Shown: positions 1 through 64,000 of the stretch, piece after piece
Position numbering within the stretch: position 1 is the stretch's first letter
How the letters are laid out: each line of letters begins with the position of its first letter
From: Pseudomonas aeruginosa PAO1
Lineage (GTDB): Bacteria > Pseudomonadota > Gammaproteobacteria > Pseudomonadales > Pseudomonadaceae
Assembly (NCBI RefSeq): GCF_000006765.1
Contig: NC_002516.2
Length of the DNA stretch: 64,000 nt
Strand: one strand, 5' to 3'
The notes under the pieces: generated by a model
Told to the model about the DNA's origin: nothing
The model's database searches: none
Seen by the model: only the letters and a program-made list of their open reading frames with translations
Position numbers and translations under genes: made by a program

Positions 1-463
1 TTTTCGGCAAGGAATGCCGCATGACCCCGCACGATTCTGCGAAGGCATGCCCGCGACAGACGAGCCCTTCCGGCCCATGTCTCCAAAAGAGCGTGGATCG
101 AAGGTATTTCACTACTTCACGAGAGTGTGGCGAGCAATGAAGAGTTTTGCGTCGGTAAGTGCGCCATTAGCGCTTGAAACAGCCCCCCGCAGACGCGACC
201 GCAGCGGATACCTCATGACCAGAGCCTGACGGCCCGTTCCGTCGCGAATGTGCTTGCACGACCGGATGCCCGCATGGGCCAGCCAGGCTGCCAGATCGCC
301 AGCCCCGCGCCCGGCATCCATAGGCGATGACGCCCGGCGTCCCGCCGTTGTTGCGAAGAATCGGACATGACGGCTCCCTCCGCCGCTGCCTGCCGGCCCG
401 TACCGGCCTCGGCCCCGCCCCGTCTGTCGTCAATTTGGTGCTGAAGATTTTGGAGAAGCGTTA

Positions 464-1987
464 ATGGCGCAAAACGATCACGAAACAGTCGACATGCTGC
501 TGGTAGGCGCCGGCATCATGAGCGCGACCCTGGCGGTCCTGCTCAAGGAACTCGACCCCAACCTGAAGATGGAAGTCGTCGAACTCCAGGAGTCCGGCGC
601 GATCGAAAGCTCCAACCCGTGGAACAACGCGGGCACCGGCCACGCCGGCCTGTGCGAGCTGAACTACACCCCGCAGTCGGCCGACGGCAGCATCGACATC
701 AAGAAAGCCGTGGGCATCAACACCATGTTCGAGGTGTCGAAGCAGTTCTGGTCGCACCTGGTCGCCAAGGGCACCTTCGGCTCGCCGAAGACCTTCATCA
801 ACCCGGTACCGCACCTGAGCTTCGTGCGCGGCAGCGAAGGCATCGCCTACCTGAAGAAGCGCTTCGAATCGCTGACGAAGCACCACGCTTTCGAGACCAT
901 GGTCTACTCCGAGGACAAGGCCACCCTCGCCGAGTGGATGCCGCTGATGATGCCGGGTCGTCCGGCCGACGAAGCGATCGCCGCGACCCGCGTCGAGGGC
1001 GGTACCGACGTCAACTTCGGCGCCCTGACCAACCAGCTCCTGCAACACCTGGCGCAACAGCCGGGCGCGCAGATCCGCTACAACCAGAAGGTCACCCACC
1101 TGCGCCGCGCCGATAACGGCTGGCGGGTCACCGTCAAGGACACCCGCAACGGCGGCGACCGCGAGATCCAGGCACGCTTCGTCTTCCTCGGCGCCGGCGG
1201 CGGCGCCCTGCCGCTCCTGCAACTTTCCGGCATCCCGGAAGGCAAGGGCTTCGGTGGTTTCCCGGTGAGCGGCCAGTGGCTGCGCTGCGACAACCCGGAA
1301 ATCGTCAAGCAGCACCAGGCCAAGGTCTACAGCCAGGCCGAGGTCGGCTCGCCGCCGATGTCCGTGCCGCACCTGGACACCCGTGTGGTGGACGGCAAGA
1401 AATCCCTGCTGTTCGGCCCCTATGCCGGTTTCTCCACCAAGTTCCTGCGCCATGGCTCGTTCCTCGACCTGCCGCTGTCGGTACGCCCGGGCAACATCCT
1501 GCCGATGCTCTCGGTGGCCCGCGACAACATGGACCTGACCCGCTACCTGATCGGCCAGGTCATGCAGTCGCCGGAACAGCGCCTGGAAGCCCTGCGCAAG
1601 TTCTACCCCGAAGCCAGGGCCGAGGACTGGCGCCTGGAAGTCGCCGGCCAGCGCGTGCAGATCATCAAGAAAGATCCGAAGAAAGGCGGCATCCTGCAGT
1701 TCGGCACCGAGCTGGTGGCCGCCCACGACGGCTCCATCGCCGCCCTGCTGGGCGCCTCGCCGGGCGCCTCGGTGACCGTCTCGATCATGCTCGGCCTGAT
1801 CGAGCGCTGCTTCCCGGAGCAGGCCCGCTCGCCGGAGTGGAGCGCCAAGCTGAAGGAAATCTTCCCGGCTCGCGAGAAAGAGCTGGAAAGCGACGCCGAG
1901 CTGTACCGCAGCGTCAGCAGCCGTTGCAGCGAGGTGCTGGAACTGACCGCGAAGAACGACGTGCAGGCCCCGGTCAACGCCGAGTGA
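464..1987 (+). CDS. mqoB: Malate:quinone oxidoreductase
   Basis: 507 aa ORF; N-terminal FAD motif [33 protein letters not shown] and C-terminal LLGASPGAS are typical of Mqo. Confidence 0.95.
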
Positions 1988-1998
1988 GCCGCGCGACG

Positions 1999-2026
1999 GA
2001 ACAAGCCGCCTTCGGGCGGCTTGTTC
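1999..2026. terminator. Intrinsic terminator between convergent mqoB and the VOC pseudogene
   Basis: GAACAAGCCGCC-TTCG-GGCGGCTTGTTC, 12 bp stem. Confidence 0.75.
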
Positions 2027-2036
2027 ATTTGTGGAG

Positions 2037-2450
2037 TCAGGCGCCGGCCTCGCAATTGATCATCCAGGACACCCCGAAACGGTCCACCAGGGTACCGAAA
2101 CAGGGCGACCAGAAGGTCTTGCCCAACTCCAGCTCGACCCGCCCGCCGTCCTCCAGCAAGGCGTCATAGCAGCGCCGCGCCTGCTGCGGGTCGCGGGTAT
2201 TCAGTGAAAGGGAAATCCCGGAGATCGGCTGCAACGCCGGCCCGTGCCCGTCCTAGGCCATGATCTGGCTGTCGCCGATCTGCAGGTTGGCGTGCATCAC
2301 CTTGTCGCACCAGCCTTCCGGCACCACCACCGGACCGGGCGCCTCGTCGAAACGGAACAGGAAACTCACCCTGGCACCGATGGCGTGTTCATAGAAACGC
2401 AGGGCCTCTTCGCAACGGCCGTTGAAGCAGACGTAGGGCTGGACGTACAT
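2037..2450 (-). pseudogene. PhnB-like VOC/glyoxalase-family gene broken by an in-frame amber codon
   Basis: MYVQPYVCFNGRCEEAL..KVMHANLQIGDSQIMA*DG..ISLSL..GKTFWSPCFGTLVDRFGVSWMIN; TAG at 2255-2253, downstream half in the same frame. Confidence 0.85.
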
Positions 2451-2664
2451 GGGAACCTCGGCAGGCTGTTTTTCCTGTGAGTGTAGAAAAGCAGCAGCCT
2501 CTCGCAGAGCGAATAAAGCAGTCCTGGCCATTGCCCCCCCCTGTCTCCCTGGCGCTCCGCAATGCGAGAAGGCCCGTATGCCTATCGTCCCTTGCCACCG
2601 CCAGCCGTCATTCGGGTGCTGGCGTTCGCCGACGGGTGGGATTCTTCGGCGGGCCGCGCAACGA

Positions 2665-2690
2665 AAAAGCCCGCCGAAGGGCGGGCTTTT
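2665..2690. terminator. Intrinsic terminator downstream of the PA4642-type gene
   Basis: AAAAGCCCGCC-GAAG-GGCGGGCTTTT hairpin with A/T tails. Confidence 0.75.
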
Positions 2691-2705
2691 CACCGCATGG
2701 CCGGC

Positions 2706-2996
2706 TCAGGCGCCCTTGGCCGCCTGCAGCGCTTCGATGTAGGGCGCGGCCTGGCGCTGGTCGGCGACCAGGGCGACGAAGTCGTTGCCCTTGGCGTCGC
2801 GCGCATCGAGATCGTAGCCGGCCTCGCGGAAGAAGGTGAGGAAGCGCTCGAAGTCGTCGATGCGCAGGCCGCGATAGGCCTTGATCAGCTTGTGCAGCGA
2901 GGGGGGCGTGTCGTCGGCCGGCTCGACGCCGAGGAACAGCTTGATCGACTCGTCACTGATCTCTTCGCCAATGATCTGTTTCTTGTCTTTGCGCAT
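2706..2996 (-). CDS. Conserved hypothetical protein (PA4642 family)
   Basis: 96 aa ORF with normal codon usage; MRKDKKQIIGEEI..AYRGLRIDDFERF. Confidence 0.8.
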   Translation of the reverse strand: MRKDKKQIIGEEISDESIKLFLGVEPADDTPPSLHKLIKAYRGLRIDDFERFLTFFREAGYDLDARDAKGNDFVALVADQRQAAPYIEALQAAKGA

Positions 2997-3078
2997 CGCT
3001 TTCTCTCAACGGCTCTGGGGCCGGGCTCGCCCGGCGCGGGATAAGGCCAGGCAGTTTACTCCCGGCGCGCGGCGAGGC

Positions 3079-3564
3079 TCAACGCGCGCGTACCGCGCCG
3101 GTGTGCAGGTCGGCCCAGACATGGCCGTTGGGATAGGCGAGGAACTGGCAATAGACCGTCTGGTTGCGCAGCAGGTCGAGCAACGCCGGGTACTGCGCCA
3201 GCGGGTAGTTGAGCGTGAGGGTGCGGGTCCCGGCATCGTAGACCGGCTTCTTCAGGCTCTTGCCTTCGCTGTCGAACTGGATCAGCACCTGGGCCAGGGT
3301 CGCGCCCTTGCTCAGCGGTTTGCCCTTCAGGCGCAGCAGGGTCGGCGTGGTGATCGGGATCGGCTGCTGGTTGGACTGCCGCTGGTTGCCCAGCACCACA
3401 CTGTACTCGGTGATCTGGATCAGTTGCTGCTGCTCCGGCGCCTCCTGGCGCAACTGGCCGTCGTCGGGCGGCAGGAAGCGCGCGTGCATCGGGGGATTCT
3501 CGGCGGCCAGGCCGGCCAGACTGACGAACAGAAGCAGGGAGCCGCACAGGCTACGGGCGAACAT
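3079..3564 (-). CDS. Hypothetical exported protein
   Basis: 161 aa; Sec-type signal peptide ending LAGLA-AE; GAGG RBS upstream. Confidence 0.75.
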   Translation of the reverse strand: MFARSLCGSLLLFVSLAGLAAENPPMHARFLPPDDGQLRQEAPEQQQLIQITEYSVVLGNQRQSNQQPIPITTPTLLRLKGKPLSKGATLAQVLIQFDSEGKSLKKPVYDAGTRTLTLNYPLAQYPALLDLLRNQTVYCQFLAYPNGHVWADLHTGAVRAR

Positions 3565-3631
3565 CGGGACCTCCGGACAGGGCGAGTCGGCACTCTAGCA
3601 TGGCTGCCGACCCGCCGCCGAAGCGAAGCGC

Positions 3632-4105
3632 TCAGGCGAACTGGGCGCGCATCCAGTCCCGGTAGGCCGGCGCATCGGCGCTGCCTTCGGCAGGCGCCCA
3701 ACTGGCGAACTCGCCTTCGCCGAGCGGGCGGTAAGGCCCGGCCTTGCATTCGAACAGGATGCTGTCCGGCTCCAGCACCACCAGGGCATGGAACACCCCG
3801 GGCGGCAGGTCGACACCGGGGCAGTCCCCAGCGGCGCTCAACTCGCGCTTGTCGAGGAGTTCCCCGTCCTCGGCGAAGACCAGCAGGCCGAGACGGCCCT
3901 TGAGCACGATCAGCGCCTCGGCCTTGCCCGCATCCAGGTGCCGGTGCGGCGGGATGTAGGTATTCGGCTGGAGGCCCACCGCCATGCGATGGCAGGGCTC
4001 CTCCATGCGGTGGAAGTTGTGATGCTGGCGACCACGCGGCGCGTTACCCGCCCCGCTCGCCAGTTCGGCGAACAATTGCTGGTCGAGGTAGCGCGGTCCG
4101 GCCAT
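3632..4105 (-). CDS. WbuC-family cupin-fold metalloprotein
   Basis: RQHHNFH, YIPPHRH, PPGVFHALV, FECKAGPY cupin motifs; ATG at 4105 directly after the hpt stop. Confidence 0.85.
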   Translation of the reverse strand: MAGPRYLDQQLFAELASGAGNAPRGRQHHNFHRMEEPCHRMAVGLQPNTYIPPHRHLDAGKAEALIVLKGRLGLLVFAEDGELLDKRELSAAGDCPGVDLPPGVFHALVVLEPDSILFECKAGPYRPLGEGEFASWAPAEGSADAPAYRDWMRAQFA

Positions 4106-4106
4106 C

Positions 4107-4664
4107 TCAGAGCCCCTTGACCGCGAAGATGCCCGCGGCGTTGCGCCAGTAGCCCTTGTAGTCCATGCCGTAGCCGAACACGTAGCGGTCGGCACAGTAG
4201 AGGCCGGTGAAGCTGGCCTTGAGGTCAGGCCGGGCCTTGCGCTCGTGTTCCTTGTCCACCAGTACGGCGGTGTGCACCGCGCGTGCGCCGGCATGCTTGC
4301 AGAAGTCGATGATCGCCGAGAGGGTGTGCCCTTCGTCGAGGATGTCGTCGATGATCAGCACATCACGGTCGATGAAGGAGATTTCCGGCTTGGCCTTCCA
4401 GAACAGTTCGCCGCCGGAGGTCTCGTTGCGGTAACGGGTCGCATGCAGGTAGGACAGTTCGAGGGGGAAGTCGAGCAGCGGGAGCAGCTTGCCGGAGAAG
4501 ATCAGGCCGCCGTTCATCACGCAGAAGACCACCGGGTTGGTCTCGCCGAGATCGCGGTTGATCGCCTCGGCGACGCGACCGATGGCTGCCTCGACCTCGT
4601 CGTTGTTGAACAGGCAGTCGGCTTCCGCCCTGACTTGGCGGATGTGCGCGAGATCGACGGACAT
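4107..4664 (-). CDS. hpt: Hypoxanthine-guanine phosphoribosyltransferase
   Basis: PRPP-binding VLIIDDILDEGHT, VFGYGMDY; AGGGAG RBS before ATG 4664. Confidence 0.92.
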   Translation of the reverse strand: MSVDLAHIRQVRAEADCLFNNDEVEAAIGRVAEAINRDLGETNPVVFCVMNGGLIFSGKLLPLLDFPLELSYLHATRYRNETSGGELFWKAKPEISFIDRDVLIIDDILDEGHTLSAIIDFCKHAGARAVHTAVLVDKEHERKARPDLKASFTGLYCADRYVFGYGMDYKGYWRNAAGIFAVKGL

Positions 4665-4832
4665 GGTGCTTCTCCCTGGCTGGGCTGAGAAAAAGTCGGC
4701 AAAGGTACTCATCCGGTCGCCATCGGGCAACCCCCGGCGGTCGAGTGCGAATCAGAATAATGGTCCAGACTGTGCGGAATGCATTACGCTAGCGCAATTT
4801 TTTTGCCCGCCCCCCGTTGGAGACAGTCGCCC

Positions 4833-5471
4833 ATGCCCGTACATGAGATCCGCCACCCCCTCATCCGCCACAAACTGGGCCTGATGCGCCGTGCCGATAT
4901 CAGCACCAAGAACTTCCGCGAACTGGCCCAGGAAGTCGGCGCCCTGCTGACCTACGAAGCGACCAAGGACCTGCCCCTGGAACAGTACGAAATCCCCGGA
5001 TGGGCCGGCCCGGTGACGGTGGAGAAGATCTCCGGGAAGAAGATCACCGTGGTGCCGATCCTGCGCGCCGGCATCGGCATGCTCGACGGCGTGCTCAGCC
5101 TGATTCCCGGCGCCAAGGTCAGCGCGGTCGGCGTCGCCCGCAACGAAGAGACCCTGGAAGCACGCACCTACCTGGAAAAACTGGCGCCGGACATCGCCGA
5201 GCGACGCTCGCTGATCATCGACCCGATGCTCGCCACCGGTGGCTCGATGGTCGCCACCATCGACCTGCTGAAGAAGGCCGGCAGCAAGGAAATCCGCGCC
5301 ATGGTGCTGGTCGCCGCCCCCGAGGGCATCGAGGCGGTACGCAAGGCCCACCCGGACGTGATCATCTATACCGCCTCGATCGACGAGAAGCTCGACGAGA
5401 ACGGCTACATCATTCCGGGCCTGGGCGACGCCGGCGACAAGATCTTCGGTACCAAGCAGAAGGAAGCCTGA
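4833..5471 (+). CDS. upp: Uracil phosphoribosyltransferase
   Basis: [37 protein letters not shown]; GGAG RBS before ATG 4833. Confidence 0.96.
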
Positions 5472-5473
5472 AC

Positions 5474-6757
5474 ATGGGCGATGCCTTCCAGGAGCCGCTC
5501 TGGCGCCAGGTGCTGTCAGGCGCGCAGATGCTGTTCGTCGCCTTCGGCGCGCTGGTGCTGATGCCGCTGATCACCGGTCTGGATCCCAACGTCGCGCTGT
5601 TCACCGCCGGCCTCGGGACCCTGCTGTTCCAATTGGTGACCGGGCGCCAGGTACCGGTGTTCCTCGCCTCCAGCTTCGCCTTCATCACCCCGATCATCCT
5701 CGCCAAGGGCCAGTTCGGCCTGGCCGCGACCATGGGCGGGGTAGTCGCCGCCGGCTTCGTCTACACCTTCATGGGCCTGGCGGTGAAGATCAAGGGCACC
5801 GGCTTCATCGATAAACTGCTGCCGCCGGTGGTGATCGGCCCGGTGATCATCTCGATCGGCCTGGCGATGGCGCCGATCGCGGCGAACATGGCGATGGGCA
5901 AGGCCGGCGACGGCAGCGAGTTGCTGCCGTACCGCACCGCGATGATGATCTCGATGCCGGCGCTGCTCACCACCCTGGTGGTGGCGGTATTCGGCAAGGG
6001 TATATTCCGCCTGGTGCCGATCATCGCCGGCGTGCTGGTCGGCTTCGCCCTGTCGTTCGTCTTCGGCGTGGTCGACACCGCCGCGATCGTCGCCGCACCC
6101 TGGCTGGAGCTACCGAAATTCACCGCGCCGGAATTCAACTGGCAGGCGATCCTGTTCATCGTCCCGGTGGCCCTGGCCCCGGCCATTGAGCATATCGGCG
6201 GGGTCATCGCGGTGGGCGGCGTCACCGGCCAGGACTACCTGAAGAAGCCCGGCCTGCACCGCACTCTCCTCGGCGACGGCCTGGCCACCTCGGCTGCCGG
6301 CCTGTTCGGCGGACCGCCCAACACCACCTACGCGGAAGTCACCGGCGCAGTGATGCTGACCAAGAACTACAACCCGAAGATCATGACCTGGGCGGCGGTG
6401 ATCGCCATCACCCTGGCCTTCGTCGGCAAGTTCGGCGCGATCCTGCAAAGCATCCCGGTACCGGTGATGGGCGGCATCCTCTGCCTGCTGTTCGGCACCA
6501 TCGCCTCGGTCGGCATGAACACCCTGATCCGGCACAAGGTCGATCTCTCGGAAGCACGCAACCTGGTGATCGTCTCGGTGACCCTGGTGTTCGGCATCGG
6601 CGGCGTGCTGATCGGCAGCGGTACCGGCCCCGACGACATCGGCCTGAAGGGCATCGCCCTGTGCGCCATCGTCGCCATCGTCCTCAACCTGTTGCTGCCG
6701 GGCAACGACGGCTGGCAGAACAAGGCGCTCGACGAACAACACAAGGATTCACACTGA
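5474..6757 (+). CDS. uraA: Uracil permease (NCS2 family)
   Basis: Polytopic membrane protein with LASSFAF and GGPPNTTYAE; starts 2 nt after upp. Confidence 0.93.
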   Translation: MGDAFQEPLWRQVLSGAQMLFVAFGALVLMPLITGLDPNVALFTAGLGTLLFQLVTGRQVPVFLASSFAFITPIILAKGQFGLAATMGGVVAAGFVYTFMGLAVKIKGTGFIDKLLPPVVIGPVIISIGLAMAPIAANMAMGKAGDGSELLPYRTAMMISMPALLTTLVVAVFGKGIFRLVPIIAGVLVGFALSFVFGVVDTAAIVAAPWLELPKFTAPEFNWQAILFIVPVALAPAIEHIGGVIAVGGVTGQDYLKKPGLHRTLLGDGLATSAAGLFGGPPNTTYAEVTGAVMLTKNYNPKIMTWAAVIAITLAFVGKFGAILQSIPVPVMGGILCLLFGTIASVGMNTLIRHKVDLSEARNLVIVSVTLVFGIGGVLIGSGTGPDDIGLKGIALCAIVAIVLNLLLPGNDGWQNKALDEQHKDSH

Positions 6758-6764
6758 AAACAAC

Positions 6765-6790
6765 GGACGGAACACTTCGCTGTTCCGTCC
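6765..6790 (+). terminator. Terminator-like hairpin after uraA
   Basis: GGACGGAACA-CTTCGC-TGTTCCGTCC followed by ATTTT. Confidence 0.6.
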
Positions 6791-6799
6791 ATTTTCCAC

Positions 6800-7090
6800 C
6801 CGCCACGTTATTTTCAAAAGCATGTAGCCAATCGCTTACTACTTTGTAATTAAACTTCCCTGTATTTTCCAAATAATCACGTCATCTAACTGGCAGAGGC
6901 TTATTCGCGCTGCTATATAGCCAGTCAAGCATGACTGGCGAGCCGCTCTGCGCCGCACCCGGCGCGTCGCCAGCCATGAACTTCGAGTTTGGCGGATATA
7001 TAAGGCCGATCATTTAAAGTCGTGGGAACTTTATTTATCCGCCAACATCGTCCTGCGCCACCGACATTCGTTATCGACAGGAAGTTAGAG
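6800..7090 (+). promoter_or_regulatory. AT-rich cupE promoter/leader region
   Basis: Visibly AT-rich intergenic tract upstream of cupE1, containing two inverted repeats (6920-6939; 6989-6998 with 7036-7045). Confidence 0.6.
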
Positions 7091-7639
7091 ATGAATAAAC
7101 GCATTCCGGCAGTCTTGTTGTTCTGTGCCTGCGCCAGCCTGCTGGGCACCGCCCAGGCCGCCGGTACGCTGATCGGCCAGGTCGGCGTGCAGATGGTCAT
7201 CGGTGCCGGCTGCACCATCATCAACGGCAGCGTCAGCGGCGGTATCAACCAGTGGGGAACCCTGGACTTCGGCAGCCATTCCGACCTCACCAACGTGGTC
7301 GACGCGCAGACCGTCGGCACCAGCGGCAATATCCAGATCCAGTGCAGCACCGGCCTGACCCCGAGCCTGACGGTGAACGCAGGCCTGCACGCCAGCGGCG
7401 GCCAGCGCTACATGCAGAACACCACCACCACCAGCAGCACCATCGCCTACAACATCTATTCGGACGCCGCGCGCAGCGCGCTGATCCAGGCCAACACACC
7501 GGTGGACATCTCCTCGGTCTCCACCGGCACCGCGGTCAACATCCCCCTCTATGGCCGCGTGGTGCCCACCGGACAAAGCACACCCACGCCGACGGCGGGG
7601 ACCTACACCGACACCCTGCTGGTCACCATCGCCTGGTAA
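7091..7639 (+). CDS. cupE1: Archaic chaperone-usher major pilin CupE1 (spore coat U/Csu type)
   Basis: Signal peptide, IGAGC, WGTLDFG, IQCS, YNIYSD, C-terminal GTYTDTLLVTIAW. Confidence 0.92.
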   Translation: MNKRIPAVLLFCACASLLGTAQAAGTLIGQVGVQMVIGAGCTIINGSVSGGINQWGTLDFGSHSDLTNVVDAQTVGTSGNIQIQCSTGLTPSLTVNAGLHASGGQRYMQNTTTTSSTIAYNIYSDAARSALIQANTPVDISSVSTGTAVNIPLYGRVVPTGQSTPTPTAGTYTDTLLVTIAW

Positions 7640-7669
7640 GACGCGCCGCCAGGCGCGGCGCCAGGCAGC

Positions 7670-8203
7670 ATGGTCCTGGGGGGACCGATGAGCCTGAACC
7701 GCTACTTCACCGGAGGACTGCTCTGCCTGCTCGGCTGCAACCCGGCAAACGCGCAGACCGCCACCATCGTCCTGAGCGCCACGCTGCTCCCGGCCTGCGA
7801 GGCAGGTAGCGTCGGCAGCGGCGGCGCGATCACCTTCGGCACCCTCGACTTCGGCCAGTACGCCTCCCTGAACAACGCCATCAGCGCCACCAGCCAGCAA
7901 GGCGCAGGCTCCATCCGGGTCAGGTGCGTCAGCGGCCAGACCTATGCGATCACGCTCGACGGCGGGCTCTACGGCAGCGTCGCCACGCGGCGCATGGCGA
8001 ACATCGCCAACACCGCCCTCACCCTGACCTACAACCTGTACAGCGACCGCCCCGGCGGCATCGTCTGGGACAACACCACCGGCGTTGCCGCCACCGGCAA
8101 CGGCAACGACCAGTGGTACCCCATCTACGGCCTGGTGCCGGCACAGACCACGCCGGTCGCCGGGACCTACCGCGACACCGTCAACGTGACCATCAGTTGG
8201 TGA
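7670..8203 (+). CDS. cupE2: Minor pilin CupE2
   Basis: LLPAC, FGTLDFG, YNLYSD, GTYRDTVNVTISW; alternative start at 7688. Confidence 0.9.
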   Translation: MVLGGPMSLNRYFTGGLLCLLGCNPANAQTATIVLSATLLPACEAGSVGSGGAITFGTLDFGQYASLNNAISATSQQGAGSIRVRCVSGQTYAITLDGGLYGSVATRRMANIANTALTLTYNLYSDRPGGIVWDNTTGVAATGNGNDQWYPIYGLVPAQTTPVAGTYRDTVNVTISW

Positions 8204-8745
8204 TGCCGATGTCCAGCCGGCGTCTATTCCTGTCGCTTCTCCTGCTCCCGCTGCCGAACCTGGTCGCGCATGCCGATCCATCGCCGATCAGCCGCGCCTT
8301 CCAGGTCCAGGCGGTGGTCGCCAACGGCTGCGCCTTCGGCACCGCCATCAGCAACAACGCCTATGACCTCGGCACCCTGAGCTTCGGCACCCTCGGCAAC
8401 CTGGCCAGTCCGGTTAACGTCGCCAGCAGCTCCGGGGCCGGCTCCATCGTCCTGACCTGCACTCCGGGAATGACCGTCTCCGTCGCCCTCGACTACGGGG
8501 TCAATGGCGGCAGCAGCAGCCAGCGCTACCTGAAGCGGGTGAGCGGTAACGAGACCCTCGCCTACCAGCTCTACCAGGATGCCGCCTACTCCCAGGTCTG
8601 GGGCAACGGGGCACTCGCGCGGACCATCGCCAACTTTCCCGCCAGCACCCAGACCTACACGGTATACGCGCGCCTGTTCGCGGTCGGCAGCCTGCCGTCC
8701 GCCGGCAACTACCGCGATACCGTCACCGTCACCCTTTCGTTCTGA
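8203..8745 (+). CDS. cupE3: Minor pilin CupE3
   Basis: TGATG overlap with cupE2; VANGC, LGTLSFG, YQLYQD, GNYRDTVTVTLSF. Confidence 0.9.
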   Translation: MPMSSRRLFLSLLLLPLPNLVAHADPSPISRAFQVQAVVANGCAFGTAISNNAYDLGTLSFGTLGNLASPVNVASSSGAGSIVLTCTPGMTVSVALDYGVNGGSSSQRYLKRVSGNETLAYQLYQDAAYSQVWGNGALARTIANFPASTQTYTVYARLFAVGSLPSAGNYRDTVTVTLSF

Positions 8746-8763
8746 GCCGTCATGGAGGATCAC

Positions 8764-9552
8764 ATGCCCAGTCCACACCTACCTCTCCGCCCCAGCCGCT
8801 GGCTTGCGGCGCTGCTGGCGCTGCTCCTGGGCGGCCCGGCACAGGCCGCCAGTGCGGTGCTGATCTGGCCGATCAACCCGGCCATCGAAGCCGACCAGCC
8901 GGCCACGGCGCTGTGGCTGGAGAATCGCGGCAAGCAACCGGTGACCCTGCAGGTGCGCGTGCTCGGCTGGTCCCAGGCGGATTTCCAAGACGTCTATCGC
9001 AACCAGCAGGCAGTGATTCCCAGCCCGCCCTTCGTCAAGGTCGAGCCGGGCCGCCGGCAACTGGTCCGGCTGATCCGCCAGGGCGGCCAGCCCAGCACGC
9101 CGGAGGACGCCTACCGGGTGCTGATCGACGAAGTGCCCGACGGCGACGCGGGGCAGACGCAACGAAGCCCCGGTCTCGCCCTGCAGTTCCAGATGCGCTA
9201 TTCGGTACCGCTGTTCGTCAGCGCCGACGGCGTCTGGACCCAGCCGCGTAGCGATGTCGAGCGCGACCCGGCCGACGCGACCCGGCCGAAGCTGGCCTGG
9301 CGGCTGGTCGAGGAACAGGGCAAGCGTTACCTGCAGGTGCGCAACGAGGGTAGCGTGCACGCCCGCCTCAGCCATGTCCGCTGGGAGGGCAACGGCCGCA
9401 GCCTGGCGCTGCTGGACGGCCTTCTCGGCTACGTGCTGCCCGGCCGGCAGATGCGCTGGCCGCTGCCGCCGGGGCTGCTGCCGGACTCCGGCATGACCCT
9501 GAAACTGCAACTGGCGGACAACGACGCGCCGATCAGCGTTCCCGGGTACTGA
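8764..9552 (+). CDS. cupE4: Periplasmic pilus chaperone CupE4
   Basis: PapD-like LWLEN, QVRVLGW, EDAYRVLIDEVP, MRYSVPLF; GGAGG RBS before ATG 8764. Confidence 0.92.
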   Translation: MPSPHLPLRPSRWLAALLALLLGGPAQAASAVLIWPINPAIEADQPATALWLENRGKQPVTLQVRVLGWSQADFQDVYRNQQAVIPSPPFVKVEPGRRQLVRLIRQGGQPSTPEDAYRVLIDEVPDGDAGQTQRSPGLALQFQMRYSVPLFVSADGVWTQPRSDVERDPADATRPKLAWRLVEEQGKRYLQVRNEGSVHARLSHVRWEGNGRSLALLDGLLGYVLPGRQMRWPLPPGLLPDSGMTLKLQLADNDAPISVPGY

Positions 9553-9568
9553 GGCGGACGTCGGTCCC

Positions 9569-11941
9569 GTGCCTCGCCCGTGTCAGCGGCGCTCTCGCCG
9601 CCACCGCTCGCTACTGATCGGCCTGGCGCTGCTCTCCCCTGTCCATGCGGCGGACTACCTGGCCGGACTGCCGCCGCCGCAACCCGCTCCGTCCGGCGGC
9701 GGCAACGTCCTCTACTACTTGGAACTGGTGATCAACGGCCGCGACAGCGGCCAGGTGGTGCCGGTCAACGCCGCCGATGGCCATTACCTGCTCGACGCCG
9801 CGGCCCTGCGCGAAGCCGGCGTGCGCCTGCCTGGCAACCCCGCCGGACAGGTCGCGGTGGACGCCCTGCCCGAGGTCCGGGCGGACTATGACAGCGCCAG
9901 CCAGCAACTGCACCTGCAAGTGCCGCCGGACTGGCTGCCGGAGCAGCGCTTCGACGATCCCGGACTGGTCGCCCGCGCCCCGGCGCGCAGCAGCCTCGGC
10001 GCGCTGTTCAACTACGACCTGTACTACTCGGACCCCGCCGACGGCGCCACGCCCTGGCTTTCCGCGCTGCTCGAGCAACGCCTGTTCGACGGCTTCGGGG
10101 TGATCTCCAACACCGGCGTCTACACCCGCTATTTCGGCGACGCCGACAACCTCGACAGCCGCTACCTGCGCTACGACACCTACTGGCTGTACAACGACGA
10201 ACGCAACATGCACAGCTACCAACTGGGCGACTACGTCAACGGCGCGCTGAACTGGACCACCCCGGTACGCATGGGCGGCTTTCGCTTCGCCCGCAACTTC
10301 GGCGTACGTCCGGACCTGGTCACCTATCCGCTGCTGCGCTTCGACGGCCAGGCCGCCGTACCCAGCACCGTCGACCTGTTCATCAACGGCTACAAGGCCA
10401 GCAGCGCCGACCTGCAACCCGGTCCCTTCGCCATCAGCAACGTGCCGTACATCAACGGAGCCGGCGAAGCCACGGTGGTGACCACCGACGCCCAGGGTCG
10501 ACAAGTGGTGACCAGCCTGCCGTTCTACGTATCCAACACCCTGCTGGCGCGCGGCCTGAGCGATTTCGACCTGTCCGTCGGGCGCCTGCGCGACGACTAC
10601 GGCCTGCGCAACTTCTCCTATGCCGACAACGCCGCCAGCGGCATCTACCGCTACGGCGTCAGCGACCGCCTGACCCTCTCCACCCACGCCGAGGCCGCCA
10701 GCGACCTGCGCCTGCTCGGCATCGGCGGCGACATCGCCGTGGCCACCTTCGGCACCCTCAGCCTGGCGGCCAGCGGCAGCGACGGCCAGGGCGACAGCGG
10801 CCAGCAATACCTGCTCGGCTACTCCTACTATTCGCGACGGCTCGGCCTCAGCCTGCAACACATCGAGCGCAGCGCCGGCTATGGCGACCTCGGCACCCTG
10901 GACGGCGAGTACCAGTTGAGCCGGCGCACCGACCAGGCTACCGCCAGCCTGACCTTCGACGAGCAGGGCACCATCGGTACCGGCTACTTCGACATCCGCG
11001 CCCGCGACGGCAGCCGCACGCGCCTGGCCAACCTCTCCTATAGCCGCCCGATCGGCAGCCGCAGCAGCTTCTACCTGGCGCTGAACAAGGATCTCGACGG
11101 CGACGGCTACAGCGCGCTGATGCAACTGGTGATTCCCTTCGACATCAACGGCCTGCTGAACATCGGCGTCACCCGCGACAGCGACCGGCGCTACAGCGAG
11201 CGGGTGATCTGGAGCCGCTCCACACCGAGCCAGGGCGGCCTCGGCTGGAACCTCGGCTATGGCGGCGGCGCCAGCCGCTACCAGCAGGCCGACTTGACCT
11301 GGCGCATGCAGAACGTGCAACTGCAGGGCGGCCTCTATGGCGAGACCGGCAACTACACGCGCTGGGCCGATCTCAGCGGCTCGCTGGTATGGATGGACAA
11401 CGCCGTGTTCGCCAGCAATCGGATCAACGACGCCTTCGTCCTGGTCAGCACCAAGGGTTATCCACAGGTGCCGATCCGCTACGAGAACCAACTGATGGGC
11501 AGCACCGACGACAACGGCCACCTGCTGGTGCCCTGGGTCGCGGCCTACTACCCGGCGAAGTTCCAGATCGAGCCGCTGGACCTTCCGGCCAACGTCAGCG
11601 CGCCCGAAGTCGAGCAGCGCGTGGCGGTACGCCAGGGCAGCGGCCTGCTGCTGGATTTCCCGATCCGTGCCGTAGTCGCCGCCAGCATCAGCCTGGTGGA
11701 CGAGCGCGGCGAACCGCTGCCGCTGGGCAGCCAGGCCGAAGAAACCGGCAGCGGCCAGCGCGCCAGCGTCGGCTGGGACGGCCAGGTCTATTTCGAAGGA
11801 TTGCAAAGCGACAACCAGCTACGCGTGGTCCGCCCCGACGGCCGGGCCTGCCAGGCACGCTTCCGCCTGGACACGCGCAAACCCACCGTCAGCCAGGTCG
11901 GCCCGCTGACCTGCTCGGCCCCGATCGGAGATACGCCATGA
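9569..11941 (+). CDS. cupE5: Outer-membrane usher CupE5
   Basis: 790 aa; YYLELVING, GALFNYDLY, PSTVDLFING, PGPFAI usher motifs. Confidence 0.93.
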   Translation: MPRPCQRRSRRHRSLLIGLALLSPVHAADYLAGLPPPQPAPSGGGNVLYYLELVINGRDSGQVVPVNAADGHYLLDAAALREAGVRLPGNPAGQVAVDALPEVRADYDSASQQLHLQVPPDWLPEQRFDDPGLVARAPARSSLGALFNYDLYYSDPADGATPWLSALLEQRLFDGFGVISNTGVYTRYFGDADNLDSRYLRYDTYWLYNDERNMHSYQLGDYVNGALNWTTPVRMGGFRFARNFGVRPDLVTYPLLRFDGQAAVPSTVDLFINGYKASSADLQPGPFAISNVPYINGAGEATVVTTDAQGRQVVTSLPFYVSNTLLARGLSDFDLSVGRLRDDYGLRNFSYADNAASGIYRYGVSDRLTLSTHAEAASDLRLLGIGGDIAVATFGTLSLAASGSDGQGDSGQQYLLGYSYYSRRLGLSLQHIERSAGYGDLGTLDGEYQLSRRTDQATASLTFDEQGTIGTGYFDIRARDGSRTRLANLSYSRPIGSRSSFYLALNKDLDGDGYSALMQLVIPFDINGLLNIGVTRDSDRRYSERVIWSRSTPSQGGLGWNLGYGGGASRYQQADLTWRMQNVQLQGGLYGETGNYTRWADLSGSLVWMDNAVFASNRINDAFVLVSTKGYPQVPIRYENQLMGSTDDNGHLLVPWVAAYYPAKFQIEPLDLPANVSAPEVEQRVAVRQGSGLLLDFPIRAVVAASISLVDERGEPLPLGSQAEETGSGQRASVGWDGQVYFEGLQSDNQLRVVRPDGRACQARFRLDTRKPTVSQVGPLTCSAPIGDTP

Positions 11942-12885
11942 GCCGCCACTCCACGTCCGCCTGCCTGCTCGGCTTCGCTACGCTCTGCGCCAGCCCGTTG
12001 CTGCTCGCCGCCTGCACCACCAGCTCCGGCACCGGCAATTTCGGCAGCCTGAGCTCGTTCACCGTGGCCAGCACCGCCCAGACCATCACCGGCACCACCG
12101 GCTTCAAGTGCACCGGCAGCCTGTTGTCGATCCTCAGCACCAACACCATCGACGCGACCATCGCCAGCACCGCCAATCCGCTGGGCACCACGCCGCGGCT
12201 GTACAACGCCGCCAGCGGCACCTACCTGCCCTACAGTATCTGCAAGGACAACGGCTGCGGCACCGTCTACAACGTCGGCTCGACGGTACGCTGGAGCAGC
12301 ACCACCTTCCTCGGCATCCTCGGCCTGTTCAACGCCACCGACGGCAGCCTGCCGCTGTACCTGCGCACCGCCACCGGGGTGACCCTGCCGGCCGGCACCT
12401 ATACCGATACCATCGGCCTGAACTGGGCCTGGCACCTGTGCGCGGCGGGCATCGGCCCAGTCTGCGTATACGACGACGGCACCGCCAGCAGCAGCGTCAA
12501 CGTTACCCTGACGGTGCTCAAGGACTGCTTCATCGACAGCGCTCCGGACCTCAGCTTCGGCAGCGCCGCGCTGGTCTCGGCCTTCACCGCGGTGAACCAG
12601 AACATTGGCGTGCGCTGCACCCTGAACGCCACCTATACCATCGGCTTCGACAACGGCAACAACTTCAGCGGCGGCTGGCGGCGAATGCTCAGCGGCGCCA
12701 ACGCGATCCAGTACAACCTCTACAAACCGGGAGACTCGACGGTCTGGACCACCAGCAACACCCAGGCAGGCACCGGTAGCGGCGCCGCGCAGAACGTGCC
12801 GTACCGGGCCATCGTCAACCCGGCCCAGGGCAACGTCCCCGCCGGTACCTACAGCGATACCGTGCGGGTGATCCTCACCTACTGA
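11938..12885 (+). CDS. cupE6: Two-domain tip adhesin CupE6
   Basis: ATGA overlap with the usher stop; two spore-coat-U-like domains, each ending GTY(T/S)DT. Confidence 0.9.
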   Translation: MSRHSTSACLLGFATLCASPLLLAACTTSSGTGNFGSLSSFTVASTAQTITGTTGFKCTGSLLSILSTNTIDATIASTANPLGTTPRLYNAASGTYLPYSICKDNGCGTVYNVGSTVRWSSTTFLGILGLFNATDGSLPLYLRTATGVTLPAGTYTDTIGLNWAWHLCAAGIGPVCVYDDGTASSSVNVTLTVLKDCFIDSAPDLSFGSAALVSAFTAVNQNIGVRCTLNATYTIGFDNGNNFSGGWRRMLSGANAIQYNLYKPGDSTVWTTSNTQAGTGSGAAQNVPYRAIVNPAQGNVPAGTYSDTVRVILTY

Positions 12886-12886
12886 G

Positions 12887-14260
12887 TCAGGCCGGCTGCC
12901 GGGACGCCTTCCAATCCTCGCCGCCCTCGCCTTCCCGTCGCAGGCTCCAGTCCTTCAGGTGCTCCAGGCTGGCGCGATAGGGCTTGAGGCCGATCCCCAG
13001 CAGGACCACCGCACCAAGCACCGCGGCCAGGGTCACCAGCAGCAGCGAGTAGCGCAGCGCCATGTCGTCGGCGAAGACGAAATCGGTGACCAGCGCCACC
13101 GCCGTCGGGCCCACGCCGAGACCGAACAGGGTGACCACGAACAGGTAGATCGCCGAGGCCTGGCCGCGCATCGAGTTGGGCATGATCTCCTGGATCGCCG
13201 CCGGGGCCACGCCGAACGGCATGCTCAGGAAGAACACCGTCGGCGCCATCAGCGCCGCCGCCCAATTGGCGTTGTCCAGCAGCGGATAGACCAGGGTGAA
13301 GGGAATCACCGCCCAGGCGGCGAGCAGCCCGACGCGCATGTTCGCGTCGCTGCGCCCGCGCTTCGCCCAGTAGTCGGCCAGGCGCCCGCCGAAGACGATG
13401 CCGAGACAGCCGAACACCGCGACGATGCTGCCGTAGACCACCCCGACATGACCGGCGTCCCAGCCGTGGGTGCGGACGAAGAAGGTCGGCACCCAGGCGC
13501 CGCTGCCGTAGCCGGCGAAGGACAGGCAGGCGAAACCGAAGTTGTGGCAGAGCACGGTCTTGCGGTTGGCCCGCAGGTAGGCGCCGACCTCGCCCAGCGG
13601 CACCGCCACGCCTGCGCCGACTCCGCGCCGGGCCGGCTCGCGGATAGCCAGCAGCAACAGGCAGAAGAGCACGCCGGCGGCGCCGAGGATGAGGAAGATC
13701 AGTTGCCACGGGCGCACCTCGCCGAACAGCGGCAGATGCACGTCGCCCTGGGCCGAGGCGAACTTGATCACCAGCCCGCCGAGCAGGAAGGCCAGCCCCG
13801 AGCCCAGGTAGATGCCCATCGAGTAGACGCTGATCGCCGTCGCCCGACGCTCGCGCGGGAAGCTGTCGGCGATCAGCGAATAGGCCGCTGGCGACAGCGC
13901 CGCCTCGCCGACCCCGACGCCGACCCGGAAGGTGAGGAATTGCCAATAGCTGCGCGCCAGACCGCAGGCCGCGGTCATCGCGCTCCACACCAGCACGCCG
14001 AACAGGATCAGGCCGCGCCGGCTGCGGTTGTCGGCCATGCGTCCGAGCGGGATACCGCAAAGGGTGTAGAACAGGGCGAAGGACAAGCCCATCAGCAGGC
14101 TCATTTCCGTATCGCTGATGGCCAGGTCGCGGCGGATCGGGCCGACCAGCAGGTTGAGGATCTGCCGGTCGATGAAGGACAGCACATAGGCGACCATGAG
14201 GATCGCCACCGTGGTCCAGGCCGCAAGGTTGGAGGGATAGCCGTTATTGTTGTTATGCAT
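12887..14260 (-). CDS. MFS transporter (spinster-like)
   Basis: About 12 hydrophobic segments; SFIDRQIL, GRMADNRSRR, GVGEAALSPAA. Confidence 0.88.
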   Translation of the reverse strand: MHNNNNGYPSNLAAWTTVAILMVAYVLSFIDRQILNLLVGPIRRDLAISDTEMSLLMGLSFALFYTLCGIPLGRMADNRSRRGLILFGVLVWSAMTAACGLARSYWQFLTFRVGVGVGEAALSPAAYSLIADSFPRERRATAISVYSMGIYLGSGLAFLLGGLVIKFASAQGDVHLPLFGEVRPWQLIFLILGAAGVLFCLLLLAIREPARRGVGAGVAVPLGEVGAYLRANRKTVLCHNFGFACLSFAGYGSGAWVPTFFVRTHGWDAGHVGVVYGSIVAVFGCLGIVFGGRLADYWAKRGRSDANMRVGLLAAWAVIPFTLVYPLLDNANWAAALMAPTVFFLSMPFGVAPAAIQEIMPNSMRGQASAIYLFVVTLFGLGVGPTAVALVTDFVFADDMALRYSLLLVTLAAVLGAVVLLGIGLKPYRASLEHLKDWSLRREGEGGEDWKASRQPA

Positions 14261-14539
14261 GCCGAACTCCTGGACGCCGCCGAAGCGGCGGATGCGAAGG
14301 GAGGGTCGACAGGCAGGATAAGCCGGCAACATCCGGGCTTATACCCAGGGCAAGGGACTATAGAACTGCTGAATGCGGGAAGCGGGTTCCGGCGAATGAC
14401 CGCCAGGTCATTCGCCGCCGCATGCGCTCAGAGCCTGTCCAGCATCTCGCGAGCTGGGCGGGGAAGCGGAGCTGACGAGCGGCAAATGAGCACTTCAAAG
14501 CCGTCATACCGCGCCGCGCAGCGGATCATGAACAGGCTC

Positions 14540-15562
14540 TCAGAGCGGCCTGGCCAAGCGCCCGCTCATCTCGGCCAGGGCGCCGACCCAGGCGGGGTGG
14601 TCGTTGAGGCAGGGAATCAGCACCAGGTCCTCGCCGCCGGCACTGATGAACTGCTCGCGGCCGCGCATGCCGATTTCCTCCAGGGTCTCGATGCAGTCGG
14701 CAACGAACGCCGGACACATCACCAGCAGGCGCTTCACCCCGCGCTGCACCAGTTCGTCGAGCTTGGCGTCGGTATAGGGCTCGATCCACTTGGCGCGCCC
14801 CAGGCGCGACTGGAACGACACCGACCAGCGCCCCTGCTCCAGGCCGGCGCGCTCGGCGAAGGCCTCGGCGGTGCGCAGGCACTGGCTGCGGTAGCAGAGG
14901 GCGAGGGCTTCGGGGCTGACGTTGCGGCTGTTCTCGGCCAGCAGGTCGTGGGCAGGATCCTTCACCAGCTTGCGGATGTGCCGCTCGGGCAAGCCATGGA
15001 AGCTCAGCAACAGATGGTCGTGGGGCTGCTGCAGGTACGGACGCACGCTTTCCACCAGGGCATCGAGGTAGACCGGCTGGTCGTAGAACGGCGGCAGCGT
15101 GCTGACCTCCAGGCCCAGGCGATGGGCGGCGATCACCCGGCGCACCTCCTGTTCGGCGGTGGTCGTGGTGCTGTCGGCGAACTGCGGATACAGCGGCGCC
15201 AGGGTCACCCGCCGGATACCGCGGCGCGCCAGGTCGAGCAGGACCTTCTCGATGGCCGGCTGGCCGTAGCGCATCGCCAGTTCCACCGGCCCATGCGGCC
15301 AGTGCGGCTTCATCGCCTCCTGCAGGCGACGACTGAGGACGATCAGTGGCGACCCTTCGTCCCACCAGATCGAGCTGTAGGCGTGCGCCGATTCGGCCGG
15401 ACGCTTGATCAGGATCAGCGACACCAGCAGGCGCCGCAGCGGCCAGGGCAGGTCGACCACGTAGGGATCCATGAGGAACTGGTCGAGATAGCGGCGGACA
15501 TCCTCCACCCGGGTCGAATCCGGGGAGCCCAGGTTGAGCAACAGCAGGGCATTCTCGGTCAT
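14540..15562 (-). CDS. hemH: Ferrochelatase
   Basis: [45 protein letters not shown]; ATGA-coupled to the upstream gene. Confidence 0.96.
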
Positions 15563-16476
15563 GCCTGATCCTTTCGTCGGGCGTCCAGGACATCGGCCAG
15601 CGCCACGTCCAGGTCGGTGAATTGAAAACGGTAGCCGGCGTCCTGCAAGCGTTGCGGCAAGGCTCGCTGGCCGCCGAGCAGCAATCCGGACATTTCTCCC
15701 AGCCCGAGGCGCAGGACGAACCCGGGGGTCGGTATCCGCGCCGGCTTGTGCAGCGCCCGGCCCAGGGCCTTGGCGAAATCGCGGTTGCGCACCGGGTTGG
15801 GAGCGCACGCATTATAGGGACCGCTGGCATCGGGCCGCCGCAAAAGAAAATCGATCAGCTCGATTTGATCCTCGATATGAATCCACGGCATCCATTGCCG
15901 GCCGTCACCCAGCGGTCCGCCCAGGCCGAGCCGGTAGAGCGGCAACAGGCGCCCGAGGAAGCCGCCCTCGGGGGCCAGCACCAGGCCGGTGCGCAACAGC
16001 ACGACACGGGTGCCGAGCTTCTCCGCCTCGCGGGCGATCTGCTCCCAGGCTAGGCATAGCTCGCTAGCGAAATCCTCGCCGGCCGCCGCCCCCTCCTCGG
16101 TCACCGGGCGCTCGCCGCTGTCGCCATACCAACCCACCGCAGAACCCGATAACAGAAGGTCCGGGCGCTGCTCACGAGCGTCCAGCCATTCCACCAGGCG
16201 CTCGGTAAGGCGTACCCGGCTTTCCCACAGCAGCGCCTTGCGCTTGTGGCTCCAGGGTTTGTCCGCGATCGGCTCGCCGGCCAGGTTGACCACCGCGTCG
16301 AGCGGCTGGTCGCCGTACTCGTCGAAACGATCGATGCCGCGCACGCCGACGCCGCACAGCGATTCCACCTGCTGCGGCCGCCGGCTGAACACGGTCAGCC
16401 GGTGTCCGGCCTGTCGCCAGCGGGCGCACAGGCGGCGACCCATCAGGCCGGTACCGCCGGTCAAGAGAATGTGCAT
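15559..16476 (-). CDS. TIGR01777-family NAD-dependent epimerase-like oxidoreductase
   Basis: [34 protein letters not shown]. Confidence 0.88.
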
Positions 16477-16816
16477 GGCTGTCTCCTCGTTTTGCCTGCG
16501 TGCCCTTTCAGTCTGGACCCTGGACATCGATCTGCCCGATGACCGTGCATCCTCCCCCCATTCCGGCGTTATCCTGTGAATGGAAGATCCGTCGGCTCCG
16601 GCCGGGGAACCCTGGCGTCGTTTTCGACTCAGCCAAGGAACAGGGCTTGCATCGCACTGGTGCCTTAGTGAACGGCGCCAGCCGTCTATTCTTCAGATAA
16701 CTCGGTTGATACTTCCGAACGGAACGTCTGAAGGTTCGACAGGCCAGGAAGCGAGCCGTGCGCCGCAGGCGCGCCATCGGCGCGATGCAAGGTGCGCCTC
16801 GAAGCACGCGCAATAC

Positions 16817-16840
16817 TGTACATTAAATCAAGCTTGTACA
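16817..16840. promoter_or_regulatory. TGTACA-N12-TGTACA candidate operator 1
   Basis: TGTACA at 16817-16822 and 16835-16840, about 50 nt upstream of the renalase-like gene. Confidence 0.65.
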
Positions 16841-16850
16841 AGAAACCTGA

Positions 16851-17873
<1,023 letters not shown>

Positions 17874-17919
17874 GGGGATCGGGCCGTCGCCTGGCGGCCC
17901 GATGTGACAAGAAAATATC

Positions 17920-17959
17920 TATACAAATACATTGACCTGTACAAGATAAGTTCTAGGAT
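17920..17959 (+). promoter_or_regulatory. TATACA-N12-TGTACA candidate operator 2 overlapping a sigma70-like promoter
   Basis: TATACA 17920-17925, TGTACA 17938-17943; TTGACC 17932-17937 and TAGGAT 17954-17959 (16 nt spacer). Confidence 0.65.
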
Positions 17960-18025
17960 GTGTCGTATGACCGCCTGGCTGTCGAGCTGCGCGCGAACCT
18001 CCTTTCCCCTCGGGAGACGACACCG

Positions 18026-18982
18026 ATGCACGAATCTCACCCTTCCCTGACGCCCCGACTCGGCATCAGCGCCTGCCTGCTCGGCGAACCGGTGCGCTTC
18101 AACGGCGGCCACAAGCGATCCGCGCTTTGCGAGGAACTGGCGCGACACGTCGAGTTCGTCTCCTTCTGCCCGGAACAGGCCATCGGCCTGGGCACGCCGC
18201 GCCCGGCGATTCGCCTGGAAGGCACTCCGGAAGCCGCCGAGGCGCGGAGCCGCGACGGCCTGGCGGTCGGCGGAGCGCTCGCCGAATATGCGCGGCGGGT
18301 GGCGCAACGGGCGGATACGCTGGACGGTTTCATCTTCATGCAACGCTCGCCGTCCTGCGGGCTGCAACGGGTCAAGGTCTATCCAGAAGGCGGCGGCGCG
18401 CCGCGCGCCGAAGGCCGTGGACGCTTCGCCGCAGCCCTTTGCGAAGCCTTGCCGGAGCTACCGGTGGAAGAAGAAGGCCGGCTGCACGATCCGGTCCTGC
18501 GGGAGAACTTCCTCACCCGCGTGTATGCCCATGCCCACTGGCAGGCCCTGCGCCAGCGCGGCCTCAGCCATTCGGCCATCGTCGCCTTCCATAGCCGCTA
18601 CAAGTACCAGTTGCTGGCCCATTCGCCGGAGCACTACCGCAGCCTCGGCCGCCTGCTCGGCGAAGCCGGCCACTACCAGCCGGAAGCCCTCGGCACTCGC
18701 TACTTCGGCGAGCTGATGCAGGGCTTGCGCCGCTGCGCGACCCGCGGCAGCCATGGCAACGTGTTGCTGCACCTGAGCGGCTACCTGAAACGCGACCTCG
18801 CAACCGAAGACAGGCGTGAATTGCGCGAGCTGATCGAGCAATACCGGCATGGCAGCGTGCCGCTGGTGGTACCGCTGACCCTGCTAAAGCACCACTTCCG
18901 TCGCCACCCGCATGCATACATCGCCCAGCAGGCCTACCTGCAACCGCACCCGACCGAACTCGGCCTGCGCAACGCGCTCTAG
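18026..18982 (+). CDS. DUF523/DUF1722 (YbgA-like) protein
   Basis: GISACLLGEPVRFNGG, FCPE, RSPSCG, EEEGRL, FHSRYKYQL; GGAG RBS before ATG 18026. Confidence 0.88.
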   Translation: MHESHPSLTPRLGISACLLGEPVRFNGGHKRSALCEELARHVEFVSFCPEQAIGLGTPRPAIRLEGTPEAAEARSRDGLAVGGALAEYARRVAQRADTLDGFIFMQRSPSCGLQRVKVYPEGGGAPRAEGRGRFAAALCEALPELPVEEEGRLHDPVLRENFLTRVYAHAHWQALRQRGLSHSAIVAFHSRYKYQLLAHSPEHYRSLGRLLGEAGHYQPEALGTRYFGELMQGLRRCATRGSHGNVLLHLSGYLKRDLATEDRRELRELIEQYRHGSVPLVVPLTLLKHHFRRHPHAYIAQQAYLQPHPTELGLRNAL

Positions 18983-18991
18983 GATTTTCCG

Positions 18992-19891
18992 ATGAACTCG
19001 CCCCACCTCGAACGCGGCGGCCTGCCGATCCGCGAAGTCACTCGTCTGACCGGCGTCCATCCGGTCACCCTGCGCGCCTGGGAGCGCCGCTATGGCCTGG
19101 TGGTGCCGCAACGCACCGGCAAGGGGCACCGGCTCTACAGCGAAGAGCAGGTCGAGCGCATCCGCCGGATACTCGTCTGGCTCGAGCGTGGCGTCGCCAT
19201 CAGCCAGGTGCGCGCGCTGCTGGAGCGTCCGGAGGAAACCCCGGCGGCGGATGTCGAATCCCCCTGGGAACGCCTGCACGAACAGCTGCTGGACGCCATC
19301 GCCGCGCTGGCCGAGCGACGCCTCGACGATCTGTTCAACCAGGCCGCGTCGCTCTATCCGGTAGCGACCCTCTGCGAAAAGCTTCTGCAACCCTTGCTGC
19401 AGCACCTCGAACGACGCTGGCAGGGACAGTTCGGCGCGCGCATGGAGCGGGCCTTCTTCTTCTCCTGGTTGCGCAGCAAGCTGGGCGCCCGCCTTTATCA
19501 CCAGCAACGGCTGCAACAGGGCGCGCCGCTGCTGCTGGTCAACCAGTCCGAGCTGTCGCTGGAACCGAACCTCTGGCTGTGCAGCTGGTTGCTCGGCAGC
19601 GGCGAGGTGCCGCTGCAGGTCTTCGACTGGCCGCTGCCACCGGCCGAACTGGCCCTGGCCTGCGAACGCCTGGAAGCTCGCGGCGTGTTGCTGTACGCCA
19701 GTCATCGCCTCAATCCGGAGCACCTGCCGCGCCTGCTGGCAGGGGTGAGCTGCCCGGTGGTGCTGGTCGGACCGGCCGTGGAGATCCAGCGCGAAGCCTT
19801 CGAAACCTTGGCGCTAACTGGCCTGCTGCTGGCGAGCACGCCCCTGGAAGCCCGCCGCCTGCTCGGCGAACGAGGCCTGTTGAACCCATGA
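18992..19891 (+). CDS. MerR-family regulator, LitR/CarH-like
   Basis: IREVTRLTGVHPVTLRAWERRYGLVVPQRTGKGHRLYS helix-turn-helix; degenerate B12-binding-like C-terminal region; directly upstream of photolyase. Confidence 0.85.
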   Translation: MNSPHLERGGLPIREVTRLTGVHPVTLRAWERRYGLVVPQRTGKGHRLYSEEQVERIRRILVWLERGVAISQVRALLERPEETPAADVESPWERLHEQLLDAIAALAERRLDDLFNQAASLYPVATLCEKLLQPLLQHLERRWQGQFGARMERAFFFSWLRSKLGARLYHQQRLQQGAPLLLVNQSELSLEPNLWLCSWLLGSGEVPLQVFDWPLPPAELALACERLEARGVLLYASHRLNPEHLPRLLAGVSCPVVLVGPAVEIQREAFETLALTGLLLASTPLEARRLLGERGLLNP

Positions 19892-21333
19892 ACGGACTTC
19901 CGATGAACCTGATCTGGTTTCGCTGCGACCTGCGAACCACCGATAACAGCGCGCTCCTCGCCGCCGCCGATGGGCGCCCTTGCCTGGCTCTCTACCTGCT
20001 CAGCCCGGCGCAGTGGCGGGAACACGACGATGCGCCCTGCAAGGTCGACTTCTGGCTGCGCAACCTGGGCGAGCTGCAACGCCAGCTCGCCGCGCTGAAC
20101 ATCCCGCTGCTGGTGCGCGACTGCGGCCACTGGCGGCAAGCCCCGGAAGTCATCGGCCGGCTCTGTCGGGAGCTGGGAGTCGGCGCGGTACACGTCAACC
20201 AGGAATACGGGGTGAACGAGGAACGCCGCGACCAGGCCGTCGGCCAACGCCTGCGTGAACAGGGCGTGGCCTTCCACAGCCACCTCGACCAGCTGTTCTT
20301 CGCCCCCGGCTCGGTGCTGACCCGAACTGGCGGCTATTTCCAGGTGTTCAGCCAGTTCCGCAAGGTCTGCCACGAACGGCTGTACCAGGCCCTGCCGGGT
20401 GTCCGCCCGCGTCCGCAGCCCCAACCACCGCACGCGCTGGCCAGCGACCCGCTGCCGGATGCCGTGCCCGCCTTCCCGCGGCCGGCCGATAGCTTGCGCC
20501 GCCTCTGGCCGGCAGGCGAAGAGGTAGCGCAGGAACGCCTGCGCGACTTCGCCGACCAGCACCTGGCCGACTACCATGAACGGCGCGACTTCCCGGCGCT
20601 TCCCGGCACCAGCCAACTGTCGCCCTACCTGGCCGCCGGCGTACTCTCGCCCAGGCAATGCCTGGACGCCGCGCTGGTTGCCAACCGCGGCGAGTTCAGC
20701 GGCGGCCAGCAAGGCGCCGCGACCTGGATCAACGAGCTGCTCTGGCGCGAGTTCTACAAGCACATCCTGGTCGGCTACCCCCGGGTCTCCCGGCACCGCC
20801 CCTTCCGCGAGGAGACCGAAGCCCTGCGCTGGCGCCAGGCCCCGGCGGAACTCGAAGCCTGGCAACAGGGGCGCACCGGCATACCGATCATCGACGCGGC
20901 AATGCGCCAGTTGCTCGCCACCGGCTGGATGCACAATCGCCTGCGGATGGTGGTAGCGATGTTCCTCAGCAAGAACCTGCTGATCGACTGGCGCGAAGGC
21001 GAACGCTGGTTCATGCGCCACCTCATCGACGGTGACCTGGCGGCGAACAACGGCGGCTGGCAGTGGAGCGCATCCACCGGCACCGACGCGGTCCCCTACT
21101 TCCGCCTGTTCAATCCGCTCTCGCAGTCCGAACGCTTCGATCCACGCGGCGAGTTCATCCGCCACTGGCTGCCGGAACTGGCCGGCCTGGAGCGCAAGGC
21201 GATCCACGATCCGTCCAGCCTGGGGCTGTTCGCCGGGGTCGACTATCCACGGCCGATGGTCGACCTGAAGGCCAGCCGCGAACGGGCGCTGGCGGCTTTC
21301 CGCAACCTGCCGCCGCGCGATGGTCGCGCGTAG
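19888..21333 (+). CDS. phr: Deoxyribodipyrimidine photolyase
   Basis: WFRCDLRTTDN, TSQLSPYL, ELLWREFY, GWMHNRLRM, NNGGWQWSAS, FRLFNP. Confidence 0.96.
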   Translation: MNGLPMNLIWFRCDLRTTDNSALLAAADGRPCLALYLLSPAQWREHDDAPCKVDFWLRNLGELQRQLAALNIPLLVRDCGHWRQAPEVIGRLCRELGVGAVHVNQEYGVNEERRDQAVGQRLREQGVAFHSHLDQLFFAPGSVLTRTGGYFQVFSQFRKVCHERLYQALPGVRPRPQPQPPHALASDPLPDAVPAFPRPADSLRRLWPAGEEVAQERLRDFADQHLADYHERRDFPALPGTSQLSPYLAAGVLSPRQCLDAALVANRGEFSGGQQGAATWINELLWREFYKHILVGYPRVSRHRPFREETEALRWRQAPAELEAWQQGRTGIPIIDAAMRQLLATGWMHNRLRMVVAMFLSKNLLIDWREGERWFMRHLIDGDLAANNGGWQWSASTGTDAVPYFRLFNPLSQSERFDPRGEFIRHWLPELAGLERKAIHDPSSLGLFAGVDYPRPMVDLKASRERALAAFRNLPPRDGRA

Positions 21334-21418
21334 GGCGCGTCAGCGAGCTATCGCCTCCCGCCAAATGGCTCGCTCTTTCCATAGGGCGGCGCGGCGTGGC
21401 GGAAGAATCGCAGCCATG

Positions 21419-21445
21419 AAAAAGCCGGGATGAACCCGGCTTTTT
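21419..21445. terminator. Bidirectional terminator between phr and pagL
   Basis: AAAAAGCCGGG-ATGAA-CCCGGCTTTTT. Confidence 0.8.
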
Positions 21446-21458
21446 TCGCCCGTGCCGA

Positions 21459-21980
21459 CTAGATCGGGATCTTGTAGAACAGGCTGTAGGACTCGATACC
21501 GTCGTTCGGCTGTTTCAGGCCGGCGTTGGAATAGTGGATCGCCCGAACGCCGACCGACTGGCCGTTGGCGAACTTCAGGCCGGCGCCGATGCGGTCTTCG
21601 AAGTTCAGGGAGGAACCCAGGTTCTGGTCGCCGACACGGGTGCCGGAGAACGCCGCCACGCCGATACCGGCCTCGATGAATGGCTTGATCGAGTCGCCGG
21701 CGAACTCGTAGACGAATACCGGAGCGAACGACAGCGAATGCTTGCCGGCGCCTTCATCGCCACCTTCCCAATAGGTGTAGCCCGCATCCCAGTAGCCGGT
21801 CAGGCGCCCGGTGGAGGTCTGCCACCAGCTCTTGTCCCAATCCCAGCTCAGGCCCAGGCGATAGGTCATGCCCGACTGGCCGGTCGCACCGACGGCGGCC
21901 GAGACGTCCGCCGCCTGGGCGGACGCCACGTGGACGGAGGAAAGTGCGGCCAGAACGGCCAGCGGAAGTAGTTTCTTCAT
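21459..21980 (-). CDS. pagL: Lipid A 3-O-deacylase
   Basis: 173 aa with signal peptide; small beta-barrel with catalytic IHYSNAG. Confidence 0.93.
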   Translation of the reverse strand: MKKLLPLAVLAALSSVHVASAQAADVSAAVGATGQSGMTYRLGLSWDWDKSWWQTSTGRLTGYWDAGYTYWEGGDEGAGKHSLSFAPVFVYEFAGDSIKPFIEAGIGVAAFSGTRVGDQNLGSSLNFEDRIGAGLKFANGQSVGVRAIHYSNAGLKQPNDGIESYSLFYKIPI

Positions 21981-22113
21981 TGAAACGTCCTTTTCGAAAG
22001 TTGCATGAAAGCCCCCGCATTCAAGCTGCGCATTATAAGAGCGCACTTACTAAAGCAGATACTAGACCAAACGCTTTAGTTCAAAAAATCGCTGACACGT
22101 CTGCCAGGAACGA

Positions 22114-22911
22114 CTAAACGACTAATTTTCCTACGCTTTCCGGGCTTCCCCAGAGGATCGGCAGGATCCTTTCCATCTCCTCCGGCAGCGCGCTGGTCCA
22201 GAAACGCGGCGTCGCGGCCTGGCCAGAGGCCAGTAGCGCCCGCGCCGACAATACGCGCTCCAGCTGCCGGGCGACAGCCGCTCCCGTATCGATCACCGCC
22301 ATCTCCGCCGGGATCAGCTCGGCCAGCAGGGGTTTGACGAAGGGATAATGAGTACAGCCGAGGATCAGCGTATCGCAGCCCTGTTCGAGGATGGGCGCCA
22401 GCAGGCGTTCCAGCAGTGCCCGGGTTTGCGGCCCATAGAGATCGCCGGCTTCGATGCGCTCGACCAGCCCCGGGCAGGGCTGGGTGAAGACCTGTACGTC
22501 GCTGGCGAAGCGGTCGAGCAAGGCGGCGAAACGCGCGCTCTTCAGAGTTCCGGTGGTGGCCAGGACGCCGACCCGACCGTTGCGGGTGGCCGCCGCGGCC
22601 GGCTTCACCGCAGGCTCCATGGCCACCAGCGGCACCTGCGGATAACGTTCGCGCAATTCCGCCGCAGCCGCAGCCGTCGCGGTATTGCAGGCCAGTACCA
22701 GAGCCTTGGCGCCCTGCTCCAGAAGGAAATCACCGATCCGCTCGCAGCGTTCGCGGATGTACTCCGCGCTCTTCTCGCCGTAGGGCACATGGGCGTTGTC
22801 GGCGACGTAGAGCAACGATTCGGATGGCAGGCGCGCACGAATCTCACGCAATACGCTGAGCCCGCCGACCCCGGAATCGAAAACGCCGACCGCGGCCGAC
22901 TCAACCGCCAT
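22114..22911 (-). CDS. murI: Glutamate racemase
   Basis: [27 protein letters not shown]. Confidence 0.96.
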
Positions 22912-23659
22912 GGCGTTGCCCGCAGACGGCACAGGAAGGATCGCGACGCACCCGCAATTCGCGGAAGCGCGTGCCGAGGGCGTCCACCAGCAGCAGGCGG
23001 CCCACCAGCGGTTCGCCGAAACCGGCCAGCAGCTTGAGCGCCTCCAGCGCCTGCAGGCTACCGACCAGCCCCACCAGCGGACCGATCACGCCGGCCTCGC
23101 TGCAGGTCAGCTCGGCCTCGCTGCCGTGCCCGTAGAGGCAGTGGTAGCAGGGACTTTCGTCGCGGCGGGTATCGAATACCGAAAGCTGGCCCTCGAGACG
23201 GATCGCCGCGCCGCTGACCAGCGGCTTGCCGGCGCGCACGCAGGCGACGTTGACCGCCTCGCGGGTGGCGAAGTTGTCGGTGCAGTCGAGCACCAGGTCG
23301 ACCGCCGCCACGGCGGCATCGAGGGAGTCCTCATCCAGCGCGGCGCTATGGCTGACCAGGCGGATCTGCGGATTCAGCGCGCCCAGCCGGCGCATCGCCG
23401 ACTCCACCTTGCCGATACCCACGCTGGCGCCATCGTGGATGACCTGCCGTTGCAGGTTGGTCAGGTCGACCGTATCGAAATCCGCCAGGTGCAGCTCGCC
23501 GACCCCGGCCGCGGCCAAGTACAGCGCCACCGGCGAACCCAGGCCGCCAAGACCGACGATCAGTGCGCGGCTGCGCTTCAGGCGCAGCTGGCCCTCGACG
23601 TCGACCTGCGCCAGCAGGATCTGGCGACTGTAGCGCAGCAGTTCCTCGTCGCTCAGCAT
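22901..23659 (-). CDS. moeB: Molybdopterin-synthase adenylyltransferase
   Basis: [29 protein letters not shown] zinc motif. Confidence 0.93.
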
Positions 23660-24483
23660 GCCCATTGTCCGAGTGTGATCCGCTCGTTGCCGCCGAGGTC
23701 GCGCAACGTATGTACCCCGGCGAAGCCGCGGGCGCCGAGCAGTTCGCGCACCGCCGCCCCTTGATCATAGCCGTGCTCGAGCAGCAGCCAGCCTTCGTCC
23801 AGCAAATGCCGCGGCGCCTGGGCGACGATCTGGCGGATATCGTCGAGGCCATCGCTACCCGCGACCAGCGCGCTCTTCGGCTCGAAACGCACGTCGCCCT
23901 CGCTCAGGTGCGGATCGCTGGCAGGGATATACGGCGGATTGCCGACGATCATCCGGAAGCGTCGGCCATCGAGAGCGGAGAACCAGTGGCTGCGGCGCAC
24001 CTCGACGTTCTCCAGGAGCAGCCGCTGGCGATTGCGCTCGGCCAACGCCACGGCCTCTTCCACGCGGTCCACCGCAGTCACCGTCCACAGCGGCCGTTCG
24101 CTGGCCAGGGCCAGGGCGATGGCGCCGGTGCCGGTGCCCAGGTCGAGCACGGTAGCGGTGTCCGCCGCGAGGGTCGCCAGCGCGGTTTCCACCAGCAGTT
24201 CGGTGTCCGGGCGCGGGATCAGGGTGTGTGGCGCGACCTCCAGGTCCAGGCTCCAGAAGCCCTGGTGGCCAAGTATGTAGGCCACCGGCTCGCCGTTGCG
24301 CCGACGGGCGATCCAGTCGTCGAACCGCTCGTTGGCCTCGCGCGGCACGATGCGCTCCGGCCAGGTACGCAGGAAGCTGCGCGGCTTGCCCATCGCCGCC
24401 GCCAGCAGCAACTCGGTGTCGAGCCGGGCGCTGGGCGAATCGGGCAGTTGGGAATCCTTGAGAAGGGTACAGATAGTGGTCAT
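23653..24483 (-). CDS. prmC: Release-factor glutamine methyltransferase
   Basis: IPRPDTE, LDLGTGTGAI, NPPY. Confidence 0.96.
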   Translation of the reverse strand: MTTICTLLKDSQLPDSPSARLDTELLLAAAMGKPRSFLRTWPERIVPREANERFDDWIARRRNGEPVAYILGHQGFWSLDLEVAPHTLIPRPDTELLVETALATLAADTATVLDLGTGTGAIALALASERPLWTVTAVDRVEEAVALAERNRQRLLLENVEVRRSHWFSALDGRRFRMIVGNPPYIPASDPHLSEGDVRFEPKSALVAGSDGLDDIRQIVAQAPRHLLDEGWLLLEHGYDQGAAVRELLGARGFAGVHTLRDLGGNERITLGQWAC

Positions 24484-24484
24484 G

Positions 24485-25567
<1,083 letters not shown>

Positions 25568-25584
25568 GCAGGCATAGGTACCGG

Positions 25585-26853
25585 TCAGTGGCGCGGCGCG
25601 CCCTCGTCGAGGGCGAACAGCTCCTGGGCCAGGGCCAGCGCGTCGATGCGGCCCTCGGCGGACATTTTCTTCATCTGCACGCTGGGCGCGTGCAGCAGTT
25701 TGTTGGTCAGGCCGCGGGCCAGCTGGGCCATCACCTCGGCGGGGTCGGCACCGTTGGCCAGTTGCCGCTGGGCCTTGCCCAGCTCCTCATCGCGCAGGCG
25801 CTCGGCCTGCTGCCGATAGGCGCGCAGCACGTCCACCGCGGCCAGTTCGCGCAGGCGCTGCATGAACTCGGCGACGCCGCTGCCGACCAGTTCCTCGGCG
25901 GCCTGGGCAGCGCCCTGGCGGCTCTTGAGATTCTCCGCCACTACTTCGTGGAGGTCGTCGACGCTATAGAGGTAGACGTCGTCCAGTTCGCCGACTTCCG
26001 GCTCGATGTCGCGCGGCACGGCGATGTCGACCATGAACATCGGCTTGTGCTTGCGCTGCTTCAGCGCGCGCTCCACGGCGCCCTTGCCGAGGATCGGCAA
26101 CTGGCTGGCAGTGGAGCTGATGACGATATCGCTGTTGGCCAACTCCTCGGGGATCTCCGAAAGCAGCACCGCATGGGCGCCGAACTGCTCGGCGAGCAGG
26201 CTGGCGCGCTCCAGGGTGCGGTTGGCCACCACGATGCGCTTCACGCCTTGCTCGAACAGGTGGCGCGCGACCAGGGTGATGGTCTCGCCGGCGCCGATCA
26301 GCAGCGCCTGGCTGCGGTGCAGGTCGCTGAAGATCTGCTTGGCCAGGCTCACCGCGGCGAACGCCACGGACACCGGGTTCTCGCCGATGGCGGTATCGGT
26401 GCGGACGGTCTTCGCCGTACTGAAGGTGGCCTGGAACAGGCGGCCGAGCAGCGGACCGACGGTGCCGGCCTCGCGCGCGACGGCGTAGGCCGACTTCATC
26501 TGGCCGAGGATCTGCGGCTCGCCGAGGACCATCGAGTCGAGGCCGGAGGCCACGCGCATCATGTGGCGCACCGCGTCTTCGTCCTGGTGCACATAGGCAC
26601 AGGCGCGCAACTCGTCGAGAGTCAGGCGATGGTAGTCCGCCAGCCAGGCGAGCACGTCGTCCGCGGTCGGATGGTCGATCTCCAGGTAGAGTTCGCTCCG
26701 GTTGCAGGTCGACAGGATGGCCGCCTCGCGGCTGGTGGTCAGGCGGCAGAGCTGCTGCAGCGCCTCGACCATCTGTTCCGGAGTGAAAGCCACGCGCTCG
26801 CGGACAGCCACCGAGGCGGTCTTGTGATTGATGCCGAGGGCAATGAAGGCCAT
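25585..26853 (-). CDS. hemA: Glutamyl-tRNA reductase
   Basis: [35 protein letters not shown]. Confidence 0.97.
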
Positions 26854-27041
26854 GCAGGATCGCTGAGCTAATCGGGGAAACGCGCAATTCTCCTACTTCG
26901 CCAAGGGCAGGACAACCATTGCCGATGTATTGACCCCATAGACAGCTTCGTCGACGCCCGTCCCGGCCCCCTTGGGCTTGCCGGACGGCTTATGTCATGA
27001 TGGCGCCACCCTCGCAGGTTCAAGGCCGGCTTTCTTCCTCT

Positions 27042-28769
27042 ATGAACAAATCCCTTGCGCTGCTGACCGTCACGCTGCTGCTCGGCGGCTGCCAGTCACT
27101 TATCCACAAGACTCCCGATGGCACCCCGCCGGTGGAAGACACCGCGGTCGAGACCAAGGCCAAGCCGGAAAAGTACGGCTCCTTCAGCGAGGACAGCCTG
27201 TATTCGCTGCTGGTGGCCGAACTGGCCGGGCAGCGCAACCGCTTCGACATCGCCCTGAGCAACTATGTGGTGCAGGCGCAGAAAACCCGCGACCCCGGGG
27301 TTTCCGAGCGCGCCTTCCGCATCGCCGAATACCTCGGCGCCGACCAGGAAGCCCTCGACACCTCCCTGCTCTGGGCGCGCAGCGCGCCGGACAACCTCGA
27401 TGCCCAACGCGCCGCCGCGATCCAGTTGGCCCGCGCCGGGCGCTACGAGGAGTCCATGGTGTACATGGAGAAGGTCCTCAACGGCCAGGGCGACACGCAC
27501 TTCGACTTCCTCGCCCTGTCTGCCGCGGAGACCGACCCGGATACCCGCGCCGGCCTGCTGCAGAGCTTCGACCACCTGTTGAAGAAATACCCGAACAACG
27601 GCCAGTTGCTGTTCGGCAAGGCCCTGCTGCTGCAACAGGACGGCCGCCCGGACGAAGCCCTGACCCTGCTCGAGGACAACTCCGCAAGCCGCCACGAAGT
27701 GGCCCCCCTGCTGCTCCGCTCGCGCCTGTTGCAGAGCATGAAGCGCAGCGACGAGGCCCTGCCGCTGCTCAAGGCCGGGATCAAGGAACACCCGGACGAC
27801 AAGCGCGTGCGCCTCGCCTACGCGCGCCTGCTGGTGGAGCAGAACCGCCTGGACGACGCCAAGGCCGAGTTCGCCGGACTGGTCCAGCAATTCCCCGACG
27901 ACGACGACCTGCGTTTCTCCCTGGCGCTGGTCTGCCTGGAAGCCCAGGCCTGGGACGAAGCCAGGATCTACCTGGAAGAACTGGTCGAGCGCGACAGCCA
28001 CGTCGACGCCGCCCACTTCAACCTCGGCCGCCTCGCCGAGGAACAGAAGGACACCGCGCGTGCCCTCGACGAGTACGCCCAGGTCGGCCCGGGCAATGAC
28101 TTCCTCCCGGCGCAACTGCGCCAGACCGACGTCCTGCTCAAGGCCGGTCGCGTCGACGAAGCCGCCCAGCGCCTGGACAAGGCGCGCAGCGAGCAACCCG
28201 ACTACGCCATCCAGCTGTACCTGATCGAAGCCGAGGCGCTGTCCAACAACGACCAGCAGGAAAAGGCCTGGCAGGCCATCCAGGAGGGTCTGAAGCAGTA
28301 CCCGGAGGACCTCAACCTGCTCTACACCCGCTCGATGCTGGCGGAGAAGCGCAACGACCTGGCGCAGATGGAAAAGGACCTGCGCTTCGTCATCGCCCGC
28401 GAGCCGGACAACGCCATGGCCCTCAACGCCCTCGGCTACACCCTGGCCGACCGCACCACCCGCTACGGCGAGGCCCGCGAGCTGATCCTCAAGGCGCACA
28501 AGCTGAACCCGGACGACCCGGCGATCCTCGACAGCATGGGCTGGATCAACTATCGCCAGGGCAAGCTGGCCGACGCCGAGCGCTACCTGCGCCAGGCGCT
28601 GCAGCGCTACCCCGACCACGAGGTCGCCGCGCACCTGGGCGAAGTCCTCTGGGCCCAGGGGCGCCAGGGCGACGCCCGGGCCATCTGGCGCGAATACCTC
28701 GACAAGCAGCCCGACAGCGACGTGCTGCGCCGCACCATCAAGCGCCTGACCGGCGCCGAGACTCCTTGA
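27042..28769 (+). CDS. lbcA: TPR-repeat outer-membrane lipoprotein (partner of the CtpA protease)
   Basis: [17 protein letters not shown] lipobox, multiple TPR repeats, [11 protein letters not shown]; the ORF track starts at 26997 but ATG 27042 gives a canonical signal. Confidence 0.85.
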
Positions 28770-28773
28770 AACC

Positions 28774-29391
28774 ATGCGTCTACGTCTTTTCCTCGCCGCC
28801 TCCGCGCTGGCCCTGCTCAGCGGCTGCGCCGGCCTGACCTCCCACGAAGCCCTGGAAGGCCAGGGCGATGCGCAGACCTGGAAAACCCACAAGCAGCAGC
28901 TCAGCGAGCTGGATGCCTGGCAGATCGACGGCAAGGTCGGCATCCGCGCCCCGCGCGACTCCGGCAGCGGCACCCTGTTCTGGCTGCAGCGCCAGGGCTA
29001 CTACGACATCCGCCTGTCCGGCCCGCTCGGCCGCGGCGCAGCACGCCTGACCGGGCGTGAAGGCGCGGTGAGCCTGGAAGTCGCCGGTCAGGGCCGCTAC
29101 CAGGCGGAGTCCCCGGAAGCACTGCTGGAAGAACAACTAGGCTGGCGCCTGCCGGTCTCGCACCTGCTCTGGTGGGTACGCGGCCTCCCGGCGCCGGACA
29201 GCAAGAGCCGCCTGACCCTCGACGCCGACAGCCGCCTGGCGCGCCTGGAACAGGACGGCTGGCAGATCGAATACACCCGCTACGCCGAACAGAACGGCTA
29301 CTGGCTACCCGAGCGCCTGAAGCTGCACGGCCAGGACCTCGACGTCACCCTGGTGATCAAGGACTGGCAGCCGCGCCAGCTCGGCCGCTGA
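28774..29391 (+). CDS. lolB: Outer-membrane lipoprotein receptor
   Basis: LSG-C lipobox, [21 protein letters not shown]. Confidence 0.93.
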
Positions 29392-29392
29392 C

Positions 29393-30241
29393 ATGAGCGT
29401 GCGCCTCAGCCTGCCAGCCCCGGCCAAGCTCAATCTGTTCCTGCATATCCTCGGCCGCCGCGACGATGGCTATCACGAGTTGCAGACCCTGTTCCAATTC
29501 CTCGACCACGGCGACGAGCTGCATTTCGAAGCCCGCCAGGACGGCCAGGTACGCCTGCACACGGAAATCGCCGGGGTGCCGCACGACAGCAACCTGATCG
29601 TGCGCGCCGCGCGCGGGCTGCAGGAAGCCTCCGGCAGCCCGCAAGGCGTCGACATCTGGCTGGACAAGCGCTTGCCCATGGGGGGCGGCATCGGCGGCGG
29701 CAGCTCCGACGCCGCCACGACGCTCCTGGCCTTGAACCATCTCTGGCAACTCGGCTGGGACGAGGACCGCATCGCCGCCCTGGGCCTGCGCCTGGGCGCC
29801 GACGTGCCGGTCTTCACCCGCGGACGCGCAGCTTTCGCCGAGGGCGTGGGCGAAAAGCTCACCCCGGTGGACATCCCGGAGCCCTGGTATCTCGTCGTGG
29901 TTCCGCAAGTACTTGTCAGCACAGCAGAAATTTTTTCAGATCCACTGTTGACACGCGATTCTCCCGCCATTAAAGTGCGCACCGTTCTCGAGGGGGACAG
30001 CCGAAACGACTGTCAGCCGGTAGTCGAGAGGCGTTACCCAGAAGTTCGTAACGCTTTGATCTTGCTAAACAAATTTGTTTCAGCTAGATTAACCGGCACT
30101 GGAGGTTGTGTGTTTGGGAGCTTCCCAAACAAAGCTGAAGCTGATAAAGTCTCGGCCCTTCTTCCAGACCACCTTCAGAGGTTCGTCGCCAAAGGAAGCA
30201 ACATCTCGATGTTGCACCGGAAGCTGGAAACTCTGGTCTGA
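29393..30241 (+). CDS. ispE: 4-diphosphocytidyl-2-C-methyl-D-erythritol kinase
   Basis: [36 protein letters not shown]. Confidence 0.96.
29948..29976 (+). promoter_or_regulatory. Sigma70 promoter inside ispE, probably driving tRNA-Gln/prs
   Basis: TTGACA-N17-TAAAGT followed by GC-rich GCGCAC discriminator. Confidence 0.65.
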
Positions 30242-30277
30242 GAAAGGAATGCCGAAACGGCATTCGAGCAATACCAC

Positions 30278-30352
30278 AGGGGCGTCGCCAAGCGGTAAGG
30301 CAGCAGGTTTTGATCCTGCCATGCGTTGGTTCGAATCCAGCCGCCCCTGCCA
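30278..30352 (+). tRNA. tRNA-Gln (TTG)
   Basis: Acceptor stem AGGGGCG/CGCCCCT, anticodon arm GCAGG-TTTTGAT-CCTGC, GGTTCGAATCC, CCA end. Confidence 0.95.
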
Positions 30353-30407
30353 TTTTCCTCTTCTGTATTTCATCCGGATCCCTTCGGTCGACACAGGTAC
30401 CTGTAGC

Positions 30408-31349
30408 GTGTCCAAGATGATGGTCTTCACGGGGAACGCTAACCCCGATCTTGCACGACGCGTCGTGCGTCAGCTGCACATTCCTCTTGGCGATGTTTCA
30501 GTTGGCAAATTCTCCGATGGCGAAATCAGCGTCGAAATCAACGAAAACGTCCGCGGCAAGGACGTATTCCTGATTCAGCCGACCTGCGCGCCGACCAACG
30601 ACAACCTGATGGAACTGGTGGTGATGGCCGATGCCTTCCGCCGCTCCTCGGCCACTCGTATCACCGCTGTCATCCCCTACTTCGGCTATGCCCGCCAGGA
30701 TCGCCGTCCGCGTTCCGCCCGCGTGGCCATCAGCGCCAAGGTAGTGGCCGACATGCTGACCGTCGTCGGGGTCAACCGTGTCCTCACGGTCGACCTGCAC
30801 GCGGATCAGATCCAGGGCTTCTTCGATATCCCGGTAGACAACATCTACGGTTCGCCCGTGCTGGTGGACGATATCGAAGACCAGCGCTTCGAGAACCTGA
30901 TGATCGTCTCCCCGGACATCGGCGGCGTGGTGCGCGCGCGCGCCGTGGCCAAGTCCCTGGGCGTGGATCTTGCGATCATCGACAAGCGTCGTCCCAAGGC
31001 CAACCAGTCCGAAGTGATGCACATCATCGGTGACGTCGAAGGCCGTACCTGCGTACTGGTAGACGACATGGTCGATACCGCCGGCACCCTCGGTCACGCC
31101 GCCAAGGCCCTGAAAGAGCACGGCGCCGCCAAGGTCATCGCCTACTGCACCCACCCGGTGCTGTCCGGCCGTGCCATCGAGAACATCGAGAAATCCGTAC
31201 TGGACGAGCTGGTGGTGACCAACACCATCCCGCTGTCCGCCGCTGCCCAGGCCTGTGGCCGCATCCGCCAGCTGGACATCGCTCCGGTCGTTGCGGAAGC
31301 CATGCGCCGGATCAGCAACGAAGAATCGATCAGCGCGATGTTCCGCTGA
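30408..31349 (+). CDS. prs: Ribose-phosphate pyrophosphokinase
   Basis: [36 protein letters not shown]; GTG start at 30408. Confidence 0.97.
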
Positions 31350-31410
31350 GGCCCAGCCTCGGCGAACGCGCCTGAACGAAAACGCCCCGCTCCGGCGGGG
31401 CCTTTGAAAT

Positions 31411-31441
31411 CGCCCGAACGCTGGTCGCAAGCGTTCGGGCG
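31411..31441 (+). promoter_or_regulatory. 12-bp hairpin in the rplY leader
   Basis: CGCCCGAACGCT-GGTCGCA-AGCGTTCGGGCG, followed by a U-rich tract and GGAG RBS. Confidence 0.55.
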
Positions 31442-31465
31442 CATTGTTATTTTTGGAGATACACA

Positions 31466-32080
31466 ATGGTCGACTTTATTCTGAATGCCCAAGTGCGTTC
31501 CGATCTGGGGAAAGGTGCGAGCCGCCGCCTGCGTCGTAACGCCGGTCTGGTTCCTGCTGTCGTTTACGGCGGCGACAAAGAGCCCCAGTCCGTAACCCTG
31601 GAACTGCGCGAAATCGCCAAGCTCCTGGAAAACGAGGCTGCCTTCAGCCACGTGATCGCCCTGAACGTTGGCGGCGCCAAGGAAACCGTACTGATCAAGG
31701 CCCTGCAGCGCCATCCGGCGAAAGGCTTCGTGATGCACGCCGACTTCCTGCGCGTGGTCGCCGACCACAAGCTGACCGCCCACGTACCGCTGCACTTCAT
31801 CAACGAAGAAGTAGCCGTTGGCGTCAAGCAAGCCGGTGGCGAGATCTCCCACACCATCTCCGAAGTCGAAGTTTCCTGCCTGCCGAAAGACCTGCCGGAA
31901 TTCATCGAAGTCGACATGGCCAAGGTCGAGCTGGGCCAGATCGTTCACCTGTCGGACCTCAAGGCTCCGAAAGGCGTCGAGCTGGTACAACTGGCCCACG
32001 GCAACGACCTGGCCGTTGCCAACATCCACGCTTCCCGCGTGGTGAAGGAAGAAGGTAGCGAAGAAGGCGCCGCCGAGTAA
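31466..32080 (+). CDS. rplY: 50S ribosomal protein bL25 (long, CTC-type)
   Basis: [25 protein letters not shown]; codon bias of highly expressed genes. Confidence 0.96.
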
Positions 32081-32121
32081 TTCATTACTCGATCGCCTTT
32101 TTATAGAGAGGGGCTCCCGTC

Positions 32122-32706
32122 GTGACTGCCGTACAACTGATCGTTGGCCTGGGAAACCCGGGTCCTGAATACGACCAGACCCGGCATAACGCGGGGGCCC
32201 TTTTCGTTGAGCGCCTGGCGCATGCCCAGGGCGTCAGCCTCGTGGCTGACCGCAAGTATTTCGGCCTGGTCGGCAAGTTCAGCCACCAGGGCAAGGACGT
32301 TCGTCTGTTGATCCCGACCACCTACATGAACCGCAGCGGCCAGTCCGTGGCGGCGCTGGCGGGATTCTTCCGGATCGCCCCGGACGCCATCCTGGTGGCC
32401 CACGACGAACTCGACATGCCCCCTGGCGTCGCCAAGCTCAAGACCGGCGGCGGACACGGCGGGCACAACGGGTTGCGCGACATCATCGCCCAGCTCGGCA
32501 ATCAGAATTCTTTCCATCGCCTGCGGCTTGGCATCGGCCATCCGGGGCACAGCAGCCTGGTTTCCGGTTACGTGCTCGGCCGCGCCCCGCGCAGCGAGCA
32601 GGAACTGCTCGACACCAGCATCGACTTCGCCCTCGGCGTGCTGCCGGAAATGCTCGCCGGGGACTGGACCCGGGCGATGCAGAAGCTGCACAGCCAGAAG
32701 GCCTGA
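32122..32706 (+). CDS. pth: Peptidyl-tRNA hydrolase
   Basis: [34 protein letters not shown]. Confidence 0.97.
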
Positions 32707-32746
32707 ACCACTTTTCTAGCGCCTGTCTGAGCGCGAGGGACATAGC

Positions 32747-33847
<1,101 letters not shown>

Positions 33848-33865
33848 TCCCCTTCCCGTCCCAGG

Positions 33866-33894
33866 AAAGCCCCGGCCAAGTGCCGGGGCTTTTT
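33866..33894 (+). terminator. Terminator after ychF
   Basis: AAAGCCCCGGC-CAAGT-GCCGGGGCTTTTT. Confidence 0.85.
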
Positions 33895-33986
33895 CGTTCC
33901 CGTCCCTCCCCACCGCCCGCTCTCCGGCGATCCGACCCCTTCCGTCTAAACGATTGAAAGATCAGAAAATTATCTAGCCCCAGGGG

Positions 33987-34015
33987 TTGACAGCCCCGCC
34001 CGAGATACGGAAAAT
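33987..34015 (+). promoter_or_regulatory. tRNA-Met promoter
   Basis: TTGACA-N17-GAAAAT followed by GCGCGCC discriminator. Confidence 0.55.
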
Positions 34016-34026
34016 GCGCGCCACTC

Positions 34027-34103
34027 GGCTACATAGCTCAGTCGGTTAGAGCGCAGCATTCATAATGCTGATGTCCCAGGTTCAAGTCCCGGTGTAGCCA
34101 CCA
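34027..34103 (+). tRNA. tRNA-Met (CAT)
   Basis: Acceptor stem GGCTACA/TGTAGCC, CAGCA-TTCATAA-TGCTG anticodon arm, GGTTCAAGTCC, CCA end. Confidence 0.95.
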
Positions 34104-34111
34104 TATTTTTC

Positions 34112-34140
34112 AAGGGGTTAGCGCAAGCTAACCCCTTTTT
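34112..34140 (+). terminator. Terminator after tRNA-Met
   Basis: AAGGGGTTAGC-GCAA-GCTAACCCCTT plus T tract. Confidence 0.85.
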
Positions 34141-34153
34141 GTTTTGGTCGGCA

Positions 34154-34175
34154 GACTACAAACCGACTACAAACC
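34154..34175 (+). repeat. Tandem 11-bp direct repeat (integrase arm-like)
   Basis: GACTACAAACC twice, 50 nt downstream of the tRNA 3' end. Confidence 0.8.
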
Positions 34176-34210
34176 GTCTACGCCCCCCTTTACCGATTTA
34201 CGGTTCGCAT

Positions 34211-34235
34211 AAAAAAGCCCCGCATCTGCGGGGCT
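34211..34235 (-). terminator. higBA terminator
   Basis: GCCCCGCA/TGCGGGGC stem with a T6 tail on the minus strand. Confidence 0.75.
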
Positions 34236-34253
34236 CTACGATCAACGTCACTG

Positions 34254-34559
34254 CTATCCGTGAGCAAGCAGCGGCTCAATCTCATGTTCGATCTGCTTGC
34301 CATTCGCCGCATAAGCAGTTGCTAACGAATACTCACTCTGGAGATTCATCCAGAACTGAGCGGACGTATCAAAGTAACGCCCCAGACGAATCGCCATATC
34401 TGCGGAGATACCACGCTGCTCACGAACGATATCGTTCACTGTCGGAGCGGAGACTTTCAAAGCGCGTGCTAGAGCAGCTGGAGAGATATCAAACTCCATC
34501 AGAAACTCATCGCGCAATATTTCCCCAGGATGGATGGGGCGCATACCATTGGTAGCCAT
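34254..34559 (-). CDS. higA: Antitoxin HigA (XRE helix-turn-helix)
   Basis: IHPGEILRDEF..ISADMAIRLGRYF..SAQFWMNLQ; GGAGG RBS. Confidence 0.95.
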   Translation of the reverse strand: MATNGMRPIHPGEILRDEFLMEFDISPAALARALKVSAPTVNDIVREQRGISADMAIRLGRYFDTSAQFWMNLQSEYSLATAYAANGKQIEHEIEPLLAHG

Positions 34560-34570
34560 GGTCCACCTCC

Positions 34571-34849
34571 TCAGTGGTAATCAACTATTTCGACTTCTTC
34601 GGGACCCGCATCCGTCCAGACGAAACAGACACGCCACTGGTCATTGATCCTGATGCTATGTTGGCCCGCCCGCTTTCCCTGCAACGGCTCCAACCGGTTT
34701 CCAGGTGGAGAGCGCAGGTCTCGAAGCTCCGTAGCCGCATGAAGCATTGCGAGCTTACGCGTAGCGACTGTGAGGATCGCTCCCCACCGCCTCGAAAGAC
34801 CCGTCTCAAAAAGCTGACGAGTCTCGTCGCAGCGAAAGGTCAGAATCAT
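34571..34849 (-). CDS. higB: Toxin HigB (RelE/ParE fold)
   Basis: DLRSPPGNRLEPLQG..HSIRINDQWRVCF..DYH; toxin precedes antitoxin. Confidence 0.95.
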   Translation of the reverse strand: MILTFRCDETRQLFETGLSRRWGAILTVATRKLAMLHAATELRDLRSPPGNRLEPLQGKRAGQHSIRINDQWRVCFVWTDAGPEEVEIVDYH

Positions 34850-34859
34850 TCATTAACCC

Positions 34860-34877
34860 TTAACGTTAAGCGTTAAC
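34860..34877. promoter_or_regulatory. Palindromic higBA operator
   Basis: TTAACGTTAA (34860-34869) and GTTAAC (34872-34877) just upstream of the higB ATG. Confidence 0.75.
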
Positions 34878-34879
34878 TT

Positions 34880-34922
34880 CACTACAGATTACCACAGATC
34901 CTCATGTGGTCAATTTGTAGCC
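34880..34922. repeat. Degenerate arm-like repeats at the integrase 3' end
   Basis: Plus strand CACTACAGAT/TACCACAGAT (34880-34899); minus strand GGCTACAAATT/GACCACATGAG (34922-34901). Confidence 0.55.
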
Positions 34923-35045
34923 AGACTGAGTAATCGGAGAAAAGCGCATCGCCGATTCCAAGTGCTCCGGCGACAGATGTGCATACCGCATCATCATCGA
35001 GGAATGCCCGAGGATCCGCTGTAGGGCCACGCCATGCGCAGCGCC
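34902..35045 (-). pseudogene. Tyrosine integrase C-terminal remnant
   Basis: LQRILGHSS..MRYAHLSPEHLESA retains the LGH box and catalytic Tyr; no N-terminal or R/HxxR domains. Confidence 0.8.
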
Positions 35046-35105
35046 CCGTGTCAGGCATTTCATCTTGCTTTGGATGCCAGGCATGCCTCATTGAAACAGT
35101 TCGAA

Positions 35106-35124
35106 TCATTTGATAATCATTATC
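35106..35124. promoter_or_regulatory. Fur box upstream of chtA
   Basis: TCATTTGATAATCATTATC matches the GATAATGATAATCATTATC consensus at 14 of 19 positions. Confidence 0.8.
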
Positions 35125-35177
35125 GATTTGTTTAGCTTTGCCGCCCATCAAAACAACAGCAACTCGGAAATCTCCTC

Positions 35178-37406
35178 ATGCCCCGCTCCATCCCTTTGCG
35201 CCCGGCTCCCCTGGCGCTTTCCCTGTCCCTCTTCGCTTCGTTTTCCGCTCCTGCGCTGGCTGCCGATCCGGTGGAGCAGCAGATGGTGGTGATCGGCTCG
35301 CGCGCGCCGACCAGCATCAGCGAGTTGCCCGGCACGGTCTGGGTGATCGAGCGCGAGCAACTGGACCAGCAGACCCAGGCCGGCGTGCCGCTGAAGGAGG
35401 CGTTGGGACAATTGATCCCGGGCCTGGATATCGGCTCCCAGGGTCGTACCAACAACGGCCAGAACCTGCGCGGACGCAGCGTACTGGTGATGATCGACGG
35501 GGTGTCGCTGAACAGTTCACGGGGCATCAGCCGGCAGTTCGACTCCATCGACCCATTCAACATCGAGCGCATCGAGGTGATGTCCGGCGCCAGCGCGGTG
35601 TACGGCGGCGGCGCCACCGGCGGGATCATCAACATCGTGACCAAGAAGGGCGTCGGCGGCGACACTCGCTTCAACACCGAGCTGGGCGCCCGCAGCGGCT
35701 TCCAGAGCCATGAGGACCACGACCTGCGCGCGGCGCAGTCGATCAGCGGCGGCAACGACCTGTTCAACGGCCGCCTGGCCATCGCCTACCAGAAGAACGG
35801 CGCGGCCTACGACGGCAGTGGCGACCAGGTACTGACGGACATCACCCAGACCGACCTGCAGTACAACAGGTCGGTGGACCTGATGGGCAGCCTTGGCTTC
35901 ACTTTCGCCAATGGCCACAGCCTCGATCTCGGCCTGCAGTACTACGACTCCGGCTACGACGGCGACCGCGGCCTCGATCTTGGGCGCAACTTCGATGCCC
36001 TGCGCGGACGGGCACCCTATTCGATCAAGGGCGGCGTCGACCTCGACCGCGAGCCGGAGAGCAAGCGCCATCAGTTCAACGCCACCTACCACGCGCCGGA
36101 AGTGCTGGGTCACGACCTCTACCTGCAGGCCTACTACCGCAACGAGAAGATGGCCTTCAATCCCTTCCCTACCATCCGCTACAGCAATACCGGCGCGATC
36201 AACTACGGCACCTCCTACTACTCGGCCTCGCAGCAGGACACCGACTACTACGGGATGAAACTGGCCCTGGTGAAGACCTGGGAGCGCGCCAGCCTGACCT
36301 ACGGGGTGGACCTGGACCGGGAAAAATTCACGTCCGACCAGATGCTCTTCAACCTGCCGCTCGCCGCCGCCAGCGGCGGGCTGGTAGCCAGTGAACAGGC
36401 CAAGCTGGGCCGCTACCCGGACATCGATACCGACAGCCGCGCCTTCTTCCTCCAGGGCAGTTGGAAGGCCACCGACGACCTGACCCTGAGCGCCGGCGTG
36501 CGGCGCCAGTCGATGAGCACCGACGTCAGCGACTTCGTTGCGGCGAACCAGCAGATCCTCATCGCCAACGGCCTCGGCAAGACCGCCGACGCGGTTCCGG
36601 GCGGGAGCAAGGACTACGACGTCAACCTGGTCAACGTCGGCGCCATCTACAAGCTGAACCTGCAACAACAGGTCTGGGCCAACTACAGCGAAGGCTTCGA
36701 GCTGCCGGATCCGGCCAAGTACTACGGTTTCGGACGCTACGGCGCAGCCGACGGCAATGGCCACTACCCGCTGTTGCAGGGGGTCAGCGTGAACGACTCG
36801 CCGCTGGACGGGATCAAGACCAAGCAGGTCGAGCTGGGCTGGCGGCACACCGACGGTGCCCTGGATACCCAGGTGGCGGCGTTCTATTCCTGGTCGGACA
36901 AGAGCATCAAGTACGACTCGAAGACCCTGGCGGTGCTGCAGCAGGACACCAAGAAGCGCAACTACGGCCTGGAGGGCCAGGCTACCTACTGGCTGGACGA
37001 TCACTGGCAGGTCGGCGTCAACGGCCTGGCCATCCGCTCCCAGGAGAAGGTCGACGGCCGCTGGCTGAAGCAGGACGTGACCTCGGCCAGCCCGTCCAAG
37101 GCCGGCGCCTTCGTCGGCTGGAAGGACGACCAGCGCAGCCTGCGCCTGCAGGGCGTGCGCACCTTCAACCTGAACGACGAGCCGGGCAACAAGATCGACG
37201 GCTACGCGCTGTTCGACCTGCTCGGCACCCAGGCGCTGCCGGTGGGCACCCTCACCGCGGGCATCCAGAACCTGCTGGACAAGGACTACACCACGGTCTG
37301 GGGACAACGCGCGCAGGTCTACTACGGCGGGCTCGCACCAGCGGGACTGTTCGACTACAAGGGACGGGGGCGGACCTACAGCCTGACGTATAGCGTGGAG
37401 TTCTGA
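35178..37406 (+). CDS. chtA: TonB-dependent xenosiderophore receptor (IutA-like)
   Basis: Signal peptide, QMVVIGSR TonB box, IERIEVMSGASAVYGGGATGGIINI plug motif, terminal YSVEF; Fur box upstream. Confidence 0.88.
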   Translation: MPRSIPLRPAPLALSLSLFASFSAPALAADPVEQQMVVIGSRAPTSISELPGTVWVIEREQLDQQTQAGVPLKEALGQLIPGLDIGSQGRTNNGQNLRGRSVLVMIDGVSLNSSRGISRQFDSIDPFNIERIEVMSGASAVYGGGATGGIINIVTKKGVGGDTRFNTELGARSGFQSHEDHDLRAAQSISGGNDLFNGRLAIAYQKNGAAYDGSGDQVLTDITQTDLQYNRSVDLMGSLGFTFANGHSLDLGLQYYDSGYDGDRGLDLGRNFDALRGRAPYSIKGGVDLDREPESKRHQFNATYHAPEVLGHDLYLQAYYRNEKMAFNPFPTIRYSNTGAINYGTSYYSASQQDTDYYGMKLALVKTWERASLTYGVDLDREKFTSDQMLFNLPLAAASGGLVASEQAKLGRYPDIDTDSRAFFLQGSWKATDDLTLSAGVRRQSMSTDVSDFVAANQQILIANGLGKTADAVPGGSKDYDVNLVNVGAIYKLNLQQQVWANYSEGFELPDPAKYYGFGRYGAADGNGHYPLLQGVSVNDSPLDGIKTKQVELGWRHTDGALDTQVAAFYSWSDKSIKYDSKTLAVLQQDTKKRNYGLEGQATYWLDDHWQVGVNGLAIRSQEKVDGRWLKQDVTSASPSKAGAFVGWKDDQRSLRLQGVRTFNLNDEPGNKIDGYALFDLLGTQALPVGTLTAGIQNLLDKDYTTVWGQRAQVYYGGLAPAGLFDYKGRGRTYSLTYSVEF

Positions 37407-37475
37407 AGCCGTCCTCGACAGTTCCCCTGTCCCTCCAGGGAGAGGGGAACTCGTGGGAAAGAGCTTCCGCCTCTC

Positions 37476-38123
37476 TCAGCAGCAACCGCCCAGCGGACTC
37501 AAGCGATACTGCGGCGGCAACTGGTCGAGGCCGCTGACGGTGACGTTGAGGTTCTTCCACAGGCCATCCTTGATCCCGTAGATGCAGCCATGCACGGACA
37601 GTGACTGGCCGCGGTGCCAGGCGTTCTGGACGATGCTGGTGTGGCTGACGTTGGCCACCTGCTGGATCACGTTGAGCTCGCAGAGGCGGTCGACGCGCTC
37701 TTCCTCGGTCGGCAACTGCTCCAGGTGCTCGCGGTATTCGTAGGCGAGGTCGCGAATGCTGCGCAGCCAGCCGTCGATCAGGCCGAGCTGGTCGTTGTGC
37801 AGGGAGGCGCGCACGCCGCCGCAGCCGTAGTGGCCGGTGACCAGGATGTGCTTGACCTTGAGCACGTCGACGGCGAACTGGATCACCGACAGGCAGTTGA
37901 GGTCGGTGTGCAGCACGACGTTGGCGACGTTGCGATGGACGAACAGGTCGCCGGGCAGCATGCCGACGATTTCGTTGGCCGGCACCCGCGCGTCGGAGCA
38001 GCCGATCCAGAGGTACTCGGGGGTCTGCTGGCGGGCCAGCTTGGCGAAGAAGTCCGGGTCTTCCTGCTTGATCGCTTCGGCCCAGCGGACGTTGTTCTCG
38101 AACAGTTGCTGCAAGTCGCTCAT
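37476..38123 (-). CDS. can: Beta-class carbonic anhydrase
   Basis: WIGCSDARV, HRNVAN, GHYGCGG zinc ligands; ATG at 38123. Confidence 0.94.
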   Translation of the reverse strand: MSDLQQLFENNVRWAEAIKQEDPDFFAKLARQQTPEYLWIGCSDARVPANEIVGMLPGDLFVHRNVANVVLHTDLNCLSVIQFAVDVLKVKHILVTGHYGCGGVRASLHNDQLGLIDGWLRSIRDLAYEYREHLEQLPTEEERVDRLCELNVIQQVANVSHTSIVQNAWHRGQSLSVHGCIYGIKDGLWKNLNVTVSGLDQLPPQYRLSPLGGCC

Positions 38124-38184
38124 GGCATGCCCCTCGTTTGACCGGTGCAGCACCTTACGGAAGGCGATGCCCGTTTGACAAGCG

Positions 38185-39423
38185 TCACAGCGCGGCGTGG
38201 CTACGCCACCAGCGCTGCTGCGCCAGCGGCTGCATGGCGACCTGATCATGCCAACAGGCGTGCCAGGCTGCGGCGTCCTCTGCCAGGCGCGGCCAGTCGG
38301 GCTGTTCGAGGTCGGCGAAGAGTTCCCGTTCCAGCCAATCACGGCCGCTGCGCAGGAGCCGGCGGAAGGCGCGGTCGGTAAGCGCGCGGCGGTGCACCGC
38401 CTCGAAGCGCCACCAGGGGGACTCCTGTACCGCCTCGCGCGGCTGGCTGAGCACGGCGGCGCCGGAGGCCGGATCGAAGGACAGCGGCTGGAACAGTCCC
38501 AGGCACGGCGCCGAAGTACCGGTGGCGGCCAGCAACGGGCCGTCGTCGCGCAAGCGGGCGACCAAACTGGCGGTGGTCTGCGAAGGCCGCCAGAAGCTGC
38601 CGGCGTGCATGCATACCTGGCGGTTGTTGTGGCGGCGGAAGTGGTCCCCGCGCGGGCCATGGTGGCGCAGCGCGGCGAACAGCGCGTGCCAGTCCGGCTC
38701 ACCAGGCAGGCTGTCGAGGAAGCGCTGGTTGATCCGACAGCGCCGGTGCGCGCCGCCGACCCAGGGTAGCAGGCGGGTGTCGAAGACCCGCGCGAAGTGG
38801 AAGTCGCCGCGACCATCCCAGCAGCCCTGGCGGCGAGCCTGGTCCTCGAGGTCGCGGCTGCACAGGTCGAATTCGTGGCCAAGGGTCAGGGCGTTGGAGA
38901 TGGCCCAGCGCTCGACCTTCTTCGCCGCCCACAGGTTGCCGGCGGTTTCCAGCACCCAGGCTTCGCCGGGGTCGGCGATGAGGAAGCTGTTGTCGTAGCG
39001 GATGCGCTTGTCGCGGTAGCCGGCCGGGCCGCCCTGGCCGTAACGCTGCAACAACCCGGTGATCACCTCTAGCGCCTCGCGGGCGCTGGCGCCGCGCTCC
39101 AGTCCCAGGCGCAGCAGGTCCATGCCGAGCAGCGCGGTGCCGCGCTGACGGGTCAGCTTGGTGAACACCGCTTCGTTGCCGATGGCCACGCCGTGCTCAT
39201 TGACGCCCATTTCCGCGCCCCAGATCCAGCTCGGCTGGCTGATCACCAGCGCATGTCGCTGGGCGGTCTGGGGAATGTCGAGATAGGTGGTGCGCAAGCG
39301 CGCTTCCGGATCGTTGCGCACCGCCGGCAGGCGCAGCAGACGCTGCGGTTCGGCGGGCTCGCGGTCACTGTTCTTGGCGAACCAGGTCTGGCCCTGGTGG
39401 CGAAGGATCAGGGTGTCGCACAT
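38185..39423 (-). CDS. Secernin/peptidase C69-like Ntn hydrolase
   Basis: Starts M-C-D-T (N-terminal Cys nucleophile); FAKNSDRE, WIWGAEMGVNEHGVAIGNEA, LLGMDLLRLGLER. Confidence 0.85.
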   Translation of the reverse strand: MCDTLILRHQGQTWFAKNSDREPAEPQRLLRLPAVRNDPEARLRTTYLDIPQTAQRHALVISQPSWIWGAEMGVNEHGVAIGNEAVFTKLTRQRGTALLGMDLLRLGLERGASAREALEVITGLLQRYGQGGPAGYRDKRIRYDNSFLIADPGEAWVLETAGNLWAAKKVERWAISNALTLGHEFDLCSRDLEDQARRQGCWDGRGDFHFARVFDTRLLPWVGGAHRRCRINQRFLDSLPGEPDWHALFAALRHHGPRGDHFRRHNNRQVCMHAGSFWRPSQTTASLVARLRDDGPLLAATGTSAPCLGLFQPLSFDPASGAAVLSQPREAVQESPWWRFEAVHRRALTDRAFRRLLRSGRDWLERELFADLEQPDWPRLAEDAAAWHACWHDQVAMQPLAQQRWWRSHAAL

Positions 39424-39573
39424 GGGGGGCTCCAGTCTGCGCATCCTGCCACCGGCCGCTGTCGACCTGACTTCGCACTCCCGCGAAGGGTTACCGCATG
39501 AAGGGACCTGCCTGCGGTATGCAGGCGAGAATCGGAATGCTGGTAAGGGTACGGCGGTGCCAGAAGGCCAGCC

Positions 39574-39593
39574 AGCTACTCCAAGTGATAGCT
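39574..39593. promoter_or_regulatory. las/rhl-box candidate
   Basis: AGCTACTCCAAGTGATAGCT fits NNCT-N12-AGNN, about 150 nt upstream of the peptidase start. Confidence 0.6.
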
Positions 39594-39621
39594 AGTTGCC
39601 GGCAGGGAAGCGGAGCAAGCC

Positions 39622-40074
39622 TCAGTCGAACAGGGTACAGGCCATGACCAGGGCGTCTTCGCGCCCGCCGACGGCGGGGTAGTAGTCGCGACGGCGGCCG
39701 ATCTCGTTGAAACCGTAGCGTTCGTAGAGGCGGTAGGCGGCCTGGTTGGAAGCGCGCACTTCGAGGAAGCATTCGCGAGCCTGGTGGCCGGCCGCCTCGC
39801 GCATCAGGTGTTCGAGCAGGCGCAGACCGAGGCCACGCCCCTGGCTTTCGGGCTTCACCGTGATATTCAGCAGGTGCGCCTCGTCGAGGATGATCTGGAT
39901 GACGCCATGGCCGACCTGCTGGCTACCCTCGAACATCAGCCAGCAATGGTAGTTCTTCAGGCCTTCGCTGAAGATGCCACGGGTCCAGGGGTGACTGAAG
40001 GCGGCATATTCGATTTTCAGCACGGCATCGAGGTCCGCCTCGGTCATCGGGCGGAAGGAAATCGCATCGCTCAT
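39622..40074 (-). CDS. rimI: Ribosomal-protein-alanine N-acetyltransferase
   Basis: GNAT fold: EAHLLNITV, QGRGLG, FLEVRASN, RRDYY. Confidence 0.95.
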   Translation of the reverse strand: MSDAISFRPMTEADLDAVLKIEYAAFSHPWTRGIFSEGLKNYHCWLMFEGSQQVGHGVIQIILDEAHLLNITVKPESQGRGLGLRLLEHLMREAAGHQARECFLEVRASNQAAYRLYERYGFNEIGRRRDYYPAVGGREDALVMACTLFD

Positions 40075-40907
40075 TGAATCTCGCTCGACCAGCGCTGACG
40101 GACACGGCGCATGGCGCGCCACAGCTCGCCCTTGAGGGCGGGTTCTTCCATGAGGGCTTCCAGGCCTGGCACGGCCCAGGTTGCGCCCAGACCGTCCACC
40201 TGCAGCTCGCGGAACAGGCTGCCCTCGTCGCCCTCGCCGGCGAAGCGGATCGCCGGCAGGCCGACCAACCACAGGCAGCGGCTACGCTCGCTCTCCTCCA
40301 TGCGCGCGGCGACGAAGCTCTGGACGAACTCCAGGGCCGCCTGCGGCCCCTGGTCGAGGTTGCCGCGCGCCAGCAGCGGCCAGCGTACCGGTTCGCCGAT
40401 CAGCCGCGGGCTGTCCGGCAGGCCGGCGGCGCGCAGCAGGTCGCGCAGCAGCAGGTAACCCGGATCGCGGCTGGCGAAGGGTTCGCCGGTGGGCAGTTCG
40501 ACCAGCAGGGTGCAGGAGCCCGCCTGCAGCAGTTGCAAGGCGAAGCGCGGCGGCGGGGCCTGGACCGCCGGCGACTCGGCCGGGGCCTCTTCGACCGGCG
40601 CGACCGGCTCGGCTTTCTTCGCCGCCGGGGCGCCCGGCTTCGGCAGGCTGATCGGGATCCCCCGGCCTTCCACGGGCGCGGCGGGAGCCACGCTCGGCGC
40701 GCTGGCCGGCGCCTCGGCTTGCGGGACGCGGGCCTGCGGCGCATCGATCGCGGCGCGCGCACGCACAGGCACCGCCGGCTCTTCCCGGGGCGGGGTCTCC
40801 AGCAACTCCGGCCGCGAGGGTGCGGCGAACGGCAACGGCTGGCGGGGCAGCCAACTGGTTATCTGCATCGCGCCCAGGAAGGCGCGGCGACGCTGTTCTT
40901 CGATCAA
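40071..40907 (-). CDS. holD: DNA polymerase III psi subunit, long pseudomonad form
   Basis: 278 aa; N-terminal RRRAFLGAMQITSW resembles the psi N-terminus; ATGA-coupled to rimI as in the holD-rimI synteny. Confidence 0.78.
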   Translation of the reverse strand: MIEEQRRRAFLGAMQITSWLPRQPLPFAAPSRPELLETPPREEPAVPVRARAAIDAPQARVPQAEAPASAPSVAPAAPVEGRGIPISLPKPGAPAAKKAEPVAPVEEAPAESPAVQAPPPRFALQLLQAGSCTLLVELPTGEPFASRDPGYLLLRDLLRAAGLPDSPRLIGEPVRWPLLARGNLDQGPQAALEFVQSFVAARMEESERSRCLWLVGLPAIRFAGEGDEGSLFRELQVDGLGATWAVPGLEALMEEPALKGELWRAMRRVRQRWSSEIQ

Positions 40908-41031
40908 ATCTCGGGCACCGGCAATTAGGCGATGCGCGGGGACGGTTTCGCCCCCGGCGTTCAGGCAGGCAATGATAGCGGTTCTTCGACCTCGGCGGAG
41001 CGGCTTTGTCCCGCCATGCGACGGTTCGCCC

Positions 41032-41568
41032 TCAACGCGGGGCGACGGTGAAGATATTGACGTTGCCCTGCAGCTTGAGGGTGCCGTCGATGCGTGCGCT
41101 GACCAGGTTGGTCTGCACCAGCCCGGGATCGGTACCGCGCGCCTTGTTGGCGCCAGCGATGGTGAAGCTCAGGTCCTGGAAGCTGGTGTCCTTCAGGCCG
41201 ACGCGCAGCACCGGGCGGTTGAAGGCGGCGCCGTCGCCGCCGAAGCCGTCCTTGATGGTCACCACGTCCAGGGTGACTTCGTCGAAGCTGAACTTGCCGC
41301 TGATATCGTCGATCACCAGGTAGTTGTTGCCGCTGCCGGCCGGCTGGATCGCCAGGCGCGCGCCGCAACCGCCGGCGCAGCGCGTCTGCGAAGGATTTTC
41401 CTGGAGATTGAGCGAGGCGCTGATGCTGATCCCGGCCTGGCCGACCACGTCGTCCAGATCGCTATCGCCCAGCGAGCGCAACTCGGCCCCGGCCGAAGCG
41501 CTGAACAGCAGCGCCAGCGCCGCGAGGATGCCGATGCCGCCTGCCAGTGGATGAGTCTGCTTGGCCAT
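41032..41568 (-). CDS. Secreted DUF6160/FilA-like protein 3
   Basis: Signal peptide then AELRSLGDSDLDDVVGQAGI; beta-rich; CAGGC. Confidence 0.75.
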   Translation of the reverse strand: MAKQTHPLAGGIGILAALALLFSASAGAELRSLGDSDLDDVVGQAGISISASLNLQENPSQTRCAGGCGARLAIQPAGSGNNYLVIDDISGKFSFDEVTLDVVTIKDGFGGDGAAFNRPVLRVGLKDTSFQDLSFTIAGANKARGTDPGLVQTNLVSARIDGTLKLQGNVNIFTVAPR

Positions 41569-41598
41569 GTGCTGCGTACCTCGTTTCGCGCCGCCACC

Positions 41599-42618
41599 TC
41601 AGAGGTTGTGCGACGTCACCTTCAGGTAGTTGAAGCTGAGCCCGGATATCTCGTTGCGGCCCATGTTGTAGCCGCCGGTCGGTACCTGCCCGTAGCCTGG
41701 CCGGGTACCGCCGATGTTGAGGTTCTCGATCACCAGGCTGGTGCGCGGCGCATTGGCGTAGAAGTCGGCGGCGTTGGCCAGGGTCAGCTTGGGCAGTTCG
41801 AAAGTGAAGTTGCCGTCGGCGGTGACCGAGAACAGCAACGGCTGCGACTTCCCGTAGCCAAGCGCGACGCTGGCATAGGCGTTGGTCAGGTAGACGGTGC
41901 GCGCGGCCTGCTCAGCGGCGCTGACGCAACTGGGCGAGCCAGCACCGCAGGACATGATCTCGAAAGTCTTGGCGTAGAGGTTCAGGCGTATCTCGCCAAC
42001 CAGTTGGCTGCGCGCGTTGGCGCCCCAGAAGCGCAGGTAGGAACCGTCCATCGCCAGTTCGGAGAAGTCCAGGTTGAGCACATCGGTGCGCGTGGAAGTG
42101 ACGCCGAAGTCGAAGCGGATGCCGGCGTCGACCTTTTCGCTGGCCCGGCTCGAGCAGTTGCTGCCGGCACCGGCGTAACCAGCGATGCACGGCTGGCCGC
42201 CGGCGCCGCTCACCAGGCTGGGGAAAGCCAGCTCGATCACGTCCGCGGTGTCCGGCAAGGTGCTGACCACCCGCCCGTCGTCGAGCTGGGTGGTCAGCAC
42301 CGAACCCTTGGCCAGATTCAGCTTGAACGGGAAATTGAGACGGCCGAGAGTCACCGGCGCCAGGGTGCTGCCCTTGTTGCTGCCAGTGGCGGCGACGTAC
42401 AGCTCCTTTACCGTAATCGGCACGTTCTGCCCGGTGGCGGTGTTGGTCACGCCATTGATCGCGATGGTGGCCTTGTTGCCGTCGACCATGGCGCTGTCGA
42501 GGACGAAGCCGATGCCGGCACCCTGCACGTCCGACAGTTGCTCGTCGTCGAGCGCTGTCATCTCGGCATGGGCGAAGGGGGCGGCCAGCAGGGCCGCGAG
42601 CAGGCAGGCGCGACTCAT
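41599..42618 (-). CDS. Secreted DUF6160/FilA-like protein 2
   Basis: Signal peptide then EMTALDDEQLSDVQGAGI; two Cys pairs; starts 1 nt after the upstream stop. Confidence 0.75.
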   Translation of the reverse strand: MSRACLLAALLAAPFAHAEMTALDDEQLSDVQGAGIGFVLDSAMVDGNKATIAINGVTNTATGQNVPITVKELYVAATGSNKGSTLAPVTLGRLNFPFKLNLAKGSVLTTQLDDGRVVSTLPDTADVIELAFPSLVSGAGGQPCIAGYAGAGSNCSSRASEKVDAGIRFDFGVTSTRTDVLNLDFSELAMDGSYLRFWGANARSQLVGEIRLNLYAKTFEIMSCGAGSPSCVSAAEQAARTVYLTNAYASVALGYGKSQPLLFSVTADGNFTFELPKLTLANAADFYANAPRTSLVIENLNIGGTRPGYGQVPTGGYNMGRNEISGLSFNYLKVTSHNL

Positions 42619-42619
42619 C

Positions 42620-43666
42620 TCAGCAGCCCTTGTTCAGGCCGCCCAGGCAGGTGTCCTGCCGTGGAATGCCATTGAAGGCCTGACCGAAGTCGACCTTGAT
42701 CGGCGCCGTTCCATCGGCGTTGCGCGACATGTTGAGGAAGGCACCGGCCAGCGCGGCGACCAGCTTGGAGGGATCCTGCTGGTCGCGCCACTGGACGTTC
42801 TGGCTCTGCATCGAGATGAAGAAGCCTTTCGACGAGTCGATGAAGTTCTGCGCGTTGTTCGGATCCACGGTGCCGATCGGGAACGACTGGTACTGGGCCA
42901 GGTTGAAGCATGTCTGGGCGCCCATCAGCTTGCAGTCGTTGGAGGTCAGGAAGGGCAGCAGGACGTTCACCAGGCTGCCGATGATGGTGCTGTCGTGCAT
43001 GTCCAGGGCCGTGCCGTTCTTCAGGCCGATCATGGCAGCGCGGATCGGGTCGGGGTTGCCGGAGCTGTTCACCAGCTCTGCCTGGGCGGTGTACTGAGAG
43101 CTGCCGGTGAGAGTGATGGCGGTCTTCGCCGCCAGGCAGTCGAGGGCCAGCAGGCCGCAGGAAATGCTGCCTCCCAGTTGGCTGCCGGTGCCGTACAGGT
43201 CCACCGGCACGTTGCCGGTGAGGGTTTTGATATCGCCCGAGAGGTAGCCCTTGGCTTCGCCGAAACCGATACGGATGCCGACCATCTTGCTGCCGTCGTA
43301 GGCGAACTCGATGTAGGGATTGCTGATGAGGAACGGGTTGATCGCGCCGGTGGTGTCGTTGACCGTGCCCAGGGCGAAGTTGTCGATGGCGATGTCGGCA
43401 CTGCCGGCAAGCTCGCCGCTGCGGTTGTACTGGCCCAACTGCAGCTTCTTCATGTTCAGTTGGGTCTCGATGTCGGCGCCGAAGTTGATGCGGGTGAAGT
43501 TCAGTCCGTTGGCGGCGTCGGTGGTGAGGTTGATGAAGGCCTGGCCGACCACGTCGGAAAGCTGGTCGTCGTCCAGCGACTCCATCCTCGCCTGGGCGGT
43601 GGCAGCCAGCAGACCGGCGCCGCAGAACAGCGCGCAACGCAGCAGGAAGGGCAGACGACGGGACAT
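42620..43666 (-). CDS. Secreted DUF6160/FilA-like protein 1
   Basis: GAGG RBS, ATG 43666; signal peptide then RMESLDDDQLSDVVGQAFI; three Cys pairs in the mature region. Confidence 0.78.
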   Translation of the reverse strand: MSRRLPFLLRCALFCGAGLLAATAQARMESLDDDQLSDVVGQAFINLTTDAANGLNFTRINFGADIETQLNMKKLQLGQYNRSGELAGSADIAIDNFALGTVNDTTGAINPFLISNPYIEFAYDGSKMVGIRIGFGEAKGYLSGDIKTLTGNVPVDLYGTGSQLGGSISCGLLALDCLAAKTAITLTGSSQYTAQAELVNSSGNPDPIRAAMIGLKNGTALDMHDSTIIGSLVNVLLPFLTSNDCKLMGAQTCFNLAQYQSFPIGTVDPNNAQNFIDSSKGFFISMQSQNVQWRDQQDPSKLVAALAGAFLNMSRNADGTAPIKVDFGQAFNGIPRQDTCLGGLNKGC

Positions 43667-43870
43667 GGGCTCACCTCTTGTTCTTCTCGTGGCCGACGGC
43701 AGAGACACTGCGACCTGTAATCACTATAGAAAGCCCCGGGCGAATCGGGGCCGACCCATAGTCGAGAAAAACCGCCGAACGACGCGGTCGCCGCGCTCGC
43801 TGCAGCGGATGAGCGGTCGCTCGGCCAGGATGGATGTTACCCATCGTCACACGGGGGTAACGTCAGCCTT

Positions 43871-44473
43871 TCACTGCTGGCGGAACAGGCCGATCAGATG
43901 GTCGGCGATGGCGCCCTTGATGGCGTTGAGGCTGAGCAGGGAGTGTGCGCTGAGGCGGGCGGGGTTGATCCGGTGCAGGTGTAGCGAGGGCATGCGCGCT
44001 TCGTACTCGCGCAGGTCGCCCTTGACCAGGATCGGCAGGAACACGTCGTCGTGAGCCTGGTAACGCTGGATCAGCAGTTTCAACCCTTCCTGGAACGGCA
44101 ATTCCTTCGACGCCACCAGGCGGTGCTCGCCGGGAATCTTCAGGTAGAGCCCGCGATAGCCCATGGTCTCGCCCGGCAGGATATGGATCCCGGTGGGCTC
44201 CACCGCGGCCAGCGGGATATCGTGGAAGGTGTCGTGCCAGGCCTGCTCGCTGGGCAGGATGGTGATGCCGCCATGGTCGCTCTCGGGAATCACGAAGCTG
44301 TAGTTGCTGTAGAGCTTCTCGACATAGGCCGAGTAGATGCACAGGCGGTTCTCGAAACGTTTGAGGAAGGCGATCGCCTCGCTGCGGTTGGTGATGGCAT
44401 CCAGGTCCCAGGCAAGGTCACCCTGGTTCTGCAGTTCGGCCCAGCGGGCCTCGGCGTAGGCGGCGTCGTTCAA
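43871..44473 (-). CDS. Hypothetical cytoplasmic protein
   Basis: 200 aa ORF with normal codon usage; TTG start uncertain; no motif recognised. Confidence 0.65.
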   Translation of the reverse strand: MNDAAYAEARWAELQNQGDLAWDLDAITNRSEAIAFLKRFENRLCIYSAYVEKLYSNYSFVIPESDHGGITILPSEQAWHDTFHDIPLAAVEPTGIHILPGETMGYRGLYLKIPGEHRLVASKELPFQEGLKLLIQRYQAHDDVFLPILVKGDLREYEARMPSLHLHRINPARLSAHSLLSLNAIKGAIADHLIGLFRQQ

Positions 44474-44757
44474 GAGTCGGCATTCATTTGGAATAGACAG
44501 GCCAGGGGACTTCAGCAGAAAGCGTGCCAGCCCCTGGAAGCCCCATTCCCCGGACCAGGCGGGGCAGGAAAGTCCTTACGCAGTCATAAACTGCCGCTTT
44601 TCGACACTTCGGTGATAGCCAGATGCCACCTACCGATACCGGGCCCGTACCTGCGACGCAGACGTGTCGACGGCCTGCATCGCACTCATCGGCGGCGTCT
44701 GCGTCGCCCGTGCCTTTGCAGTACAATCGGCGCTTTTTCCACGGACCGGCCCTCCCG

Positions 44758-46056
44758 ATGATCGACCCCCGACGCGTACTGCGTGCGCTTGCCGAACACT
44801 GGGCCCTGCTCGAGCCTCTCTGCGAGCGCTTCGATGCCGGCACCCTGAGCCTGGCGGAACTGCGCAGCCAGTTGAACACCCAGTTACCGGAAAGCAACCC
44901 GGCGGAAATCACCGCCCTGCTCGACCAGTGGATCCGCCTGGATATCCTGGTCCCGGTGGCCAAGAGCCCCAACCGTTTCGAGCTGAACGCGCAGATCCAC
45001 GACTTCCTCGCCTACCTGCGCCACGAGCATCGCCTTGGTCTGTGCCTGGAGATCGAGGCCTACCTGCGCCATCTGGAGCGCCTCGCCGGGTACATCCAGG
45101 ACGCCTTCGAGACCCGCGACAGCCAGGACCTGGCGCGCCAGCTGCGACTACTCGACATGCGCGTGCGCGATGTACTGAAGAAGCTCGGCAATGACGAGCA
45201 GGCACTGATCGGCGTGGCCGAGCGGGCCAAGACCAGCGACCGGCAGATTCCCCTGGCGCAGCGCTACGCGGAGGTCCTGGCGACCTGGGACGAGTACGTC
45301 GAGCCGATGATCCAGCTGGTCAGCGCCGACGGCGCCTTCGAGCAGGGCGTGCGGCGGGTCGAACAGGTCCTGCTGCGCCTGCTCGGCGAACAGCAGCGCC
45401 TCGGCCACCTGGTCGACGACGACCTGGTGCTGCGCACCCACGCGCGCATCCTCGAGATGCAGACCAACGCCCAGCTGACCCTGCGCCGCGCCCGCGAATT
45501 ATTGCTGCCGCTGCGCGAGGAAGCGCGCCGGCACAACGCGGTGACCCGTGGCGCCGCCCTGGCGCTGGCGGCGATCCGGCGCAAGGGCCTGGACGCCGTG
45601 CCGCAGGCGGCGATGCCGCTGTTCACCCGGCCGCAGAGCACCTTCCTCGGCACCGCCTCGCAGGTCGAGAGCTACGTCTTCGCCCTCGCCCGCTTCGAGC
45701 CGAAGCCGGCGCAGTTCCCCAAGTCCAGCGGCACGCGCAAGAGCAACGGGCCGGCGCGACCACCGCGGACCGCGCGGGAAATGATCGAGCGCTGCCAGGC
45801 GGCGCTGCCGCTGCCGGACCTCATGCAATGGCTGCTGGCCCAGGAACCGGACGGCGCCACCGACGAGTTGCTCTACTGGTTCTCCCGGCTGTCGCGCGAC
45901 GCGCGCTTCCAGCGCGAACGCCTGCAACGCCGCGAGTACGAAACCACCGAACATTGCGTCAGCCTCTGCTCCTTCGCCCTGAACCCCGCCGCCAAGGACA
46001 AGGGCCAGGCCAGGGACGCAGACACCCTTTCCGCGAGCGAAACCCATGCATCTTGA
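44758..46056 (+). CDS. mksF: Condensin kleisin subunit MksF
   Basis: MIDPRRVLRAL.., first gene of an F-E-B cluster; TACAAT -10 at 44722-44727. Confidence 0.85.
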   Translation: MIDPRRVLRALAEHWALLEPLCERFDAGTLSLAELRSQLNTQLPESNPAEITALLDQWIRLDILVPVAKSPNRFELNAQIHDFLAYLRHEHRLGLCLEIEAYLRHLERLAGYIQDAFETRDSQDLARQLRLLDMRVRDVLKKLGNDEQALIGVAERAKTSDRQIPLAQRYAEVLATWDEYVEPMIQLVSADGAFEQGVRRVEQVLLRLLGEQQRLGHLVDDDLVLRTHARILEMQTNAQLTLRRARELLLPLREEARRHNAVTRGAALALAAIRRKGLDAVPQAAMPLFTRPQSTFLGTASQVESYVFALARFEPKPAQFPKSSGTRKSNGPARPPRTAREMIERCQAALPLPDLMQWLLAQEPDGATDELLYWFSRLSRDARFQRERLQRREYETTEHCVSLCSFALNPAAKDKGQARDADTLSASETHAS

Positions 46057-46741
46057 TCTCTCCGAACTGACCCAGCTCGCGCCGATCTTCCGCGAGCTGT
46101 TCAAGGGCTACCACATCAGCCACCGCGACCCCGAGCTGTACACCCAGCTGTCCTCGCACCAGGACCAGTACCGCGGCCTGTTCCGCGCCATGGGCTTCGA
46201 GCTGGTCTGCGACACCCGCGGCTTCTACTACTTCGTCCCGGAGCAGGTCGGCGCCCAGGTGAACAAGACCGCCCAACGCCTGGCGCTGTTCACCTTCATC
46301 CTCGTCGAACACCTCGCCGACCAGGGCCGCGACCCACTGTCCGTGCTGGACGGCGGCAGCATCGGCCGCGAAGAGCTGCCGCCGCTGCTGGAGAAATACC
46401 GCGACCTGTTCCTCCAGGCCGAGGTGCAGACCCAGGAAGAACTGGAAGAGAAAGTCATGCGCCGCCTGACCCAGCTCGGCTTCGCCTCCGAGGACAGCGG
46501 CGTGTACCGCTTCATGCCGCCGATGCACCGTTTCCTCGACGTCTGCCTGTCGGTGCAGCAGGACCGCAACCTGTCCGCCAGCCTGCACGCCGACCTGCCG
46601 TTGCAGACGCCGGTGCTGGTCGATGACGGCGAGATCGAACCGCTGATGGCCAGCGACGAAGAATTGTCCGAAGAGAGCGAGGAAGACGCCCTCGCCCGCG
46701 CCATCGCCGAAGAACACGCGCAACAGGAGGCTGACGCATGA
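46046..46741 (+). CDS. mksE: Condensin KITE subunit MksE
   Basis: FRELFKGYHIS, DTRGFYYF; overlaps mksF and mksB. Confidence 0.87.
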   Translation: MHLDLSELTQLAPIFRELFKGYHISHRDPELYTQLSSHQDQYRGLFRAMGFELVCDTRGFYYFVPEQVGAQVNKTAQRLALFTFILVEHLADQGRDPLSVLDGGSIGREELPPLLEKYRDLFLQAEVQTQEELEEKVMRRLTQLGFASEDSGVYRFMPPMHRFLDVCLSVQQDRNLSASLHADLPLQTPVLVDDGEIEPLMASDEELSEESEEDALARAIAEEHAQQEADA

Positions 46742-49584
46742 GCCAGACCCGCTACGGCATCCGCCGCTTCGCCCTGCTCAATACCGCCGGCTACAGCCTG
46801 GGTATCTTCCCGCTGGAAAACCCGCTGTCGATCTACGGCGCCAACAACCTGGGCAAGAGTGCCTCGATCAACGCCCTGCAGTTCCCGATCCTTGCCCGCC
46901 TGTCGGACATGAGCTTCGGCAAGTACAGCATGGAGCAGTCGCGGCGCTTCTACTTCGCCTCGGACACCAGCTACATCCTCCTCGAACTGATGCTGCCCCA
47001 CGGTCCGCACGTGATCGGCGTGGCCGGGCGCGGCCCGGGCGGCGGCTTCGGCCACCAGTTCTTCGCCTACGCCGGCGAGCTGAGCCTGGACCACTACCAG
47101 AAGAACGGTACCTGCCTGCGCCAGCGCGAGCTGTTCGCCAACCTCGAGCGCGAAGGCATCAAGGCCTACGAGGTGAAGCCGGAAGAGCTGCGCCGCCTGC
47201 TGGTCGGCGGGCACACGTCGATCCCGCTCGACCTGACCATGATCCCGCTGCGCTCCACCAGCGAGCAGAGCCTGAAGACCTTCCGCTCGCTGTTCATCAA
47301 CCTGCTGCACATGCGCGAGATCACCGCGGCCAAGCTCAAGCAGCTGTTCCTCGACGCCTTCGAGCACAGCCTGCGCTCGGGTAACGTCGACTACATCGCC
47401 GCCTGCGAGGAGGCGTTCCGCGACGTGCGGCGGATGGAGCAGGACTACCAGGCGCTGGTCGCCGCCGGCCCGCTGGTGGAAGCCCTGGCCAACGGCGTGA
47501 CCCAGCGCGACGTACTGCGCGGCAAGATGCACCGCCTTTCGCCGCTGCTCGACAGCCTGCTCGGCACCTGGCACGACTACGCCGGGGCGCGCCGCGAGGA
47601 ACTGCTGATCCAGCACGAGCAATACCGCGCCGAGCAGGACGGCCTGCAGAACGAACAGCGCGGCGGCACCCAGGAGCTGATGCGCCTGGAGCGCGAAATC
47701 GCCGGCATCCAGCGCTGGCTCGGCGAGCTGTCGGTACTCAAGACCCGCTTCGCCCTGGTCGACGACGCCAAGGTCCTCGAACAGCAGTTGCTCGCCGCCA
47801 AGGATGCCCACGACGAACTGGCCGGCGCCCTGGCCCATTCGCGGCAGTTCTCCAGCGAAGACCTGGAAGAGCGCCTGCGCGACCTGGAAAAACGCCTGAA
47901 GAACGTCCGCCAGCAGCTCGAACACGCCGACAACAACAGCTACGCACGCCTGCGCGAGGAGTTCAGCCAGCAGGACGTGGAACGCCTGATGCGTCTGTTC
48001 AACGGCGCGCTGTTCAGCCTGCCGCTCGGCGAGAACGGGGTGAACCTGGATGACGGCGACGTCTGGGTGAAGAGCGTCGAAGCCATCCTCGACCACTTCA
48101 AGGGCGAGCATTTCGAGGCTCCCGGACTGAGCATCGACCTGTCGCACATCGAACCGCCGGCGTTGCAGGCCCTGGCCGACCGCGCCGCCCTGCGCGACCA
48201 GAAGGAGCGCCTGGAGAAGGAGCTGAAGCAGCTCAAGACCCAGCAGAGCGTCGCTGCCGACCGCGCCGCGAGCAAGGCCCAGGCGGAGAAGCTGTACCAG
48301 GACGTGCTGGATGCGCAGAAGGCCCTGGAAGACTTCCGCCGCACCCAGACGCTGACCGCCGAGGAGCCCGAGAAGCTCGCCGAACTGGCCCAGCTGGAGG
48401 CGTCCCAGGACGAACTCAAGCGCTCCAGCGACGCCTTCGCCGAGCGCGTCCAGCAGCTCTCCGCGCGCCTGCAACTGGTGGCCCGGCAACTGGGCGACCT
48501 GGAGGCCAAGGAGCGCACCCTGGAAGATGCCCTGCGCCGCCGCCAGCTACTGCCGGCCAACCTGCCCTTCGGCACGCCGTTCATGGAGCCGGTGGACGAC
48601 TCGCTGGACAACCTGCTGCCGCTGCTCAACGACTACCAGGACACCTGGCAGGCACTGCAGCGCATCGACGGGCAGATCGAGGCGCTGTACGCCCAGGTGC
48701 GCCTGAAGGGCGTCGCCAAGTTCGATAGCGAAGACGACACCGAGCGCCGCCTGAAGCTGTTGATCAACGCCTACGCGCATCGCCAGGACGAGGCCCTGAC
48801 GCTGGCCAAGGCGCGCCGCGCGGCGGTCACCGACATCGCCCGGACCCTGCGCAACATCCGCAGCGACTACGACAACCTGGAACACCAGTTGGCCCTGTTC
48901 AACCGCGAGATCAACAAGCGCCAGGTTTCCAACCTGCAGAGCTTCCGCATCGTCCTCGCGCCGAACAAGGATGCGCTCAAGCACATCGACCAGATCATCC
49001 ACAGCGCCGGCCAGTACGAGGAAGGCGAGAACCTCTCGGTGTTCGACCTGACCCAGAGCGCCGAGCAGGACGCGAAGAACGAGGAGGCCAAGGAATACCT
49101 GGCTCGCCTGGTCGCCGCCAACCACAACCAGTTGGGCCTGAAGGACCTGTTCGAACTGGCCTTCGAGATCACCAAGGTCAACGGCCAGCCGATCATGCAC
49201 ACCGACATCGACGGCGCCGCCTCCAATGGCACCACCATGACCATCAAGGCGCTGACCAACATGTACCTGTTGCTGCACCTGATGGACCGCGAGCAGGCCG
49301 GGCGCGTGCGCCTGCCCTACTACCTGGACGAGGCGGCGGACATCGACGAGCGCAACCAGGCCGCGCTGCTGGAGACCAGCCTGCAACTGGGCTTCGTGCC
49401 GATCCTGGCGAGCGTGAAGCCGCAGGTTTCCGCACACGTGGCGATCGACCTGGAAGGCGGTAGCGGCCCGAACGGCATCTATATCGACGAAGCCGACTGG
49501 AAATACATCCGTCGCCGGGATGCCGCCGCCAGCGGCGAAACCCGCGCAGCCAGCGAGCCGGAGGAAGCCGGCGAACCGGCGTGA
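46738..49584 (+). CDS. mksB: SMC-like ATPase MksB
   Basis: Walker A GANNLGKS, long coiled coil, ASNG signature, Walker B YYLDEAAD. Confidence 0.9.
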   Translation: MSQTRYGIRRFALLNTAGYSLGIFPLENPLSIYGANNLGKSASINALQFPILARLSDMSFGKYSMEQSRRFYFASDTSYILLELMLPHGPHVIGVAGRGPGGGFGHQFFAYAGELSLDHYQKNGTCLRQRELFANLEREGIKAYEVKPEELRRLLVGGHTSIPLDLTMIPLRSTSEQSLKTFRSLFINLLHMREITAAKLKQLFLDAFEHSLRSGNVDYIAACEEAFRDVRRMEQDYQALVAAGPLVEALANGVTQRDVLRGKMHRLSPLLDSLLGTWHDYAGARREELLIQHEQYRAEQDGLQNEQRGGTQELMRLEREIAGIQRWLGELSVLKTRFALVDDAKVLEQQLLAAKDAHDELAGALAHSRQFSSEDLEERLRDLEKRLKNVRQQLEHADNNSYARLREEFSQQDVERLMRLFNGALFSLPLGENGVNLDDGDVWVKSVEAILDHFKGEHFEAPGLSIDLSHIEPPALQALADRAALRDQKERLEKELKQLKTQQSVAADRAASKAQAEKLYQDVLDAQKALEDFRRTQTLTAEEPEKLAELAQLEASQDELKRSSDAFAERVQQLSARLQLVARQLGDLEAKERTLEDALRRRQLLPANLPFGTPFMEPVDDSLDNLLPLLNDYQDTWQALQRIDGQIEALYAQVRLKGVAKFDSEDDTERRLKLLINAYAHRQDEALTLAKARRAAVTDIARTLRNIRSDYDNLEHQLALFNREINKRQVSNLQSFRIVLAPNKDALKHIDQIIHSAGQYEEGENLSVFDLTQSAEQDAKNEEAKEYLARLVAANHNQLGLKDLFELAFEITKVNGQPIMHTDIDGAASNGTTMTIKALTNMYLLLHLMDREQAGRVRLPYYLDEAADIDERNQAALLETSLQLGFVPILASVKPQVSAHVAIDLEGGSGPNGIYIDEADWKYIRRRDAAASGETRAASEPEEAGEPA

Positions 49585-49651
49585 AGCGTCTGCCACGGCC
49601 CTGCCTGACAGGGCCGTGGACTTTTCCGATAGGCCCGAAGCTCCCACGAAG

Positions 49652-49676
49652 ATATAATTGGTTACATTCGCATTTG
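49652..49676. promoter_or_regulatory. Weak Fur-like site upstream of hitA
   Basis: AT-rich GATATAATTGGTTACATTCGCATTT; only about 10 of 19 positions match the consensus. Confidence 0.35.
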
Positions 49677-49695
49677 TAACCCACGGGGAGAATCC

Positions 49696-50703
49696 ATGCC
49701 TGTTCGACTTCTCAACCGTTTCCGCCACGCCGCCCTGGCGTGCCTGCTCGGTTCGCTTTCCCTCAATGCGGCGGCCGATCCCGTCACCCTTACCCTCTAC
49801 AATGGCCAGCACGCCGCCACCGGTATCGCCATCGCCAAGGCCTTCCAGGACAAGACCGGCATCCAGGTGAAGATCCGCAAGGGCGGCGATGGCCAGCTCG
49901 CCAGCCAGATCACCGAGGAAGGCGCACGCTCGCCGGCCGACGTGCTCTACACCGAGGAATCGCCACCGTTGATCCGCCTGGCCAGCGCCGGCCTGCTGGC
50001 CAAGCTGGAGCCAGAGACCCTGGCCCTGGTCGAGCCGGAGCACGCCGGCGGCAACGGCGACTGGATCGGCATCACCGCCCGCACCCGGGTACTGGCCTAC
50101 AACCCGAAGAAGATCGACGAGAAGGATCTGCCGAAGAGCCTGATGGATCTTTCCGATCCGTCCTGGTCCGGCCGTTTCGGCTTCGTGCCCACCAGTGGCG
50201 CCTTCCTCGAACAGGTCGCCGCCGTGATCAAGCTCAAGGGCCAGGAGGAAGCCGAGGATTGGCTGACCGGCCTGAAGGCCTTCGGCTCGATCTACACCAA
50301 CAACGTCACCGCCATGAAAGCCGTGGAGAACGGCGAGGTCGACATGGCGCTGATCAACAACTACTACTGGTACACCCTGAAGAAGGAAAAGGGCGAGTTG
50401 AACTCGCGCCTGCACTACTTCGGCAACCAGGACCCGGGCGCGCTGGTCACCGTCTCCGGCGCCGCGGTGCTCAAGTCCAGCAAGCACCCCAGGGAAGCCC
50501 AGCAGTTCGTCGCCTTCATGCTCAGCGAGGAAGGCCAGAAGGCGATCCTCAGCCAGTCCGCCGAGTACCCGATGCGCAAGGGGATGCAGGCCGATCCGGC
50601 GCTGAAGCCGTTCGCCGAACTGGACCCACCGAAACTGACCCCGGCCGATCTGGGTGAGGCCAGCGAGGCCCTCAGCCTCGAACGCGACGTTGGCCTGAAT
50701 TGA
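49696..50703 (+). CDS. hitA: Ferric-iron-binding periplasmic protein
   Basis: Signal peptide; YNGQH, YTEESP, NNYYWY iron-ligand motifs of the FbpA family. Confidence 0.93.
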   Translation: MPVRLLNRFRHAALACLLGSLSLNAAADPVTLTLYNGQHAATGIAIAKAFQDKTGIQVKIRKGGDGQLASQITEEGARSPADVLYTEESPPLIRLASAGLLAKLEPETLALVEPEHAGGNGDWIGITARTRVLAYNPKKIDEKDLPKSLMDLSDPSWSGRFGFVPTSGAFLEQVAAVIKLKGQEEAEDWLTGLKAFGSIYTNNVTAMKAVENGEVDMALINNYYWYTLKKEKGELNSRLHYFGNQDPGALVTVSGAAVLKSSKHPREAQQFVAFMLSEEGQKAILSQSAEYPMRKGMQADPALKPFAELDPPKLTPADLGEASEALSLERDVGLN

Positions 50704-52262
50704 TCGGCGCCGCCTCCACGCCCGTGCGCCTGCGCACGGGCTCGCGCCGGCGAACGCCATTCTGGCTGCTCCTGCCGGTCCTGCTCCTCGCCCTGCTGGC
50801 CAGCCTGCCGCTGCTCTACGTCGCGGCCAAGGCCTGGGACGCCGGCTGGCACAGCGCCTGGCAACTGCTCTGGCGCCCCTACGTATTCCGCTTGCTGGGC
50901 AACACCCTGTGGCTGATGTTCGGCGTGACCCTGCTCAGCGCCCTGCTCGGCCTGGCCCTGGCCTGGTGCGTGGAGCGCAGCGACCTGCCGGCGCGGCGCT
51001 TCTGGAACGTGGTGCTGTGCCTGCCGTTCGCCATCCCCGCCTTCGTCAGCAGTTTCACCTGGGTTTCGCTGAGCCCGATGTACGAAGGCCTCGGCGGCGC
51101 CATCCTGGTCATGACCATGTCCAAGTATCCGCTGGTCTACCTGCCGGTAGCAGCGACCCTGCGCGGCATCGATCCTTCCCTGGAGGAGTCGGCGCGGATG
51201 CTCGGTCTGTCGCGGCGCCAGGTGTTCCTGCGGGTAACCCTGCCGCTGCTGCGCCCGACCCTGGCCGCCACCGGACTACTGGTGGCGCTGCACATGCTGG
51301 TGGAGTTCGGCGCGCTGTCGATCCTGCGCTACCAGACCTTCACCACAGCCATCTACCAGGAGTTCGAACTGGAGTTCAGCAACGCCACCGCGGCGATGCT
51401 CTCCTCGGTACTCCTGGCACTGTGCTTCCTGCTGCTCTGGCTGGAGTTGCGCATGCGCGGCCGCGGCCGCCTGGTACGCACCGGCCAGGGCAGCGCGCGG
51501 CGGGCCGAACGGGTCCGCCTGGGGCTTGGCAAGTGGCCGCTCCAGGCGCTGCTGGCGACGCTGGTGCTGGTCGGTACCGGTATCCCCCTGGTGATGCTCG
51601 GTTATTGGCTGTACGAAGGCTCCTCGGCCAGCTTCCCGCTGATGGAAATCGCCTCGACCCTGCTTTCCTCCCTGTCGCTGGCCTTCGGCGGGGCCCTGCT
51701 CAGTTGCCTGCTGGCGCTGCCGGTAAGCATCCTGGTGGTGCGCTACCCCGGCGCCCTGGCGCGCTGGACCCAGCGCCTGCCGTACCTCCTGCAAGCGTTG
51801 CCGGGACTGGTGATCGCACTCTCGCTGGTGTACTTCTCGCTGCACTACCTGCCAGCCACCTACCAGACCACCGGCTTGCTGCTGGTCGCCTATGCCCTGC
51901 TGTTCATGCCGCTGACCCAGGCACCGATCCGCGTGGCCCTGGAAAAGGCCTCGCCGCAGTTGGAGGAAGCCGCCCGCACTCTCGGCCAGACGCCCTTGAT
52001 GGCCTTCCTGCGGATCACCCTGCCGATCATCTCGCCGGCCATCGGCGCCGGCTTCGTGCTGGTGTTCCTCGACACCATGAAGGAACTGACCGCCACCCTG
52101 GTGCTAGGTCCCACCGGGCTGTCGACCCTGGCCACCTCGGTCTGGGTGCACACCGCCAACCTGGAGTACGCTGCCGCCGCACCCTACGCCGCGCTGCTGA
52201 TCCTGATCTCCGGCTTGCCGGTGTACCTGCTGACCACCCGGGCGCATCTCAGCACTCACTGA
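50700..52262 (+). CDS. hitB: Fe(III) ABC transporter permease
   Basis: Two EAA loops (LEESARMLG, LEEAARTLG); polytopic. Confidence 0.92.
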   Translation: MIGAASTPVRLRTGSRRRTPFWLLLPVLLLALLASLPLLYVAAKAWDAGWHSAWQLLWRPYVFRLLGNTLWLMFGVTLLSALLGLALAWCVERSDLPARRFWNVVLCLPFAIPAFVSSFTWVSLSPMYEGLGGAILVMTMSKYPLVYLPVAATLRGIDPSLEESARMLGLSRRQVFLRVTLPLLRPTLAATGLLVALHMLVEFGALSILRYQTFTTAIYQEFELEFSNATAAMLSSVLLALCFLLLWLELRMRGRGRLVRTGQGSARRAERVRLGLGKWPLQALLATLVLVGTGIPLVMLGYWLYEGSSASFPLMEIASTLLSSLSLAFGGALLSCLLALPVSILVVRYPGALARWTQRLPYLLQALPGLVIALSLVYFSLHYLPATYQTTGLLLVAYALLFMPLTQAPIRVALEKASPQLEEAARTLGQTPLMAFLRITLPIISPAIGAGFVLVFLDTMKELTATLVLGPTGLSTLATSVWVHTANLEYAAAAPYAALLILISGLPVYLLTTRAHLSTH

Positions 52263-52293
52263 CACCCACTCCCCAGCAGGCAGGCATGAACGA

Positions 52294-52329
52294 AAACGCC
52301 GCTTACCCAGGTAAGCGGCGTTTCTTTTT
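52294..52329. terminator. Bidirectional terminator between hitB and the MCE gene
   Basis: AAACGCCGCTTAC-CCAG-GTAAGCGGCGTTT plus T tract. Confidence 0.8.
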
Positions 52330-52342
52330 GCCGGTCCGACAA

Positions 52343-54649
52343 TCAGCGGCGGGCGGTTTCCTTCAAAGGAATCTTCGGCGCCCACTCCAACCATTCGTCA
52401 TTGGCCGAATCGAACAGGGCGAAGGTCTGCCCCGGCTTGGCGGGCTCGCCCATCTGCGCATTGTTCGGGGTGGCGAAGGCAATGCCGCCCTCCATCAGCG
52501 CCTCCATCGACTCGGTGCGTAGCGACAGGCCCTTGAACAGGCTGGCGTCGACGCCGAAGCCGCTGGCATTCCAGAAACGGCTGCCGGTACGCACCAGCGG
52601 TACGTAGCGCGGTTCGATGAGGATGCTGATCAGCACCCGGTCGGCCTGTTCGCCCAAGGCCAGGTCGACGACCTTGCCCACCGGGATCTGCCGGTAGGTC
52701 ACCAGGTTGCCCGGCTTGATCGAGCCCTTGCGCGGCGCACTGAGGGTCAGCCGCAGGCCGTTTTCCCGACCCAGCAGGTTGGGTGCTTCGGCGAGAGTCT
52801 GGAAGCGTGCCTGGCGCTCGCCCGGCGTGCTCGACGGCAGCGCCTCGATATAGGGGCCGCTGACCAGGGTTCCGAGGTTCTCGGTACGCAGCAGGCCGAG
52901 CGCCGGACGCACCACCCAGAAGCGGGTTCCGCTGCGGGCGACGCGCTCGCCGGCGGAAGTCAGGCGGGCCTTCATCAGTACCCCGGAGAGGTCCGGGTTC
53001 AGCTCGACGCTTTCGATCTTGCCGATGTCCAGGCCCTTGAAGCGGATCGGCGTGCCTTCGCGCAGGCCGTCGGCATTGTCGATGCTCAGCTGGATTTCCA
53101 CGCCACGGGCCATCGCCGCCTCCTCGCTGTCGAAGAGGGTGAAGCGACGCACCTTGGTCACGGTCGGCGCCTTCGGATCGAGGGTGTCGAAGGAAATCCC
53201 GCCGGTGATCAGGGTCTGTAGCGACTCGCTCTTCACCTGCACGCCGCTGAGGTTGCCGGTCAGGGTGATCCCGCTGGAGTTCCAGAAGCGCGTCGAGGTA
53301 TTCACCAGGTGCGCGTACTCCGGCTCGATGTGCACACCCACCACCACTCGCTGGCGGTCGCGCGACAGCTGGTAGCTCTGCACGCTGCCGACGCGGACCT
53401 GGCGGTAGAGGATCGGCGCGCCGATATCGATCGAGCCGAGCTTGTCGCTGGTCAGCACCAGGTGCAGGCCGGGCGCGTCGGTGTTCAGCGGCGGCGCTTT
53501 CGGGCGGATGGTGAACTCGCGACTCGGCGCGCCGCTCTTGGCGAAGCGCACGTCGATATAGTTACCTTTCACCAGGGCCTCGAGGCCGGTGATGCCGGCC
53601 AGGGAGATGCTTGGCTTGACGGTCCAGAATTCGGTGCCTTCCAGCAGCATGTCCTCGACCCGCGGATCCATCGCCAGGTCGGCAGTGGCGCTGCTGTAGT
53701 CCTTGCCCATGTCGATCGACTTGACCAGGCCGACCTGCACGCCGTTGAACATCACCGGAGTGCGGCCCGGATCGATACCACTGACGTCGTTCATCTTCAG
53801 CTTCACGCGCAGACCGGCCTGGGCCGCGTCGTAGTCGTCGTACAGGCGGAACGGCTTGCTCGGATCGGTCGGCGGGCTGTCGGTGCGGTTCTCCGGGGTG
53901 GAGAAGGCGATACCGCCGGCGACCAGGGTCAGCAGCGACTCGCTGTGCACCTTGAAGCCGGACAGGCCGCCGGAAATGGAGATGCCGCTGGCGTTCCAGA
54001 ATCGCGTGTGCTTGCGCACCAGGTCGGCGTAGGCCGGCTCGATGTGCACCTTGATCTCGATGGTCCTCTGGTCATCGCCTAACTGGAAGCTCTTCACCTG
54101 GCCGACCTGGATCTGCCGGTAGAACACCGGGCTGCCCTGCTCCAGGGAGCCCAGGCGATCGGCCTTGAGGGTCAGGTGCAGGCCGGGCAGCTTGTCGGAA
54201 AGGGGTGGCGGCTCCTTCAACGCGGTGAAGTAGCGTTCTTCCTTCTCGCCCTTCACCGGATCGACCGCGATGTAGACGCCGGAGACCAGGGTCTCCAGGC
54301 CGGTGACGCCAGCCAGGGAAACCCGCGGCTTGACCAGCCAGAAGCGGGTGTCCTTGCTCAGGTACTCCTGGGCTTCCTTCTTGATCTCGATGGTCGCGAC
54401 CACGCCCTTGATGTCCTTGCTGACATGCAGGTCGGTCACCTTGCCCACCGAGATGCCCTTGTACAGCACCTCGGTCTTGTTGGCCTGGATCCCGTCGCCG
54501 CTCTCGAAGCGAACCTGGATGTCCACGCCAGCCTGGTCGAAGGCACGCCACGCCAGCCAGGCACCGATGGCCAGGGCCACCAGCGGCAGCACCCAGATCG
54601 CCGACCAGTTCGAGGTCTTGTGTTTCTTCGGACTTGGCAGATCACTCAT
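52343..54649 (-). CDS. Multi-MCE-domain protein (PqiB/LetB family, six MCE repeats)
   Basis: N-terminal TM helix, then six repeats of the form G-x-x-x-G-x-P-V-x-(Y/F)-x-x-(I/V)-x-V-G-x-V; ATG 54649 overlaps the upstream stop. Confidence 0.88.
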   Translation of the reverse strand: MSDLPSPKKHKTSNWSAIWVLPLVALAIGAWLAWRAFDQAGVDIQVRFESGDGIQANKTEVLYKGISVGKVTDLHVSKDIKGVVATIEIKKEAQEYLSKDTRFWLVKPRVSLAGVTGLETLVSGVYIAVDPVKGEKEERYFTALKEPPPLSDKLPGLHLTLKADRLGSLEQGSPVFYRQIQVGQVKSFQLGDDQRTIEIKVHIEPAYADLVRKHTRFWNASGISISGGLSGFKVHSESLLTLVAGGIAFSTPENRTDSPPTDPSKPFRLYDDYDAAQAGLRVKLKMNDVSGIDPGRTPVMFNGVQVGLVKSIDMGKDYSSATADLAMDPRVEDMLLEGTEFWTVKPSISLAGITGLEALVKGNYIDVRFAKSGAPSREFTIRPKAPPLNTDAPGLHLVLTSDKLGSIDIGAPILYRQVRVGSVQSYQLSRDRQRVVVGVHIEPEYAHLVNTSTRFWNSSGITLTGNLSGVQVKSESLQTLITGGISFDTLDPKAPTVTKVRRFTLFDSEEAAMARGVEIQLSIDNADGLREGTPIRFKGLDIGKIESVELNPDLSGVLMKARLTSAGERVARSGTRFWVVRPALGLLRTENLGTLVSGPYIEALPSSTPGERQARFQTLAEAPNLLGRENGLRLTLSAPRKGSIKPGNLVTYRQIPVGKVVDLALGEQADRVLISILIEPRYVPLVRTGSRFWNASGFGVDASLFKGLSLRTESMEALMEGGIAFATPNNAQMGEPAKPGQTFALFDSANDEWLEWAPKIPLKETARR

Positions 54650-55262
54650 TCTCGTCATCCAGATTGGTGTTGTCCCAGATCAGCCGGGGGTCGAACGTCA
54701 CGGCGGCGAGCATGGTGAGCACCACCACGCTGGCGAAGGCGGCGGCGCCGAGGTTGGCCTCGATGCTCGCCAGGTTGCCGAAATTCACCAGCGCCACGAG
54801 GATGGCGATGACGAAGATATCGAGCATCGACCAGCGCCCGATCCATTCGATGAAGCGATACATCAGGATACGCTGGCGGGCCGACATCGGCTGGTGCCGC
54901 TGTACCGAATAGAGCAGCAGGGCGATGCCCACCAGCTTGAAAGTAGGAACCAGGATACTGGCGACGAACACCACCATGGCGATGGGGAACATGTCGGCAT
55001 GCACCAGTTCGACCACGCCCTCCATGATGGTGGCGGGCATTCCGCTGCCGAAGAGGTTGACCGTCATGATCGGCAACAGGTTGGCGGGTATGTAGAGAAT
55101 CGCCGCGGTGATCAGCAACGCCCAGGTGCGCGTGAGGCTGTTTGGGCGCCGGGCGTGCAGCACCGCACCGCAGCGGCTGCAACGCGGATGCTCGTCCCCG
55201 TCGGCGCGATTCAACTGGTGGCACTCGCCGCACACCAGGATTCCGGCATCAAGCGCGCGCAT
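54642..55262 (-). CDS. PqiA/LetA-family protein, C-terminal-half gene
   Basis: CGEC..CSRC, LYIPANLLPIM, GRWSMLDIF; own GAGG RBS. Confidence 0.85.
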   Translation of the reverse strand: MRALDAGILVCGECHQLNRADGDEHPRCSRCGAVLHARRPNSLTRTWALLITAAILYIPANLLPIMTVNLFGSGMPATIMEGVVELVHADMFPIAMVVFVASILVPTFKLVGIALLLYSVQRHQPMSARQRILMYRFIEWIGRWSMLDIFVIAILVALVNFGNLASIEANLGAAAFASVVVLTMLAAVTFDPRLIWDNTNLDDENE

Positions 55263-55905
55263 CGTCGTCCTCGCCGCCCAGCGCTTCCCATACCTGGTGC
55301 GGCGACATGGTGACCTCCAGCCAGACCTGGGTGAACAGCAGCGCCACGAAACAGGCCAGGCCGATGCCCAGGCTGAGGTCGGCCATGTCGATCAGCTTGA
55401 CGATGGAAACCAGGATACCCATGAGGTAGACCTCGAGCATCCCCCACTCGCGCAGATGGTGATAGCCGCGGTAGAGCAGCATGCCGATGTGGCGGGCGAT
55501 GCCGAAACGCACGCTGATCATCACCAGCAACTGGCAGAGCAACTTGACCAACGGGATCACCATGCTGCACAGGAATACCAGGATGGCGACGCCCTGCATG
55601 CCACTGTCGTAAAGACCGAGCACTCCCGTCCAGACCGTATCGCTGCGGGTCTGGCCGAGCAGGCTGAGATTCATGATCGGCAGGAAATTGGCTGGGATAT
55701 AGAGAAATAGCGCCGTCAGAACCAGCGCGAAGCAACGGCGTTTCCATTGATGGCGATGCGCGGCCAACTCGAAACCGCAGCGCGGACAATTGGCTTTCTC
55801 GCCCGGTCCCAGGGGTTCCCGGCGCATCAACAGATCACACTCATGGCAAGCAACCAGTTCTTCCAGGGGAAGATCCTGCAGGCCACGGACATCGGTATCG
55901 GACAT
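55249..55905 (-). CDS. PqiA/LetA-family protein, N-terminal-half gene
   Basis: CHEC..CPRC, LYIPANFLPIM, WGMLEVY. Confidence 0.85.
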   Translation of the reverse strand: MSDTDVRGLQDLPLEELVACHECDLLMRREPLGPGEKANCPRCGFELAAHRHQWKRRCFALVLTALFLYIPANFLPIMNLSLLGQTRSDTVWTGVLGLYDSGMQGVAILVFLCSMVIPLVKLLCQLLVMISVRFGIARHIGMLLYRGYHHLREWGMLEVYLMGILVSIVKLIDMADLSLGIGLACFVALLFTQVWLEVTMSPHQVWEALGGEDDDARA

Positions 55906-56060
55906 GAATGAGCTCGGCTGGATTTGTCGGCTATTGTAGACGAGCGCACAGTGCAAATCGCGTCTCCCATGCCCTCGGAAGTACGCCGCCCGGCAGCTCT
56001 CGAAGTTTTTCGATTACCGTCCGCAGCGCTGCTGGCTTGCCACTTTTCCGCGCGCAAAAG

Positions 56061-56094
56061 CAAAACCCCCGGTCATCGCTGACCAGGGGTTTTG
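56061..56094 (-). terminator. rrn terminator
   Basis: CAAAACCCC..GGTC/GACC..GGGGTTTTG hairpin immediately 3' of 5S. Confidence 0.75.
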
Positions 56095-56101
56095 GGATAG
56101 G

Positions 56102-56220
56102 AGCTTGACGATGACCTACTCTCACATGGGGAGACCCCACACTACCATCGGCGATGCGTCGTTTCACTTCTGAGTTCGGGAAGGGATCAGGTGGTTCCAA
56201 CGCTCTATGATCGTCAAGCA
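56102..56220 (-). rRNA. rrf: 5S rRNA
   Basis: TGCTTGACGATCATAGAGC..CCGAACTCAGAAGTGAAACG..GAGAGTAGGTCATCGTCAAGC. Confidence 0.97.
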
Positions 56221-56363
56221 ATTCGGTTGGATATCCGTTCGCTTGGGCTTACGTCTATCCGGATTCAGGTATGTGATTTCAAGGTGTTTTGCGGTTCATG
56301 CGAACTTTCGGTTCGTCGACTTCACCTTACAACACACAATCGTCAGATTGTTTGGGTGTTATA

Positions 56364-59253
<2,890 letters not shown>

Positions 59254-59479
59254 ATATAACCCCAAGCAATCTGGTTATACTGTGAAGACGACATTCGCCG
59301 AAAATTCGCGCTTGAACTCGCAAATTTTACCTTGACTTGAATGATCACCAGTGAAAGAGATCATTCAGTCTTACTTCTATCACATACCCGAATTTTTAAA
59401 GAACAGTTCTGGTGCAAAGACCAGAAATCAATGTTCATTCACGAACATTCATTTCTGAGCTTTCGACGATTGTTTTAGA

Positions 59480-59555
59480 TGGTGGAGCCAAGGAGGATCG
59501 AACTCCTGACCTCCTGCGTGCAAAGCAGGCGCTCTCCCAGCTGAGCTATGGCCCC
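59480..59555 (-). tRNA. tRNA-Ala (TGC)
   Basis: GGGGCCATAGCTCAGCTGGGAGAGCGCCTGCTTTGCACGC..CCA in the spacer. Confidence 0.97.
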
Positions 59556-59583
59556 GTATCGGATCACGCAGCACACCAACAAT

Positions 59584-59660
<77 letters not shown>

Positions 59661-59724
59661 AATCGTCTAACCAGTGAATCAAGCAATTCGTGTGGGAGCT
59701 TATGAAGAAGCTGAGATCTTCGAT

Positions 59725-61260
<1,536 letters not shown>

Positions 61261-61423
61261 AATACTGCTTGGGTTTTGAGAAAACCCTAAACTTGGCTCA
61301 GCAATCGCATTCTCTTAAAAAGAGATAAAACTCTCGAATTCACGAGTCTTACTTGCGTTGCTGATAATCTTGCGATCACCAGTCTTACATCACAAGCACC
61401 CACACGAATTGCTTGATTCGACT

Positions 61424-61435
61424 TGTTAAAGAGCA
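61424..61435 (-). promoter_or_regulatory. rrn antitermination boxA
   Basis: TGCTCTTTAACA on the minus strand; second copy TGTTCTTTAAAA in the spacer near 59394-59405. Confidence 0.8.
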
Positions 61436-61470
61436 GTTGGTCAAGGCTTTCGTCTCAACCGAGGCCGCGC

Positions 61471-61783
61471 ATTCTACAGCAACCTCTCGTTCCGTCAAGC
61501 GTTATTTTCGAAAATTTTCTTTTCTACTCAACCGCTTGCGCCGACCTTCAAACCATCTTCCGATCAGCGGGAGGCGCATTCTACAGCGTTCAAATTCGCT
61601 GTCAAGCACCTCGATGAAGCTTCGTTTCGAGCCCCTTTCGGGACCGAACCGCTGCGGCGAACAACCTGCCGGAGCGCTTCACCACCCCTGGGAGAGAATC
61701 CGTAAATCCTTGATTTTCAAGCATTTACTCTTCGTCGTCGCCGGGAGTGGTGCGCATTATAGGGAGATAGAAACTGGCGTCAA
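61471..61783 (-). promoter_or_regulatory. Three tandem sigma70 rrn promoters
   Basis: TTGACG-N16-TATAAT (61783-61756), TTGACA-N16-TAGAAT (61605-61578), TTGACG-N16-TAGAAT (61498-61471), each followed by a GCGC discriminator. Confidence 0.75.
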
Positions 61784-61802
61784 CACTTATTTGAAACTTT
61801 TA

Positions 61803-62410
61803 TTACGAAACACCGTGACGAGTTCGAAGCCTGGGCAGGCGGCGAGCGATCGAGGGTAGCCGCAGCAGCATGAGCGACGCACCAACCACAGCGTACAGGG
61901 TCCACTCCTCCAGGTCTGCCCGCACCACCCAGAGCATGTGCAACAAGCCGAGCCCAAGGATCAGGTAGACCAGGCGATGCAGCTTCTTCCAGCGGCTACC
62001 GAGCTTGCGCATGGCGAAGCGGTTGGAAGTGATCGCCAACAGGAACAGGCAGACGAATCCAAGCATTCCCACGATGATGTAGGGACGCTTGCTCAACTCG
62101 ATGCCCAACTGCCCCCAGTCCAACCCCAGGATGAACACGTAGTAAGCGCTCAGGTGCAGCAGCACATAGGTGAAGCACCACAACCCCAACTGGCGGCGCA
62201 CGGCGATCCAGCCCGGCCAGCCGCTCAGCTTCTGCAGTGGCGTCATCGCCAGGGTGAGTAGCAGCAATACCAAGGCGCCCAGCCCCAGTCGATCGACCAG
62301 GGTCTTGCCCGGGTCAGGTCCGAGGGCAAAGATCCAGGCTTGGTACAACCACCAGGCCGGCACCGCCAACGCCCCCAGGAATACCGCAAGGCGCAGATAC
62401 CAGTAGCGCA

Positions 62411-62411
<1 letters not shown>
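61803..62411 (-). CDS. msrQ: Heme-binding membrane subunit of the methionine sulfoxide reductase system
   Basis: [30 protein letters not shown]. Confidence 0.93.
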
Positions 62412-63424
<1,013 letters not shown>

Positions 63425-63484
63425 GACGGGCTCCGCAATGACCAGCTTTGTGCCAGTAGACTACGGAGCCCGTTGGAAATTACA

Positions 63485-64000
63485 TCAGCTCGGCTGCTTC
63501 CGGCGACGCAGTTGCAGCAGGTATTGCACAGGACCGGAGGCCGCGTAGGCAAGGAACAGCAACAGGAGGATGCGCGGCGGGTCGGTAAAGACCACGGCGA
63601 AGGCCAGCACCACGATAAGGATCGCCACGAACGGCACCCGGCCGCGCAGGTCGAGATCCTTGAAGCTGTGGTACTTGATGTTGCTGACCATCAGCACACC
63701 GGCGGCGGCGACCAGCAGGGCGACGAGGAAGGCAACCTTGGCGCCCTGGATCTCGAAATCGCTGAACGCCCATACCGTGCCCGCCACCAGCGCCGCGGCG
63801 GCCGGACTGGCCAGGCCGATGAAATAGCGCTTGTCGGCCTTGCCGACCTGGGTGTTGAAACGAGCCAGACGCAGGGCTGCGCCCGCAACGTAGATGAAGG
63901 CGACCATCCAGCCGACCTTGCCGAGGCTGCCAAGCGCCCATTCGAAGGCGACCAGCGCCGGCGCCACACCGAAGGCGACCATGTCGGACAGCGAGTCATA
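63485..64000 (-). CDS. pssA: CDP-diacylglycerol-serine O-phosphatidyltransferase (5' end outside the window)
   Basis: YDSLSDMVAFGVAPAL, ALRLARFN, FIGLASPAAA, LMVSNIKY. Confidence 0.92.
   Translation of the reverse strand, partial: YDSLSDMVAFGVAPALVAFEWALGSLGKVGWMVAFIYVAGAALRLARFNTQVGKADKRYFIGLASPAAAALVAGTVWAFSDFEIQGAKVAFLVALLVAAAGVLMVSNIKYHSFKDLDLRGRVPFVAILIVVLAFAVVFTDPPRILLLLFLAYAASGPVQYLLQLRRRKQPS

What the first reader, a model, noticed from the sequence alone, without database searches (positions are those of the whole stretch)
34154..34923. higBA is bracketed by a family of integrase arm-like repeats
Seen: GACTACAAACC twice in tandem (34154-34175) just after the tRNA terminator. On the other side of higBA are CACTACAGAT/TACCACAGAT (plus strand, 34880-34899) and GGCTACAAATT/GACCACATGAG (minus strand, 34922-34901). 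The minus-strand pair encodes the last codons of the integrase relic. The shared core is about (A/G)C(T/C)ACA. TGTAGCCA at 34916-34923 also equals the tRNA 3' end at 34093-34100, which may be chance. Knowledge: tyrosine integrases bind tandem 10-12 bp arm sites flanking att cores, often overlapping the int 3' end. Inference: a largely intact att arm architecture survives, and higBA lies inside it.
Basis: partly seen in the sequence, partly recalled or inferred. Interest (0 to 1): 0.65.

Follow-up and report, generated by a model that had tools for sequence, protein, structure and literature searches.

The report
Pf prophage stump carrying higBA
The well-studied higBA toxin-antitoxin pair of Pseudomonas aeruginosa sits in the stump of an old filamentous (Pf) prophage beside tRNA-Met. 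The tandem repeat next to the tRNA is most likely a surviving integrase docking site, while the repeats on the other side are mainly the higB promoter.

Summary
The two sides have different standing.

**Left side.** GACTACAAACC x2 plus GTCTAC (34154-34181) is a conserved three-site block at 11-bp phase.
- It follows the tRNA-Met 3' end in every related Pf-tRNA-Met prophage examined.
- A strict 28-nt pattern found 45 viral contigs and 34 genome stretches, where about 0.3 genome hits are expected by chance.
- A fourth copy (GGGTGACTACAT) lies about 103 nt before the other att copy in intact elements.
- The cognate integrase is P2/HP1-family and has the N-terminal arm-binding domain. P2's own arm sites are TGTGGACAC pairs at 11 bp.
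- I read the left repeats as the surviving P' arm.

**higBA.** It is cargo between the P' arm and int. Two sister species carry complete 13-kb Pf prophages with higBA in the same slot.

**Right side.** The cluster (34880-34922) is statistically unusual.
- Its arm-like cores are lost in a more distant intact higBA-Pf.
- What stays conserved is TTGACC-N13-TGnTAnnCT followed by the HigA operator, which reads as the higB promoter.

The true P arm, the second core copy and all other Pf genes are deleted. The att architecture is therefore not intact, and the segment should not be excisable.

The parts
34027..34103 (+). tRNA-Met (CAT), integration target of Pf-tRNA-Met phages
   Evidence: ARAGORN; the same tRNA precedes all related loci.
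34058..34139 (.). Block identical to the 66-82 bp direct repeat (att core region) of Pf-tRNA-Met prophages. It runs from the anticodon loop through the tRNA terminator.
   Evidence: Identical to the annotated repeat_region of phages 54-4 and 99-2. RNA-run contigs of other strains join Pf P-arm DNA exactly at 34058.
34112..34137 (+). tRNA-Met intrinsic terminator hairpin
   Evidence: 11-bp perfect inverted repeat (I7); terminator scan.
34154..34164 (+). P' arm-type site R1 (GACTACAAACC)
   Evidence: Core GACTAC(A/G)AA is invariant at this position, about 49 nt past the tRNA end, in all related loci.
34165..34175 (+). P' arm-type site R2 (GACTACAAACC)
   Evidence: Core GACTACA is invariant, 11 bp after R1.
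34176..34181 (+). P' arm-type site R3 (GTCTAC), weaker third unit
   Evidence: GTC(T/C)AC is conserved 11 bp after R2. Sequences diverge completely after it.
34216..34235 (-). Hairpin followed by a T-run on the - strand: probable higA terminator
   Evidence: 9-bp perfect inverted repeat (I19). An RNA-run contig covering higA ends at 34182 (record 5).
34254..34559 (-). higA antitoxin (101 aa)
   Evidence: ORF; Pfam HTH_3; PaHigA literature, PMC6987408.
34571..34849 (-). higB toxin (92 aa)
   Evidence: ORF; Pfam HigB-like_toxin, E 6e-16.
34853..34876 (.). HigA operator (TTAACGTTAA palindromes), also the reported CprR site
   Evidence: Palindrome (I14); PMC6987408; PMC10805311 Table S1. Invariant in all higB lineages.
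34886..34894 (-). Inferred extended -10 of the higB promoter (TGGTAATCT on the - strand)
   Evidence: TGnTAnnCT is invariant in five lineages (alignment A1). An equivalent TA(T/A)nCT is present in further lineages. Inference; no TSS data.
34908..34913 (-). Inferred -35 of the higB promoter (TTGACC on the - strand), inside int codons Leu-Thr
   Evidence: TTGACC is invariant, 16 nt upstream of the -10. TTGACG-N16-TAT(T/C)CT is seen in lineages that lack the int tail.
34880..34899 (+). It overlaps the -10.
   Evidence: 34878 is 7/9 to GTGACTACA. Cores are changed in G018 and G025.
34901..34922 (-). It is the last int codons, contains the -35, and forms an 11-bp phased pair at 7/9 to the arm consensus.
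   Evidence: Present only in the aeruginosa/paraeruginosa lineage, near threshold in G034, lost in G018.
34902..35029 (-). Integrase relic: about 41 C-terminal codons plus the stop, with a two-codon deletion (SSITMTM to SSMMM)
   Evidence: 74% identity to residues 282-330 of Pf-tRNA-Met Int. Homology with the longer fragment in G015 ends at 35029.
35029..35050 (.). Deletion junction between the int relic and the chromosomal DNA upstream of the TonB-dependent receptor gene
   Evidence: In G015 the two sides lie about 10 kb apart, separated by Pf genes and two further att copies.

Best explanation
Window 34104-35029 is the tRNA-proximal (attL-type) stump of a decayed Pf-tRNA-Met filamentous prophage.

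**Integrase and arm sites.** The prophage's integrase is a heterobivalent P2/HP1-family tyrosine recombinase. Its N-terminal domain docks on short 'arm-type' sites while its core-binding and catalytic domains act in the tRNA anticodon-loop region. I infer that the three 11-bp phased units R1-R3 (34154-34181) are the P' arm of that system. They lie 94-122 bp from the start of att identity at 34058. In P2 the P' arm lies about 100-126 bp from the centre of the attP core.

**higBA.** The pair is accessory cargo that rode between the P' arm and the 3' end of int.

**What was lost.** A later deletion removed int upstream of about codon 290, all Pf replication and structural genes, the single P-arm site and the distal att copy. 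The stump should therefore no longer excise.

**Right-hand repeats.** They lie in the int tail and in the 22-bp gap before the HigA operator. Their present role is the higB promoter: -35 TTGACC, then the extended -10 TGGTAATCT, then the operator. Their likeness to arm sites is either a faint vestige or coincidence.

**Shown versus inferred.** Shown: sequence anatomy, conservation, integrase family, and intact relatives. Inferred: Int binding to R1-R3, promoter function, and the order of events.
For: 1. **Pf origin.**
- The att block plus R1-R3 and the int 3' end match Pf phages 54-4, 99-2 and the PfAC series.
- G034 and G018 carry complete ~13-kb prophages bounded by tRNA-Met direct repeats. 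Their order is P' repeats, higA, higB, full int, rep, structural genes, xis, repressor.
- G015 (P. paraeruginosa ATCC 9027) has an intermediate state: a 169-aa int fragment joined to coaB.

2. **Arm-site signature.**
- In two whole Pf genomes GTGACTACA occurs exactly three times, all in one orientation: two in tandem on the int side of att and one about 100 nt inside the other end.
- A 12-nt block GGGTGACTACAT is invariant in an otherwise variable P arm across five elements.
- R1-R3 are invariant in core while the flanks diverge.
- The strict three-site pattern hits 45 IMG/VR contigs and 34 genome stretches, where about 0.3 genome hits are expected by chance. 29 of the 34 lie directly after a tRNA-Met 3' end. 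Cargo length varies from 9 to about 2150 nt.
- The native attB flank in G034 lacks the repeats, so they are phage DNA.

3. **Integrase.**
- It is 33% identical to P2 Int over its full length, N-terminus included.
- Structure matches: HP1 Int Z 24 and P2 Int Z 21.
- Residues 1-49 are predicted as a three-stranded sheet plus helix, pLDDT 85. The best fold match is the AP2/GCC-box DNA-binding domain, Z 5.0.
- P2's annotated arm sites are TGTGGACAC pairs at 11 bp, with the P' arm overlapping the int 3' end (consensus tgTGGaCa in PMC3448106).
- In cargo-less relatives, the R3-R2-R1 sequence encodes the int tail CGHAVVTS-stop.

4. **Promoter.**
- The invariant columns in the five-lineage alignment are TTGACC, TG, TA, CT and the operator.
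- Other higB lineages have TTGACG-N16-TAT(T/C)CT and no RCYACA motifs.
Against: - No binding data exist for any Pf integrase arm site. I found none described in the literature.
- Sites on both arms in one orientation fit Int best, but an excisionase or host factor is not excluded.
- The right-hand cluster is statistically unusual. It includes an 11-bp phased pair in the int tail, exactly where P2 and cargo-less Pf keep their P' arm. A link to arm sites therefore cannot be dismissed.
- The promoter is inferred from conservation only. The consensus scan did not call it, because the -10 matches only 3 of 6 positions.
- RNA data were contigs and cannot place a TSS.
Confidence: 0.7

Rival explanations
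1. One reading: both flanks are arm-type integrase sites of one largely intact att architecture that brackets higBA, so the segment could still be recombined by a cognate integrase.
For: - Four RCYACA cores lie within 45 bp, the only such cluster in 64 kb.
- Three sites match GTGACTACA at 7/9, and a phased pair lies in the int tail.
- P2, cargo-less Pf-Met and Pf-Sec-type integrases all keep P' sites in the int tail.
Against: - The sites lie about 820-860 bp from the crossover region, far outside the roughly 130 bp spanned by arms in P2 and in intact Pf attP.
- The cores are destroyed in the intact higBA-Pf of G018 and of IMG/VR contig L069, although their R1-R3 are perfect.
- They are absent from other Pf int tails.
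- There is no second core copy to the right of higBA.
- The real P arm site is missing from the window.
Confidence: 0.1
2. The right-hand repeats are a fossil of an older P' arm that once overlapped the int tail, as in cargo-less relatives. They would have been stranded when higBA was captured between two P' copies, for example by aberrant excision next to an older stump, and later reused as the higB promoter.
For: - In cargo-less Pf-tRNA-Met elements, R3-R2-R1 encode the int tail.
- In tandem arrays and in lysogens a new prophage abuts an old P' arm, which gives the geometry needed for capture.
- The + strand pair has the same orientation as R1-R2, and the phased-pair statistics give p of about 0.01.
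- By eye, the 99-2-type int tail also shows R1-like remnants (reading of the output).
Against: - Local alignment of the right cluster to the P' arm is not significant (p 0.07 for the window; not significant for G034 and G018).
- The spacing is 10 bp, not 11 bp.
- The motif is lineage-restricted.
- A -35 TTGAC hexamer alone supplies 4 of the 9 consensus matches.
Confidence: 0.2
3. R1-R3 and the distal GGGTGACTACAT are binding sites for another factor, such as the Pf-tRNA-Met excisionase, the phage repressor or a host architectural protein, rather than for the integrase N-domain.
For: - Excisionases also bind phased direct repeats. P2 Cox sites lie between the core and the P' arm.
- Xis-Met is specific to this phage group (PMC7549136).
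Against: - Sites sit on both arms in one orientation.
- They are 7/9 identical to P2 Int arm sites with the same 11-bp phase.
- The same motif recurs next to P2-family integrases of only 44-45% identity in unrelated Yersinia/Sodalis-type contexts.
- The Pf-Sec-type integrase has its own different repeat in the equivalent place, as expected if the repeat tracks the integrase.
Confidence: 0.12

Closest known systems
Bacteriophage P2 attP (P arm, IHF, core, Cox sites, P' arm) and P2 Int
   Same: - Integrase family: 33% identity over the full length, N-terminal arm-binding part included.
- Arm sites are 9-mers in direct pairs at 11-bp phase: TGTGGACAC in P2 against TGTAGTCAC here, 7/9 identical.
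- All sites share one orientation on both arms.
- The P' arm lies about 100-126 bp from the core.
- In cargo-less relatives the P' arm overlaps the int 3' end (PMC3448106).
   Different: - The host element is a filamentous inovirus, not a myovirus.
- The core lies in tRNA-Met.
- The P arm seems to hold one strong site at about -103 rather than a pair at -50 to -77.
- The P' arm has three units.
- A variable cargo slot (0 to about 2 kb) separates the P' arm from int.
- No binding data exist.
Pf-tRNA-Met prophages (Pf6 group; Fiedoruk et al. 2020, PMC7549136)
   Same: - Same tRNA-Met target and the same att identity block.
- The G034 higBA-Pf integrase is 91% identical to that of phage 54-4.
- The window's relic is 74% identical over its last 49 residues to the G034 integrase.
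   Different: - That paper defines a 46-bp attP fragment and integrase types. It describes no arm sites and no higBA link.
- The window keeps only the P' arm, the cargo and about 41 int codons.
PfiT/PfiA toxin-antitoxin of prophage Pf4 (PMC7264888)
   Same: A type II TA pair carried as accessory cargo of a Pf prophage, next to its integrase gene at the att-proximal end. The gene order PA0728 int, PA0729 toxin is from my own knowledge of PAO1 numbering.
   Different: - A different TA family (ParE/PhD-like) and a different integrase type (tRNA-Gly).
- Pf4 is an intact, active prophage.
- higBA here has outlived its phage and is counted as core genome (PMC5481352).
Lambda attP P'1-P'2-P'3 arm sites
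   Same: Three tandem arm-type sites on the P' side, bound by the N-terminal domain of a heterobivalent integrase (textbook knowledge). The N-domain is predicted as a three-stranded sheet plus helix.
   Different: Only distant sequence relation (Z about 15-17 over the core-binding and catalytic domains). The site sequence and the accessory proteins differ.

Membership tests
Arm-type (P') sites of a heterobivalent P2/HP1-family integrase: left tandem 34154-34181 | The cognate integrase has an N-terminal arm-binding domain in addition to its core-binding and catalytic domains | tested here: met
   - Full-length alignment to P2 Int from residue 6.
- Pfam Int_N plus Phage_integrase, with about 55 extra N-terminal residues.
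- Residues 1-49 predicted as beta3-alpha, pLDDT 85.
- The best fold match is only Z 5.0, to an AP2/GCC-box domain.
Arm-type (P') sites of a heterobivalent P2/HP1-family integrase: left tandem 34154-34181 | Short direct repeats at about one helical turn, present on both sides of the core in one orientation | tested here: met
   - The 11-bp phased R1-R3 lie after the core.
- A single GGGTGACTACAT lies about 103 nt before the distal core copy in five independent elements, on the same strand.
Arm-type (P') sites of a heterobivalent P2/HP1-family integrase: left tandem 34154-34181 | Conserved in att regions of related elements while the surrounding sequence varies | tested here: met
   There are 34 genome hits against about 0.3 expected by chance, and 29 of them lie directly after tRNA-Met.
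Arm-type (P') sites of a heterobivalent P2/HP1-family integrase: left tandem 34154-34181 | Belongs to the element, not to the naive bacterial attB flank | tested here: met
   - The flank after the distal att copy in G034 has no such repeats.
- G025 keeps higBA at tRNA-Met but has lost them.
Arm-type (P') sites of a heterobivalent P2/HP1-family integrase: left tandem 34154-34181 | Integrase N-domain binds the sites, and mutation impairs recombination | not testable with these tools
   Needs EMSA or footprinting and integration assays.
Arm-type sites: right-hand cluster 34880-34922 | Conserved in related elements that use the same integrase | tested here: not met
   - Cores are lost in the intact higBA-Pf of G018/L069 and in G025.
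- They are absent from other Pf int tails.
Arm-type sites: right-hand cluster 34880-34922 | Lies within intasome range of the core (about 150 bp or less) | tested here: not met
   820-860 bp from 34058. P2 and Pf arms lie within about 130 bp.
Arm-type sites: right-hand cluster 34880-34922 | Sequence match to the arm consensus beyond chance | tested here: inconclusive
   - Three sites at 7/9, and a phased pair with p of about 0.01.
- The alignment test gives p 0.07.
- The -35 hexamer supplies part of the match.
Pf-tRNA-Met filamentous prophage (as a remnant) | Integrated at the tRNA-Met 3' half with a direct repeat of that sequence | tested here: inconclusive
   Only the tRNA copy survives in the window. 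Relatives keep two or three copies.
Pf-tRNA-Met filamentous prophage (as a remnant) | Pf core genes (rep, ZOT-like, coat proteins, ssDNA-binding protein, xis, repressor) | tested here: not met
   - None lie between 34104 and 35177.
- They are present behind higBA-int in G034, G018 and partly G015.
- The window is therefore filed as a stump, not as a prophage.
Pf-tRNA-Met filamentous prophage (as a remnant) | Met-type integrase | tested here: met
   The relic is 74% identical to residues 282-330. DNA homology to Pf int 3' ends is seen.
HigBA type II toxin-antitoxin | HigB/RelE-fold toxin gene upstream of an HTH antitoxin gene, with an autoregulatory palindrome | tested here: met
   Pfam. The TTAACGTTAA operator is at 34853-34876 (PMC6987408).
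Sigma-70 promoter of higB | -35 and -10 hexamers with a 16-18 nt spacer, conserved across lineages, with a mapped TSS | tested here: inconclusive
   - Conservation is met.
- The consensus scan did not call it.
- The TSS cannot be obtained from contig-only RNA runs.

The most novel reading that the evidence does not exclude
Because the stump keeps a P' arm beside the tRNA, the P. aeruginosa 'attB' for Pf-tRNA-Met phages is really an attL-like site.
- Every new lysogen then carries a normal attL at its left end and a complete attP-like junction at its right end (new P arm, core, old P' arm). This is seen in RNA-run contigs and IMG/VR contigs.
- This composite junction could bias integration or excision, for example by trapping Pf6-type prophages. 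XisF6 was reported not to excise Pf6 in MPAO1 (PMC12328805).
- Integrase from a resident Pf could also bind the weak int-tail sites that overlap the higB -35 and -10, coupling phage state to HigBA expression.
Probability: 0.12. Interest if true: 0.7.

Novelty: new member of a known kind. Interest (0 to 1): 0.45.

Why it matters
- HigBA is one of the most studied toxin-antitoxin pairs of P. aeruginosa and is treated as core genome. Showing that it is the surviving cargo of a Pf filamentous prophage, still carried by intact Pf prophages in sister species, gives it an origin. It also ties it to the phage family that shapes P. aeruginosa biofilms.
- The analysis yields a concrete, testable candidate for the arm-type sites of the Pf-tRNA-Met integrase: GTGACTACA, three phased sites in the P' arm and one in the P arm. 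I found no description of these in the literature.
- The Pf6-type attachment site in P. aeruginosa is flanked by a leftover P' arm, which may matter for integration, excision and polylysogeny at this hotspot.

Tried and rejected
- **TGTAGCCA as a vestigial att core:** rejected. An 8-mer match is expected by chance, and the att identity starts at 34058 in the anticodon loop.
- **Right cluster as the CprR site:** rejected. The published CprR site is TTAACGTTAA, the HigA palindrome.
- **Right cluster as a lox- or dif-like core site (ACCACA, 8 nt, TGTGGT):** no similarity to the tRNA anticodon-region core, and not palindromic in G018.
- **Right cluster as an int terminator:** the hairpin has no T-run.
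- **Local alignment of the right cluster to the P' arm:** not significant.
- **RNA evidence for the higB TSS:** only Logan contigs were available, and they cannot show starts.
- **Pfam on the 60-aa relic ORF:** no hit because it is too short. The first ~19 residues of that ORF are not int-derived.
- **A literature search for the 8-mer TGTGGACA:** useless, 1969 unrelated hits.
- **The search of earlier findings:** tried four times and never open.
- **The window's own assembly:** not held, so population-level conservation within P. aeruginosa could be judged only from G001, G015 and IMG/VR contigs.
Full report
**1. Anatomy**

The window around the finding reads as follows:
- ychF-like gene
- tRNA-Met, 34027-34103
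- the tRNA's terminator hairpin, 34112-34137
- the tandem GACTACAAACC x2 plus GTCTAC, 34154-34181
- a hairpin that ends higA
- higA, 34254-34559, minus strand
- higB, 34571-34849, minus strand
- the HigA palindromes, 34853-34876
- the right-hand repeats, 34880-34922
- an open frame whose last ~41 codons are the C-terminus of a tyrosine recombinase, 34902-35029, minus strand
- the promoter region of a TonB-dependent receptor gene that starts at 35178

G+C content falls from about 64% to about 51% between 34000 and 35200. Pfam confirms HigB-like toxin and an HTH antitoxin.

**2. What the islet comes from**

A distant DNA search of phage records matched only the two ends of the islet: the tRNA 3' half plus terminator plus repeats, and the int 3' end. 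The matches are to Pseudomonas filamentous phages (54-4, 99-2, 62-2, PfAC series) whose records end 'integrase, [cargo], repeat_region'.

A search of the 34 species of the genus held here found higBA at tRNA-Met in several states:
- **G001:** identical to the window.
- **G015:** 97% identical. The int fragment is longer (169 aa) and is fused to Pf coat genes, followed by xis, the repressor and two more att copies. The genome-contig scan names this contig as Pseudomonas paraeruginosa ATCC 9027.
- **G034 and G018:** complete ~13-kb prophages bounded by direct repeats of the tRNA-Met 3' half. The order is P' repeats, higA, higB, full-length int, rep, structural genes, xis, repressor. The G034 integrase is 91% identical to that of phage 54-4.
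- **G025:** higBA with only a scrap of the int tail and no repeats.

The P. aeruginosa higBA locus is therefore the cargo end of a Pf-tRNA-Met prophage that has lost everything else. The literature I could search treats higBA as core genome (PMC5481352). It describes the Pf-tRNA-Met group without arm sites (PMC7549136). No paper held both 'higBA' and 'Pf6'.

**3. The left tandem is a conserved, phage-borne, two-arm motif**

- After the tRNA-Met terminator, every related locus has the same three units at 11-bp phase: GACTAC(A/G)AA.., GACTACA...., GTC(T/C)AC. The spacer before them varies, and the sequence after them is unrelated cargo.
- In two whole Pf genomes GTGACTACA occurs exactly three times, all on one strand: the tandem pair, and a single copy about 100 nt inside the other end.
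- That distal copy sits in a 12-nt invariant block GGGTGACTACAT, about 103 nt before the distal att copy. This holds in five independent elements whose P arms are otherwise poorly conserved.
- The native flank beyond the distal att copy in G034 lacks the repeats, so they belong to the phage.
- A strict 28-nt pattern for the three units found 45 IMG/VR contigs and 34 genome stretches. About 0.3 matches are expected by chance in the 596 Gb of genome contigs.
- 29 of the 34 genome hits lie directly after a tRNA-Met 3' end in Pseudomonas, Azotobacter and relatives. Int lies downstream at distances from 9 to about 2150 nt, and higBA is the cargo in several species.
- Five hits are in Yersinia- or Sodalis-type DNA. 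Viral contigs of that same group that do hold an integrase carry a P2-family one, 44-45% identical to the Pf integrase. The motif thus travels with the integrase clade rather than with tRNA-Met or Pf functions.

**4. The integrase is of the kind that uses arm sites**

- The full-length integrase of the G034 higBA-Pf aligns with P2 Int over its whole length: 33% identity, E 2e-55, N-terminus included.
- Its catalytic domain matches HP1 Int (Z 24.1) and P2 Int (Z 21).
- Residues 1-49 are predicted with pLDDT 85 as a three-stranded sheet followed by a helix. The best, though weak, fold match is the AP2/GCC-box DNA-binding domain (Z 5.0). From my own knowledge, this is the fold class of the lambda and Tn916 Int arm-binding domains.
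- The P2 record annotates P arm, IHF, core, Cox sites and a P' arm that overlaps the int 3' end.
- P2's sites are TGTGGACAC pairs at 11-bp spacing, 100-126 bp from the core. PMC3448106 gives the consensus tgTGGaCa and assigns arm recognition to the N-terminal domain.
- The Pf site read on the other strand is TGTAGTCAC, 7/9 identical. R1-R3 lie 94-122 bp from 34058.
- Position 34058 is where att identity begins. It is also where RNA-run contigs of other strains join Pf P-arm DNA to this sequence.
- In cargo-less Pf-tRNA-Met relatives the R3-R2-R1 sequence encodes the int tail CGHAVVTS-stop. A Pf-tRNA-Sec-type integrase in G001 has its own phased repeat (TTCGACAC) in its tail next to tRNA-Sec.

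All of this fits R1-R3 being the P' arm. Direct binding remains untested.

**5. The right-hand cluster**

It is a real local oddity.
- It is the only place in the 64 kb with four or more RCYACA hits in 45 bp, and no such cluster arose in 5000 shuffles.
- Using the independently derived consensus, it holds three 7/9 sites, including an 11-bp phased pair in the int tail. Only two such pairs exist in the window, and 48 of 5000 shuffles produced one.
- None occurs elsewhere in 144 kb of related loci, except after tRNA-Met.

Three things speak against a role as arm sites.
- **Distance.** It lies 820-860 bp from the crossover region.
- **Conservation.** In G018 and in IMG/VR contig L069, which are intact higBA-Pf elements with perfect R1-R3, all four cores are destroyed. 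G034 drifts away from the consensus. Pf integrases with other cargo have unrelated tails after the motif SP(I/L)xQ.
- **What is conserved instead.** The columns invariant across five lineages are TTGACC, then 13 nt, then TGnTAnnCT, then the HigA operator (alignment A1). That is a -35, a 16-nt spacer, an extended -10, and an operator just downstream. higB lineages that lack the int tail have TTGACG-N16-TAT(T/C)CT in the same place with no RCYACA motifs.

The published CprR site is the HigA palindrome, not these repeats.

A formal alignment of the cluster to the P' arm is not significant. I therefore read the cluster as the higB promoter laid over the int tail. There is a minority chance (about 0.2) that part of it is a fossil of a P' arm stranded at cargo capture, and about 0.1 that it still binds Int.

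**6. Consequences**

- The window keeps an attL-type half site: core plus P' arm. It has no P arm, no second core and no integrase.
- In strains that carry a Pf-tRNA-Met prophage, the phage's P arm and att copy abut this old P' arm. This recreates a full attP-like junction 207 nt long. Whether that alters integration or excision is open, and I give it as the novel case.

**7. Limits**

- No binding or TSS data were available.
- RNA runs were contigs only.
- The window's own assembly and the earlier-findings index were not available.
- Kin among the loci are not independent, so counts of loci overstate the number of independent observations. The argument rests on the contrast between invariant cores and diverged flanks.

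Noticed in passing
window 35103-35125: A Fur-box-like sequence (gataatcattatc) and a sigma-70-like promoter (TTGAAA-N18-AATCAT at 35091-35120) lie upstream of the TonB-dependent receptor gene at 35178-37406. This suggests iron regulation of that gene.
   Followed up: no
window 34058 (runs X22 and X24): RNA-run contigs of other strains carry different DNA up to 34057 (ending ...TTTCACATGCG). They then match the window exactly from 34058 through the old P' arm into higBA. This is the distal junction of a resident Pf prophage abutting the stump.
   Followed up: partly
window 34845 (run X24 record 9): A 4.7-kb RNA-run contig ends at 34845, four bases inside the higB ORF, followed by adapter letters. 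This hints at a preferred RNA end near the higB start. Contigs cannot prove a start or a strand.
   Followed up: no
window 34182-34640 (run X22 record 5): A separate 459-nt RNA-run contig covers higA and the distal part of higB only. This is consistent with the reported internal higA promoter inside higB.
   Followed up: no
L032:2469-2515 (G001, next to tRNA-SeC): A Pf-type integrase 45% identical to the Met type has three TTCGACAC units, the first two at 11-bp phase, in its last codons directly beside tRNA-SeC. This is a candidate P' arm for the Pf-tRNA-Sec integrase type.
   Followed up: partly
L026 (G015 = P. paraeruginosa ATCC 9027), 713-11870: A nested array sits at tRNA-Met. It holds a higBA stump with a Pf remnant (coaB to repressor), a second att copy with B-type P' sites and another int 3' relic, and a third att copy, all before the receptor-gene promoter.
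   Followed up: partly
alignment A2, columns ~145-156 (P arm, about 35 nt before att identity): A second conserved block, TTTA(T/C)(G/A)(G/A)GGCTT, lies in the P arm of five Pf-tRNA-Met elements. It could be a site for an accessory protein (Xis or IHF-like).
   Followed up: no
L096, L097, L100, L105, L109 and about 18 IMG/VR contigs (e.g. L058, L060): The same three-unit motif (GACTACAAAATGACTACATTGTGTCTAC type) occurs in Yersinia/Sodalis-type DNA away from tRNA-Met. In L058 and L060 a P2-family integrase (44-45% identical) reads towards it from about 280 nt away, in the opposite gene orientation to Pf.
   Followed up: partly
L027:480-1000 (G034): The intact higBA-Pf of G034 has about 480 extra bases between the P' arm and higA. 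This shows that the cargo slot can hold more than one insert.
   Followed up: no
L061:~12390 (IMG/VR contig, P. aeruginosa-like): A strain variant changes TGGTAATCT to TGGTAGTCT in the inferred -10. This creates an exact GACTAC core on the + strand, so the right-hand cluster is polymorphic.
   Followed up: no

What the first reader, a model, noticed from the sequence alone, without database searches (positions are those of the whole stretch)
41032..43666. Orphan operon of three secreted DUF6160/FilA-like paralogues: candidate uncharacterised extracellular fibre
Seen: three tandem minus-strand genes (348, 339 and 178 aa), tightly spaced (1 nt and 30 nt gaps). Each has a Sec signal peptide followed at once by the same motif (RMESLDDDQLSDVVGQ, EMTALDDEQLSDVQGA, ELRSLGDSDLDDVVGQ). 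The mature parts are Gly/Asn/Thr/Ser-rich, look beta-stranded, and carry paired cysteines, including a terminal CLGGLNKGC. No usher, chaperone, porin or ABC exporter is adjacent. Knowledge, recalled rather than searched: this N-terminal motif matches the DUF6160 family, which includes the Acinetobacter FilA putative pilin. Inference: these are subunits (major, minor, tip or nucleator) of a non-chaperone-usher, non-type-IV surface filament assembled with factors encoded elsewhere. It would be a second fibre system about 28 kb from cupE.
Basis: partly seen in the sequence, partly recalled or inferred. Interest (0 to 1): 0.75.

Follow-up and report, generated by a model that had tools for sequence, protein, structure and literature searches.

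The report
Alkane-induced operon of leader-tagged secreted proteins
These three Pseudomonas aeruginosa genes (PA4682, PA4681, PA4680) are real, exported proteins of unknown function and unfamiliar predicted shape. They share only an N-terminal tag, are switched on strongly by oil-like alkanes, and probably help the cell take up hydrocarbons; nothing shows that they form a pilus.

Summary
Three tightly packed minus-strand genes (348, 339 and 178 aa) are PA4682, PA4681 and PA4680 of P. aeruginosa. Each has a Sec signal peptide followed by a conserved 16-residue acidic leader, and each scores above the Pfam DUF6160 cutoff.

They are not paralogues. Beyond the leader, the three mature proteins show no sequence or profile similarity. 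Confident AlphaFold models of A and B match nothing in the PDB.

Relatives form a conserved A-B-C(-D) module in alkane-using Pseudomonas, Oleispira, Hahellaceae and marine metagenomes. This window has the three-gene type, which lacks D, a 774-aa tandem-repeat protein. About 170 related loci were surveyed; no usher or outer-membrane channel lies beside any, and no C39 peptidase where all genes were scanned.

Published but undiscussed data show that all three genes are induced 5- to 70-fold by n-alkanes, alongside alkB1, alkB2 and pra. In marine contigs an A-family gene sits directly after an AlkB-type hydroxylase.

Best reading: an extracytoplasmic alkane-acquisition protein set that shares one address or processing tag. 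The fibre idea is not refuted, but nothing found here supports it.

The parts
42620..43666 (-). Gene A (PA4682), 348 aa. Signal peptide residues 1-26, leader 27-42, then a beta-rich mature domain with three Cys pairs and a terminal CLGGLNKGC loop.
   Evidence: ORF. DUF6160 at 32.2 bits. 217 homologues, and 410 cluster representatives in a library clustered at 50% identity. AF2 pLDDT 81.3, pTM 0.74. No PDB or BFVD fold match. n-alkane induction 5-70x and 18x at a hexadecane interface.
41599..42618 (-). Gene B (PA4681), 339 aa. Signal peptide 1-18, leader 19-34, then a beta-rich mature domain with two Cys pairs.
   Evidence: ORF. DUF6160 at 28.5 bits. Conserved directly after A in nearly all related loci; the order is B-C-A in three. 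AF2 pLDDT 85.7, pTM 0.78. No significant PDB fold match. n-alkane induction 7-63x.
41032..41568 (-). Gene C (PA4680), 178 aa, the short 'type II' form. Signal peptide 1-28, leader 29-44, one Cys pair (C64/C68).
   Evidence: ORF. DUF6160 at 33.2 bits. Full-length but with shortened loops compared with the 200-aa form found in D-containing clusters. n-alkane induction 7-57x.
43541..43588 (-). Coding segment for the 16-residue leader of A (RMESLDDDQLSDVVGQ).
   Evidence: Leader statistics over 73 loci: hydrophobic residues at -15, -12, -7 and -4; Asp at -10 in over 90%; Gly at -2 in 100%. Low-confidence short helix outside the fold in the model.
42517..42564 (-). Coding segment for the leader of B (EMTALDDEQLSDVQGA).
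41437..41484 (-). Coding segment for the leader of C (ELRSLGDSDLDDVVGQ).
43751..43766 (-). Conserved upstream element CTCGACTATGGGTCGG, probably a binding site for an unknown regulator. It overlaps the -35 region.
   Evidence: Unique in the window. Its 13-nt core (CGACTATGGGTCG, up to 1 mismatch) lies mostly 91-113 nt upstream of the first cluster gene in 56 of 71 Pseudomonas loci. The few other core sites in those 20-kb loci lie upstream of an A gene copy.
43723..43728 (-). TATAGT, a -10-like hexamer conserved downstream of the element.
   Evidence: Sequence. Conserved in the alignment of upstream regions. No consensus -35, so an activator-dependent promoter is inferred.

Best explanation
This is the PA4682-PA4681-PA4680 operon of Pseudomonas aeruginosa. 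It is the three-gene version of a conserved A-B-C(-D) module found in hydrocarbon-degrading Gammaproteobacteria. The three products are exported by Sec, stabilised by short-range disulfides, and beta-rich. Their folds are unrelated to each other and to any solved structure. What they share is the DUF6160 tag: a signal peptide plus a 16-residue acidic amphipathic leader that ends in Gly-Gln or Gly-Ala just before the first strand of the mature domain. The operon belongs to the n-alkane stimulon. The most likely function is extracytoplasmic (periplasm, outer surface or medium): helping the cell acquire water-insoluble alkanes, either through contact with the oil-water interface or by handing substrate to the envelope. 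That role would be analogous to Pra or AlkL. The common leader would serve as the shared address, processing or docking signal that brings the components to the same place. Shown: the genes, the tag, conservation and synteny, alkane induction, the lack of known folds, and the lack of linked machinery. Inferred: location outside the cytoplasm beyond Sec export, joint action as a complex, the alkane-acquisition role, and what the leader does.
For: Genes and tag. Conserved module: A-B-C(-D) recurs in 73 genome loci, including Oleispira, in Hahellaceae and in about 40 marine or sediment metagenome contigs. Expression, from Grady et al. 2017 (PMC5410065): Ribo-seq, ATCC 33988, alkanes versus glycerol, gives PA4682 70x, PA4681 63x and PA4680 57x, next to alkB2 at 218x, pra at 52x and a fadL-like gene at 48x. 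Microarray gives 5-7x in ATCC 33988 and PA4680 52x in PAO1, the 8th highest gene. RNA-seq in PAO1 gives PA4682 60x. Niepa et al. 2017 (PMC5736630) found PA4682 to be the most induced gene (18x) after 1 h at a hexadecane-water interface, together with alkB2. Genomic linkage: in marine contigs L127, L130 and L131 an A-family DUF6160 gene directly follows a reductase and an AlkB-family hydroxylase. That hydroxylase has the NYxEHYG and LQRHxDHH motifs, and its closest solved structures are alkane 1-monooxygenases 8SBB and 8F6T (E about 1e-37). An AraC regulator is divergently placed. Solitary A-like genes commonly sit beside AraC-type regulators. Taxa: Marinobacter, Oleispira, Oleibacter/Thalassolituus, Hahellaceae, and the aeruginosa, oleovorans, mendocina, citronellolis and resinovorans groups of Pseudomonas. 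A dedicated, conserved promoter element points to a specific regulator.
Against: No localisation, binding or mutant data exist. The proteins are absent from the proteomics tables of the same study, which is uninformative either way. Alkane-versus-glycerol contrasts could partly reflect relief of catabolite repression. In the interface study only PA4682 passed the thresholds. The alkB adjacency is seen in only two independent assemblies out of about 160 loci. The known alkB2 repressor site (AlkR, ATTGTCNNACAAT) is absent upstream. The taxonomic enrichment was not tested against a control set.
Confidence: 0.55

Rival explanations
1. One reading: A, B and C are major, minor and tip subunits of a Fil-like surface filament that is neither chaperone-usher nor type IV, polymerised through the shared N-terminal segment and assembled by factors encoded elsewhere.
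For: A shared N-terminal segment on otherwise dissimilar proteins of one operon is how pilin sets look. DUF6160 also covers the N-terminus of Acinetobacter FilA, which is annotated as a putative pilus protein. FilF is enriched in A. baumannii air-liquid pellicles. The D protein of related clusters is built of about 100-120-residue tandem beta modules, an elongated adhesin- or fibre-like architecture. Thin fimbriae mediate adherence of Acinetobacter to hexadecane (Rosenberg 1982, cited).
Against: A, B and C have no mutual similarity beyond the tag. The tag has helical periodicity (hydrophobic at -15, -12, -7, -4), not the alternation expected of a donor strand. The A and B models are complete folds with pTM 0.74-0.78 and resemble no pilin or fibre. 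A and B have no repeats. There is no FilA-model hit. No C39 peptidase, usher or outer-membrane channel was found beside any of the related loci surveyed. A-like genes often occur alone. D is absent from this window.
Confidence: 0.2
2. The leader is a Sec-delivered double-glycine-type propeptide. After export, a stand-alone periplasmic C39-like peptidase encoded elsewhere (FilB-like or FapD-like) removes the 16 residues. The trimmed proteins are then released through an unlinked outer-membrane channel.
For: The leader has the same register as double-glycine leaders: hydrophobic residues at -4, -7, -12 and -15, an acidic residue at -8, and an invariant Gly at -2 (the consensus is recalled from the bacteriocin literature). 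In the model the fold starts directly after Gly-x. The Acinetobacter fil operon pairs FilA with a C39 family peptidase and outer-membrane proteins.
Against: Position -1 is Gln in A and C, and Gln or Arg in D. Classical C39 sites need Gly, Ala or Ser there. No C39 gene was found next to any surveyed locus. No processing data exist.
Confidence: 0.15
3. The proteins are general envelope, biofilm-matrix or stress proteins. Their alkane response is indirect (slow growth, relief of catabolite repression, membrane stress), and they have no specific role in hydrocarbon use.
For: Many unrelated genes change in alkane-versus-glycerol comparisons. The neighbouring PA4683 is an AmrZ target. No AlkR site is present.
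Against: Induction is of the same magnitude as alkB1, alkB2 and pra on three expression platforms and in two strains. It also appears within 1 h at a hexadecane interface in saline. A relative is embedded in an alkB-type gene cluster. PA4683 is regulated in the opposite direction, 38x higher in glycerol.
Confidence: 0.1

Closest known systems
Pfam DUF6160 (PF19657), uncharacterised family
   Same: All three proteins pass the curated cutoff. The signal peptide plus conserved leader is the core of the model.
   Different: The family has no known function and essentially no literature; a single incidental mention was found. In B and C the model covers only the tag. The mature domains are four unrelated families, A, B, C and D.
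Acinetobacter Fil (FilA-F) putative pilus system
   Same: The N-terminus of FilA belongs to the same DUF6160 region, shown by a weak NCBIfam pilus_FilA hit to the D-type relatives. Both are Sec-exported and uncharacterised.
   Different: The fil operon carries a C39 peptidase, two outer-membrane proteins, FilE and the lipoprotein FilF. None of these was found next to this module in any surveyed locus. A, B and C do not match the FilA model.
Pra (PA4590, 'protein activator of alkane oxidation') and AlkL/FadL-type alkane uptake factors
   Same: Exported proteins co-induced with alkB genes on n-alkanes. In L127 and L131 an A-family gene sits in an alkB-type cluster, where alkL sits in the P. putida GPo1 alk operon (the alk operon layout is from memory).
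   Different: The analogy is functional only. No sequence or fold relationship was found. No emulsifying or transport activity has been shown.
Double-glycine leader peptides with C39 peptidases (bacteriocins; Fap amyloid system with FapD and FapF)
   Same: An amphipathic acidic leader with hydrophobic residues at -4, -7, -12 and -15 and Gly at -2, immediately before the mature domain.
   Different: Here the leader follows a Sec signal peptide, position -1 is mostly Gln, and no C39 peptidase or dedicated channel is linked.
Chaperone-usher pili (CupE, about 28 kb away in the same window)
   Same: A set of exported proteins that share an N-terminal segment.
   Different: There is no usher or chaperone at the locus, no Fimbrial or SCPU domains, and no Ig-like pilin fold.

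Membership tests
Pfam DUF6160 (PF19657) | HMM score at or above the gathering score (27 bits) | tested here: met
   A 32.2, B 28.5, C 33.2 bits.
Pfam DUF6160 (PF19657) | N-terminal signal peptide followed by the conserved L-x-x-L-D-D-x-x-L-S-x-V-x-G-Q type segment | tested here: met
   Present in A, B and C and in their orthologues across 73 loci: Gly at -2 in 100%, Asp at -10 in over 90%.
NCBIfam NF050077 pilus_FilA | Whole-protein score at or above 220 bits | tested here: not met
   No hit for A, B or C even at E<=1. Only D-type relatives hit, at 26-31 bits and limited to model positions 14-100.
Acinetobacter Fil system | C39 family peptidase gene next to the DUF6160 subunit gene | tested here: not met
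   Composition of the fil operon from PMC4751259 Table S3. None found in the window, the 73 genome loci, the 10 loci with Pfam calls, or among recurrent neighbours in 80 metagenome loci. In the last survey only the top 25 of 107 families were visible.
Acinetobacter Fil system | Adjacent outer-membrane assembly or transporter proteins (FilC, FilD, FilF) | tested here: not met
   The flanks are holD, rimI, PA4683 and mksBEF. The same holds in relatives.
Chaperone-usher pili | Usher and PapD-like chaperone in the operon; pilin domain (Fimbrial or SCPU) | tested here: not met
   No such Pfam hits in A, B, C or their neighbours. The only usher and chaperone in the window belong to cupE at 7.0-12.9 kb.
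Type IV pilins | Prepilin peptidase site (G|F/M-T-L-x-E) and a hydrophobic N-terminal helix | tested here: not met
   Signal peptides with AxA sites followed by an acidic leader.
Functional amyloids (curli, Fap) | Imperfect internal repeats in the subunit and a dedicated outer-membrane channel (CsgG or FapF) | tested here: not met
   Self profile comparison finds no repeats in A or B. No channel gene is linked. Amyloid formation itself cannot be tested with these tools.
Double-glycine (C39-processed) leader peptides | Hydrophobic residues at -4, -7, -12 and -15, and Gly at -2 | tested here: met
   The search pattern imposed these positions, but it matched nearly all members. The non-imposed positions (-10 Asp, -6 Ser, -17 Ala) are also conserved.
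Double-glycine (C39-processed) leader peptides | Gly, Ala or Ser at -1; no Sec signal; linked C39 peptidase or ABC transporter | tested here: not met
   Position -1 is Gln in A and C, and Ala in B. A Sec signal precedes the leader. No C39 gene is linked.
P. aeruginosa n-alkane stimulon (functional grouping) | Strong induction on n-alkanes together with alkB1, alkB2 and pra | tested here: met
   Published datasets read here.
Outer-membrane beta-barrel porins (UniRef names one Marinobacter relative 'Porin') | Closed beta-barrel fold and a C-terminal aromatic beta-signal | tested here: not met
   Foldseek finds no significant barrel match. For B, porins top the list, but at E 0.1-2 and TM about 0.08. 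The C-termini are ...KGC...SHNL and ...APR.

The most novel reading that the evidence does not exclude
The A-B-C(-D) DUF6160 module is a previously unrecognised extracytoplasmic apparatus for capturing or importing alkanes. It would be shared by marine obligate hydrocarbon degraders and alkane-using pseudomonads, and built from three to five proteins with new folds. On this reading, the Sec-delivered, double-glycine-like leader is a new class of periplasmic sorting or assembly signal that marks all of its components.
Probability: 0.3. Interest if true: 0.8.

Novelty: new variant of a known kind. Interest (0 to 1): 0.62.

Why it matters
How Gram-negative bacteria move water-insoluble alkanes from oil droplets to the membrane-bound hydroxylase is still poorly understood. 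Only a few factors are known: AlkL and FadL-type channels, Pra, and AupAB. Here a conserved, strongly alkane-induced operon has gone unnoticed in a model organism. Its products have no known fold, and a shared leader marks every component, so it is a concrete and testable candidate for that missing step. It also gives DUF6160 its first functional context. In addition, it corrects misleading automatic names ('RTX toxin', 'large exoprotein', 'RNase PH') that RAST attached to these genes in published tables.

Tried and rejected
1. Paralogy of A, B and C. BLASTP and hhalign of the mature regions found none.
2. Solved-structure relatives by sequence profile for A, B and D: none. The weak alginate-lyase hit for B (E 0.12) was not borne out by the fold search.
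3. Foldseek of the A model against PDB and BFVD, and of the B model against PDB: nothing significant.
4. A remnant of gene D in the window: none. C is intact, so this is a stable three-gene type, not a recent deletion.
5. Plasmid copies of A or D: none.
6. AlkR operator upstream of A: absent; the matches in the window are at chance level.
7. NCBIfam FilA hits for about 280-aa A-like relatives: none.
8. Mention of Fil or pili in Acinetobacter alkane transcriptome papers: none.
9. Literature on PA4680-82 or DUF6160: only table entries.
10. A first metagenome query with a too-diverse alignment failed. A narrower alignment worked.
11. The simple sigma-70 and terminator scan found nothing useful at the locus.
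Full report
**1.
The window carries three minus-strand ORFs at 42620-43666 (348 aa, called A here), 41599-42618 (339 aa, B) and 41032-41568 (178 aa, C). They are separated by 1 nt and 30 nt. Each begins with a Sec-type signal peptide that ends in an AxA site. A 16-residue acidic segment follows directly: RMESLDDDQLSDVVGQ, EMTALDDEQLSDVQGA and ELRSLGDSDLDDVVGQ. All three exceed the curated Pfam cutoff for DUF6160, with 32.2, 28.5 and 33.2 bits against 27. NCBIfam names none of them. The mature parts contain 33-35% Gly+Asn+Thr+Ser, against 17.6% in the neighbouring cytoplasmic proteins. Their cysteines occur only as short-range pairs, including the terminal CLGGLNKGC loop of A.

The flanks are housekeeping genes: a 278-aa Pro/Ala-rich protein, a GNAT acetyltransferase, a 200-aa protein with no family, and an MksE-containing operon. 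The 278-aa protein is HolD (psi subunit, PA4679) of P. aeruginosa (PMC8879598), and PA4684-86 form the adjacent operon. The four ORFs in between are therefore PA4680 (C), PA4681 (B), PA4682 (A) and PA4683.

**2. The three proteins share a tag, not a body.**
Pairwise BLASTP aligns only the first roughly 25 residues after the signal peptide. I collected the orthologues of each gene from 73 related genome loci and removed everything up to the Gly-x that ends the leader. Profile-profile comparison of those mature regions then gave probabilities below 10% for every pair. 'Paralogues' is therefore not the right word. These are unrelated proteins carrying the same N-terminal module.

Across the loci the module has a fixed layout. 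An AxA signal-peptidase site sits at -19/-17. The leader follows, with Met/Leu at -15, Leu/Met at -12, Asp at -10 (over 90%), Glu at -8 in A and B, Leu at -7, Ser at -6, Val/Ile/Leu at -4, and Gly at -2 (100%). Position -1 is Gln in A and C, Ala in B, and Gln or Arg in D. The next residues form a conserved beta-strand. The spacing of the hydrophobic positions (3, 5, 3) fits one face of a helix, not a donor strand. It is also the register I recall for double-glycine leaders, except for the Gln at -1.

**3. Predicted structures.**
The AlphaFold2 model of A, built from 27 aligned homologues, has pLDDT 81.3 and pTM 0.74. The model of B, built from 43 homologues, has pLDDT 85.7 and pTM 0.78. Both are beta-rich, with very long hairpins and a few helices. 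In both, the signal peptide and leader are low-confidence and lie outside the fold, which starts right after Gly-x.

Foldseek finds no significant match in the PDB: best E 0.31 for A and 0.11 for B, with TM about 0.1. It finds none among viral models either. Sequence profiles of A, B and D also find no solved relative. So there is no similarity to enzymes, pilins, porins or toxins. These are complete, apparently new folds.

**4. The module in other genomes.**
A is conserved at full length in many Pseudomonas species. A profile search of 1.84 billion cluster representatives finds 410 of them. In the 73 genome loci the order mksBEF / (PA4683) / A / B / C is conserved.

In most species, including an Oleispira MAG, C is followed after about 12 nt by a fourth gene, D. 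D is 773-821 aa and also carries the DUF6160 tag. Its N-terminus weakly matches the NCBIfam model 'pilus_FilA', at 26-31 bits against a cutoff of 220. D is built from tandem modules of about 100-120 residues (self-comparison probability 98%). A and B have no repeats.

The window has no trace of D. Its C is intact but belongs to a short subtype that is also found in other D-less clusters: P. citronellolis, P. delhiensis, P. cavernicola and others. So there are two stable architectures, A-B-C-D and A-B-Cshort, and this window has the second.

A Hahellaceae genome carries A-A-B-C-D between housekeeping genes. About 40 of 80 marine or sediment metagenome contigs carry A-B-C-D. Marinobacter and others have solitary A-like genes, often beside an AraC-type regulator or a response regulator with a GGDEF pair.

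No C39 peptidase, usher, chaperone or outer-membrane channel was found beside any of these loci. This contrasts with the Acinetobacter fil operon, which encodes FilA, a C39 peptidase, two outer-membrane proteins, FilE and FilF (PMC4751259 Table S3). No plasmid copy exists.

**5. Function: the alkane link.**
Literature searches for the gene names found only table entries, but those entries are informative. In PAO1 held for 1 h at a hexadecane-water interface, PA4682 was the most induced gene (18.4x), together with alkB2 (PMC5736630).

The supplements of Grady et al. 2017 (PMC5410065) give these values, none of them discussed in that paper's main text:
- Ribo-seq, ATCC 33988, n-alkanes versus glycerol: PA4682 70x, PA4681 63x, PA4680 57x. 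These sit among alkB2 (218x), PA0830 (155x), pra (52x) and a fadL-like gene (48x).
- Microarray, ATCC 33988: the three genes are up 5-7x.
- Microarray, PAO1: PA4680 is up 52x, the eighth highest gene, next to alkB2, pra and alkB1.
- RNA-seq: 7-21x in ATCC 33988, and 60x for PA4682 in PAO1.

PA4683 behaves in the opposite way, 38x higher in glycerol. It is therefore a separate transcription unit.

Independently, in marine contigs L127, L130 and L131 an A-family DUF6160 gene directly follows a ferredoxin-reductase gene and a 397-aa membrane hydroxylase, with an AraC regulator placed divergently. The hydroxylase carries the AlkB motifs, and its closest solved structures are alkane 1-monooxygenases (8SBB and 8F6T, E about 1e-37).

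The taxa that hold the family are also suggestive: Marinobacter, Oleispira, Oleibacter/Thalassolituus, Hahellaceae, and the aeruginosa, oleovorans, mendocina, citronellolis and resinovorans groups of Pseudomonas. These are largely hydrocarbon users. I could not run a controlled enrichment test.

**6. Regulation.**
The published AlkR operator of alkB2 is not present upstream of A. Instead, the element CTCGACTATGGGTCGG (window 43751-43766, minus strand) is followed about 22 nt later by TATAGT. Its 13-nt core lies mostly 91-113 nt upstream of the first cluster gene in 56 of 71 Pseudomonas loci. The few other core sites in those 20-kb loci lie upstream of an A gene copy. This points to a dedicated, still unknown regulator and an activator-dependent promoter, which is an inference.

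**7. Most likely mechanism.**
These steps are shown. The three genes are co-regulated by n-alkanes. Their products carry Sec signals and disulfide pairs, so they leave the cytoplasm. They share one conserved leader. They recur as a fixed set without any dedicated machinery.

These steps are inferred. The proteins act together in the periplasm, on the surface or in the medium to help acquire alkanes, in a role comparable to Pra or AlkL. The leader is the common address, processing or docking signal. I put this at about 0.55.

Three rivals remain:
- The fibre model keeps about 0.2. It is favoured only by the pilin-like logic of a shared N-terminus, by the FilA annotation, and by the repeat architecture of D, which is absent here.
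- Leader removal by an unlinked periplasmic C39-like peptidase is an attractive sub-mechanism at about 0.15. The register fits, and FilA is paired with a C39 peptidase. It is weakened by Gln at -1 and by the lack of any linked peptidase.
- An indirect, non-specific alkane response gets about 0.1.

**8. Comparison with known systems, and novelty.**
The proteins are members of Pfam DUF6160, a family with no known function. They are not members of the FilA family or the Fil system, of chaperone-usher pili, type IV pili, curli/Fap systems, classical double-glycine systems, or porins. In each case a defining feature was tested and not met (see the membership table). The closest analogies are functional: Pra and AlkL.

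I rate this a new variant of a known (though uncharacterised) kind. The genes and the domain are already in the databases. What has not been described is the A-B-C(-D) module, its shared leader, its novel folds and its alkane regulation.

Noticed in passing
window 43751-43766 (-), 43723-43728 (-), 43835-43844 (-): A conserved promoter architecture upstream of A: CTCGACTATGGGTCGG, then TATAGT about 22 nt downstream, and a distal ATGGGTAACA. The 13-nt core of the proximal element is present in 56 of 71 Pseudomonas loci. The few other core sites in those loci lie upstream of an A gene copy. The regulator is unknown.
   Followed up: partly
window 43871-44473 (-) (PA4683): A 200-aa cytoplasmic protein with no family. 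It is co-oriented upstream of A, but is 38x higher in glycerol than in alkanes, the opposite of the operon. It is reported as an AmrZ-bound and AmrZ-regulated gene, and is present in only about half of the related loci.
   Followed up: partly
window 43836-43861 (-): A perfect 7-bp inverted repeat, GTTACCC-N12-GGGTAAC, just after the PA4683 stop codon. It overlaps the distal conserved ATGGGTAACA. It could be a terminator stem or a regulator site.
   Followed up: no
L004:12689-15010, L071:12526-14991, L063:12551-14875 and 45 other loci: A fourth cluster gene, D (773-821 aa). It carries the DUF6160 tag, contains tandem repeats of about 100-120 residues, and shows a weak similarity of C to D positions 366-512 (E 0.004). 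It is absent from the P. aeruginosa type of cluster.
   Followed up: yes
L127:7581-12003; L131:2578-6153; L130: Marine metagenome contigs carry this co-directional gene order: Fer2-FAD-NAD reductase, AlkB-family hydroxylase, A-like DUF6160 protein, then a 267-289-aa protein of unknown family. An AraC regulator is placed divergently.
   Followed up: partly
L006, L011, L012, L097, L121, L124, L076: Some clusters carry two tandem A copies. In L006 the second copy has its own copy of the promoter element. In L026, L027 and L033 the gene order is B-C-A.
   Followed up: partly
A-family relatives (P0143-P0287): There are two alternative conserved C-terminal endings in the A family: a Cys loop (...R-x-x-T-C-x-G-x-x-x-G-C, as in this window) or ...R-T-E-Y-I-D-R-G-x-G-L-F. 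The second is common in marine taxa and in solitary genes. Their meaning is unknown.
   Followed up: no
window 42620-43666, 41599-42618, 41032-41568: [quoted passage not shown] None of these labels is supported by the Pfam or NCBIfam scans.
   Followed up: yes
window ~7022-12885 (+) (cupE): The archaic chaperone-usher cluster is confirmed. In the same alkane study, PA4648, PA4649 and PA4651 appear 3-11x higher in PAO1 than in ATCC 33988 on alkanes.
   Followed up: no
P0140: A database protein labelled 'DUF502 domain-containing protein [Acinetobacter baumannii]' is 99% identical to part of C. It is probably a chimeric or contaminated record.
   Followed up: no
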